This document shows positions 1 through 64,000 of a DNA stretch of 64,000 bases, piece after piece (the stretch's first letter is position 1; each line of letters starts with the position of its first letter). Under the pieces are notes generated by a model, which was given only the letters and a program-made list of their open reading frames with translations, was not told where the DNA came from and did no database searches. Location of the stretch: positions 2,294,001 through 2,358,000 of the forward strand of contig OZ176053.1 in NCBI GenBank assembly GCA_964247055.1, written 5' to 3'. A program made the position numbers and the translations under genes. This stretch comes from Paragordius varius (taxonomy: Eukaryota > Animalia > Nematomorpha).

Positions 1-175
1 TAAATCTAAGAATAAAATCTAATCACATTTTGAATTAAAGCATTCGTAACATCTAGCTTCTTTATAAAACCCACAATGGATTTGAGGTATTACTGTTCTT
101 AATCTATTTATTTAAGATATTTTCTTTAAGTTACAATTTAAGTGTTTTCCCAAAACCTTATGAGTACTATTATTA

Positions 176-508
176 TTAATTTAATAAATTACATTTATAT
201 ATGAAATAATTTTTGAATGTAATTTTTCTTTTGCGGATATTTGTAATTTCATAAATATACTAACTATCATTACATTTCAATAAAAATTTTCTAAAATATT
301 AATAATTAATTCAGTATTTGCCTCAGTATATTAAATCTAATATTATATATTTAATAAATTATATATATGAAATAATTTTTTAAATTTTATTTTTCTTTTG
401 CGGTTATATATTTGGAATTTCATAAATATACTAACAATTATTACATTTCAATAAAAATTTTCTAAAATAATAATAATTTAATTCACTATTTGCCTCAGTA
501 TATTAAAT
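176..508. repeat. Tandem duplication of a ~170-bp AT-rich unit
   Basis: Two copies (~176-338 and ~348-508) of TTAATAAATT...TTTTCTTTTGCGG...CATTTCAATAAAAATTTTCTAAAATA...TTTGCCTCAGTATATTAAAT. Confidence 0.8.
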
Positions 509-1471
509 ATGACCAATTATTTTATACCTCATTAATATTGAAAAGATGCAAACGTGATATTTTTAGCCAACGTTAAAAAATAATTATCTTAAAAATTTTT
601 ACCTCCCAAAATTATGTTTAAAATCTTTTGATTGATCTAAAACGCGATTAAAATATCTATTATTACTTCCAGTCGAATTTGGGTAGCTGGTGACGACAGA
701 TTATATTTAACTCCATTACATTTTGGGGTAGTTTTATATCTATGAGCGACTTAAAATACTATCTTAAATTGTATGTAACTTAGTAAGCCGAATTTAAAAA
801 ATGTTTTTTTAAATCTTTTAGGCGCATTACACAGCGTATAAAATCGGGTATCATGAAAAATCTGGATAATATTCTATCGAAAAATTTGTCAGGATTATGA
901 CGGTGCTCTTGGTTTTGCTTCTTACGAGTGGTATAAGAAAGTTATTAACACTTTTGTGCTTGCTCCATATCGGAAAATGGCAAAATTTGACCACAGTGCA
1001 TAACTTTTTGATGAAAGTTTAATGCTTCATTCCAAAAAATATCATTAAAAATAATCCTTTATTTTATTTTGAGATGGGGCTCCGAAAGTCTCTAATATTT
1101 TTTTTCCTTCTAAAACAGTTTCCATTTGTTTCATAATATAAAAGTTTGATTTTAAACAGGCATGGATTCCCAAAAACACCTATTTGAATCGGAGGACTGA
1201 AATGAATGTTTTGCTAGTGTTAAGGTACAAGGCCCAATTTAACACTTCGTAAATTGGGGTATCTAAACACCCTAGACTATATTTAAGTTAGGATTTTTAA
1301 AAAACTACTGAATGAACGGTCCCAATTTAAATTTATGTTTTTATTCTAATAAAAATTATATAAATATTCCAAAATATCTAAATAAAATTTTGTTTTGAAA
1401 AAAAAGCTCCATGTCCTACTACTTCGACACCATTTTGATTTTACAAAATCTTTGCAAAATATCGTCTTCAT

Positions 1472-2057
1472 TTAACACTTGGATACAACACACTCATTTA
1501 AGTCCTTCGATTCAAATTGGGGTAGTTTGATACCCCAGGCCTGTTTAAAATCAAATACTTTAAAAAGTATAGAAGGAATCGAAACCATGGTAAAATTTTG
1601 CACTTATATAACATTAATAAACCGAAATATATAAAATAATTTATTCAAAAATACTTGATATTACTTATTATGAGCTAAAACCGAAAGGTAAAAATTTCGT
1701 CAACGTGATATGTGTCAAATTTTAAAATTAAAAAATAATACAAAATAAACCGCTTTTTCTATTTCTATCAATATTAGATGTAATTTATATAAAAACATAG
1801 CTTTAGTTTAACACTTAAAATTAAATGAAGACGATATTTTGCAAAAATTTTGTAAAATAAAAATGGCGTCGAAGTTTGAGATGGAACTTTTTTTCAAAGC
1901 AAAATTTTATCAAGATATTTTGGCATATTTATATAATATTTATCAGGATAGAAGCATAAATTTAAATTGGGACTGTTTCCTTCCGTAGTTTTTTAAAAAT
2001 TTTAATTTAAATTTAGTCTGGGGTATTTAGATACCCCAATTTGAATCGAAGTGTTAA
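1472..2057. mobile_element. TTAA-bounded (piggyBac-like) ~585-bp non-autonomous element
   Basis: TTAA|CACTT...AAGTG|TTAA. A reverse-complement copy lies at 39580-40162 (PRMT5 intron 13); partial copies flank this one at ~1130-1470 and ~2070-2392. Confidence 0.7.
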
Positions 2058-4445
2058 TTAGGGTAATATTAAAACTAATTTTTTATTTAAATTACATCTA
2101 ACATTGATAGGAATAGAAAAAGCATTTTATTTTGTATTATTTTTCATTTTTACCATTGGACACATGTCACGTTGACTAAATTTTTATCTTTCAGTTTTAG
2201 CTTAAAATAAGTAATATGTAGTATATTAAATAAACTTATTTATGTATTTCGATTAATCAATGTTATATAAGTGCAAAATTTAGCCATAATTTCGATTCCT
2301 TCCATATTTTTGAAAAAATTTAATATTAAACAGGCCTGGGGTACAATTTGAATCAAAAGATTAAAATGAATGTGTTGTATCCAAGTGTTAAATATATGTT
2401 TTTTTAGCTTTTAAGTCACATGATCAAAATTAAAATGTAAAATGCAAAAAAACCTCATTTATAATTTTTCACAATCATTTTTTTCTTTAAATTTTTTGAA
2501 ATCGCAAAACAATAGGCTGGTAAGTGTATTTTGTGGATAGAAAAGGCAAATAATAAACTTAAGGCTACATTTGAACAGCAAAAACTAATAATAGTTTTTA
2601 ATAGCTGTTTTCAATCGTGTTAAGATGTCCCATTTTAAGATCGAACAGTAGTATATGCTGTCAAACACATTTCCTGATATTTATACCCAAAAAAACTTCA
2701 GGACCATTCAACGGCATTACCAAGTCTTGGATTCCGTTTTATTTTGGTACATTAATATTATTAATGTGTATTTTGCAATGATTATAATGATATCATTTCA
2801 ATATTTGATTTTAATACTTTATGACTTTTCGGGGTATATATACAAGAGCTGCTTAAAATTAATTTAAATATCTTAATAATATAATTTTATTATTGGAATA
2901 TGGAAAATTTGCTTTCTTTAGCATTTAAGACGCATATAAAAATATTGAAAAAACCTAAATTTGTAATTCATATTTCAAACCTTTTTTCTCAAAATTTAAA
3001 AAATCAATAATGCAACAGTAAAATATAAATATTATGCTTACACCATTAATTTTTCACTTTTTGCCTTTTGGGGTAGTTTTATAACGCAGATTCAATTTTT
3101 TAAAAATTGATATGAAAGTATTTTAGATAACATTTAATTTATCAAATTCTCATGTATTAAATAAAAAAGCTCATATTTATTACTTTTGTGAAATCTAGAG
3201 TACAAAATTGGCACTCCAAAACATGATTGAAACGAACAACTGATATTAAAAAATATATCAAGTTGTTATGCTGATAAAATGTAGCCTGAAAGTTTTTATA
3301 GCCAATTATTTCACTTTCTAACCTTTCCTGTTGATCAGCGATTAAAAAAAATTATAAAAAATTGGCGGCAAAAAAGTTTAAGAGTTTTTACAATTTAACT
3401 TTTTAATGAAAAAATTTTCTGCAAAATACGCCTAAAAGACGAAAGAATGCTTATTTATAAATTCGGCTTGATACCTTAAATGCTTTTTAAGATATATTAA
3501 AAATCCTCTGAAATATATTACCCCAAAAGGTAACGGTCTGTTAAAAATCTTCACTTCATTGCTTGTTTACTTATTTGTTCGGGATAAGATATTGGGGTAG
3601 TTTAATATCCCAGAGCTGGATCTTGTAAATAAAACACTCTTTTGATATTTCATTTAAGTTGATTATCAAACATAATTATGTATTAGAAAAAGCATATTTT
3701 CTTTATAGGTTTGTAACTTCCAGACTCTAAAATTGAGACAGCTCCAAAAAAACATTAAATTTAATCAATAAATATCAAGTTTTTGCTGGTAAAATGTAAC
3801 CTGAATAAATAAATTTTTTAAAAAAAAACATTTAACTTCATAAGATGCGTAAATTGTGCAATATAAAGACACAAAAAGTAAATTTTTTTAGAAATCACTA
3901 GTAACCCACAAAGCCAAAAGCATCATCGGAGTCAAGATGCATTTTTTTATCAAAAAATACACATTTTCAATTTTCACGAAACCCTCTAGAAGAAACTATA
4001 AGCCGTGAATTTTTAACCTTTTCCAAGTAAAAAGACACATGTAAATTTATATATAATATTCGATAAAAAAATTGGTCGATATTATATTTTATGGGCATAA
4101 ATACATTTCAATCATTTTTGTGGTGTGAAATAATAAGCATGCGATAAATATGTTAGAATGTATAGAGAGAATATTTTTAAGTAGTGGCGAAATCAATGGG
4201 GAATAAAGGATGAGAGCATAATTAGTATATATATAAATCTATGTATAAAATAGGTGAAAATATTAAATTTTTTAGAAATTATCAATAAAAATTAAAAAAT
4301 TATACAAGTTTTCTTTATGATAAAAGTATTGATAGTTGCATTTTTTGAAAAAAAATAGAGCGAAATGCAAAAAAAAGATAAAATAAAAAAAATGTGTAAA
4401 AAATAATAAGATCTGGAATTACGAATAGATTGTAATGAGATGATA

Positions 4446-4479
<34 letters not shown>

Positions 4480-5681
4480 ATATTATATAGATATTAACGA
4501 TAATGCTTTTGTTTAACCTCTAAAATTAATTTTTAAACAATGAAAAATACAAAATGCCATATATAATTACCAATAAATATGTGTTAATAAAGTATGAAAA
4601 GACAAGTGAAAAATTTTGAGAGGTTATTTTGTTATAATTTGCCAAAGTAATTTAAAAACAAATTAAATAGAAAAAACAAAGTCAATTTTAAACAAAATCG
4701 GATCGTTAGTTTTAGCTCAAGTTTTAGTTTAGGGTATCGATATTATCGCATAATTAAAGGAGTGAAGCACCTCTATATATATATCCAAATTTGATAAATC
4801 AATTTACAAAAATTAATTTTCGTTTTGGTAGCTCAAAAAAAACACGCTAGGAATTATACAATTTCCATATATGAAGAAATATGTTTTTTTAAGCATTTTC
4901 AATTCCATTGTTCCATTCCGGCATCTGGGATTCTAGATGTTAAATGGCTCCCAACCGTCAAAGGTGATATTTTCCCATTACTTTTACCATAACTATTATA
5001 AAATATAATATAAACATTTAAAAAAAGCCAAGAATTTTAATTTTTAATCCAAATTACAAATTAACATAATTGAAATAATTCATAATATATAATTTAATTT
5101 TATTAGGCTTAACTAAATGGTAAAACGTCTTTCAACAATGCGCAAGAGCCAAAAAATTCTTAAGATTCTAAATTTTATAATAACTACAAAATCGAAAATC
5201 ATTTTAAATACCAAAATTAGTACTTTCGCTTCTGAACCCTGGTTATTTTACAGTAAAAATGCAAATTATATAGACAAAACGTTAAAACCAAAACACGATC
5301 ATTTTTTTAACAACTTACATTTTTTTACGATCCTAAATAATTCCTAATAAATATAAATAATTACAATTTTAAAAAATTTAATTGAATGTGTTATCAACAA
5401 TTTATATCTCTGTGGTCCTTATTTTACAGCCCAGAAAACAAATAGTTAAACTTTAAAGTCCATGATTAAATAGTATGGTATTTTTAAATTTTTTTATTAG
5501 TTATTGCGTTGTTTCACAATCTTCCATTCAAAATTTTTACCGTTATATTTTCGATATGTTTTAGAGGGGTCTTTTTTATCCAAAACTTTCCACATTTTTA
5601 GGGCGCTCTCAAAAAAAGAAATTCTTAAAATATGTTATGTAAAGTTATCTTTTCATTATCTTATTATTTGTTTTAGTTAAT

Positions 5682-8600
5682 CTATTGAAAAAAGATACTA
5701 CTATGTATATCAAAAATTTTTGGTTTAATGTAATAAATTTTACGGGAATTCAAATTATTATTTAACATAAAATATTCATTCCCGTTCACATGATCAAAGA
5801 AAGGTAAAAAGAATAAGCACCTATTAGGTGGACCCAAAGATCTATTGGACGAAGGTGATGATGAAGTTGAACCAACAAAATGATTATTATTGTTAACGGA
5901 GTTAACATTTGTATTGTGATGATATAGTGTGGTAGAATTGTTTGAATTATAATCCCCAATTCCTAACCCGCTATTTCTATTTAGACTGTTGTTTGTAAAA
6001 TTGTGATTATTATCAGTGTTGTTTTGTAAGAGAAAATGTTTAACATCATCAGGGATACTTAGGGTATAGGTTGGTTGTTCAAGGGCCTCTTGTGCCCTAG
6101 GACTTCCAATGTAATCTGATTTAGCTTTCCCCCGATAATTTGCAATAATGTCCTACACATTTATGAAAGGAAATAGAATGCTTCATTTGCAAAATTATAT
6201 ATATATATATATAATAGGTATTGTGTCATTTTAAATATCATATTCAGTATTATTATAAAAAGGAGATCTAAAACACCCGCAAATAAAAGAATGGTAAGTT
6301 ATATTCAATGTCAACGATTGATAATTAAAAAAATATTTAGTAAATGTGCCTAATGATCAACATGAGCTATTATTAAAAAGCGGTATTTAAACTTAAAGCT
6401 TTTTTTAAATGAAATGAATATTATGACTTTATAAATTTGGCGACGAAACAATGGTGGTTTTGCAATTGGAATATCGTAAAAAACAAAAACCCAAAATGAA
6501 TTTATTTACAAAGTATAATAATATAATCGCCATGAAGATCTTTAATAAAATTCATATTTTTTCAAAAATTTGAATCATAAAAACAATGTTATCAAGCTAA
6601 AAAAGTTACACGAATGCCCCAAAAAAGTTTATTATTATAAGGAAATTGAGATAAAAGTTTGTTTACTTAGTCAAAAATATTAACAGTAATATCACACATA
6701 TATTTAATCAAATATAATTTAAACTATATAAGGGATAATTACTATATTTAGTTCACAAAAATTATAACATATTACCCCTTCAAAAACAAACACACCCCAC
6801 CCCCACCCAATTCAAAAATGAAATACTGAAATATAACTATAAAAATATCAAAATAAAGTTACATAAAAAAACCAAAAACCACAAAATTAAAAGTTATTAT
6901 AAACACCAAAAATCATCACCAAACCGAACTAAAATCCCTAATTTTGAGTTAATTAAATACTTGATCAGCGGGACACGTTTCTCGGAATGCATCAAGTCTA
7001 TACATATTTTCCATGTACGTCCAAAGAGCGGAAAACGCTTTGGGAATCTCAAAATGTTTATAAGCTTTACCCGCCACACGGATATGTTGAAGTTTTGGCA
7101 TTAATTCACAATCATAGATGGATAAATGATCACCGCACAAGTATGTTGTACCTCCCTTTATAATAAATGAAATGCAAAAAATGGGAAAGATATATATATA
7201 TATATATAGATGGTGTATAAAATTAAAATACTGTAGCGCATTATTTTATGTTATGTGTGTAATTACTTTGAAAGAAATTTAAAATTTTAGCTCTTAAAAA
7301 CTTTATTTTCAAGAGCTTAAACATTAAAGCTTAGTTATTGAGACAATTTAGTTCATTTAATACAAACTAAAAATAATTTTAGTGTAGTGTTTATAGGTTT
7401 ATTTTTTTGCAAGAGGTTTAAAATTTTGGTAAAATACCTTTTTTAAAAAAAAATTGTTTGGGATTTTAAATATTAGTGACTCATTCAAAATCAAAATATA
7501 TTTTATCACAAATGGGAATTAGCCTAGCCCAGAAACAATTTATTTTTTTTAACAAGACTGACATCTTTAAGATTAAATATAAAAAAGGTATAAAACATAT
7601 AAAATTACTCGTAAAACTAAAATGGCATAAAATTATAAAAAAAAGGCTAATAATTTTTTGGAAAAAGCAATAAACATCCACCTAATAGAATATCTTATTA
7701 ACATTGTAGATATGGAATTTTATCTGAATATCGATCGCATTCAAGGTCATACACCAAATTTTATCATTTCAAATAAAAAGATATATATATTATTTGAGTT
7801 GTAAGATTAAATTTAAATATGCTAAATTGTGTATTTCAAATAAAAAAATATTAATATTTTATCAAATTAGGGTAAAATTTAAAATATCTAAGTAAAACCA
7901 AAAGAAATCGATATTAATTTAATTATAAGGTGAAATTATTATAACACCACAACAGTTATTATTGGTGGACATAAAATGCGCTAATTTTCCAAAGAATCTA
8001 TTTTTTTATTTAATGCCAGGGGTCCAAACAAAATTTTAAATGTTCCTTAAAAACTTTCTCAATAAAATTATTCCATATTACTTACTATTATGACCAGCTT
8101 AAATTATTAATTATTAAATATTCATTATTAACCCTATATACATTTTGTACTTATAGAGATATAAAAAAATATATTTTTTTCACGAAAAACTTATTTAAAA
8201 AATTATAAACATACTCCCTCACAAAAAGACATTTGACCATACTTAAAGAAAATTACATTGCTAGTTTTTTCATTATTTATTGCCAGATATCATTTAAAGT
8301 AAAATTTAAATTTATTTTTGCATTTTTTTCTTTACTATAAATGCTAACCGGCAATATTTTATTCAATGGATGTTGTACAGTAGAGTATGGAATAAAACTA
8401 ACAAATGTTTAGGATTAAACATATACTTACCATTTCCCCCTATATCTCTTGTACATTTATATGTGGACAAACTTTGTTTTATACCATATGCCTTTTGTAT
8501 ACTTTAGACTTATACTTCAAACTGTAAAATTTAAAACTATCACTCCAATTGAATAACTTAATAAATTCTCATAGTACAATTTAAATTAAAATTATATTAC

Positions 8601-8903
8601 TTGATGAGCCAAGTGATTGTTTATGGTGGATAATTCGGTTAACAAAGATTTTTCAGCTCTCTGTTCACTTTCATCCGTATTGGCGGCTAGGTAATGATTG
8701 AATTTCTATCACACACAAAACACACGTAAAAAAATTAATTTTCATTTTAAAACTTTATAAAAAGTTTAAAAAGTCGCATTAAACGCTTGCATTAACCTTC
8801 AATTTAAACATTTTTATGAAACAATGTGTGACACATAATTTAACGTAGATATGTCTAATAAAACGAATAAAAAAACGTATAAGGAAGTAACAGAAGATTA
8901 TGT

Positions 8904-8946
<43 letters not shown>

Positions 8947-10415
8947 TAAAAGTTAAATTTAATTTTATTCTTTACAATAAAAACAAAAAAGAAAAAAACT
9001 ATAAAATAATTTTTTTGTTGTTAATACACAAAAGTTGAAAAACGTGGTTTATTAAAATATTGATATATATCAATATAACATTATTAGAAAATAGTTATAC
9101 TGGAATTAAGCAATACAAAGTATGATTATATCAATTCTTAATCTTGTTAATTAATCGCAACTACCGAATCTGGCCTATAATGTAAAAATCAATCAAGTAA
9201 AAACGTAGCAAAGTATAATCAATGTGGTAAGAATATGTGAGAAATATTTCAAAATAGCAAAAATTAAAACTATGTATTAAGCGATTGAACTCGAAATATC
9301 GATAAAAACAAGAAACAAATAAACATGGTTAAGAATGGGTGAAACCGCTAAAATAAGAAAAAAATGCAAAATTAAGTTGCCATAATTAAAGTCAAATATT
9401 GTAGATTTTTTAAAGCTTAATTTCTGGTATATTAATGGATTTTGAAAATCTAACCCTTAATTATTTAAATTAATGGATTTTATCATATAAAATCCATTTT
9501 AATTAGAATAAGGTTTTGGTCCTAATTCAACAATATGCATTTTAATTTTTCGAGAGTTGCATGGTTTAAAAAAATTTGAATTATAATCATCAATTTTTCC
9601 CGTATTTTTTAACTTTAAATATTAAAATTAGCCATTTAATGGTTGCTTATTTCACACTATAGTTGGTCAATTTGCAACACAGTAGTGTATGGAAAAAACA
9701 ACAAAATATTGAATAAAATACACAAAGTAATGTAAGAAAGGAAATAATCGTTTAATTAATTTATTTTTTCAATACACTACTGTATTGCAAATTGACCAAT
9801 TATAATGTGAATTAAACAACCATATTTTTCTTTGGGTAAAAATGGCAATAACTTTAAGATTCTTTCAAATTCCATTTTACAACAACAAATTTTGGATTAT
9901 TGATTTCTGAAATCAGCTGTTTGTTATAATCGGAAATTTAAACTATGCCCAATTTTGTACTGTACTCATTTAAAAAATAAGCTTTATTTACTAACATAAA
10001 AGAATATTGCTTGACAATTAAATATTAAATATTAAATTATAATCAATCATTAGCCATACAAAATTACGCCAATCTATGATTGGTTAATTATAAAAATATA
10101 GCAATAAACTTAATTGAAACACTATATTCGTCAATTTTAATCATGTAAAAGGTATGTGTTGTACATTTGATTATGCAATAAATTCAAAAGGCAGCAAGGA
10201 GATTAATATATGAAGAGCGCATTTATATAATATCTATTCTTAATACAATTAGTATGAATTTTGGCAATCTGGATATATTTGTATATATGGATAATATCTT
10301 TACTTATGAAATGCAAAATGAAATTCTAGTTATTAGTCAGGAGTTGTGCAAAAAGTCAACAAAAAATGTACTTAAAATACTTACATGTATAACAATTGAC
10401 ATTTGTATGACAAAA

Positions 10416-10446
<31 letters not shown>

Positions 10447-11402
10447 GTATTATGTAGAATGAGAAAAATACGACAAAAATATTTTTTTCCATTCTAATGT
10501 CTATTACAATTATAAGTAAAAGTAAAAAAAAGTAAAAGGGATATTTTGCTAAAATAATAAATATATAGTAAAAAAAATTAAATCTCGAAAATTTTGCATA
10601 TATATATCTGCAAACCTATACAGATATACGATGGTTAATTACATATATTTGCAGAAGCTTTATAAGAAAAATTGAAATGAAAAATAAGAAAAAAAACTGT
10701 TAATCTGCGTTAGAACATCAACGTAAAAGTTAAATGACTAAATTATAATTATTTGATCTTGCCAATATAAAATATAAACGATTAAAAAATGTTTGGTGAA
10801 AGATAAAAAACACCGCCTATAAAATTTATGAAGTATAATAAATGGCTAATAAAAATATGTTACGTCTTTCGTTAAAAAATAAAATCAATTAAAAGATGGG
10901 GTAGTTTAATGTTTGATTCATATATAATGTATTAAACCATTTTAATCAAATAAAAATTAGTCAACAATGTCTAATTACTAAAAAAATTTGGCAAAGATAA
11001 TAAATTTGGCCTTAATGTTCAATATAAATATACCGAATAAACGTTTTCAATTTTCTTTTTGACAAGGTTATTGACGGCAAACATTTGAGGATCAGGAAAT
11101 TCTTCTCGTAAATGATCAAAGATTCGCTCCTCTGGCATTGCTACATCTTCGTTTAGTAAGATAGGGGGTTGACTGTGAGTTAGTTCTTTAATTTCTTTTG
11201 GGTATTGTTTCATATTTACAGTGGTAACTGTCAAGGCTAATTCATTGTTTTTGCTTTTTTGGTATAAAACCATAAACCATTTGTGACAAAAAATACAAGC
11301 CCCATTACGCACCCCATCAATAGTTGATGCCTATATTAATATTAATGATAATAATACTTTAATAAATAGTTCAATCTCAGGTTTTTTTCTATCGGCGTTC
11401 AT
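5682..11402 (-). CDS. CLIC: Chloride intracellular channel (CLIC/EXC-4 family, GST fold); 5 exons: 11402-11358, 11330-11034, 8705-8601, 7155-6961, 6152-5682
   Basis: Spliced translation MNADRKKPEIELFIK|ASTIDGVRNGACIFCHKWFM...ENVYS|KFNHYL...HQ|GGTTYLCGDHLSIYDCELMPKLQHIRVAG...CPADQ|DIIANY matches invertebrate CLIC motifs (ELxxKAS.IDG, CxxC, DCxLxPKLxHI, CPADQDII). All junctions are GT-AG, phase 0. Confidence 0.93.
9639..9823. repeat. ~185-bp foldback/palindromic MITE in CLIC intron 2
   Basis: ATGGTTGCTTATTTCACACTATAGTTGGTCAATTTGCAACACAGTAGTGTA pairs with TACACTACTGTATTGCAAATTGACCAATTATAATGTGAATTAAACAACCAT. A related degenerate copy lies at ~60700-60880. Confidence 0.7.
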
Positions 11403-11488
11403 CGTATCAAGTCGAATCAAAAAAATATACCATATGATAAAATAAATTATGCAATATTATCAACCATAACTCAGAAAAGACTCAAAGC

Positions 11489-14358
11489 ATGAACTCATCT
11501 GCCATGTTTGTATTTATATTTTTTGGTTACCTGTGTGTATTTCGTAATTTGGTAACAAGCTTAGACTCCCAATGTTCTACCCATCAAGACTGTTCATCTT
11601 GCTTGCAAAAACCCTTAAATACAAGTTTGTGCCATTTCAAAACGTGTAAATTTGGAGACAATGAGATTTTCACATGTAAGATTTCGTAATAATATGTAGC
11701 TTGTCTTTCAAGAGATGAAGACTGTCCTAAGAATAGTACTGTCGTTGGAACATTTTCTAACCACGATGATTGTATAATTTTTATTATAAATATATTTTAG
11801 GTTCAAATCTTCTTTTAAAAGGTTCCAATGACCTTGCAGGTAGTTTGTTAAATATATTATATTGTTTATTACACAAATTATGCAAAATCATTTTCAATAT
11901 ACAGCTTTAAAGTCGGTTTTAATCTTCCACTATTAACGCATTATTTTAGCTCACATCCAGTCATTTAATTGGTGTAGAACAATGAATACGTTGTCAATAA
12001 TCAAATTTATATCTATTCATTTATATATTTAACTTCCTATATTTTATAATTTTTTGCCCTACAAAATCGAATAGTTAATTAATCTAATTAGGTTGATACA
12101 TTAGAAATTGATTATTTTGGAAATAATTTATGTAAATTTTAGATACAACTCGATTTTGTATTAAGAGGCAGTACTCGATAATTTTTTTTATTTTTATGCG
12201 CTCATCATAGTGCTATTCCTTTTGACAAAATTTTCCCCATTCTTAATTAAACAAGCGCTTTTCAAATTTTAGGACACAGCAGTAATACCTTAGCAGCAGT
12301 GGCAATTAACGCGAATGGTACAAATACAACGACTCCTATTGTTCCAACTCCTACCACAAACAACGTCACCACTATAACCACGTTACCCCCGGCAACCACT
12401 AACGTTACCACGGCAACAACGTCGATATCACCTGCTACAAACACAACAACTAGTGCATCACCTAATACAACAACGACATCACCACATATTACCACAACGA
12501 GCAGTACATTGACCCCGGTGACAACAACGAATCACGTGACAAATGTCACGTCTCACATGACGACCGTGACGCCCACGAAGCAGACGACATCTCCAAATGG
12601 TACAACGATCACCCCTCATCCTTGGAAACCTTCTAAAAGGTATATATTTTTGTGTTGGTTATTTGTTTTTATGATTTGATAAACGGTTTAAACTCATGCT
12701 ATGGGGACAAGGGAAATATAGTGAAAATTTTGCATATTTTTGTCGGCTCTTATTGGGGAATAGTAAAGAGATAATTTATGTACCTATACGGATCTGCTAA
12801 AGGGCTATCTTGATTCTAATTTCGTTCAAATTTAAGGTTATTTTTTTAAGGGATTACAGAGAATACTTAATTAAAATTTTGTTGTTTAAAATGACGAGTG
12901 AATAAGGTAAAGGTACCATTCAATTAGAATGGGAATGATCTGTTAAAGTTTTTTAATTTTACATAATGCGCTTGTTTCATTAAAAAAAAAATTTTACCAA
13001 AATATCGGCATGGTTTTGTATTTAAGCCAACCATTTATTTGCAGTGTATAATATATTTTGCTATTTGTGTATAATTGGGTTTTAATACTAAAATTTCAAT
13101 TATACCGAAATTATGGAAACGGAACCAATCTTTTATAAAAAATATATTCTGGAAACTGTTTATAAAAAATGTCCACAGGTATTGGACCTAGAATTATGTC
13201 CGAATTGTGATTATTTTAGAATCAAAATAATATGTGGATCGATAAATAAGTATTAAATGATTTTATTTTATCAAATTAAATTTATGGTTTTTATTTAACC
13301 TGATTCTGCTATCTATATTATTTTTAATTAAAATTTAGGGTGTCCAACGCGGTTCGCGAGCCATTTGAAAAAATATCGACCAAATTTAAAATTTTATAAT
13401 TAAAAAATTTTGCACAAAACCCAACTAAAGAATCGACGATATATTTTTAACAAATTTTCAATACACGCTTTTGCGAATTTCGGCAACAATGAAGTAGCAA
13501 AAATTGTTTAAATAAATAAGTTATATTAAACAGTCCTATGTTTGAAATTTAGTAGAAATATTTATGCCCTGATAAAATGGGTTCACCGGATTTTACAGGT
13601 TTGAAATGCGGACCGCTAAGCCATTTACGTTGGATACTCCTTTCTAAATTAACACTTCACGTTAGTAAAATTATCCTGTACTTGTGCAATTATTTGTGTA
13701 ATTAAACCTATATAAGAAAAAATTTAGAGTTTTTTCTTATTTTTTTCGTTTTAGGATTTTATTATTTGAAAAATTATAATTCATATTTATTTATATCCGT
13801 ACCTGAATTCTAAAATTTAAGTAAAACAAAATATAGTTGAAAGTTTATATATATATATTATTTCAAATCAGTTAATTTTATTAAGTTTTATATAAATAAT
13901 ATTTTTGAACTCTAATATTATTTTTTTATATTTTTACACAATCTTTGATTTTAAAATTGCAATCAATAATCTAAAAGATTTTCTATTTATTTTTACCATA
14001 TTCCCCTTTGTAAAACTTGGTTTTTACTCTTAAACTTTTGAATTTAACCAAAAAAACTAGTGTTTGCTTATGGCTTAAATGAAATTTTAAGCATAATCCT
14101 AATTTGTACATCTAATCCATTTTTATAGTGGAATGAAAATGTATTACGATAAGTTTTAAATATTTAAGGGTGTGGTGTAGGTATAGCCAGTATTTGTAAT
14201 TAAGACTTTATCAGATATAACTTTTATATTATGCCAATATTAGAACATTTAGTCCATCATCTTTCTTTGGTGGTATGTTAACAATGGGCTGCTTCATGAT
14301 TGTTGGATATTTCGCTATGAATTATTACCGAAACTCTCATCGATATCGCCAATTTTAA
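11489..14358 (+). CDS. CD164/porimin (TMEM123)-like sialomucin; 5 exons: 11489-11675, 11700-11771, 11801-11839, 12273-12639, 14244-14358
   Basis: Signal peptide, Cys-rich domain (CSTHQDCSSCL...C), Thr-rich mucin exon with many N-x-S/T sites, then last exon RTFSPSSFFGGMLTMGCFMIVGYFAMNYYRNSHRYRQF*. This matches the CD164-family FDxxSFIGG-TM segment and ends in a YxxPhi motif (YRQF). Confidence 0.85.
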
Positions 14359-15936
14359 CCTGTTTTTATATTTTCTCAATCACATTTCGCATTCTCACTG
14401 CAGCTAATACTTGTAAATCAAAACATCTTTTTTTCAAAAAAAATTAGTATCAAATAGTTTATAAATGCTTTAAATGAAACCAATAAGGTAAAATGATTTA
14501 TAAACGCTTTAATTATAACCTTTTCTTAAAATTGATTTATACTAACAGGTTATAATGAAATTGCAATATTTCCATTCACCTTTTTTAACATTTAATTTTG
14601 ATAAATCTTATATATAACCTAATTTAGCCCACTGCATAATTAATTCTTACTCAAAATCTTTAGCGTTGATAACAAAATAATTATATATATATATTAATAT
14701 TAAAAATTATTTCATTAGATTTTTAAATGTTACACTATTTCACACATCTCATATATTATATTTATATTGAATTTTAACCTTGTTTAACATCCTTTCATTT
14801 TCAGCATATATTCCCAAAACATACCATTATTAATATTTTTAAAAGCTGAAAAAACAAATAAATTTTCACGTAACTCTTATATACTTTCATTTAATAATAT
14901 TTTGAAAATAAAATCAAATATATTTGGGTTTCATTTTCAAGTGGGAACTGTTTTTTCTTTTATTTGCACAGAAGGTATGAATAAGAAATTTCAATCAATA
15001 ACAACTAAGCACTATCATTAGTATTTTAAAATTAACTTACTTTTTTGAAACACGTATCCGTTTGTGTTGCAGATAATTTGTTAAAAAATAAATTGGTTTT
15101 ATAACCTTTAATGTCATTATCTAATTATTATTCTGGCCGAAATAGGCATCAAACCCTTTGTTGCCATGTTAAACTTGCATCATTGGGATTCCTTATTTAT
15201 TCATTGGTAACGTTTATGATTCATATTTTGCTTTTTTGAAATTAATATAAATGTACATTGTTTTTTGTTTGTATAATGTAAAATATGGTTACTATGGTGA
15301 TTAATTATATAATATGTAAAATAACCTAAGAATTTATGCTTTTGATGGTATATCAGGTTGAAATGTCAGGATTTAATTATTAAAAAGTTTCTTATGACCT
15401 AATTCAGTATTAGTGGTAATATTAACACATGTTTATATTTTTTATTTGTTTTTAAGAGCTGTCACAGTCACGGTTATCAATACATTTATTAAAATGAGCT
15501 AATGTGTATCTTTACTATTTAATAAAAAGAGGAAAATGATTAAGAAACTTACACACTAAAAATTACAGAGTATTATGGGATCTGTAATTTAATTCATTTT
15601 ACTTACTATTGTACATAATTTCAGTTCACCTGGAAACGCTTTTTATTAAATTTAAACAAGTTAATTTATAAAAGCGGTCACGGTCCTAATTAGATTCATT
15701 AACTTTTTGTAGATGTTTTGGTTCAACAAAATAATTAAACCGCCATTTTTATATGGATCCAAAAAATTTAAAAATCATGAATTAAAGAATATGGCCTCTT
15801 AAATATGATAAAAGAGACAATTACAATTTACGTAAAAATGCAAAACTTTTTTATTGAATAGGTAATTTTATACAAAATTTTACGAAATCCAATAAATATT
15901 TTTTATTTGAATATAATTCGTTTTAAATGCATAAAA

Positions 15937-17224
15937 ATGGATAAAGTAAACCTTAAAACAATCCAGATAACGCTTAATTATTATTATTATGATAGATTTT
16001 GAATGCCATCGTTTTGATCATTTTGATTTGGCTTTCATCCAAAACAGCCAATGAATATAATAATCATGTTACGGCGACAACTTTTTACCCAACTTCTGTC
16101 TTCTCGAGTGTAACGGATGATTTTTCAGTCGAAAAAAGGCAACATAATGAAGTGTTTGATTTTGGACCGGGCCATTCAGACGATAATGGCCCCGTAGATA
16201 CGAATGGGCGCAAACATTTTAGTTTCCATAACATGTTTATGGATCAAATGAAGAAATTTGGCATAATTCCAAGTACAGTAACGAGCACTGTTATTTTAAG
16301 TGGCTTAAAGCAGTGGTGCCTGACACGTAGGCCGCATGCGATGCTCTGAGACATTTTGTGTGGCTCGCGAAAGCTTGGAAAATTTGCAAAAATATGCACA
16401 CAAATCTTAATAAAATTGGAATTTTTTAAGCTAATTTCTTAAAATAAGTTTATCCTTTTGACAAACAAATTGTTATATTATTTGTTTATTTTATGTTTGA
16501 TAAAAATATTTATCAAAACCCATTAATAAATCATTCATATTCGGCCGACAAAGCCATTTGTCTTGGATAGCCCTGGTTTAAAGGGTATTTAATTATGGAT
16601 GGTGGTTTTGTATGATATTTATGTTTGGGTACATTTCTCAAATTTGTCTAGAACAGTATTTAATACTAACAAACTAAAAATCTCATACATGGCTATTGAC
16701 ATGTACAAATGTTTAATAGTATATTTTTTCATGCATACTATTTTTATCCGAAATAGGTCAACTTGTGAGTTTTGCGTTTTTAGTGCTGACTGGGATAGTT
16801 ACATCCTCCATCGCTATATATGCTGTGAAAAGGGTATTTAGATAATTTAAACAATAAAAATTTTCGAAATCTTATTTTATTTATTTGATGATTGTAGGAA
16901 ATAGCCAATTTGTTAATACCACATTTATGTTTAATGGGCATTAATGCATTGGTAACAATCCACAATTTTTTGGATCCTAAAATGGTTGGAACAATGGTAT
17001 TTCAAAAATTTAATATCTTCTAGGTTGGACCTGGAAAAGTTAGATTGTCCGGGTTTGTTTCCTTTTTGCAATTTATTTTGTCGATATGGATTCAAGTAAA
17101 CATCAAATCCAAAAATTTATATATATAGGTCTACTTTTTAAGCGTTATTGCAAGATGCCACAGATTTTTCAGGGAAAAATCCAATGAAGATGTTCCATTT
17201 GCTGATAAGCGAAATGCCATATAA
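15937..17224 (+). CDS. Predicted four-pass membrane protein, LAPTM4/Mtp-like; 6 exons: 15937-15945, 15996-16272, 16757-16833, 16898-16996, 17024-17095, 17129-17224
   Basis: Continuous spliced frame MDK|ILNAIVLIILIWL...FGIIP|SQLVSFAFLVLTGIVTSSIAIYAVKR|EIANLLIPHLCLMGINALV...|VGPGKVRLSGFVSFLQFILSIWIQ|VYFLSVIARCHRFF...*. Four hydrophobic segments; the last resembles LAPTM TM4 (xYLISCVWNCYRY). Family assignment is by eye. Confidence 0.65.
16311..16575. mobile_element. hAT (Buster/Charlie-like) MITE in intron 2 of the LAPTM-like gene
   Basis: Ends CAGTGGTGCC / GGATAGCCCTG with near-perfect 8-bp TSD GCTTAAAG / GTTTAAAG. Relatives at 13336-13642, 25240-25471, from 25974, and 57490-57692. Confidence 0.72.
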
Positions 17225-17500
17225 ATATGATTTTAAAAAAACTTTTAATTGCAAACCGTAGTTCTAAATTAAACTTTGTTATAATTAAATTAAAATAAAT
17301 AGCAAATGAAACTCAAGTTTAAATCTTAAAATTCAAAAGGTTCGAACCAACTCACGATTGTATTTAAAATCCTGAGTGCTAAAATGTTTACAATATCGCA
17401 GAGATACAACCCCTTATAAATAAATAAACCAGTGTATAAATTAGGTACAAGAAAAAATTTATTATAACACATACTAAAACATATACAAGCGTGTTTTGGT

Positions 17501-17516
17501 AGCCCTAAAAAGGGCT
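17501..17516 (-). promoter_or_regulatory. Histone mRNA 3' stem-loop (variant)
   Basis: Minus strand CCCAAC-AGCCCT-TTTT-AGGGCT-ACCAAA: 6-bp stem, 4-nt loop, 82 nt after the H3 stop, with A/C-rich flanks as in the metazoan SLBP site. Confidence 0.85.
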
Positions 17517-17598
17517 GTTGGGTGTAGAATAGAATAAATCTCATACAATAGAGATGTATAACGTCTTTTGCATTATAGTATGATGCAAAAAGTACTTC

Positions 17599-18012
<414 letters not shown>

Positions 18013-18094
18013 TAAAGTAGCGTTAAGTGAAATTAAAAGAGTAAAAATATAAAGCGCAAAAAAACGTTATGAGATAGGAAATGTTTTTTCTTGC

Positions 18095-18141
18095 TATTTA
18101 TATATGCCAGAACAATAAAAAGGCGCAATGAATTTGATTGG
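18095..18141 (-). promoter_or_regulatory. H3 core promoter: TATA box and CCAAT box
   Basis: Minus strand TATATAAATA at 18104-18095 and CCAAT at 18141-18137, upstream of the H3 ATG. Confidence 0.6.
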
Positions 18142-19563
18142 TCCACGCACATTTTGGCGCATTTGCTAAATGTTGAGAAATATGTGAGTGTGTTGTGTTT
18201 TTGTGTTTGTTTCATTTTTTATATCCCTCTTTTATTTTATTTTGCTTTGCTTTAAAAATAGCATATTTTAACAAATAAAGTTTTTTAAGTGTTTACAAAA
18301 ACAATTTAATAAATATTAAATAAAGTATAAGGTGATTATCGTCATAATAGGTAAAAAGGTATATTGTATTGTTTTGAATAAAAGTTCATTTATATACTTT
18401 AATAATATCTTAAATGATAAACGAAAACAGATTTAACCGTTTAATGTTAAATCCAATTTTATTTCCAACAAGTTTAAATTATTTTTAATCAAAGCTAAAA
18501 CTAACTAGATTTATAATTTGTATAGGCTAAAATAATAGATAAAATTGTCCCTAATGCTTCTAAATATTTTTATTCAAAATGCGTTGCCGAAAAATAATTT
18601 TGCAAAAAAAATTGGCAAAAATAGCACGGTTTTTTAATATTCATATCTCATAAAATACAAAATTATTAAAAAAATATAAAATATTTAAATAACTCATAGA
18701 GTTATGTCAGAATTGCAAACCTGGCCTCAATGGAACGACACCGTTTAGTTTTGCAATTTATATTTGGAACCGGTTTTAAGTTCATTTATAATTTCTCAGA
18801 GAATTTTTTACATTGTAATAAAAGTTTTTTGGAAAAATATAAAAACTTAATGCATTATAAACAAACGTAATAATATATTAATATATTCTATTTATTATCA
18901 TATTTTTTAAATTGTGGTGAAAGTGGTTAAATCCAATGGAACCTCTCGCCCACTAGTTTAAGGAAGCGGGTTTAGGATTTATTTCCGGTTCTAAGCCCAA
19001 ACACCCTAAAACTCTTCAGGAAAAAAGCTTTTGATTTCAGTTTTAAGCTCTGTACTTTTACATAATTTATGTGCAATTTGGAAGGCGTGATAGTTGGTGT
19101 GTAGATGGGCGGACCCTTAGATGTGAGTGTTTAAATTAGCAGAATAAAAATCCCGAAACTACGCAATGTTTATCACTTTCAACCCTAAGAAAGCGAATGT
19201 TAAAAAATTTACAAGTTTGATAAAATATAGTCGTTATCCTCTGATAAAAAGGGAAAAGAAACTTCAAACTGCATATTTTTGTTTAACTTAAAATGTACCT
19301 TATAGCAGTTTAGCCCTAATTTATTCTATCCAATGATATTTACTCAGCAATTGTGCATTGATTTACACGAAAACACAGGAATAAGTTAGCAAAAACTATA
19401 AGAGAAAGTAAATAAAATCTTTGATACTGAACAGAGTATTTTAAGTTTTTTTTTTAAAAACCTTTGACAACTTTAAAGCCAATATAAAAGAATGACATGT
19501 AAACATTTCCGCCTAATTATAACATGGTTCGTACCAAATTAATATTTAAAAATCATATACTTA

Positions 19564-20188
19564 TATGGCATTTGCACTTCAAGAGTGTCCTTGAACACTT
19601 CAGATTGGTTTTTGAAAAATAATTGGTCCTTGAACACTTCAAGTTTGTCCTTGAACACAAGTTCCTTAAAATTTTTAAATTTTAATTTAATCATAATATT
19701 TGCATTTATTTTTTTATTTTATTATTTTTTAACCTAATTTTCTTTATTAATTTTATATTTATTCATTTAAAAAAAATTATTCAAAAACACTTTTCTGTTT
19801 CAAACTAATTTTTTAATTAACAAAATTATTAACTTTTAAATGTTTTCAATGATGTAATAATAACCCAAAAAACTTGTATATTTTTAATTACGTGTCAAAT
19901 TCTTATAAATATTTTAAATAATTTAGAAAAATTAATAAAGATATACGGTTTCTGAATGAATAAAAGTTTATAATGATTTAAAATTTATGCGAAATAATAG
20001 AAAATATGTTAATAACAATAAACTAAATGAATGATATATGATTTAATTGATAAAAGTTAAAAACAAAACAAAAAAGTCAAAGGACCAACTTGAAGTGTTC
20101 AAGGACCAACTTGAAGTGATCAGGGACCAACTTGGATTGTTCAAGGACCACTTGAAGTGTTTAAGGTTCTTGAAGTGCAAATGGTATA
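19564..20188. mobile_element. MITE family B (TIR TACCATTTGCACTTCAAG, 21-bp CACTTCAAGTTGGTCCTTGAA repeats)
   Basis: Inverted ends with tandem 21-mers at 19580-19670 and 20080-20180. A second copy (~28929-29362) and a fragment (~28790-28870) lie in TRMT10 intron 4. Confidence 0.78.
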
Positions 20189-21569
20189 TCATTGGATATG
20201 TATGAACTTCAATGGTAATAATAAATGCAATTAAAATGGAAAAAAATATTTTAACATTAATGGTTCTAGGCAATATCATAAAATTGCATTTTCATAGTAG
20301 ATGTAGTCGAAGAAAAATAAATAAAATAGAGTAAAACGCGTCGACCAATTTTATTTGTAAATATGTTTATAAAGAATGTCCCAAATTTATAATATTAATT
20401 ACAATATTTTTAAAAAGTTCTTCTTGTATTTTATTGCCATTATGCGGTAAAGGTTTCAAATTTTAATTTCATTTGGAGACCCAATATTTCACGCTCAAAA
20501 GATTAAGCTTTATAAATAGCATATAAGAAAAAACTATATAAAAATAAAGTTATATAAACTAGAAAATATTCCATGCAAACTTATAGTTCAAAATTAATAG
20601 TAATTTTTTCTAATATTATATATTCGTTTTAAAATTTGGCAAAAGTTCATGAAATGTTAGATTTGATTATCAATGAATTTTCGATAAAAGATTGAATTGA
20701 TGTTTTATTAAGGTGACCAGATTTTTTGAAGGAAAAAGCGGGACAAATCTTAAAAGGGGCATTGGGGGGTACAACCAAAAATTTTTATACAAAAAATTCA
20801 TTGTAATATTTATTTATTTTTAACACAAATACATTATAAATATAAAAAAATTTGTACCTTACAGGTTGTTTGTACCTTATTCAAAATATTTACATGTGCA
20901 CGAACAAATGGTGAAGTGATTGTAATTTTCTAGAAAAAATTAATAAACACGAAATCATCACAAAGTGCGCTGAAAATGCTTGGATATTGAAGAACTGTTG
21001 GTTAGCTCTTTTGCAAGCGATTGAAATATTTATAAAAATGTGATCTCCTAAAATCCTATTTTTTATCACAGGACTAAGGTCAAAATTCCAAGTCAAAAAA
21101 GGTTAGAAAATAATTTTATACCATTACCTATCGCAATATTATAAAGCATCCAGAAAAACAAGGCTCATAGCCAGAATATAAAAATGTTTATAACAGAAAC
21201 GATTATTTGGAAGACAAGACGGTGCACAATGACACTTTTTTATGAAGTCTCATTATTAAATAAATCTATTGAATAAAAACTTATATTATGGACAACAGAA
21301 AAAAATACGTAGGATAGAAATGTTTGAAATAATCATCTTTAAACAAATTATGTTCCATACAATAATGATTAATTGAATTTGCATTATCTTTACCTGAACC
21401 ACTGCTATTAAACGCGTTTTTCCACAGTATATTAAGTAAGGACACGGAATCAAATAAATGTTGAATAAAAGCCATTTTATTTGTTCAAATATAATTTGAC
21501 AAATTATGAAGACTATACAATATTTTAAGTAATTTTGTTAATTTTTTAACACAAAAACTTAAAAAAAAA

Positions 21570-23401
21570 TATTTCTTTGGTATATTTTTTGTTTGAGTGA
21601 ATGCGTTTTAGCAGATTGTCATCTTAAAATATTGTAGATATTTGTCAAATTATATTTGACAGATAAAACGGCCTTTAAAGTTTCAACATTTAAATTTGAT
21701 TTTTCCGATGTCCAGACTGTGGAAAAAACGCGCTCAATAGCAGCGTTGGTTCCAGATAAAGATAGTGCCAATTCCACAATTTTAATATATTATTGTATTT
21801 AATATAGTTGGCTTCAAAATGATGAAATATTCCAACCATTTCTTTTCTACTGTATATTTTTCTTTTGTCCATAATTTAAGTTTTTCATAATTAATATATC
21901 TTTCAACTAATGATACTACAGAAAAAAGATCATTTTCTGAAAGATTAATTTTTGAGAATTTTTGGGAGCAGATATAATCAAATGATTTTTTAACTTCGCA
22001 CCAATTAAATTCCGATTTTAATGTTATCCAATGAAAATAATCAATATTGTGTCCTCCAGTCTTCCAAATCATCTTTGCAGTTGTATAAAACATTTTTATA
22101 TGATACAGGATATCTTGGCAATTTATTAAGCCTTGTTTTTCTAAATTATTTATTATATTGCGGATGGTTAATGGTATAAAGTTATTTTCTAACAGTTATT
22201 GACATTGCAATTTTAGGTTATTAACTTCATTGGCTATTCGATTGCCGAAATTTTGTCACCTTCTATAAATTTAATAACATTTTGAAAGAGAGAAGCTTGA
22301 TTATGTAAGAATTCTAACCATATTTTTGAAGAATCACTTTCAAAAAACTTTTTTAAAGTTGTAGGACATTTGTCCTGTGATAAAAAATAGGATATTAAAG
22401 GATCATACATTTTTAAAATTCTTTCGATAGCTGGCAGAAGAGCTAACCAACGAGTTTTACAATATCCAAGCATTTTTTTATTAAACTTCTGCATTTTCAC
22501 AGAATTAGTTAAGCGTTTCAACGCGTACCGTGTATATATAAAAAAGATATATATTTTAATAACTAAATTTTCCACATCTAGGGGTAACAAATCAGTAGCT
22601 GTTTGATTAGCGTTGTGTAAATGCGCTGCACACCCAATGCCAATAATGTTTTGATTAAGATTATCTGCTAATTTAGGAAAAATATTTTTTGTTCCCCTCC
22701 TTGCTTTTCCACCAAAGTTCGTATTGGTGTTGTCAGCGCAATATGCGATAATTTTGTCTCTTAAATTTTTTTTTCTAGAATATGCATTATTGAAGTAAAT
22801 ATTATTTCGAAATTTTCACCGGTAGAGATATTAAATCTAAAATTTTAATTTTTACTCCGGTTTCTGAATCCAAATATTCTTATTAAAGCGGGAAATAATT
22901 TTGTTTTATGGAGATTTGATGCATCAGAGTAGAGGGATAAAAAATTAATTTTCAGCAAATCTTTTTGTATTTCAGATAATGCATGTGGCGAAAGGACATT
23001 TCACACAATGGCTTCAGCCTTTGTACGGGCACATGTAATTTTTTTATGGAATAACGTGCGAATAACTTGTGAGGTACAATCCATAGATCTAAAGGAATGA
23101 TTATGATTAACGGCGTGAAAAGATAAAACGCCTTCGGCTAGTGCCAAATTCTTTTCTTCCTCTCCAAAAGCGGTTTTTCGATAAAAATCGCTCATTTTGT
23201 AAGATGATGCCGCCATATCCAACATTTTTTTGTGTTTCTTTGTTTCCATATGCTTTGTAATATCATGCTTGCCGCCATGTGCTAGGGTGAATTCCCCCTC
23301 GCATATAGACATTTAGCAGATGATTCATTCTTCGTTTTTTTGATAAAAGGAAAATCTTTCATTAATTCATCGTTGAATTTCCAACCTCTTTTTGTGCTCA
23401 T
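21570..23401 (-). pseudogene. Frameshifted hAT transposase
   Basis: MSTKRGWKFN...KC(frameshift)ICEGEF...HDITKH zinc finger, SDASN, CADNTNTNFGG, GIGCAAHLHN, KTRWLAL and GTNAAIERVFS pieces lie in different frames with stops. Confidence 0.85.
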
Positions 23402-23455
23402 ATTTATAAACTACTATTAGCATAATAGATATTATATTACCTTAATATTCTGGAA

Positions 23456-23790
23456 TAAACGTGTAAGGTACCGATTTGTGGTATCAATTTGTCTTTTAAG
23501 CTACCGATTTGTGGTATTAATTTGGCTTTTTAATAATGTTGGCAAATAATAAAGCTAAAATATAAGTATATGGAGTAAACGTGTAATGTACCGATTTGTG
23601 GTATCAATTTGTCTTTTAAGCTACCGATTTGTGGTATTAATTTGGCTTTTTGATATAGCAAGTAATAAAACTAAAATATTAGCATAGTAAATATTATATT
23701 ACCTTAATTTTCTGAAATAAACGTGTAAGCTACCGATTTGTGGTATTTGTCTTTTAATCTAGAGATTTGTGGTATTAACTTGGCTTTTTG
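23456..23790. repeat. Three ~120-bp tandem units, each with two TACCGATTTGTGGTAT motifs, in the hAT 5' region
   Basis: Direct repeats start near 23456, 23576 and 23718. Confidence 0.8.
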
Positions 23791-26459
23791 ATAATGATCA
23801 CAGTAGTAGTAAGAAGCAAAGTGTATAATCACATGATATAAATTCGAAAAAAATAAATATTTTTAATTTAAAAATAAAAATTATAATTTAAAATTGAATA
23901 GATTTTGAAGATATTTAGTGATAAAAAGATTATTTGTATTAAAAAAAAATTTTTTAGTAATCGTGAAAAAGCGGGACATTTTAAAAACGTAGCGTAGGCG
24001 GGACAAAGTGTGAAAAAGCGGGACTGTCCCGCCAAAAGCGGGACGTCTGGTCACCTTATGTTTTATCCATATACAATACACCATTAAATAAACCTACTAT
24101 AGTTCTTCCTGGTAATTATCATTTTTAGGCTCTTTTTGGCAATGTTAACGAGAATAATCAAGAGTTATTTTCATTGTCGTATTATTTACAATCCTATGTA
24201 TGAAATTTCTTAAAATATTTATTGTGCCCATCTGTTTATAGTATCCCACCGGATTTTTTAAGTTTAAAATAAGGCCTGTAAAACCATTTGTGATTGTAAT
24301 TAACAATATATTTCATGCTATTTTAACAACATTAATATTTTTTATATAAAAATAGCATCTTCTATAGGATAATTAGAATGCGAAAAAGATGTACAGCTGT
24401 ATTTGAAATCTGATGGATTCAAGTTCGCTACCATAACCATTTTTTTAACCCTTTGAGAATAACTAAATTAATAAAAAAAGTGATGATTTTGAGCACAAAT
24501 AAAGATCTTATTTTAGATGTAGCTATAATTTTGTACAATCATTCATGGGAGTTATGAGATAAATATCTTTTTTTAAAAATATAATTAAGGAATATTTGTT
24601 AAAAATAATTAATTGCTTTAAAATTCGATTTCTGATATCTAATAAATTATTTCCAATTTTAATCGAATGATGGTATACTTCTATCAACTAGCATCACAAT
24701 CGTAATGCGTAAAATTTATCTGTTTTCCTGTAAAAAATGATAAAAATTTAAGATCAATATCATTAAACTTATATTAATGTTAAAATCCCCATAGAAAGCT
24801 TATTTGGATATATGAGTTTATGTAGTTTAAGAGTATTTACTCAAAAAATTAAATAACTCAAATAAACTTTGCATGAATCCTGCAGTTACAGGACATGGAA
24901 TTAAAAACTTATTACTACAAAGGACTAATAAGAATTTATCTACTAAAGTTATTTAACGGTGATCGGCCTATAAAAAATAAATTTATTAATTTTTTAAATT
25001 ATTTTAACCATTTATTTTCAATCAAATAAATCTAGAAAACAATGCTGCAAACAAATAAGTGTTGAATAATTGACATACCAGCAAACTGTAGTAACTTCCA
25101 TAAGATATGACTTTATTTTTATATAATTTAGTTATCAACAATTTAAGTTTTCCTTTGCATAAAAAATATGCACATTCATAGATTGTAGATATAAAGTGAA
25201 AAGCGTGATACACCTTATTTTTTGTAAAAGATTTTAAAACAGAGGTGGCCAACATAAGCTTCGCGCGCATTTTTGGATCAGGAAATGTTAGCCGCATTCG
25301 CAAAATACTTCCAAATATTTTTACCATTTATTTAAATAATTTTCGCTCATTGCCAAAATTTGGAATTCAGAAAATTTGCTTAATAGAATCATTTTTACTT
25401 AGATTTCGTAAAATTTTGTATTCGAGTGGGCTGCAGAAATATTCCAAAGGACCGCATGATGGACATCCCTGTTTTACACATAATCGTCATTAAATAGTAT
25501 TACCACATTATTTTTTAAGCCAATATTTTATTATGGAATATAATTATTTAGTAAATTTTTAGAGGAATGTTATCTTTCCATAACTCCGAGAGGGATATTT
25601 ATTTAAACAAAGTTACAGTAAATGGTTAAACTTGATAAATATATAAATTTTCATCGATAAATGTGTCATGATTCTCACGGTGCTTTTGTTTTGTGCCTTA
25701 CGAAAGATTTATAAATGTTATTAGACTTTTATGTGGATAGATATATTAAAAAATCGTAAAATTTGCGCGCATTAGGTTTTATTATAAGTTAATGCATTAT
25801 TAAATATATGATACATCATATGCTACATAAAAGCAAAATAATATTTTTTATAAAGTTTTAATTTTTAGATGTAGGCTCCGAAAGTCTCAAAATTTTTGGC
25901 CCTTTTGAAATAAGTCAAGTTTCTTGAAGTAAGCTCAAAAATGTGCGATACTATTTTTTATTAAATGCTAGATCAGGGGTGTCCAACATGCGGCCCGCAA
26001 AAATTTGGCTGATTACCTAATAAATCCGAATTCCACAATTTCAAAAATATGTTCACAAAGTACCAGTAAAATCGGTGTTTTGTAAACCATTTTTCTGAAT
26101 AAATCTTTCTAATTTTTAACGTACCAGCAAAAATCCGTCAAATAAATAGTAGTTATATATTCGCCATTTTTTTACAAACTTCCTAATATTACGCTGACAA
26201 TGTTCAAAATTATTTTTACATCTTGTATTTATCATAAAAATAAAACCGTTTTTACTGACTGAAAAAACGTTTTTTCTACAGGGAAATGGTATATTGTATT
26301 TTTCGCAAAAACGGATATTTAAACACGAACAAATAATTAAATTTAAATCATGGTACTCGCCAAACAATGAAAAGGGCGGTTGATAATATTAAAATTTGGC
26401 ATATTTGCAGATATTTATGCTCCGAATAAGGCAGCAAAAAACTTTATGCATAAAAAACA

Positions 26460-27590
26460 AGCATTTTTAGGCCATCTCGGCCCGTAGCTTGTACCACTGC
26501 TTCAAAATAGCATAAAATGCCGGTTTTGAAGTGGCACCGGTTGACGCAAAATGGGCGAAATCCTATCCTCCAGGCTAGAATCGAACAATGACTGTACAAC
26601 CACATAGATTCCCATCTTTAAAACTTACCGGAAGAATTTTTATAAACTGTGACCAACTGGGCTCTTGAAGAGCTGATGAACGCGATAAGGATTATACCCT
26701 AAAAACCTCGAACACTTTTAAGCTCCTGACAACAAGGAAACGCACCAAAGTTACTAATCCTCCGTTAGAGACCAACGCAAAACTCACTCCCTGCTAACGA
26801 TGACATCGGTACCGCTGATATTTGAGGGCACCAAATTCAACTTTTATTTGAACCGGATACTTTGCTCCAGATAGAATGGTACTATTGCGAAGTCGGTAGT
26901 ATTTTAAGGTTAAACCCCACTGCAGGATAAGGTATAAACTTTTATTTTACAACACTCTGTTAAAGTCAATTGGTATTAATGTAATATCTAAAACTAAATC
27001 TGTTTATGGTAAACACCTATATTACAGTTAATTAATAATATGGACTGCTTCTTACAGATATCCCAAGAACAAAACGTACCACTGAAAGCCTAAATCATGC
27101 AAGACGCTACTCTGACCAGACTATTAGCCAATCATTATGAGACGACATCCTAAGTACAACTGAAACATGGTCGTAGGAAGGGTAATATTGACGCTTGTAT
27201 CTCTAAAATTGGCCTACCTTAAAGGCCACACTCATTTAGTAGCAAAAGAAAACCCCTTCCACACCAAAGATAAAATTAAAATTAACCCTACATTTGACCT
27301 GTCATAAACCTTTGACATTACTTTTTAAAGTAAGGATCAAACCCTATTTGTATGGTTATTTAAACTCAAATATTGCTTTTACCTACCTACAAGGCAAAAT
27401 TAACATTTCTTTTAATATATATTTATTAACTCATATTAACACATCTAACATGAAGACATTTATATATGTATGTAGATACTAACGTCAAACCCAACCCCCG
27501 ATGTGTCTCCCCGCTCTGAAGCTCAATGCCTACGGGTGAGTAGGGATTGCCTTGACCGCAGGTGGCCAACGATCTTCCGAAGCTACACAC
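26460..27590 (+). mobile_element. Heavily decayed I-group LINE 3' part (RT C-terminus, RNase H, Cys/His region, 3' UTR)
   Basis: GC-richer island. Broken frames give SLYHCFKIA*NAGFEVAPVDAKWAKSYPP (similar to HH.G.R.A.GAFRTSPV.SL.AE...P), WTASYRYPKNK (similar to W.PSH.GI.GNE) and LAYLKGHTHL (similar to L.RLR.GHT.L). Confidence 0.55.
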
Positions 27591-27687
27591 TCTAATTGTT
27601 TACTTGTAATTTTACAATATATTTAAAGATTCTAGATTTTAACAAAAATTTTAAAATATGCTGGTTATGATACATTCATTAATTTAA

Positions 27688-28442
27688 ATGTATTCGCCTG
27701 AAGATTTCTTTGGTTGCTATCTATTGTATAATTTAAATCCTAAACACAAAGGCAAAACATACATTGGTTTTACTAATGATCCAAATAAACGCATAAAACA
27801 ACACAATCAAGGATTTTATTCTGGGGGTGCCAAAAAAACTCATAATAAAGGCCCATGGGATATGGTACTAATAGTTTATGGGTTTCCTAACAAAATCTGT
27901 GCTTTGCAATTTGAATGGGCTTGGCAAAATCCGAAATGTTCCAGAAATCTTAAACATCTTACTTTGTTAAAAGATAGAAAAGAAACTTTATTTAAATATG
28001 CAATCAGAATAATGACAAACATGGTAAACGAACCACCTTGGAACCGAATGCCTCTAAATATAAGTTGGTTGAATGATAATTATACGGTTTAATTAATATA
28101 TAATTTAGATTGATTTAAACAAAATACCTTCTCATATCCCTATAAAATCAGAAAAAATTGTTTTTTCTAAAACCAAACCCACGCCTTTAATCGTTCCCCA
28201 AGAGGATTTATGTTACCTTTGTAACAATTCAATAGTATATGTGATTTACTAAATTTTAGATTATAAATGATAGAATTATTTGCCCAAATACGGCATGTAA
28301 ATGCCAAACTCATCTACAATGTTTATCAAGCAATTTTTTGCAACAGAGCGGTGAATTAAACGAAATTTTGCCCATAAAAGGAGCTTGTCCTGCTTGTAAA
28401 CTCATGTTTCTATGGGGACAAATTATTCAATCTAATAAATAA
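27688..28442 (+). CDS. SLX1: Structure-specific endonuclease subunit SLX1 (GIY-YIG + C-terminal zinc finger); 3 exons: 27688-28086, 28109-28234, 28260-28442
   Basis: GCYLL...TYIGFT...RIKQHN...GGAKKT...GPWDMVLIVYGFP...ALQFEWAWQNP, then IPSHIPI and CYLC...CPNTAC...HLQCL...CPAC...WG. The last two exons join only if 22- and 25-nt introns are removed. Confidence 0.95.
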
Positions 28443-28470
28443 AATGTCCATATATAAATTTTAATTTATA

Positions 28471-30804
28471 TCACGTTTTTTCATCATTATCAGTAGTTGT
28501 AGGAATAGCATTTAATAATTCAATTTTGCTGTCAGAATCTTCCTGTTTATTAGTGTTTGTAGTTTTTTCTTTAACTTGAATATTTTTGCGTTTAGGTAGG
28601 ACACTGATAAATGCTTCAGTCCAATTTGGATTTTGTATATAATTGACTAGGATATGGAAGACGTGATCAATCGTTAGGACTTTGGTTGTTTTCATTTGCA
28701 AATATTGTGCTAAGGGTAGTTTTGCGTGATTTATCCCCATTTGCAGACATTGACTAAATGTAAAATTTCGATAAGTAAGTTTTATACAATTTAAACTTCA
28801 TTGAACACTTTAAGTTAGTCCTTGAACATTACAAGTTGGTCCGTTGACTTTTTGTTACTTTAACTTTTATCAATCAAATTGTGTATCATTCATCTATTTT
28901 ATCATTCTTTTAATCCTTTAGATATCATATAAACCATTTGCACTTCAAGAGTGTCCTTGTATATTCAAGTTGGTACTTTAATTTTTTGTTTGGTCATTAA
29001 CTTTATCAATCGAATCGTGTAACATTAATCTATTTTATCATTTTTAACCAATTTACTTTATTTATAAGCCTTTAAATGAAATTATTTTTAATGAAATGTT
29101 CAGAAATCGTATATATTTATTACTTTCTTAAAAAGGATTTTTATATTAAAAAGATTTAGCACCAAAATTAAAATATATAAGTGTAAAAACATTTATAAGG
29201 TATTAATTTTTTAAAAAGGAAAAAAATAGTTTGAAAAAAAGTAATTTTGAATAGAAAATTAGATAAAATAAAATAATACATGCAAAAATTATGATTAACT
29301 CCAGTAAAAATTTAAGGACCAACTTGAAGTGTTCAAGGACCAACTTGAGAAGTGTAAACTATATAAAAAATTGTTAAATTTATGCTTATTTTTTTGCTCC
29401 ATAATTTAAAATTGATTTAGAGTCTTTATATACCAATCCTTTGCTCGCTAATTGTAATTAATATCAAAATTAATTATATAGGTATGAGAGTAAGGGAAAA
29501 GGGGACAATTAATTGGTTATTAATACAATACGAGATTTTTTTTACGAAAACAAACAAAATTTCCATATTTTGAGTTTCTTAAACTAAATGTGGTAGCACA
29601 ACTATTTTAGTCTCAAAAAGTCATTATGACTGATTTTTGTATTTATGGTGAAAAAAATATTTTTGAGCACATAATTTATAAAAAGCGGGTATTTTTGATT
29701 AAAGTTACCTAATTGGTTATTTGTTCAAAAAATATATGTCAAAAAATCAAATAAGGTTCGATGAAATTTAACCATGGTTCCTGTTAATAAAGATTGGTTT
29801 AAAAGTATTTTATAAACATTTAATTTGATATCATAAAATATATATATCTTACTTATATGTATGGAATTTATTGCGATTATGATCAACCAAACCCCCAATC
29901 ACATACGTATGTTTACTGGAAATGGTGTCAAGCGTATTTTCAGAATCACTCGTTAAATATATGATATCAGACTTGGGGAAATGATTCATAAAATGATCTT
30001 CATATAATTGAACCTATGAAATTATTAAAATATAGTAAAAGCTATAACATAAATAGCGCATTTTAAAAGGTAAACGCTTGATTTATCTCATAAAATTAAC
30101 CAATTTTGTGCTATATAAAGAATAAAAATAAAATATACAGAGTTGCTTAAATTTAGTAGCGAAGGAATTTAGGGGTTATTGACCATGTATTTAACGAATG
30201 AGCTATATTTGAAAAAATTGGGCATAATATATTTTAGACTTTTAAAGCTTTATGTTTTCAAATTTTAATTTTACAGCAATTTTCTTACTTTCCAATTAAC
30301 GCTATTTTGTTCATCTAAAAGCGATCGAACATTTTGGCTTACGCCGGATGCGTGAAGGTTAATAGGGTTTGTAAGGCGTCTATTAATAGCATAACATCTT
30401 TGAAATTGTTTCAGGGCCTTTTTTGCTTCCTAAATAAAAGATAACCATTATTAAAAACTTGTTCGGTCATTAAATCAAACGAGGAAAAGTCAATGACGAT
30501 ATTTACTGCATCACTATTTGGTTGATTACTTTTTAATTTTTTCCGTTTAATAATTTTGCCATTTAATTTGGCAAATTTGTTTTTACGCTTTGCTCTTTCG
30601 TTCAATCTGAAAATAAAAGTGAACATTATACCTAAATTCCTTCTTGTTTGCTAGCCAAGCCATTTTTCTCAAAATCTTTTTTTGATAGGATTTTGTCTGC
30701 TTTTCGAGAATACCATTAAGGTAGACGTAGTTTTTGCGATCGTTATCATTTGAAAAGTCAATTTTATCCAGCTCCAAATTTTTTAAATCTTCAATTTTGT
30801 GCAT
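28471..30804 (-). CDS. TRMT10: tRNA (guanine-N1) methyltransferase TRMT10 (TRMT10A-like); 5 exons: 30804-30632, 30606-30459, 30429-30289, 30013-29853, 28753-28471
   Basis: SPOUT TRM10 motifs IVIDFSSFDLMTEQE...QFQRCYAINRR, IIYLTSDSENTL, YVIGGLVDHN, AKLPLAQYL...VLTIDHVFHIL...WTEAFISVLPKRK. All junctions are GT-AG and phase-consistent. Confidence 0.94.
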
Positions 30805-30820
30805 GATGATTAGTGAAATT

Positions 30821-33800
30821 ATGGATATGTTTGCATGCGGTTTAAATTCAAAAAATTTTCCGGAAAATTACAAGTATTAATTGTACATTAAATTTTAGAT
30901 TCGATTTTTTGGTTAAAAAATTTGAATTAACTGAAACTCAAAACGATGCGGAAAATATCTTAGAATTGTCACACATAGATTTGAATGCTACTTATGATGA
31001 ATTAAAACAAGTTTTGAGTTAATAATTTCTTAGATTTTAAACTTTAAAGCCTTATATGCTCAACATTTTAGTTATCCTGCAATTTTAATCAATTGTCCTG
31101 AAAATGCTCCAATTTCGATGATTCAAATATTGAATCAAATTATATATGACGATTTATTTAATGTACAAATCGTGCTTCGCTTCACATCTACCGAAAGCTC
31201 GTTTAATTATTTATCAAACGAAGCATGGAAACGGTTTTTTGTTTTTTTGAAATATAATTTTTTAGGTGGACAAAAATTATCTCACTTCTGAAAAATAGCA
31301 TTGTGGGAACTTCAAGCGTTGGGACGACTTCAAACAACATTCATTCTCAAAAAATTCAGCTTGCCTTAGATTTAAACTTTTTCAGTAAAAAGGCTCGTTA
31401 TATGATAATATTTTAATATAAAGTTTTTATTTGTTCTTTTTTTAAATTGTATCTTATAAATACAGCATCGAACTGTGAAAATGCAAACTGTGCAGGAGAC
31501 GGTATTGTAGTGCATAATCCTTCATTAAACCATACCAGTGATCCATTTGATAAATGGTTATGTGAACCAATCAAATACATTGTTGTAAGTAGCGATTGTT
31601 TTGTCCTAAATAAAAAGGGCTACCCTATTTTCCCCAAAATCCTACAACACACATTTCAAAGACTGTGTCGGGTTAGTTTTTGTCATTACTTAATAAATGT
31701 ATATTATAATAATAATAATACAGTCATTACTTTATTGTGCGCATTAATAAAAAAATGATTTTTTATATTTGGATAATTTTTTCAACCTTAAATTTTTAAA
31801 CGAAATATGCATTTTTTTTTAAAAATGACTTATTTGGACATTCATAATCAAGCATAATTTAAAAAATGTTAACGCGCAATTTATTGGCTAAAATATGTGG
31901 GAAAAAGATTTCTCTTTAATAGTTCATCCCTTATTAACGCATTTTAACTAATACGCGGCCTTTTGATTAAATCTTTTTTGACGGATTAAAAATATAACTT
32001 ATATTTAATTTACAATAATTTGCATGAAAAAAATCGAATTTATCATATAATTTATAAGATATTATTAATCTTTTATTTTTACAAATTTCATTAGTTATAA
32101 AAGTATCAAGTTTACATTGATTTTATATATATAAAACCAAAAAAAATCAGTTTTATTATTATTTTAACTTATAAATTGAATGGTGTTGCACAAAAAAAGT
32201 CGCAAAAATTTATTTCGACGAAAGATTTAAACAGGGGGAATTCACGGAAATGTCCACACAAAAAAGTTTACTATATTTAACATTTCCAAATTATAGGTTT
32301 TTCATAAATTTTTATTTTATTTATAATATAAATTTATCCAATTTTCATTCATAAGAAGAACCTATCACGACCTAATATTGTTTGCTTAAACTAATATACC
32401 CTTTTTCAGTCAAAGGCTACATTTCATATTCTCAAACAAACGCAACATTTTTTCAAGCAAACCCAACTAAAAAAATGTTGCTTATGCATGAAATTGTCTT
32501 CGCTTGAAAAAATGTATAAGCTTTCGTTGACAGTATTACAATGAAATATTAGTTAAACGACATTTCTTTTCTCGAATTTAATAATATTCATTTCAATTTA
32601 TTATAAAACTTTAAATTATTATAGATTTGCCCATACTATATATTCCAAGTGGTAGAAACCAATGATGGCACACCAATCCCCTTTTCCAAAGCACTCAATG
32701 TTTATTACGAATATTTAGAACATTTATGGAAGGTTTTTCCCCCCTCACATCATTTTATTTTTCCAGTTTTTGTTTTAAAATGAGGCTTAAAATTCAAACA
32801 TATATATATCATTTACAATTCTAATACACACCCTTAAACAATTCTAATTTACCCTTGATTCAAATTCACCCTCAAACAATTCAAATTCACCCTCAAACAA
32901 TTCAAATTCACCCTCAAACAATTCAAATTCACCCTCAAATAAACATTATATGTTTTTTTAAGATTAATAAAATTTACCTATATTTTTATATATTTCTGAA
33001 TAATAAAATTATGTTTTAAATTAAAATACGATTGAAAAAAATAATAAAGTATGGTATAAAGATATAATATATATTAATAATGACTCAATATTAATTCGAA
33101 AACATATAATTTATTTTAAGGGTGAATTCGAATTGTTCAAGGGTTGAACTGTAAATGGTATGTATATATTTATATATATATATATATATATATATAGGCT
33201 TATCATACCCAAAACCCGTATAATGAGATAACATCGGGATACGAGGATGTATTACAATACCCATTACAAGTAAGTTTTGGGCTTTTTTTTCAAATTTATA
33301 ACTTTTTTAAATTAACTTTTATAATAATTTTAGCCATTAAAAGATAATCTTGATGCCCACACCTATGCAACGTTTGAAAAAGATGGGCCAAAATATGCAC
33401 AATATGAAGAGGTAATTATATATCCAATCACACATTCATTTTAACATCAAACTTAAAAAATGATTACAAAAAATATTGCCTGAATATTTTAAAAAAAACG
33501 CCTATTTTTAAAATTGTAAGAAAAAAAACCATTAAATTACTAAAATTTGTACAAAAGTGTTAAACACTAATACAAGAGTTTATTTTTACGATATTTAACC
33601 TTAATATTATATATATACTTTTTAGGCTTTGTATTATGCCTTGCTTGACAGTGGATGTAATCAAAACGAACCCAATTCCCAAATAATGTATGTATTGTTT
33701 CATTATTTCAGATTAAATTTGAAAAATTTAAAATGAATTTTTTTTCTTTTAGAAATGTTATGATAGTTGGGGCCGGGCGTGGCCCATTAATTACCGCAAC

Positions 33801-36800
33801 GTTAAATGCTGCAGCAAGATCTCAACGCTCTGTATATGTAATTGGGGTAGAAAAAAACCCATATAGTTTTCTTAGGTATATATATATGCTTTTAAATTTA
33901 CGTATAAATTTATTAAAATAAAACAATATTATCACTTTTTTAGCAATAAAAATATACTTTTTTTTCATTCATGAAAGTACTTTTATTACACCAAAGCAAT
34001 TGTTTTCTTGTTTTTTGTTTTATTTTACCATTTAAAGATTATATGTTCATATTGCTTTTATAATTTAGTCTACAAGAAAAATTGAAGAATGATGTATTAT
34101 GGTCTAAAAATTACGTTTCTCTTGTGATTGGAGATATAAGAAATTTGAATGGTTGTCTTTTTTATCATTCCGATGCCTTAGTACAGGATGCACACGAGAT
34201 GTTACAATCTTTGGAAAAAGTAATATTTCGTGTTGAGTTTTAAGTTTTGCCAAAAATCTAATCAATAAAGCATTTGATTAGGGTGCAATTTAAATTCACC
34301 CTTAAACTTCAAATTCAATCTTAAAATATATATAATATGTTTTTGGCCTGGTATAAAACTCATCATTATTCTGAATTATTTCTTTATGACATAGCCATAT
34401 TATTTAGTATCATGTTAATTCAACCGAATTTTATTGTTTAAAATATAAAAAATATAGGATATTTCAGACATTTAAAAACACATAAATTATTTTAGGATTA
34501 ATTTGAATTGTTCAAAGATAATTTTGAGTTTGTGTTAGGAGCCCTAACAGGCGATTGTTTTTTTATTAACTTTACATAAAGACTGATGTGAATTTAAGTC
34601 AGTAAGATAGTAAGACGGTAAGACAGTAAGATAGTAAGACGGTAAGACAGTAAGATAGTAAGACAGTAAGCATAAGACAGTAAGATATTTGTATAAAAAA
34701 CATACATTCGTGATAAGTCTGCTAATAGGAGACTTATCAAAATTTCAAAGTATTATAACTTGAAAAATATTGCATCTTTTTGAATTCTGTAAACTGGAGG
34801 ATTGAAAGTCAGGTATCCTTTACAAATAATATATAGGGTTGAGTGAAAATGCCTAATTCTTTCGACACGAACTGAGTTTACTAAACTCCAAAAATTGTAT
34901 AAAACTAAAAAATATATAAAAAATCTTGGGTATTATAGAAGAAAATGGCATCTATACCATTGTTTATTATTTGGTAAATATTTTTTTTATATTTTTACAG
35001 TTTTAACAATTTATTTTAAAAAAATTGTACTTCATGGTTTTGACAACAACAAAAATAAATATAGCTAAATATTATTATAATAAATTTGAATTTTGTATTC
35101 TAAAATCAGCTTTTAACCCGATAATAACCGTTTTCCCCTAAAATTTTACATGCAGAACGATATCAGATCCAGGGAAGTTTTGGTGGAATTACTTGAAAAG
35201 TAAATTATTAATAAATAATTAAAAATTTTTAGATCATCCCTTCCATATTAATATATTAGATATATTAGTTAGCAAATCAACTATTTTTTTATTGACTTCA
35301 AGTATTTGTTGTGTGTTTATAAAATTAGTGTACATCAAATCACTAAGGGAGAGTTTTGATGTGTTTAAATATTTTTCTATATAAAATACAAAATGATGTT
35401 TAGTAAATAATAAACAAATTATCATATTCTCCAACATTACTCTATCAAAAGAAGGTACATATTTAATAATTGTATGAAATACTTTCTGTAGCCTCTTGAT
35501 CTTTTAGAGTTTTTCCAGCCTCAATAATTTTTATATTTTCTTCAATTTCACGAATATGTATGCCTTCTCCAGCCTCACGATTTTGTATGCCTTCTGCCGG
35601 CGGTGGTTGTATAATAATTTCTTCACCCTCCTCGTCCATAATCATCTCCGTACTGGAATTTATGGAAGTATTTTCATCTAGTTCCTCCTGAGCACTATTA
35701 AGATAGACAGAAGGACACTCATTTATGATCTAATTGTTAATGCCTGAGCCCATGGAATCTACATATATATTTCAATGCAAACTACTTAATATATAAGCAG
35801 CTGAAATTCGCCATCACAATCATTGGATTTATTTTTACTAAATTTATTTAAGGATAAAATTTTTTGGATATCTGTATATTATTTAATAATATTAAACCAA
35901 ACGTATCAAAATTATTGCCTTGATTTTTATGACCTTGTATTTCGCTACTGGATGAATATTCAAGTAATGAGTATAATTTTTTTTCATATTCCAGAAAAAT
36001 AGGTGGCTTTTTGTTTCCAGTTTGTTTCATTTTTTGCAACTTCTTTTTAATCGTATATTTAATATTAGTAAACATCTTCTGTAACTGTTTTAAGTTCTGG
36101 CCATCATTAACTTTTGTTATATATTCACTAAACAATAAATCCCATTGATCTTTGTGCATAACTAAACTGTTGGATTTTCTAGAATATAATATTGGAAATT
36201 TTATATAGAAAAATATTTGAACACATCAAAACTCTCCCTTAGTGATTTGATGTACACTAATTTTATAAACACACAACAAATACTTAAAGTCAATAAAAAA
36301 ATAGTTGATTTGCTATATCTAATAAATTAATATGCAAGGGATGATCTAAAAATTTTTAATTATTTATTAATAATTTACTTTTCAAGTAATTCCACCAAAA
36401 CTTCCCTGGATCTGATATCGTTCTGCATGCAAAATTTTAGGGGAAAACGGTTATTATCGGGTTAAAAGCTGATTTTAGAATACAAAATTCAAATTTATTA
36501 TAATAATATTTAGCTATATTTATTTTTGTTGTTGTCAGAACCATGAAGTACAATTTTTTTAAAAAAAATTGTTAAAACTGTAAAAATATAAAAAAAATAT
36601 TTACCAAATAAGAAACAATGGTATAGATGCCATTTTCTTCTATAATACCCAAGATTTTTTATATATTTTTTAAGATTTATACAATTTTTGGAGGTGTTTA
36701 GTAAACTCAGTTTCGTGTCGAAAGAATTACGCATTTTCACTCAACCCTATATATTATTTGTAAAGGATACAATACCTGACTTTCAATCCTCCAGTTTACA

Positions 36801-39800
36801 GAATTCAAAAAGATGCAATATTTTTCAAGTTATAATACTTTGAAATTTTGATAAGTCTCCTATTAGCAGACTTATCACGAATGTATGTTTTTTATACAAA
36901 TATCTTACTGTCTTATGCTTACTGTCTTACTATCTTACTGTCTTACCGTCTTACTATCTTACTGTCTTACCGTCTTACTATCTTACTGTCTTACCGTCTT
37001 ACTATCTTACTGACTTATTCACATCAGTCAAAGATTTTTATATGTGTATTATTTTATTAAATTTAGGATATTTTTATTTTTAAGGCAATAGTTTATAATT
37101 TTATTTTTGGAAAATTTATGTTTTACAAGCCTTTGATCACTTCACCTATATTTTATTATATTATATAAATATCTATTTTCAAAGAAACCATATCCTGACA
37201 TATTATCGCAATATCTTATGCAGTCAAGTAATGATTATAAACAACAATTATTACCAAACACATTTTGTTTTACTTCACAAAAACAACCAGAAAAAAACAA
37301 AATGAAAAATGTCAACTACGCATCATTGCAAATGACAATAACATTTGAAGCTAATATAATTGCAAGCGAATTATTGGGTAGTTTTGGTGACAATGAGCTC
37401 TCCCCAGAATGCTTGGAGGGGGCACTCCCATACTTGAAAGGTTTTATTTTTGATTTTTAACATATTTCATCTTTTTTTGCACACTCATATATATGAAATA
37501 TTTTATATTTTGTATTTATAATTTGGATTTTACTGTACTAGCAATTTTATTTTTTTTCTGGTTTTATTGAGCTTAAAAAATCTCCTTGAATAACATTTAT
37601 TTATGTTTATAATGTAGATGCCAAAATTAAAAAATAACCCAATTAATGCGTTTTACTGGCAATTTTTTTCTCTTATAGTCATAATTATAAATACTGCTTT
37701 CGGTATTAAATCATTCATAATTTAGTAAAATATTGAAGTTTGTGCCCAACAAATTTTGTGAAAAATTGGTTAGTCTTTTTTAGTTAAAACGCCTTTTTAC
37801 TTTTTTATAGCTAAAAAATTAGTGTTGTCATTTGGCTTTACTAAAATTATAATTAGCTATAGTATATGGTGCTTTGTCCACTGAATTGACTTGATCTCAG
37901 GTTTTTTGAATATAATTTTTATTAAAATTATATGATTTAAAAAAAATATATATACATATGCTGAAATTCACCCTTAAACGATTCAAATTCATCCTAAAAT
38001 AAATTGAGTGCTTTTTAAGATTAAAAATTACTAATATTTTTCATATATTTTTTACTAAAAAAATAATAAACCATGTCATATAATATATATCATTTTAATA
38101 ATTAGTTATATTAGACCAAATAGACCGAAAACACAATTTATTTTTAGGGTAAATTTGAATTGTTTAAGGATGCATTTGAATTGTTTAAGGGTGCATTTGA
38201 ATTGTAATTGGTATATGATGTATGCGAAAATAGAAAATGGTATATGTATACCTCAATCTTATACCTCTTATTTGGCACCTATTATGTCCCCTAAATTGCA
38301 TGATGAAGTAGCTTACATGGACCGTGTAAATATTACAAAGGTAAAATATAATTTTGTTTGCTTGGTTATTTTACAATTATGATACATTGTTTAATCCATT
38401 TATTTTTGAGTTTTTAAACAAAAAAATTAGGTGATAAAGAGTGTAAACTAATGCACACATATTCCTTTTTATAATGGTAGAAAGGCTGTTTTTTAGTTTT
38501 ATTACGTGTTAAAATATAAAATTGCGCTACGCGGGGATAGGCCAAACGAGTTTACCGTAAAAACTTTTGAAAAAAATTAATCTATTTGTGCTACAGTGCA
38601 ATGCTAAAATTTCTAAAGTTAAGTTTATCATTATCTTTCGAACAAATAAATAGTGTATAAGTTGAGGTTTTTCTATATGTTTTTGTGAAAAAAAAACTTT
38701 TGTAAAGCAAAAGTATTTATGCAGAACATCTAAAATAATTCTCTGTTGTTTGGTAATTCATCAACGAATATCAAGTGCCAGCACTACACGGAGAGATGAG
38801 CAGGAGTTTGTTGATCAATTATTTTAACAGCTTGTCCGCATTAATACGATTGTTCCCGAAACCTCCTATTTTTATCGTATTAAGAGAAGTAAAAAGCCAG
38901 TTTTCCAAAAGAATTTATATTAAATAGCTGTATTATTGGATAAAAGAGGCATAAAAAATAACTTTATATAAACATACACACACTAAATTTAGCCAATACA
39001 CTTTATCGTAAAGCAATTTGGCAATATTTCAAAAACTGAGAATAAAAATTAACTTACACCCTATTTTTACGCTTTATACTCTTTTCAACCTTTAATTGGT
39101 ACGCTTTATACTCTTTTTAAAAATCATTTTGTTTCTCCTAGTTATATTTCTTATTTTTCAAAATATATACTTTATCTAAAATATTTATTTATTAAAATTT
39201 TAATAATGATTATATACAATAGTTCAAAGCATATTCCTACTCCATTAATTTGTTAGTTAAACAAAAATTATTTATTTATTAAAATAATTAATCATTAATT
39301 AGATGGCCTCTTTTTAAATGTATGAAAAGATTAAAAAATTATAATTAACAAAAATTTATTTGTCACGTTTATATTTATAATATCATATATAATTAACCAT
39401 AATCATTATATATTTAACACATGAGTAATTTGTTCTATGTATTTGAGATTGTTGAATTGAACAAAAGTGCCAAGGTCCTTACCTATCATATGTTTAGTAT
39501 TTTTATTCCTGTACAAATTTTTGGTTTTTTTATCTAAAACAAATTATTTCCTTCTCCATTATTATCTGTAAAATCTTTGCTAACACTTTGATTCAAATTG
39601 GGGTATCCAAATACCCCAGGCTAAATTTAAATTAAATTTTTTAAAAAAGTACTAAAGGAAACGGTCCCATAAATTTATGCTTCTATCCTGATACATGTTA
39701 TATAAATATGCCAAAATATCTTGATAAAATTTTGTTTTGAAAAAAAAGTTCCATCTCAAACTACTTCGACGCCATTTTTATTTTAAAAAATTTTGCAAAA

Positions 39801-42666
39801 TATCGTCTTCATTTAATTTTAAGGGTAAAACTAAAGCTTTTTTATATAAATTACAACTAACATTGATAGAAATAGAAAAAGCGGTTTATTTTGTATTATT
39901 TTTTAATTTTACAATTTGACACATGTCACGTTGGCTAAATTTTTACCTTTCGGTTTTAGCTTTAAATAATTAATATCAAATATTTTTGAATAAATTTTTT
40001 TATATACTTCGGTTTATCAATGTTATATAAGTGCAAGATTTTGCCATGGTTTCGATTCCTTCCATATTTTTTATAGAATTTAATTTTAAACAGGCCTGGG
40101 GTATTTAACTACCCCAATTTGAATCGAAGTACAAAAATGAATGTGTTGTATCCAAGTGTTAAGATGAGATTATGAAAAAATTTTGGTTATAGGCTTGAAA
40201 AAATGGTATATCTAATTTGTGATATATACTAAATGATTTACTACCTATTCGTATCTACAATAGTGAATATTTCAATATCGTTATACCGCGTAGATGAAAG
40301 CAGCTTGTTGATGAGTTTTAGGAATAATTTATAGTTTTCGCTCCTTTTTTTGGTACTAAACATTAACTATTAAATGACTTTCCAAGGGCTTTAGGTAAAC
40401 TGCTCTCTAACCACCCATCCATTTATGCATTAAATTAATTGATTGTTCCTAACAGGCTGTCCAATAGAGGGGACCAGTATCGAGCCTAGACATTTCTTAA
40501 GATTTAAACCTTCGAAAGGTAACACCAAGGTTATTGAGAGATAAATGCCACCAGCCATCTAAATAAATAAAAAATGGTGTTAACGCGTTTAAATTTAATG
40601 TGATAATTGCTAGGTCGAGCCTAAAATGAAGTTTGATATTCCGGCTTAAAAAAGATTGAACAACCCAATTTCACACCTCTTAAAATGGACAAAACCTATC
40701 ATCATAAGATTTAGTTGTATTAAAATCACCAATTATATTTCCATTGCCATTATTTGTTATTATAATAAAATAAATTATCAAGCTTTTTCAGAGTATAACT
40801 TCTGCGATTCCCATGCCGCCTTATCATGTAGCATTTATTTAATACAAAAGTAGCATTTTAGCTTTAATTTTTTTATGTTAACAATTATTTTAGTAACACC
40901 GAATTTGTATCCAAAAATAAACTTCACTCATTCTAAACATAATGGTTATCGAATTATTTTTCTTTTTTAAGACGGAAAACAGTTTCTCGCTAATTTTGAA
41001 AATTTGAACATAAAAAAAACGAAAATTTTATGATAAAAACAACATACCATTATTCTGGATTGGGTATATACAATTTACAGTTCAAATTCACCCTCGAACA
41101 ATTCAAATTCACGCTAAAAATAAATTATGTGTTTTCGAATTAATGTAATTCATTATTAATATGAAATATATCTTTATGGCATAGTTTATTATTTTTTCAG
41201 TATTATTTTAATTTGAAACAAAATTTTTATTTTTTAAAAATATATGAAATTTATGTTAAAAAAATATATATTTATTTAAGGGTATATTTGAACTATTCAG
41301 AGGGTGAAATTAAATTGTAAATAGTTTATATAGTTAGCGCTCTGGTCTTAAAATGAAAATGGTAATTCTAAATATTGGTAGTGAAAAGGAATATGGTATA
41401 TTACATTTATGCAACACAAATTTTTTCTGATAATATATCAATGTCCATCGATTTGTTTGTCGTTATTGAAACCTTTATTTGCAAGGTGAATAAATCACAT
41501 AAGAAATTGCTTTTATTTGGTGATTTCCGAATTTTTCGCGGTCCGCATGTTGGATTTATAGTAATAACCAATGCAAAATGATTTGTAATTTTAACGTATA
41601 ATTTAGACCTAAACTTGTCACATTATAGGTTGGTGGCTTAAAATCAAGCCCATCTTTTCCATGCCGCCCTCAACCAAAAATTAAAACACCAAATTTAAAT
41701 TGCGGCCAGTAAAAAGCTTTTTTCCCGATTAATTTGGATATTTATTGTGTATTGTTGTAATTAGAAAGGAGTTAATGAATTCCAATAAATCGGGGTGGGT
41801 TTAATTAAATTTATTCATTCATATCAAGCCAAAATGTGCAAATATTATTAAAACATAGTTGCATTATTATTTTTTCTTGTGCACAATGACATTTTTGGGG
41901 TAGTTTTATATCCCAAAGCTTAATCTTCTAAATAAACCACTGTTTCGAAAATTGTGTTAGTTAAATTTAATGGTCAAACATTGTTCTTTTGTATTAGATA
42001 AAAACTTAGGTTTTTGCAGCTTTTTAACTCATGGAATTTGAAATTTCGCAGCTTTTTACATGGAATTTAAAATTGGAACAGCTCCAAAACACGGTTGAAT
42101 AATCAGCTGATTTTTAAAATTGATAAATATAATGTTTTTACTAGTAAAATGTAAATTGAAAGCTTTACAAAGTTAATTTTTTGCATTTTTTAACTATAAT
42201 ATACATTTAGTTGCCTGTTGAATTAACAAGTAAAAAAAATTATACAAAAAATGGCGGTCCGAAAAGTTTAAGAGGTGGATATTTTACATTTTTAAATTTT
42301 GTTCTAAAACATTTGCCTAAAAAGCTGAGCAAAGCATATTTTTTAATATGGCCTCATACCTTAAATATTTTTTAAGATATTCAAATATCAAATCGTTTTG
42401 GGATATAAAACTGCCCCAAAAGGTAATGTCAAATTATATGTTATCTAATATTAATCTACATAAATACAAAATTATACATATAGGAAATAGTAATTTCCCA
42501 AACAAATTTTCCGAATAAATTTTACCCAATTCAAGCAATGATTAGGAAAAATTGTTAAAATGTTTAAAATCTAATTAAATATTTGTTATTGCCTGCCCAT
42601 ACATGTTGCATATCCGGTCTATAAAGCCATTTGTGTAGGGGATATCCCTACTCTACTTTATAATGC

Positions 42667-42697
<31 letters not shown>

Positions 42698-45600
42698 ATA
42701 TTATCATTATTCATCTTGACAGGATAATACATTTTATAGCCATTATGAGATGGCATTTGTTGTGCACATGGTTAAGGTTATGTTAATTTCTCCACCCCAA
42801 AAAGTATTTACTTTTACACACTTGAATCGACAAGAACTATCAACTCAAAGTAATGTACACCATGAAATAAACGATAATAATAATGGAAACGTGGAAAATG
42901 CCATAAATCATGCGTTGGAAATAAATGTTTTGTCCCAAAAAGTTATATTTTAGTTATATACAGTTACTACTCAAATTTACTCTTACCAATTCAAATTCGC
43001 CCTTGGACAATTCAAATTTACCCTTGAACAATATACCCTAAAGATAAATTAAATATTTTCGGGCTAATATAACTTATCATTAATATTAAATATTTCTTTA
43101 TGACATAGTATATTATTTTTCTAGTTATATTTCATAAACGAAATTTTATTTAAAATATAACAAAATATAAGAAATTTTTAATATTTTAAATATTTTATGG
43201 TGAATTTGAATTGTTTAAGGGTGTTGAGGTAAGTATATATATATAGATATATATTAATAAAATTAATATTTTTTTGTTTTAAAACAATAAAAATCAAGAT
43301 TAACCGTAATGCAATACACTCTTATTCGGGGGTATTAGTATTTAAGTTCAATATTTGTTTTGTCCTCTAAATTTTTGTTGAAAATATTAAAATTCGCCTG
43401 GGTCTTATTTTTCTTCTATATATATATTTCATTTACATCAAAATTTTTGATTACCATTTTTCTTTTAATATTAATCGCCACACTACCTATTAAATTGGCT
43501 TTTATTTTTATAATTACAACTCTTCAAGGTATCCCTTTTGTCTTTAAAAATTAATTTTACGCTTTAACGCCTCAAAAATTTATTTATTTATTATATCACC
43601 TTTATATCACCTTTATACGCTATTTTCTCCTTTCAAAGGAGGTAAGCGTGTTAGAGTTTTCCATTTGTTTCTATCTTGAGCTTGTTCGATATCGATACTG
43701 AGGGAATCTAGGTCTTCTTGAATGGTGGATTGCCAGGTTTTATACGGCCTTCCTTTTTTGTTTTTATTATTGGTTGAATAAGACTGTATGAGCTTGATCC
43801 AGTTTGTGTCTTGCGCTCTGTAGATGTGACCAGCCCAACGCAAACGGTATTCCCGGATAGCTGTATTAATTGGTTTAATTTTTAGAGTTTGATAGGGGAA
43901 AAATTTGGCTTGGAAATTGTATATGTTAGGGTTATGTGCGAAAAGAATGGCGTTTAGGATCTTTTGCTCACCCTTTTGCAGTAATAGTAGATTTGATTTA
44001 GTCATAGGCCATGTTTCCGTACCATATAGTATAGCAGGACGTATAGCCGTCATAAAAATTTTTGCCTTTGAGCTGAGTAAAACGTATTATTATTTATTTA
44101 TTATAGAATTAGTTTTTAGCAATTTAATAACTTTAACATCTACTTTACTTTTTTAAATATATAAATCAACCGAATTAAAATTCCTTTATCATAATTAAAA
44201 TGATTAATAAATCTTTGGCACAAAGTATGTTTTAAAATCTAAAAAAAGAAAAATTTACAATAATAATAATTAGCTTTCTTTTTTGAATCTCTTTATTGTT
44301 CGAAATAGTTTTAGCTAAAATACTTAATTTTATTCTATTATTTCATATTATGGGTTGGGTCTAATTAGAGTTTATTCATTATTTTAAACAACCCCTAAAA
44401 AAGCTTTTAATACGCGTAATATAAATTTAATAAAATGGTAAACCTAAATGTGATATATATATATATATATATATATATAATTGGAGAATTTTAACATATA
44501 TTTGATTGTTAATTGCTATATTACGCTGCTTGGGGGGGGGGTATAAAAATATCTTGATAAAATATATATATGTAATTTGATAGATATAGGAGTATCATAG
44601 TGCTTTTGGTTTAGGGGCTTCGAGGGATAAATAAAGTTATTAGCACTTTTGTAGTTATCGCTCATCAAAAAATGGCAAAATTGCATATTACATAAAAACC
44701 AAATGCTATATTTCAAATTATTAAAATATATTATAAAATATAGTATTAAGCAAATCATTATTTTTATAAACTTTAATTTTTAGATGTGGTGGCTTTGAAA
44801 CGGTTTGCCTCTCTAAAAGATTTTGTATCTTGTTTTAATGTAATCTAGATTACATGGCATCGATCAAATTTTCGCACAAAAGCATATTTTGTTTAAAAAT
44901 TTATTGTTTACTGAGGTATTGTGGAAACAGTCTAGCACCGCTTTAAGATGTTTTACAAACACCTTTTCTTTATAATTTGATTATACTGAACATTTATCAT
45001 CACCTTAGAATTTTGATAAATATACTTTCGTCTTTAAATTTATGTAAATTGTTTTTTTTACAAATCACCCATATTTCAAACATAGCTAATGAACCATTAA
45101 CTTACAATTTTAGTAGGTTATGGTAATGTTCAGCTTCATGGAATTATATATTAAAAGTATTTTTTAATATCAAGCGTTTTTACACCGTTTCGATCATTAT
45201 TCTTAAAAATAGTATGAAATAACAAATTGTTAGTTATAAATAATTTTGAGCTTGCTATATATTTATTTTTCGGAAAAATAGTAAACTATATCCCGTAATC
45301 TTGGCATTTTTGCGATTTAAAGGGGAGCTAATTTGAGATTTTGGAGGCCACACCTTGCTTTATATATATATATATAGTTTATCTGATATTTTTTGGAAAA
45401 TTAAACATTTAACATTCACCAAATAAGTTTATATCGCAAAATATGCGAAAATTTTGCCATTTCCTTATACGAAGAGTTTCGTAGCCACAAAAGTCGTAAA
45501 CCTCTCGTTGTACAAAAAATAGATGTCTTTTTGTAGTTTTTACACCCTATATCTATATACTTTTATTTTTTACTGTGATATTTTTACCCATTTCAAAAAG

Positions 45601-46843
45601 CAAACTCACCCTATTTATGAAACATAGATATAGTGGGGTTGATAAACGGTTAATTAAACATATTTTTTTCGTTTTTCAAAATAGAATGAAGATTTTACGT
45701 ATTCCACCTTATACCAGGAATGTAAATTTGAAAAAGCCAACACTGAATGCATTTGCCATGGTTTTGCTGGATTTTTTGATTGTATCCTATACAAAACAGT
45801 GAAATTAAGTAAGTTTTTTAAAGTTTTTTATTGTATTGAAAACAAAATGTAAAATACTAATTATAATATTTTTTCCTATATATCCTACCTATATGGACAC
45901 AATTGTTAAAATATAAAATAGAGTGTTTTAAAATCTCTATTTCGTATTTTAGGATGGATTCCAATTTAGGACTAAAAGTAGTTTTAGAAAAAAATTATTT
46001 GTCTTTTACGTTTTACCTTTTGTTTTGTATTTTACCATATTAATTTTGACTGTATTAATATTTTTTGATAGATAAAGAATTTGTAATTTTTATATCACAT
46101 TTTTTCCTGTAACATAATCACGTAATGATCATAAAATTTTTATTGATATATATGCTTTATTCCCATAACTTTACTACAACAAGTGTGTTAAATTATTTTT
46201 TATATAAGGTATTGTGCCTGAAACTCATACGCCAGATATGTTTAGTTGGTTTCCCATATATTTTCCCATAAAAGTAATAAAATAGGAGGAATATACGTTT
46301 TTTTTTACATTTTTATATATGAATACTTTTAATAGCTTAAATCTTCTTTGAATGTGATTTTCTCTCGAAATATACCATTTACAGTTCAAATTCACCCTTG
46401 AACAATTCACCCTAAAAATAAATTGTGTTTTCGAACTAAAATAAATCATTATTAATAATAAATATATCTTTATGGCATAGTTTATTATTTTTTCGGTATT
46501 AGTTTAATTTAAAACAAATTTTTTTATTTTTTAAAAATATTGGTAATTTTTAATCTAAAAACATATATATATATTATTTGAGGGTGAATTTAAATTTCTT
46601 AAGGGATGGTTTGGCATACTTATTTTTTTTTCACTTTGAAAAAATTGGATTTTTTTTATAAAAATAATTTATTAATATATGTATATATAGGACCCACAGA
46701 CTATACGCCATGGGGATGAAATTGGCTTAAGTATATGGCGATGCAGGAATAAATATGCTGTATGGTATGAATGGTGTCTGACAGAACCTTACGCAAGCTA
46801 TATACATAATGTTCAGGGACGTAGTTATTCTATAAGTTTGTGA
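30821..46843 (+). CDS. PRMT5: Protein arginine N-methyltransferase 5; 17 exons: 30821-30873, 30899-31010, 31034-31233, 31266-31384, 31466-31671, 32625-32732, 33198-33269, 33334-33411, 33626-33687, 33753-33875, 34069-34219, 37224-37440, 38234-38340, 42723-42941, 45685-45808, 46209-46273, 46691-46843
   Basis: Motifs in order: FDFL, WLCEPIK...[26 protein letters not shown]...[79 protein letters not shown]...VWYEW...[12 protein letters not shown]. An in-frame ATG also exists at 30803. The exon-12 acceptor is the least certain junction. Confidence 0.93.
32807..33160. mobile_element. MITE family A (TIR TACCATTTACA, internal 21-bp CAATTCAAATTCACCCTTGAA repeats), in PRMT5 intron 6
   Basis: Termini TATCATTTACAATT / CTGTAAATGGTA and five or more 21-bp repeats. 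Other copies at about 34285-34530, 37951-38214, 41066-41328, 42957-43236, 46371-46618, 53744-54044, 60384-60606, 62527-62764 and 63709-63957. Confidence 0.8.
34581..37029. mobile_element. PIF/Harbinger-like palindromic element with ~815-bp inverted arms, in PRMT5 intron 11
   Basis: Ends GACTGATGTGAAT / ATTCACATCAGTC flanked by AAA on both sides (possible 3-bp TSD). Arms ~34581-35397 and ~36198-37029 are near-identical reverse complements. Subterminal 8-nt (YRGTAAGA)n arrays. A Myb/SANT-like ORF lies in the loop. Confidence 0.8.
35463..36159 (-). pseudogene. Myb/SANT-like DNA-binding accessory protein of Harbinger type, degraded
   Basis: [11 protein letters not shown]...[31 protein letters not shown]...EKKLYSLL fits the MSANTD/Harbinger Myb pattern (W...L.K.W.N.K...K.....TG..P). 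An acidic downstream part carries an in-frame stop. Confidence 0.72.
39580..40162. mobile_element. Second copy of the TTAA-bounded ~585-bp element
   Basis: Collinear reverse complement of 1472-2057 across its length. Confidence 0.72.
41887..42431. mobile_element. MITE family C (TIR ~TGACATTACCTTTTGGGGTAGTTTTATATCCC)
   Basis: Inverted ends TTTTGGGGTAGTTTTATATCCCAAA / TTTGGGATATAAAACTGCCCCAAAA. Related copies at ~3061-3534, ~715, ~2825 and ~3590-3830. Confidence 0.65.
43580..44060 (-). mobile_element. 5'-truncated RTE-clade non-LTR retrotransposon, antisense in PRMT5 intron 14
   Basis: ORF 43613-44053 carries RTE C-terminal motifs ([33 protein letters not shown]), followed by a short tandem tail (ATAAAGGTGAT)2 and A-rich sequence. 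Confidence 0.88.
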
Positions 46844-47469
46844 TAAAATAAATTGGATTAAATCATTTTTCTTGTACTAATCATGGGAGGAAATTTTGAA
46901 AATTTTTTTTACCTGTAAAATAATAAATGATCAAGTTTTTATTTATCCTGAATATCTATTTTTAGTTGTAAAAATAATATTTATATATTTAGTGCAAAAG
47001 GCATAGCGGGCACACATTTTTTACTCAAGAAATATATATCGGCATTCATTAAATAATTTATTAGGTTTCACACGTAAAACTGTAAACTGACAATATCAAT
47101 GTTTTTACTATAGTTTGTCAGGGTAGACTTAGAGCCAAAAAAATTTAAAATATATCAATTTTACTAAGATTTTGTGAGCATATTTTACAAATTATGGGTT
47201 TATTTCGGGGGGGGGGGGTATTGGACACTCCGCTTTAGTGTATTATTATAACAGGAGACACCACCATAATTAAAGAGGTCGTTGTTTGCCCAACAATTGT
47301 TAGCTTACAAACTTTTTGAGCGAAATAACTTGCGATCGAGACAGTAGTCTTTGTAAGAATCGATTGTACAAAATTCAATTACAAAATATATAATTCTACC
47401 CCCTTAAAAATCCAATAGTTTAGAGTTTTTTGTTTCCTTTTTTTTTAAAGGGTAAGGACTTAAATTGTA

Positions 47470-47590
47470 TCCAATTTTGTCAAGGCTGCCCAGGGCTGAC
47501 ATTGATGATGGAAAAATTGCATAGTTTCGGGGTTTGAACTAAGGCACGGAGTGTAAGAGTCCGGCGCCCTACCTACTATACCATCACGCC
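47470..47590 (-). mobile_element. tRNA(Lys)-derived SINE head or tRNA pseudogene
   Basis: GGCGTGATGGTATAGTAGGTAGGGCGCCGGACTCTTACACTCCGTGCCTTAGTTCAAACCCC has A-box and B-box-like motifs and a CTCTTA anticodon loop like tRNA-Lys(CTT), but the acceptor stem does not pair. Confidence 0.5.
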
Positions 47591-48048
47591 TTTATTGTGT
47601 AATTAAATAAAAAAGGAAACTATTCAGATATTTATTGCATTGATATAATATAACTCTTTTGGTATATATTCATATAAAAAACACCAATTTTGAAAGTGTA
47701 TTTTGGACATGATTAAATATTATGATAATACTAATATATTTAATGTGTGGTATGGTGACATACAAATAAATATAATATTAAGTATTTACAAGCTTAAGTT
47801 ATTTCATAAATAAAGCATTTGAACGAAAAAAAGATCACATTTTAAAAGAGTTTCATTAAAACATTTTTTTGAATACATAATAACTTTACAAGCCAAAATA
47901 AATTTTAACTAATATAAATTATTAGAGAATACAAGTAAATAATTAGCTCTCGTTAAATAAATATATAAAACTTAAGTTTGCAATCCAAAATATTTGTAAA
48001 AAAAGTCGTGTTAATTTTGCTTTTCCATTTCTTTCCCTCCTCTCTCAT

Positions 48049-50157
48049 CTATGGTAATGGGACATTAACTGTAAGTAAGCCCTGTCCTGGATTATAAGAG
48101 CTTGAAATCGAATCCAGATAAACACCTTCAGGGATTGAGAATTCTTTGCTACATTCACGCCAAACCGATTTCCCACCCGTGTTTTCCTTGTGTTCTGCCC
48201 TAATAACTACCTTGTTATCTCTCGTAACTTTAACGTTAATATCCGATGCGTCATAATCATTGGGTGAAATTTCATATCTTAGTTTCATAACTTTGCGTCC
48301 GGTGTGTGGATCCGTTTCCGTTACGCGAGATTCCGTTTGTTGCCTGTTAATCCATTGATCACTCGATGGAGGAACGGGCGAACTAGATGATAACGGTCTC
48401 TCATCCAAATTCGTAAAATGGTGACTCTCCTCATGATGTGAAGGTGGGGACGCTGTCGGTCCGCTCCCTCCCGTCGTTGAAGAAGTCGTAGTCGTGGTCG
48501 TTTTTTTGCTCGATTTGTAGGAACTCAGCTTTTTGATCGTTTCTCCACCACCAGTTCTGGGACTAGTCTCATAAACGGTTTGAATGGGTGTCGAACTTCT
48601 AGGAGGCGCTTGGGGCGGTTCATGTTGATATTCCGTCCCAATATGTATTTCGCGTACATTTGAATGCGGACTCGGGCCTCTTGGTATTTCGCGGCCACTT
48701 TCATCTACAACGACGACTTTGCGAACCGGTGTACTATCTCGACTAGTGCTTGTTTTGATAGTTATAGTAGCGCCCGGACCAAGATTACCTAATAAATTGG
48801 TGTTGGATTTGTAAATGCATTGTATGTGACAAAATAAAAATTACATAATGGTCTATTAATTTTCCATTTTCAAATTAAAAAATATAAACTCCGTCCTGTG
48901 GCTTAAATTTTTTGTTTATAATTGAATCGATAAAATTTTATCATTTTTTAAGATAGATATAAATTTTTAAACGTATTATTATTCAATATTTTGGCTGTTC
49001 GGTGTAATTGAAATATGTTAAAACAATCATAAATCTATTAAAATAAAAAATGTTTGTTAATAACTTTTAAAAATTCAAATTTTTTATAACGGACGATTTT
49101 TATTACACGTATAATACTAATCGTTTTTATATAATCACTTATATTATAAATTAAGTTCCGATCGATTAGTTAAAATAATTATATTAATATCCGGTTAAAA
49201 GCTCTGTTATTAATTAAAAGAATTCGGCCGTTCGGAAAATAAGAATATTATTTTTTAAAACTGCAATGCCTGTTAAAAAATTGGTTAGATTTAATTTTTT
49301 TAGATGGAGAATAAATTTTTATAAAAATATGAATAATCCAGTTATCTGATGCGACAGAAGTTACCATTGCTGATACATTAAAACTTCTAACTCTTTTTAT
49401 TCATTTTGAATGCAATCTGGCATTAGAGTAAAAATTTAAATCATACAGACGAAACAAATATTTAAATACAATTTTTTCTTATTTATTTAAACCTTGATTT
49501 TTCCTATATAAATTATTTAATAAAATTTTTAAAATATATATAATTGATTATACTAATATACATGTTTATTTAAAATTGCAATCAAAACATAAGTTACATT
49601 GAAAAAATTCAATTTTAAAAAAATACAGCTGTCTTTATAGTCTTCATTTTACGTTTTGTCCGTAAAATTTCGTTTTTTTAAGGTACAACTATGTTATGTA
49701 TATAAATAATACCTCTATAAATTTCTTCCATATTACTAGAGGTTGGTGAAGACGTTCTTACAGTGGTCGTAGGATAGTTCCCACTCTGTGATGGAACATG
49801 ATGTTCCTGAACTATACGGGTCGTAGTTGTTCCAGGTTGTTCCACCTTTTTCGTTTCGGTCGTTTTAGTCGATTTGTGATACGAGGAACTGGAATGCATC
49901 TTTGAGCTCGCCGCTTTCTTATCTGTGTTATTACTGCCGGCCCCTGTATTTCCTTCCATTTCCCTCCGTAAACGTTCCATCTCAGCTTCCATGCGTTTCA
50001 ACTCAGCATCCATGTTGGGAGATGATTCTCCAGTCGAACTATTTGAATCAAACGTTGCAGTATGATGGTGAGATGATGTCGAGGGTCCAGCACCCCCTCC
50101 CCTAACTTCACTACTGTTTATTAGGACAGTTTCGACTGGGATTCGTACTTCAGCCAT
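48049..50157 (-). CDS. Large small-heat-shock protein (~394 aa, one C-terminal alpha-crystallin domain); 2 exons: 50157-49713, 48788-48049
   Basis: Phase-1 junction ...EEIYR G|GNLGPG gives an uninterrupted frame. C-terminus KLRYEISPNDYDASDINVKVTRDNKVVIRAEHKE...RECSKEFSIPEGV...ISSSYNPGQGLLTVNVP fits the HSP20/alpha-crystallin pattern. GC is clearly above the background. Confidence 0.88.
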
Positions 50158-51205
50158 TTACTTACTTTGTAGTTAGTAGTTGAGTCTGTTGATTAAAATA
50201 ATAAATTTATCTATTTATAATATTTCGAATCGGTTGTGTCGTAAAACAACAAGACGAAGCGCGTAGGTTAATTATGTAGGTAAGGAGCCAAATTTGAGGC
50301 GGTATATAATTAAAAATTCTTAGCAAAAAAAAAAGTTTAGAAATGAAAGGTAGAATAAAGAATGATTTATTAGAATATATGAATGATTATAGTGAATGGT
50401 CCTGGGGGAAAAACTATATAGTTAAAAAGCCAAATATTATAAAGGTGAGATATATGTTAACACTTCACAGGCCTAAATTTTGCTAAAATATTTGAAATAC
50501 GAGGAAGCTATAAATTAATAGCTTTTATATTATTGTAAAAGGTTTTTTGGATGATTTTTGGTAATATAAATCTAAAAGATAAAAATTTTTGTAATAAAAT
50601 TAAATGGCGCTGTTGTTAATAATAATTGTAGGTTTGCAATTAAAAAACAACCATTGCTTTCTCATTATCTAATCTATACTGTTTTTATTGACATTTGAAC
50701 GAACGAAACAGCTAAAATATTATCATTCAAAACACTATATATAAAAATCACCATACAATATCCAATCAATATTTAAATTTATCGATAATTTTTGTATATT
50801 TAATATCTGTTGAAATTACTCACGTATTATACTTTATTAGTCATAATAAGAATGAATTTATTTTGTATTTCCATTAAATATGATAATTCATGCAAATTTT
50901 ATCAGAATATAACTCGCGCTGATAAATTTATAAATTTCTTAATGTGTAAATTACAGGTTAATATTAATATTAAATTGATGTGGTCACTGTGAAGTCAGTT
51001 GCATCAATCGCAATAAATATGTTAAAAATGAAATTTAATAATTTGATAATTTACTTTTTCCTAAAAATAAGTTTATTAAATTGCTTCTCGTGTTGGCAAA
51101 TGGCTAAAAAAAGCTTTAACATAAATTACAAAAAACTGAGTGGTTTCCTACAAATAAAAATTAGTTGATTTACTTAAGGTTAACGGTCAAATAATTTTTG
51201 GGTTT

Positions 51206-51456
51206 CAGAGGCATAGCTAGCATTTCTAGCGCCCGATTCCATGCAACCCATTGCATTTAAAAAATAATCAAATTCAAACCGTAAGCGGAAAGGAGAATTT
51301 TGATCACGATTGAAGGTATGACCACTTATAGATGGGTAATTTTTTATGTATTAAAAATAATAACTTTTAAATATTATTTTTTTTGAAAAAAATTAAAAAT
51401 AAAATCCGTTTAAATATGGCGCCCATCAGCACCCCTTCCCCCAAACTACGCCATTA
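51206..51456. mobile_element. Degenerate GGCGTAGC-type (hAT-like) MITE
   Basis: CAGAGGCATAGCTAG...GCGCCC at the left end and GCGCCC...CCCCCAAACTACGCCATT at the right end; no TSD recognised. Confidence 0.45.
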
Positions 51457-52121
51457 AGTTTTTATTGGTGTGAATAATTTAATTAAAATTCCTGAAAAAT
51501 AGTTAATCCTACCTCATGAAAAATATACATAATATTCAATTACCAGAAAAACGAATGATTTCAAGTTCAATAGTATGTGTGTGTTTTTGTGTGCGCAGTT
51601 TCGTTCCAACAAATAATGATTAAAATCGAACACAAAAAAAATATAATAAAAAAAAGCTTAAATTTTTTTTGTATATACTAATATTATGTAGTATTTGAAT
51701 AATCCGGTTTAATGTATGATAAAAAATATTTAATGTATGCTCTATGCAACGTCAAGAAATCGAAACCTTATATTTTTTTATATTGGTTAACAAAATATAT
51801 AAATTGGAAAGATTACAAAACAATTGATTTGAGAAGACACACACTGGTTCATTAATACTTATCATTTATATCGTTAATTTTCGCAAACTGTGATTAATAC
51901 TTTTATTGATTAAATTTTTTTTGAGAAAAAAAAACCGTTTTTAATGATATATTAACAATTCGGATTTTATGAAATGATAATTTATTTATTATGTATAATT
52001 TAATTTTGTAACAAAACTCTATGTTATTTTATTTTTCTTTTTTGAGATATATCACTATTTTGTTTAAATAAACACATGGATCGAAAATTATTTTCGATAA
52101 TGATTTTTGCGGGTACATAGA

Positions 52122-52155
<34 letters not shown>

Positions 52156-55100
52156 ACTAAATTTCATAAAAACCCTATTATATTTTTAAATTTTATTAAA
52201 AAAAAATATTTTTTTTATCATTTTGAAAAAGTAATGGTTTGCAAATTTAATGTGTGCGTGCATTCAGGCCAATATATTCAATATTTAGTTTGTATTTGGC
52301 AAGGGGAAGTGTTTATTGTTGTTTAATAAAAATAAGAAATTATTGATAAAATGGCATATCTTATCCCCGTCTGATGATAAAAATCGGATTATAATATATA
52401 TAAAAAAATTACCATTTGTTAAACAAAATTATTTTATTTTTTTTGTTGGCTATCGTTGAATAATCACATAATATTGTATGAAATTACCAAATCAAATTTT
52501 AAATAATTTCTTTTACGTGTCATATAAATTAAATTCGTTTTTCTCAAAAATGTGATTATAGTTTGTTATTTAAACAATAATTATTTATAATGGAGACTTT
52601 TTGTCATTTTTCAAGGATATAGGACAAATTTATTTAGAAACTAATAATATGTAAAAAGAAAAGGTGTGTACACTAATCATATAATTTGTTTAAATCATTT
52701 TTCTCTCTTGAGATTATGACACATCTCTATTCTCCAATAAAAAGATAAAAAATATTCTAATCTGACACTAAATGCAGAAGGAAAAATTGACTATAAATTG
52801 CATTTTTTGTAATCTAACCTTGAAGAGATGTTAAAGGGACCAATTACTCAATAAAAGTGTTTATAAAGAGTATTTAGTAACATCACAAAATTAACGAAGT
52901 GCATTAAAACATTTTAACATGCTTAGGTCATTAGCCTATGAAGAATACTATTAATGAATAATATTTTATCTTTTTTCTTAAAAGAAAAGGCGCTCAAAAA
53001 TAATATCGATACTCAAGATATCTTTTTAAAAAGATTAAAATTTACAGTAAAAATTAAAATTATACGGACAAAACATAAAAAGTAGTCATAAATCACTGTT
53101 TATTGCAAAGTATGGAAAGAGATGTATATGCGTAACACAATCAATTACACTAGGCAACAAATTTTACTGCCAATCGGGTTTTTTGCATTTTCAGATATTT
53201 ACTATCATTTTAATAATAAATCTGAAATAAAAATTAAAATTTCACCTAGTAAATTTTGATTAATTATAATTATGCGCTCTTTATCAAAATTTCACTATAA
53301 AACATTCTTTGGAAATATACAACAAATGCCCATTTGTATAATATCATTCGAAAAAGTAATGAAAACTCTATAAAATGCATACTAATATGTTTTACATCGA
53401 TAGTTAAAATTGGACGTAGGAAGCGATAATAATTAAAATATTTTAAAAACTAATGGATGACAATAGCTCAAATTTTGTGTAGATAGCAATGGATATCTAA
53501 GATAACACAAGAAAGTTTTTTTGATAACACTCAACTATTGCTTTTATATCATTCAAAACAGCCATTTTTAATTTTGTATAATATCCATCATATCAACATA
53601 TATTATTTTATTTAGAGGGCTTATATATATATATATTTCAAAAACTAGAAATATAGTTTTTAAGGAATTTTTGATCTTTTATAGCCATTATTTAATATTA
53701 CAGTTATAACTAAGCATTTAAGTATCCACTGGTAAAATAATAATATACCATTTAGCCTTACACAATTCAAATTTACCCTCAAACAATTCAAATTAACCCT
53801 AAGATAAATTATGCGTTTTTTAATATTAAAAATTACCTATTTTTTATATTTTTAAAAAATTAAATTTTGTTTGAAATACATTACTGAAAAAATAATAAAC
53901 TATGTCATAAGAATATATTTTATATGAATAACGAAGCCCGAAAACACATATTTTTAGAGAGAATTTGAATTGTTCAAGGGTAAAGTGGAATTGTTGAGAG
54001 TGAATTTGAATTGTTCTAGGGTGAATATGATTTTTAAATGGTATAATAATTTTTATTAAAAAAGCAAACCACAAGCATTTCATATTTTTTTAAATTATAA
54101 TATAAATTCAATAATTATATTAAAATAATTTATTTTTAAATTAGTTTGCCTATGAAAATTTGATTTGTTTAAGGGTTGAAAATTAACTTTTACGATCGTT
54201 TATATGGCTAACTATCATTCGAAAGATTCAGTTTTTTGCGCTCTTTCGATTGGTATAAAATAAATGACTCTATATCTAAAACTTTTAATTTCGAAAATTT
54301 CGAGTTTAATGTTCAATCAGAGCCATAATTTTCGATAACCCTAATATTTATGGTGTAACATTTTTTTTTCATATATATTATTTATATACTTGAATTAAAT
54401 AATTTTAAATTTACAAGAATGGCACTTATAAAAGGTTAAAATTTGTTTTATAGTGTTATATTTACAATTGTTTTTTATATATATAAGAAACATTCAGGTT
54501 TTAAAATAGGTTGTGTTTTAAAAGAATTATTTCTTATTTTTGTATGTATCATTTCAATTTTTACTAATTTTTACATTTTTAAGCTTCTCTCTACCATTGT
54601 TTAACGTCAAAATATGTAAATATGTTCTAAATATCCGGGCATTCTGCTACTGCTCATAACAGCAATTTATTGATCCTATAGATTTTATAGATATTACTGA
54701 CTGTTACCTTAGATTTATATGAAATTTAAATGTAAAAATATATTTTTATAAGATTGATATCTAAAATGGATAACATTTTAAATTTGATACATAATTTAAG
54801 AAGTTATTATTCATTTAAATACAATGTAAGGGTTTAGTTAATTATATCTAGCAGAAAGCAAAGGGCTTAAATTCATATGGATAATGTGGAAAAACATCCA
54901 CACTCAATTATACGATGCAAATATTTTTAAGGTTAAATCTAGATATATTTTAACGATATTACTGTAAAATTTAAATTATACAAACAAAATATAAAAATAT
55001 AAAGACAAATATTTTTTCTAAAAGTCATTTAAATCTTGTTTTAACTAAATAAAACACACACATTGTTATAAACTGCAAAGTAGGAAATAGACATGTATAT

Positions 55101-55330
55101 TGGTAACAAAACTAATTATATATTTTATAATTGCAATTAAATATTTAATAGAGGGAAAATTGAAAAGTATGGTTGTCTTTTCAAAAAAATATTTGTCTTT
55201 ATATTTTTGCGTTTTGTTCGTATAATTTCAATTTTTTGTATAACTTTTAAATAAAACTTATCTTTCATATCAAACAATAATTTCGTACGAATAATTTCAA
55301 ATAAAATACAGATATAAGCACGAAAAATAT

Positions 55331-58300
55331 TTATAAATTTTTTATCAATGGATGGGAAAAGCTATACTCTTCATGCTTGAGGTGGAGTTGCCCAATTCGC
55401 TTGTTGTATTCATAATTGTCAAAGAACAAGGTAACTAATTTACAATACAGTACAAATTTTTTGATTATGTATGAAAATTAAAATTATGAAATCAACGTTT
55501 AACCCTTTAAATAAAAATTTAACAATATAACTACGGGTGTTATAGACGCGCAAAATGTATTATATTTTAAATAAATTATTCTTTAAACATCGATTTAGGA
55601 TGCAACTAATCTAAAATTTGAAATCAACATAAATTTATACAAATTATCATTTAAATAAATATAAAAAATTATACTTTCAAACAGTTGAGTCATTAGAAAG
55701 TCCATTTTTCCTTTCATAATGCTGCACAAGGATTTTGCTGCCATAAACTATTAAAGGAATTATATTAATCGTAGATTACAATGTTTGACCACATTTACTT
55801 AAAGTTTAATAATATAGGATTTAATTACTTTCATTTTTATCACATAAAACTTAATTATTCACGGTATGTAAAAACTTGGATATTCTTGTATTTTTTTTAA
55901 CATCCCTTATGCAAAAATATTTTAAAAGATAATATTTACATTTAATTAAAAGGTATAAAAGCCATAAAAGATTTATTTTTATGTACACATAGTACAAAAA
56001 TACCTCATAATCCGAATTCTTTAAGCCCAAACAGATTGAACGTGAGGCCCGACCAATTACAGCAATCAAGGCAAATAACTCAACAAGGTAATCAACTAAA
56101 ACACAAAGAGCTGAATGTTGATGGGTTAGCTCCTAAAAATATAATATATTGGGAAAGATTAAATCTAAATCAATATTTTTAAATATTTTTTAATATAATG
56201 ACCGTCTTGGATTGCGTGTCAAAGAAGTAAAATAATACTGTCAATTAAACATTTCACAGGTGTGCTGATTTAAACTGACTTTTAAAAAAACATTTGTCCT
56301 TAAAATTTTAAGTTTAGTGTTTATAATTTTAAAAATTTTTTTTATACATAAAAAACCATGTACTATTTAATCCTCAATCATTTTATTTAATAACCTTTGT
56401 TTTTGGGTTGCTAAATAAAGAGTAAAGTAGCAAACTGGTTAACTCATTTCCACAAATATAATTTAGGGTCTTAAAACAAGAAATAAAAATGTTTTAAATT
56501 AAATAACTATAAGTTTTTTATATAAAGGCCTAATAATGCTAAATTTACCTAAAAAAATGCTGCTAGAAATATTATTCATTGTAAAAATTAGTCGGGAAAT
56601 ATTATTTTTTTTTTACAAATGATTCATTTTTTTATTAATCTTGTAGTATTTAAAATTAGCGCATATAGTGGTAAATCAATCATCAAATATATACCTTATA
56701 TGACTATATTATATGTGGTATATGGTGTGCTAGATCTTAAACATTAAAACGATATCGTTACTGTTTTTTTGTGTTTTAAGTTAATTATATAATAAATATA
56801 TATTCTAAAAATTATAAGGGTTTGGTAAATATTTCAATATACGTCAAAAGGCACAAAAGTAATGTATATATCATATGATATCGTGTATATAGATTCCAAA
56901 TTTGTAAAGTAAGTCTTTAATAAAAACCATAAAAAAGTATTAAGATTTAGGGTTTCTCGGTTTATGAATTGTAAACTTAATTTAACACATGAAAATCATC
57001 TAAAAAACATCTAAATAGATTTATTAACAAAACTTCACATAATTAATTAATTCCTTAAAAATATATTAGCAGCCAACAATGAATTATCCGTAAAAACGTA
57101 AAAATACAAAAAATAGATTAATAACTAAAAAAGTTTTTCGATGTAAAAAATATCCTTAAACCATTCCATATTTTCCTAGCACTCTTTCAACCATAGAATT
57201 GAATTGACACACTAAATATTCCAAATCTTTTGCGGTTGCGGCCAAATTGGGGTGAACGTAATCCCTCATGGCTGTTTTGTCCGGTGTCACCGTAAATATT
57301 GAATCAAGGCTTAAACTACATAAATAAATATATATATATAGACTTAAAAACTACAAAATAGGATATGCATCATAAATATAAATCAGTTTGAATCGGTTAA
57401 TTAATAAAAAAAGGATTTATAATTTGATTGGCAAAGAATAGAGTTAACATCCCAGTTAAATATAATGACCTTATCAAAATTGTTAAAATCAGGGGTGTTC
57501 AACTCACAGATATCGTCGCAGGCTGCTTTGATAATTTTTGTTTTTTTATTTATTTATTTTAAGCCCAATTTTGAATATATCTCCTAAATAATCTTTTAGA
57601 TATCCAAATTTTAATTAAGAGCACTTTGCATACGAAAAAAGCATGTTGTTTCTATAAATTCAATAGTCGGTGGGTATTTTGGAGCACCCTGAAAGTGAAT
57701 ACCAAAAATAATTATTTTTCTAATAGTGTTTAAAGGTAATTTAATTTTTTTGAGTGGTTGAAAATAAATATTGTTTATAATATAATAATAAAAATAATAT
57801 TTATTTAATAACTGACATAAAAAAATTAAATAACTTTTTACAAAGCTTAAATAATAGAGGAAAATGTAATGAATATTATTACAGTAAAAATAAAAATTAT
57901 ACGGACAATAGGGAAAAATATAAAAATAAAAATGTTTTTTGAAAAGACAACCCATGCTTTTTTATTTATCCGATAAAAATCAATTAGTTACAATCGTAAA
58001 AAACATATTTGCTTAAGTTATCAATTTAAATTTTATTTTAATTTTTAAAACAATCAGTTATATTAATAAAAATCCAGTTTTACAAAGTATGGTTGTCTTT
58101 TAGAAATATATATTTGTCCTTATATTTTTACGTTTTGTCCGTATAATTTCAATTTTTACTGTATTATATTAATAAATGTTCTTAGGACTAAATAAAAGAT
58201 GCGAATCGAATTATTTTGAGAATGGTTATTAGATATTTCGGAGCCGCCTTAAAATGAACCATCAAAAACAATTAGAAAAAATAATTTTTTCGCAAAATTT

Positions 58301-58444
58301 TATATCCGTTTATATAAAAGATCAATTAAGCATATTAAGATCTGTATTTTATCCCTGAGATCGACTCACTGCATATTAATTTTGCATCAATGTGTATATT
58401 TTTATAAGCTTTGAAAATGTATCGTATAATCTTTAACTAAAATG

Positions 58445-58479
<35 letters not shown>

Positions 58480-61400
58480 TATATATATTTCTTACAATTT
58501 AATCCATGAATAATTGTTTTTTAACATGGGAAACAATTCGGGATGGTAAAGGTATCGCCGTATTTTGTGTGATCCTAAAAAATTTAAATTAAATAATTAT
58601 TGAAAAATATCTAAAAAATATACCATTTACAATTCAAATTCACCCTTGAACAATTCAAATTTACCCTAAAAATAAATTATGTGTTTTCGGGGGCTAATAT
58701 AACTAACATTAATATGTAATATATCTTTAATGGCTTAGTTTATTATTTTTCTGTATTATTTTAATTTTAAGCAAAATTTTATTTTGCAAAATATATATAA
58801 ATATAATTTTTGATAAAACACACATATTTTATTTGGTGAATTAGAATTGTTCAAGAGTGAATCTGAATTGTTCGAGAATGAATTTAAATTGTCAAGGGTG
58901 AATTTGAAGTGTAAATGGTATATCTTAATGAAATTTATAATAATAGTTGTTTACAGAATTAATTAATCAATGTATATATTGAAAAAAAACACCTTAAAAT
59001 GGGTTTTAAATATTAATATTAATATCGAATCAAAATAAATAGTATATTGATTGTAAAATTTGAGTAAATTGTACAAATAATAAAAAAATAGATTATAAAT
59101 AAAAATATAATAATTACATTTATATATATTTTAGTAAGCAAACATTAAAACTATATTTAAAATTTATTAAAATATATAAATTTACAAATTTAATTTATAA
59201 TTACTCTCTTGTAAACCAGGCCGTAAAAGTAATGCAGATTGCATGCCTCGTATACCAGTTTCAATTTTCAAATAGCTTAAACTACCCTAAACATAAATTG
59301 GTATTAAAAATGTAAATTTTTTCATTTAAATTAATAAATTAACAATAATTTCGTAAGAATTTGAAATTATAAGAATACGTATTAAATTTTATTATTTTTC
59401 ATAAATATGTAAATTAAAATAATTATATTATCTTTTATAAAAATGCAATATAAATACCCTCCTAAAAACGGATTATTATTATCAATTTGCTTTGAATAAA
59501 ATTATTTTGATCAAAGTTAATTTTGCTATATAATTCCATTAATTTTATAATTTTATTAAAAATTATAAAGATATCTTAATACTTATTCAATAGTTATTCT
59601 ATCAATTCAAAGTAATACAAAACTTAAAGTTTGTTTTGCACTTTAAACGATTATAGTTTGGAATGTTAAAAAGTTTACTTAAAAGGTTTTAAGCGCTTTA
59701 TAACAATTGTAAAAAAGTTTTATTTCTTATTATAATATCTACTAAAGCAATTCTTAGTAAGTTATTTATTGTATGATACAACATACATCCAACCGATCTA
59801 ACATAGCTAAATCCATATGAGATTGGGTTAAAACGTTAGATGTTTGAATAGCTTCACGACCCGTTAAATTATACATGTCATCTAGGATTAGTTTTGAGTA
59901 TTTAGCGGTAAATAATCGAAGGACCGAATCTTCCAATATGCTATTGTAATGATGGTAATCATCACGTAAACCTGTCGAAAAAAAGCATACATAATTTTTA
60001 TTTTGGTTAGAAAAGTTTTTTAAAAGATTATAAATATATTATCATATTTGATACTAATGTATAGTTTGCGAATGAGAAATGATCAAAGATATAAATAATA
60101 TTTAAGAAAAAAATCATAAAAATTCAAAATACTAATTCTATTTTAATCATTTATTATTTAGGAACATTTACAGGCAAGCTAGCAAGTAAATTTTTGGTTA
60201 GTTTTTATATTTAGAAAATATAATATCAATACTTAATAAAAATATTTATTTAACAAATTAGCTGATACCCATTATATATTATATAAAAATGATAAATTGT
60301 GAATTTGATACGTACTAAATTTATTTATTAACGTGACTACTTCATGCAAAATTTTAAAACTGAAATATAATATGCAATAATGGTATACCATTTACAGTTT
60401 AAAACCCTACAATTCGAATTCCCTATAAAATATATGTGTTTTTTAAGACTAAAATTATCTATATTTTTTTTATATATTTAAAAAATGAAATTTCCTTTAA
60501 AATTAATCTAATACTTGAAAAATAATAAACTATGCCATAACAATATATTTCTTATTAATAAAAAGATATATTGGCCCGAACTAGGGTGAATTGTAAATTG
60601 ATATATCAAAAGCAATAGCTTCAACATTTTTACGTAAATTTACACAAAACATAGATAGGAAGTTGAATTTTATAAATAAATGATTGAAATAAACAGTATG
60701 CATATTAATATTGGTCAATTCCCAGTATTGTTGGTCGCCAATTGGTAATACCGCATATGAAAACAAATTTTGTCCAAATTTAAAGTTGTAAAATAAGAAA
60801 TTGTAATTTCAACCATTTTTGTTGTTTTTTACCCATATGCTACTGTATTTGCAATCGACCAAAAATATGTGAATAACCAAAATTAATGTGCACACTAATA
60901 CAATCTAGTCATAATCTCAAAAAACTTACTTAACATTCATAACCATTACGCAGATTTATTTTATAAAAGGTATTCAGAAAATTATTGCAGATATTTTATT
61001 GAAATCAAATCTAAATCTTTTTATTATACTCGCTACGAGATACACCAAACTTTCCATGGCATAGATATAGACTGATGCATGGCCAAGCGTTTCTTGGAAT
61101 GTGGGATATTCCGATATCCTTCGATCAAACATTGTTTCATAATTACTTTTATCGATTAGATTATCTATATATTTATACAATTCATATATAAAAAATTTGT
61201 TGACTTAAGCAAAATGTGTTATTTTATGAAAGATCTGATAAAATTTTTAGCATTTTTTCTCAATAAATTCAAGTCGATTAAGCAAAAGTTAAACAAAACG
61301 CAAATGAAAATAATATATACGACTGCATTATAGTTAAGTCTCGTAAAATAGAGCAATTACCAATAATTATTGAAATTCTTAAGAGAAATATTACATTTTA

Positions 61401-62474
61401 ATACTTGATATATAAAAACAAAAGATTATACTTAATGCGCACACGTAAATTATAACACATATTATTAAAATGAAATATATTTTAATATTTTAAATCACTC
61501 TCATATAAAATTGATAGAACTTTATAATCAATAAATATATTTCTTTCAATCATTTAAAAAGATTAAAATGGTACTTTTACCAATGTTGAATAAAAACTTA
61601 TGATAATTAAGCATATGTACTTGTAAAATTTTTGAGTAAACCAGTATAAAGTAAGGAGTGATTAAATCGTTCATTAGATATTGCCGTTTGTGCCAACTAT
61701 ATTCATATTAAAATAAAAAAAGATAAAATAAAATGATTCCATATTATAAAAAAACAGAAAAAAAGTATACAAAAATTAAACATAAATTATGTAATTAACA
61801 TAAGAAGGCTTAAATAAAAAAATTAATTAACTTGTATAGCCTCATCATCCTGGGCAATTAAATATTGTGGTTGGATTGGTAAATTGTTGAAAATCACATC
61901 ACAAACTATTAAGTATATAAAATATTTTTAAATTTATAATTTCTTGCATTCCTTTAAATCAATTGTTGGGATCCAGTTTATTAAAAATTATTAATTATCG
62001 CTAATTACAAATTAAGAATTTATATAAACCTCGCCTTATAGCCATAAAGTAATCGAATCAATTAACTAAAACGCTTAAAAAATAAAAAATTCCAATACAT
62101 ACCCTTTATAAATATAAATATATATATATATATATATATCAACCCATTCTTTATTTTCGAGAAAAATCTTAATAATATTTAAAATAATTTAAAAAAAATT
62201 GCAACTATTATTGAGAGATGTCGTTTATGTTACCATACTTTGAAAATTATTGAGGCCCAATTTATCGTATGGTTTACTCTTTAATATTGTACTACTATTT
62301 GATTCCGTATCAGTTATGTCAATCAGAAAAGCTCCTAATTTTGGTTTATTGGATTCATCCGCCACGCCTTCCTTACATGAAAAAAGTGGAGAAATAGAAA
62401 TATTTATAATCGTATTTTAAATTATTAATGTAAAAAATGGTAGAATAAAATTTATAATAATAAGCAAAAACTCT

Positions 62475-62532
<58 letters not shown>

Positions 62533-63685
62533 ATAGTTCTAATTCACCCTAAAATAAATTATATGTTTTTTAAGATAAAAAATTACTTATTTTATATTTT
62601 TGATATAAAAAATTCTGATTAATATTAATATAACTGAAAAAACAATAAACTATGTCGTAAAACTATATTTCATATTAATGATGAGTTATATTAGCCCAAA
62701 AACACATAATTTATTTTTAAGGTGAATTTGAATTGTTATAGGGTGATTTTGCAATGTAAATGGTATATATATATATATGCCCTAAAAAGATATTTTTTCT
62801 TCCTATAATAGCAAATATTACACCGGACAATTTTAAATTAAGCTCTTATTAAAAATTAATTAACGATAATATAGCCATAATTAACACAATCTATGAATAT
62901 TTCAAAGTTTATTATATATTTTGTATTCTAAATATATTTTCATGATTGCATGCATATTTTGAAGCATAAACATATTAATATATATGTGAATCTATCAATC
63001 TGATTTATAATTGTCACAAAAAATATTTTTTATAAATTTGTCTCACCTTTGGTTCGCATAACAGTGCAAAAGTTAAAAAGAGATTTGATGAAGGTCCATT
63101 AAAAACCCAAGATTTCTTTCCAATTAACTTGTATCCAATAATATTGGTCGAGTTTGTTGGGTCTCGTAAAATAGTGGCTTTAGTTTGTAGGTTAGCTAGA
63201 TCTAAATTTTTCCTACAAAATTTTATAAAAATATTTTCTTGTTTTTACATTTTTTAGGTAAAAAATGTTTTAGTGATATTATAAATAAACAAATAAATTA
63301 TTTTGGCTTATTTTTTTGGGTTTAAGAAAAAGGAATTGAGATGTAAATTGGACACTTGCTTTTAAACTTTAAATTTTTAATAATTTAAAATATTGAACAT
63401 TAAGGATAAATATAATAAGGCATAAGTTTCGTAATTCAAGTCCTACTGTAAAAATATGCAAAATATTTTTTTTGTATAAATTATCTGACCCAATCTTTCT
63501 ACAATGATTTATAGGATTTAAAATGTTAAATTATATTTTTTCAAATTTTTTTTGAAAAAATGAAATAATAAATAAATGAATTACAAATTTTCTTCATTGA
63601 GTGCGATAGCAGGGCAATATTTTCCATTGGCTATACCAGTTTGACATTCAGAACGAATCGTTTCATCTCTAATTCTGGACATTGT
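55331..63685 (-). CDS. ACAD9: ACAD9/Egm-like acyl-CoA dehydrogenase family protein (complex I assembly factor), 5'-incomplete; 13 exons: 63685-63585, 63212-63047, 62371-62239, 61905-61832, 61696-61621, 61164-61030, 59971-59787, 59286-59217, 58574-58496, 57315-57162, 56132-56004, 55747-55675, 55434-55331
   Basis: Phase-consistent exons translate to YKLIGKKSWVFNG...LFLTFA, AFLID...KPYDKLGL...CDVIFNN, RRISEYPTFQE...YAMESLVYL, VHPNLA...VERVLGKYG, AVIGRASRSICLGLKNSDYE, YSFSHPL*. These are collinear with ACAD9/VLCAD, including the diagnostic C-terminal extension. The gene continues past 64000. Confidence 0.88.
57882..58161. mobile_element. Tc1/mariner-type MITE (TA|CAGTAAAA...TTTTACTG|TA)
   Basis: About 80-bp imperfect inverted arms and a TA duplication. 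Half-copies at ~49625-49675, ~53043-53115 and ~55160-55240. Confidence 0.68.
58621..58920. mobile_element. MITE family A, best-preserved copy, in an ACAD9 intron
   Basis: TA|TACCATTTACAATTCAAATTCACCCTTGAAC...GGGTGAATTTGAAGTGTAAATGGTA|TA, i.e. TA duplicated on both sides. Confidence 0.85.
62479..62527. repeat. (TA)n microsatellite, longest in the window, abutting a MITE-A copy
   Basis: About 24 TA units; shorter runs at ~4449, 8908, 33170, 42668, 44455 and 58446. Confidence 0.9.
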
Positions 63686-64000
63686 CTAGAATCAATCAAT
63701 TATATACACACCATTTAAAACTCAAATTCACCCTTGAACAATTCACCTTAAAAATAAATTATGAATTTTTGGGCTAATATAAGTTTACATTAATATGAAA
63801 TATATCTTTATAACGTAGTATTTTTTTAGTATTATTTTAATTTTAAACAAAATTTTATTTTTTAAAAAAATAAAAAAATATAGGTAATTATCTTAAAAAA
63901 TGCATAATTTATTTTAGCGTTATGAATTGTTTAAGGGTGACTTTGAACTTATGGTATAACAAAGGTTTTTAAATTAACTTTTTTTATATTATTTTATAAA

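What the first reader, a model, noticed from the sequence alone, without database searches (positions are those of the whole stretch)
30790..30830. TRMT10 and PRMT5 are head-to-head with start codons 16 nt apart, or overlapping in one CATG
The TRMT10 ATG (minus, 30804-30802) and PRMT5 ATG (plus, 30821) are separated by only GATGATTAGTGAAATT. A further in-frame PRMT5 ATG at 30803 overlaps the TRMT10 ATG in the palindrome CATG. Family-like sequence starts soon after each ATG. There is no room for two conventional promoters and 5' UTRs, so the mRNAs either have near-zero leaders, start inside each other's coding exons, or use trans-splicing (an AG lies 7 nt before the PRMT5 ATG; none on the TRMT10 side). 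Both are SAM-dependent methyltransferases acting on RNA or RNP biogenesis.
Basis: partly seen in the sequence, partly recalled or inferred. Interest (0 to 1): 0.82.

Follow-up and report, generated by a model that had tools for sequence, protein, structure and literature searches.

The report
Two diverging genes, starts 16 bases apart
Two intact housekeeping genes (a tRNA methyltransferase and the arginine methyltransferase PRMT5) of a very AT-rich worm genome point away from each other with start codons only 16 bases apart, so their promoters must lie inside each other's coding exons, but no RNA data could be reached to show where transcription starts.

Summary
TRMT10 (minus strand, ATG 30804-30802, five exons, 301 codons) and PRMT5 (plus strand, ATG 30821, last exon ends 46840) lie head to head. 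They are separated by GATGATTAGTGAAATT. In-frame PRMT5 ATGs at 30803 and 30806 make a 2-nt overlap possible. An independent DNA run spans the junction without a difference, so it is not an assembly artefact.

The mechanism is not resolved. No RNA run holds these genes.

Sequence alone argues against trans-splicing of TRMT10. There is no AG for 127 nt upstream of its ATG, and upstream ATGs at -32 and -84 favour a leader under 32 nt. The strand upstream of PRMT5 is ATG-free for 310 nt, through TRMT10 exons 1-2, so a PRMT5 start inside TRMT10 is possible.

My best reading is one compact two-way promoter buried in the two first exons, with 5' ends that cross.

The other end of TRMT10 is just as tight: its stop lies 28 nt from the SLX1 stop.

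The scan's first readers noted at least nine more such pairs (1-29 bp) elsewhere in this genome. This looks like a genome habit, not a methyltransferase partnership. The genome is probably a horsehair worm's.

The parts
30632..30804 (-). TRMT10 exon 1 (ATG at 30804-30802; 57 codons + 2 nt)
   Evidence: Open frame from the ATG. In-frame stop upstream at 30870-30868 with no ATG between. GT at 30631. The whole CDS is 906 nt with a single terminal stop.
30607..30631 (-). TRMT10 intron 1, 25 nt (GTATAA...TTTCAG)
   Evidence: It restores the frame into exon 2.
30459..30606 (-). TRMT10 exon 2 (basic N-terminal region and start of the SPOUT domain, ...VNIVIDFSSFDLM)
30289..30429 (-). TRMT10 exon 3 (after the 29-nt intron 30430-30458)
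   Evidence: Weak Pfam tRNA_m1G_MT match, profile 13-42. Splice sites.
29853..30013 (-). TRMT10 exon 4 (LTSDS...VIGGLVDHN catalytic core), after the 275-nt intron 30014-30288
   Evidence: Pfam PF01746 1.4e-9. Human TRMT10A 4FMW 4.3e-10 and yeast Trm10.
28471..28753 (-). TRMT10 exon 5 with TGA stop at 28473-28471, after a ~1.1-kb repeat-filled intron
   Evidence: ends ...DEKT*.
30805..30820 (.). 16-nt spacer GATGATTAGTGAAATT between the two start codons
   Evidence: Also covered by the independent X5 contig 30540-30853.
30803..30808 (+). Two further in-frame PRMT5 ATGs (30803, 30806). 30803 overlaps the TRMT10 ATG in CATG.
   Evidence: Context: T at -3 for 30803, A at -3 for 30806, and A at -3 with G at +4 for 30821 (read).
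30821..30873 (+). PRMT5 exon 1 ([17 protein letters not shown]..., phase 2 at its end)
   Evidence: It gives the 2-nt overhang that exon 2 requires. Exons 1-9 (1010 nt) contain no stop.
30874..30898 (+). PRMT5 intron 1, 25 nt (GTATTA...TTTTAG)
30899..31010 (+). PRMT5 exon 2 (..FDFLVKKF...). Its frame is closed upstream at 30843-30845 and has no ATG, so it needs exon 1.
31034..31233 (+). PRMT5 exon 3, after the 23-nt intron 31011-31033
   Evidence: Its end (EAWKR) plus the start of exon 4 (WTKIISL) match aphid PRMT5 DPWKIWTKFISL across the 32-nt intron.
31266..31384 (+). PRMT5 exon 4, after the 32-nt intron 31234-31265
   Evidence: tblastn [10 protein letters not shown] against P0005 residues 158-167.
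31466..31671 (+). PRMT5 exon 5 (...[30 protein letters not shown]...)
   Evidence: Pfam PRMT5_TIM 5.6e-11. tblastn 1.4e-9.
32625..46843 (+). Rest of PRMT5. Exons include 32625-32732, 33198-33269, 33334-33411, 33626-33687, the SAM motif near 33753-33870, the double-E loop near 37350-37439, 38236-38310, near 42700-42850, near 45745-45810 and 46211-46270. The last exon ends at 46840, followed by the stop. Introns are kb-sized and TE-rich.
   Evidence: Pfam PRMT5 and PRMT5_C. tblastn with aphid PRMT5. Motif scan.
30858..30865 (.). TTCCGGAA, the core of the 16-bp palindrome AATTTTCCGGAAAATT, inside PRMT5 exon 1 and 54-61 nt upstream of the TRMT10 ATG. Candidate ETS/GABP-type two-way promoter element.
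   Evidence: It is the only copy in the 64 kb (0.62 expected for the whole window). The motif was picked post hoc, so the evidence is weak.
30494..30802 (+). 310-nt stretch with no plus-strand ATG upstream of the PRMT5 start cluster (antisense of TRMT10 exon 1, intron 1 and most of exon 2)
   Evidence: only 0.8% of ATG-to-ATG gaps in the window are this long; synonymous resampling of TRMT10 codons 1-95 gives P=0.07. His-2 of TRMT10 uses CAC, not CAT.
30812..30813 (+).
   Evidence: The preceding sequence is purine-rich, unlike the confirmed acceptors.
30834..30836 (-). First upstream ATG on the TRMT10 strand (-32, out of frame, uORF MQTYP*). A second lies at 30888 (-84).

Best explanation
Two intact, conserved housekeeping genes are transcribed away from each other from one very compact two-way promoter. 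Its elements lie inside the first exons and first tiny introns of the two genes, and the 5' ends of the two transcription units cross. TRMT10 most likely starts within about 31 nt of its ATG, that is in the 16-nt spacer or in the first codons of PRMT5. PRMT5 most likely starts inside TRMT10 exon 1 (or, less likely, in the spacer) and is translated from the in-frame ATG cluster 30803/30806/30821/30827. Neither mRNA needs a spliced leader. Shown here: the anatomy, the intactness of both genes, the reality of the junction in DNA, and the absence of an acceptor on the TRMT10 side. Inferred: where transcription starts, and that the promoter is shared.
For: Both genes are intact with catalytic motifs. 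TRMT10 is 906 nt with one terminal stop and carries VIGGLVDHN. PRMT5 carries [30 protein letters not shown] and WYEW.

The coding status of the first exons rests on open frames, not homology. At about 0.088 stops per random codon in 25% GC DNA, 57 open TRMT10 codons and about 120 open PRMT5 codons across three phase-consistent 23-32-nt GT-AG introns are very unlikely by chance. The N-terminal lengths fit full-length homologues. TRMT10 exon 4 aligns at about our residue 164 versus 176 in full-length yeast Trm10. The PRMT5 WTK motif sits at about our residue 123 versus 158 in aphid PRMT5.

The junction is present without a difference in an independent DNA run.

On the TRMT10 side there is no AG for 127 nt upstream, and there are uATGs at -32 and -84. 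This points to a short, unspliced leader.

On the PRMT5 side the upstream strand is ATG-free for 310 nt (0.8% of gaps are this long; P=0.07 after conditioning on the TRMT10 protein), and four in-frame ATGs lie within 27 nt.

The only TTCCGGAA in the window lies 54-61 nt upstream of the TRMT10 ATG, inside PRMT5 exon 1. CCGGAA is the GABP core that drives two-way transcription in human divergent promoters (PMC2077898).

The same locus is equally tight at its other end: the SLX1 and TRMT10 stops are 28 nt apart.

First-reader notes list at least nine more pairs of this kind in the genome (unverified).
Against: There is no RNA evidence at all. No RNA run holds the stretch, and the three presumed RNA runs of the species gave no contig here even at 80% likeness.

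The ATG-free stretch is only marginally significant once the TRMT10 amino-acid sequence is taken into account (P=0.07). The TTCCGGAA motif was picked post hoc. Promoter motifs of this phylum are unknown.

A crossed arrangement makes sense-antisense overlap and collisions between the two initiation complexes likely. That is awkward for two constitutively needed genes.

The first exons have no statistically significant homology on their own.
Confidence: 0.5

Rival explanations
1. Abutting, near-leaderless mRNAs. Both genes start inside the 16-nt spacer, with leaders of about 9-10 nt. One 8-bp sequence, TTAGTGAA / TTCACTAA, would be read as an initiator in both directions, about 31-32 nt downstream of a TATA-like TTTAAA on each side (30781-30787 and 30846-30841). 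The transcripts would overlap by only a few bases.
For: The symmetric layout can be read. On the plus strand TTTAAAT begins at 30781 and a candidate A(+1) is at 30812. On the minus strand TTTAAA begins at 30846 and a candidate A(+1) is at 30814. TRMT10 needs a leader under 32 nt to avoid a uORF. SLX1 also has a uATG at -21, so short leaders may be common here. mRNAs with leaders of about 12 nt are translated in animals (TISU genes, median 5' UTR 12 nt; PMC2518114). The 3' UTRs at this locus must also be tiny.
Against: TTTAAA is common in 75% AT DNA, and the initiator was chosen post hoc. Neither ATG lies in a TISU-like context (GAAATTATGGAT and ATCATCATGCAC, against AAGATGG in the TISU paper). 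Two pre-initiation complexes would occupy the same ~70 bp. The two clearly TATA-driven genes in the window (H3 and the HSP20-like gene) place their TATA at about -95 and -55 from the ATG, which implies ordinary leaders. The model does not explain the 310-nt ATG-free run.
Confidence: 0.22
2. Spliced-leader trans-splicing hides the real promoters. PRMT5 pre-mRNA starts far upstream, inside or beyond TRMT10, and receives a leader at AG 30812-30813, leaving a 7-nt genomic leader. TRMT10 is trans-spliced at a distant acceptor or not at all.
For: An AG lies 7 nt before ATG 30821. The animal is probably a nematomorph. By general knowledge nematomorphs are the sister phylum of nematodes, which trans-splice most mRNAs. 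Many very tight gene boundaries are noted in this genome.
Against: TRMT10 has no AG for 127 nt upstream, and any acceptor further out would leave two uATGs in its leader. The PRMT5 AG lacks the T-rich tract of all ten confirmed acceptors nearby. No SL RNA gene or Rfam hit is present in the window. The paper library holds nothing on trans-splicing in Nematomorpha. No cDNA was available to test it.
Confidence: 0.12
3. One of the start codons is mis-assigned. Either PRMT5 has further coding exons upstream (beyond TRMT10) or starts at a downstream Met (31118), or TRMT10 starts at Met48. The true starts would then be far apart.
For: Exons 1-3 of PRMT5 and exon 1 of TRMT10 have no significant family match on their own. 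The PRMT5 N-terminal region is about 35 residues shorter than in aphid PRMT5.
Against: Exon 2 of PRMT5 is open but has no ATG and needs a 2-nt overhang, which exon 1 supplies exactly through a 25-nt GT-AG intron typical of this genome. tblastn with a full-length PRMT5 finds no N-terminal match on the plus strand between 27001 and 30800. The 47 codons before TRMT10 Met48 are open (about 0.013 by chance). A Met48 start would make the N-terminal region about 60 residues shorter than in yeast Trm10. There is no acceptor upstream of the TRMT10 ATG.
Confidence: 0.08

Closest known systems
Bidirectional (divergent) promoters of animal housekeeping gene pairs, e.g. the ~10% of human genes with TSSs under 1 kb apart, many bound by GABP (PMC2077898)
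   Same: Head-to-head orientation, housekeeping functions, no separate intergenic promoter for each gene, and a CCGGAA-type palindrome close to the starts.
   Different: Here it is the start codons, not just the TSSs, that are 16 nt apart. All promoter DNA must therefore be coding exon or tiny intron of the partner. Co-expression, factor binding and TSS positions are untested.
TISU genes: mammalian mRNAs with very short 5' UTRs (median 12 nt) translated without scanning (PMC2518114, PMC3177215)
   Same: Housekeeping genes for which a leader of about 10 nt would suffice. This shows that leaders of this size work in animals.
   Different: Neither ATG here has the TISU context. Leader lengths are not measured.
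Nematode-type SL1 trans-splicing of divergent genes (general knowledge, not tested here)
   Same: It would allow start codons to sit next to an acceptor while the promoter lies elsewhere. The host is probably from the sister phylum.
   Different: There is no acceptor on the TRMT10 side and only a weak one on the PRMT5 side. No spliced leader is known or was found.
Overlapping or abutting transcription units of very compact eukaryotic genomes, such as microsporidia, nucleomorphs and Giardia (general knowledge)
   Same: Near-zero intergenic spacers at both 5' and 3' ends. In the same locus the SLX1 and TRMT10 stops are 28 nt apart.
   Different: This is an animal genome that is not compact overall. 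PRMT5 spans 16 kb, with TE-filled introns of 1-4 kb.

Membership tests
TRMT10 / Trm10 (SPOUT tRNA m1G9/m1A9 methyltransferase, Pfam PF01746) | SPOUT catalytic domain recognisable by profile | tested here: met
   Exon 4: PF01746 1.4e-9, above the gathering score. Best solved relative is human TRMT10A 4FMW at 4.3e-10, followed by yeast Trm10 and TRMT10C.
TRMT10 / Trm10 (SPOUT tRNA m1G9/m1A9 methyltransferase, Pfam PF01746) | Conserved catalytic Asp in the GG(L/I)VD motif | tested here: met
   VIGGLVDHNRNK aligns with VIGGLVDHNHHK of 4FMW.
TRMT10 / Trm10 (SPOUT tRNA m1G9/m1A9 methyltransferase, Pfam PF01746) | Uninterrupted full-length reading frame | tested here: met
Five exons, 906 nt, a single terminal stop.
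TRMT10 / Trm10 (SPOUT tRNA m1G9/m1A9 methyltransferase, Pfam PF01746) | tRNA position-9 methylation activity | not testable with these tools
   Needs an enzyme assay.
PRMT5 (type II protein arginine methyltransferase) | Three-domain architecture: TIM barrel, Rossmann methyltransferase, C-terminal beta-barrel | tested here: met
   PF17285 5.6e-11. PF05185 5.4e-10 and 3.5e-11. PF17286 0.0012, which is weak and below the cut-off. The C-terminal exons are matched by tblastn up to 1.7e-13.
PRMT5 (type II protein arginine methyltransferase) | SAM-binding GxGRGP motif, double-E loop ([17 protein letters not shown]) and FSWFP loop | tested here: met
   VGAGRGPL (33757-), [19 protein letters not shown] (about 37370-37430) and [10 protein letters not shown] (46211-46270).
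PRMT5 (type II protein arginine methyltransferase) | Complete N-terminal half of the TIM barrel encoded by exons 1-4 | tested here: inconclusive
   There is no Pfam or PDB match for exons 1-4 alone. Only the WTK motif matches by tblastn. The region is about 35 aa shorter than in aphid PRMT5.
Bidirectional-promoter gene pair | Head-to-head genes on opposite strands less than 1 kb apart | tested here: met
   The ATGs are 16 nt apart.
Bidirectional-promoter gene pair | TSSs mapped on both strands, and shared regulatory DNA that drives both genes | not testable with these tools
   No RNA run holds the locus. A reporter assay is needed.
Bidirectional-promoter gene pair | ETS/GABP-type CCGGAA element near the starts (typical, not obligatory) | tested here: inconclusive
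   TTCCGGAA occurs once in the window, at 30858-30865. CCGGAA overall is not enriched (7 found, 10.7 expected).
Spliced-leader trans-spliced mRNA | 3' splice acceptor shortly upstream of the start codon | tested here: not met
   TRMT10 has no AG within 127 nt. PRMT5 has an AG at -9/-8, but without the T-rich tract of local acceptors.
Spliced-leader trans-spliced mRNA | Common non-genomic leader on cDNAs, and an SL RNA gene | not testable with these tools
   No cDNA was available. There is no Rfam hit in the window.
TISU short-leader mRNA | TISU context around the ATG (AAGATGG core as quoted in PMC2518114) | tested here: not met
   The contexts are AAATTATGGAT (PRMT5) and TCATCATGCAC (TRMT10), compared.

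The most novel reading that the evidence does not exclude
In this animal lineage, probably Nematomorpha, divergent housekeeping genes have as a rule lost all intergenic promoter DNA. Core promoters would work from inside the partner's first coding exon and tiny first intron, giving head-to-head overlapping or nearly leaderless mRNAs genome-wide, with start codons 1-30 bp apart in a dozen or more pairs. Introns meanwhile stay large and full of transposons. The clusters of ultra-short 5' introns and the dual coding/promoter use of first exons would be parts of the same architecture.
Probability: 0.3. Interest if true: 0.7.

Novelty: new variant of a known kind. Interest (0 to 1): 0.5.

Why it matters
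If the start codons are right, every base that directs transcription of TRMT10 is also PRMT5 exon or intron, and the reverse holds too. The locus would then be a natural test case for three questions: how much promoter an animal gene needs, how two initiation complexes share about 60 bp, and how coding sequence and promoter code coexist. First-stage notes report many such pairs in this genome, so one stranded 5'-end data set would settle whether this phylum uses crossed promoters, near-leaderless mRNAs or a still-undescribed spliced leader. The last possibility bears on when trans-splicing arose relative to nematodes. If RNA shows ordinary overlapping 5' UTRs, the case is only an extreme example of a known arrangement.

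Tried and rejected
**RNA evidence.** The look-up of sequencing runs found only DNA-like holders. Read laying on three presumed RNA runs of the same species label gave no contig on TRMT10 or PRMT5 even at 80% likeness. That call is capped, so no second attempt was possible.

**Relatives.**
- The word search with the TRMT10 exon-1 ORF found nothing.
- Exact look-ups of window ORFs found nothing, so this genome is not in the protein collection.
- The exhaustive search with PRMT5 exon 5 gave only weak hits of 44% identity or less.
- The best full-length hit, P0005, proved to be an aphid PRMT5. Its transcript contigs show no TRM10 nearby.
- The HSP20-like neighbour led to Gordionus. There PRMT5 lies next to the same neighbour, but only its 3' third is within reach. 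The Gordionus PRMT5 did not appear among the 120 listed hits of the last search. Whether TRMT10 sits head to head with PRMT5 in Gordionus therefore stays untested.

**Family matches for the first exons.** None were found.

**Other checks without result.** The bacterial-type promoter scan was meaningless here. There are no Rfam or tRNA hits in the window. GCGATCG is enriched in the window (4 found, 0.54 expected) but is not tied to gene starts.

**Alternative PRMT5 intron 1.** I considered a model with donor at 30829 and a 70-nt intron, giving MDIFDFL. I rejected it as less likely: the donor GTTTGC is weaker and the first N-terminal motif would be lost. It would keep the same ATG.

Joined (spliced) protein models were used only inside scripts, to count stops and codons.

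Full report
**What is there.** The window is 21-35% GC and carries animal genes. Their introns are either tiny (23-32 nt) or kb-sized and full of repeats.

The minus strand holds a TRMT10-type gene of five exons: 30804-30632, 30606-30459, 30429-30289, 30013-29853 and 28753-28471. Its introns measure 25, 29, 275 and about 1,100 nt. The coding sequence is 906 nt with a single terminal stop. Exon 4 matches Pfam tRNA_m1G_MT at 1.4e-9. It also matches human TRMT10A (4FMW) at 4.3e-10, with the VIGGLVDHN catalytic motif.

On the plus strand PRMT5 starts at 30821. Its first exons are 30821-30873, 30899-31010, 31034-31233, 31266-31384 and 31466-31671, with introns of 25, 23, 32 and 81 nt. The gene then runs through long introns to a last exon ending at 46840. 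Pfam gives PRMT5_TIM, PRMT5 and PRMT5_C matches. tblastn with a full-length PRMT5 (P0005, later identified as an aphid's) matches 11 exons. The SAM motif, the double-E loop, MFSWFP and WYEW are all present. Both genes therefore look functional.

**The observation.** It is correct to the base. The TRMT10 ATG occupies 30804-30802 and the PRMT5 ATG 30821-30823. The 16 nt between them read GATGATTAGTGAAATT. Further in-frame ATGs lie at 30803 (sharing CATG with the TRMT10 start), 30806 and 30827. The junction is not an assembly artefact: a contig of an independent DNA run from another study covers 30540-30853 with no difference.

**Are these the true starts?**
- *TRMT10.* The frame upstream of the ATG closes at 30870-30868 with no ATG between. 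There is no AG on that strand for 127 nt upstream, so no upstream exon can be spliced in there. The next in-frame Met is codon 48. The 47 codons before it would stay open by chance with a probability of about 0.013, given about 0.088 stops per random codon at this composition. With Met1, exon 4 aligns at about our residue 164, against 176 in full-length yeast Trm10 (9xzq).
- *PRMT5.* Exon 2 is open but has no ATG, and it needs two bases from an upstream exon. Exon 1 provides exactly that through a 25-nt GT-AG intron of the local type. Exons 1-9 (1010 nt) contain no stop. The end of exon 3 plus the start of exon 4 read EAWKR|WTKIISL, against aphid DPWKIWTKFISL, which validates the 32-nt intron.
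- *Caveat.* Taken alone, exons 1-4 of PRMT5 and exon 1 of TRMT10 give no significant Pfam or PDB match. The PRMT5 N-terminal region is about 35 residues shorter than the aphid one.
- *Verdict.* I put the chance that one of the starts is wrong at about 8%.

**How it may work.** No RNA could be brought to bear, so the following is inference from sequence.
1. *Trans-splicing is disfavoured.* TRMT10 has no acceptor within 127 nt. The single AG before the PRMT5 ATG follows GCATGATGATT, whereas all ten confirmed acceptors nearby follow T-rich tracts.
2. *The TRMT10 leader is probably short.* The TRMT10 strand carries upstream ATGs at -32 (uORF MQTYP*) and -84. A clean leader must therefore be shorter than 32 nt. 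That places the TSS in the spacer or in the first 15 nt of the PRMT5 coding sequence.
3. *PRMT5 may start inside TRMT10.* The PRMT5 strand has no ATG for 310 nt upstream of 30803, through TRMT10 exon 1, intron 1 and most of exon 2. Only 0.8% of ATG-to-ATG gaps in the window are that long. TRMT10 exon 4, by contrast, carries eight antisense ATGs in 161 nt. After conditioning on the TRMT10 protein by synonymous resampling, the depletion is only suggestive (0 observed, 2.0 expected, P=0.07). His-2 uses CAC where CAT would create an out-of-frame upstream ATG for PRMT5. This fits a PRMT5 TSS inside TRMT10 exon 1. Translation would then begin at whichever of the four in-frame ATGs is reached; 30821 has the best context, with A at -3 and G at +4.
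4. *A candidate promoter element.* The only TTCCGGAA in 64 kb is the core of the palindrome AATTTTCCGGAAAATT. It lies in PRMT5 exon 1, 54-61 nt upstream of the TRMT10 ATG. CCGGAA is the GABP core that confers two-way activity on human promoters (PMC2077898). This is a post hoc observation.
5. *An alternative, near-leaderless layout.* TTTAAA boxes lie about 31-32 nt on either side of one 8-bp TTAGTGAA/TTCACTAA in the spacer. This would give 9-10-nt leaders. Animal mRNAs with leaders of about 12 nt exist (TISU genes, PMC2518114), but neither ATG here has that context.

I rank the explanations as follows: crossed 5' ends 0.5, abutting near-leaderless starts 0.22, trans-splicing 0.12, wrong start 0.08.

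**Context.**
- The other end of TRMT10 is just as tight. SLX1 (GIY-YIG 1.6e-15; SLX1_C 6.5e-17) ends with TAA at 28440-28442, only 28 nt from the TRMT10 stop at 28473-28471. AATAAA overlaps the SLX1 stop, and an ATTAAA follows the TRMT10 stop directly.
- The two clearly TATA-driven genes in the window (H3 and the HSP20-like gene) have ordinary spacing.
- First-stage notes list at least nine other head-to-head pairs with starts 1-29 bp apart elsewhere in this genome: ETHE1/RSU1, FAM114/REP, RPB10/INTS12, EXD3/PNPT1, RPL32/BUD31, DEF8/DBR1, fucosidase/RNase H2A, SF3A2/EIF2B2 and PRMT3/B4GALT7. I could not check them. They make a specific partnership of two methyltransferases unlikely and point instead to a habit of the genome.

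**Whose genome.** The only database relative of the neighbouring HSP20-like protein is from Gordionus sp. m RMFG-2023 (43% identity). In that chromosome PRMT5 lies convergent to the same neighbour, as it does here. The last PRMT5 exon is 63% identical to the Gordionus one, against 42% to the aphid one. The published Gordionus assembly has 26.9% GC (bioRxiv 10.1101/2023.06.26.546503). A nematomorph is therefore likely.

**Comparison and verdict.** This is a head-to-head pair of the bidirectional-promoter kind, taken to an extreme that is unusual for an animal: 16 nt between start codons, or a 2-nt overlap. The genome is not otherwise compact, since PRMT5 spans 16 kb. No new mechanism is shown. 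The arrangement is real, recurrent according to the scan's notes, and directly testable with one 5'-end data set.

Noticed in passing
window 28430-28475: SLX1 (plus strand, exons 27688-28089.. and 28260-28439) and TRMT10 (minus strand) are convergent, with stop codons only 28 nt apart (TAA 28440-42, TGA 28473-71). AATAAA overlaps the last SLX1 codons and its stop, and an ATTAAA follows the TRMT10 stop directly. The 3' UTRs must therefore be about 15-35 nt long, or overlap.
   Followed up: partly
window 30874-31265 and 30430-30631: Five ultra-short GT-AG introns (25, 23 and 32 nt in PRMT5; 25 and 29 nt in TRMT10) cluster within 450 nt of the shared start region. The 3' introns of both genes are 0.3-4 kb and full of repeats. 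The 32-nt intron is validated by homology across the junction (EAWKR|WTKIISL).
   Followed up: partly
L003 (Gordionus sp. m RMFG-2023, OX940784.2:10573161-10595631) against window 46211-50157: The convergent neighbourhood of PRMT5 and an HSP20-domain gene is conserved between this genome and Gordionus. The last PRMT5 exon is 63% identical. This is the best evidence here that the window comes from a nematomorph.
   Followed up: partly
window 48052-50157 (minus): A two-exon HSP20/alpha-crystallin-domain gene with a long Ser/Thr/Pro-rich region. It has a canonical TATAAATAG about 55 nt before its ATG and a 497-nt ATG-free upstream stretch. Its only database relative is in Gordionus.
   Followed up: partly
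window 7732, 30321, 30736, 47332: GCGATCG occurs 4 times, against 0.54 expected from shuffles (1 of 100 shuffles reaches 4). Two copies lie inside TRMT10 exons, one of them 67 nt upstream of the first PRMT5 ATG. Its meaning is unknown.
   Followed up: no
window 26440-27600: A block richer in GC (about 34%) upstream of SLX1, without long ORFs and without an Rfam or tRNA match. It looks like a decayed retroelement or SINE.
   Followed up: no
window 30899-31233: The N-terminal half of the PRMT5 TIM barrel appears about 35 residues shorter than in aphid PRMT5. By my memory of the human sequence it is about 65 residues shorter than in human, mostly in the loop after the FDFL strand.
   Followed up: no
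window 32850-32940, 33115-33145, 34280-34320 and other PRMT5/TRMT10 introns: Copies of one very abundant short repeat (CAATTCAAATTCACCCTCAAA and its complement). Contig depths in the related DNA run X5 reach tens of thousands at these positions.
   Followed up: no
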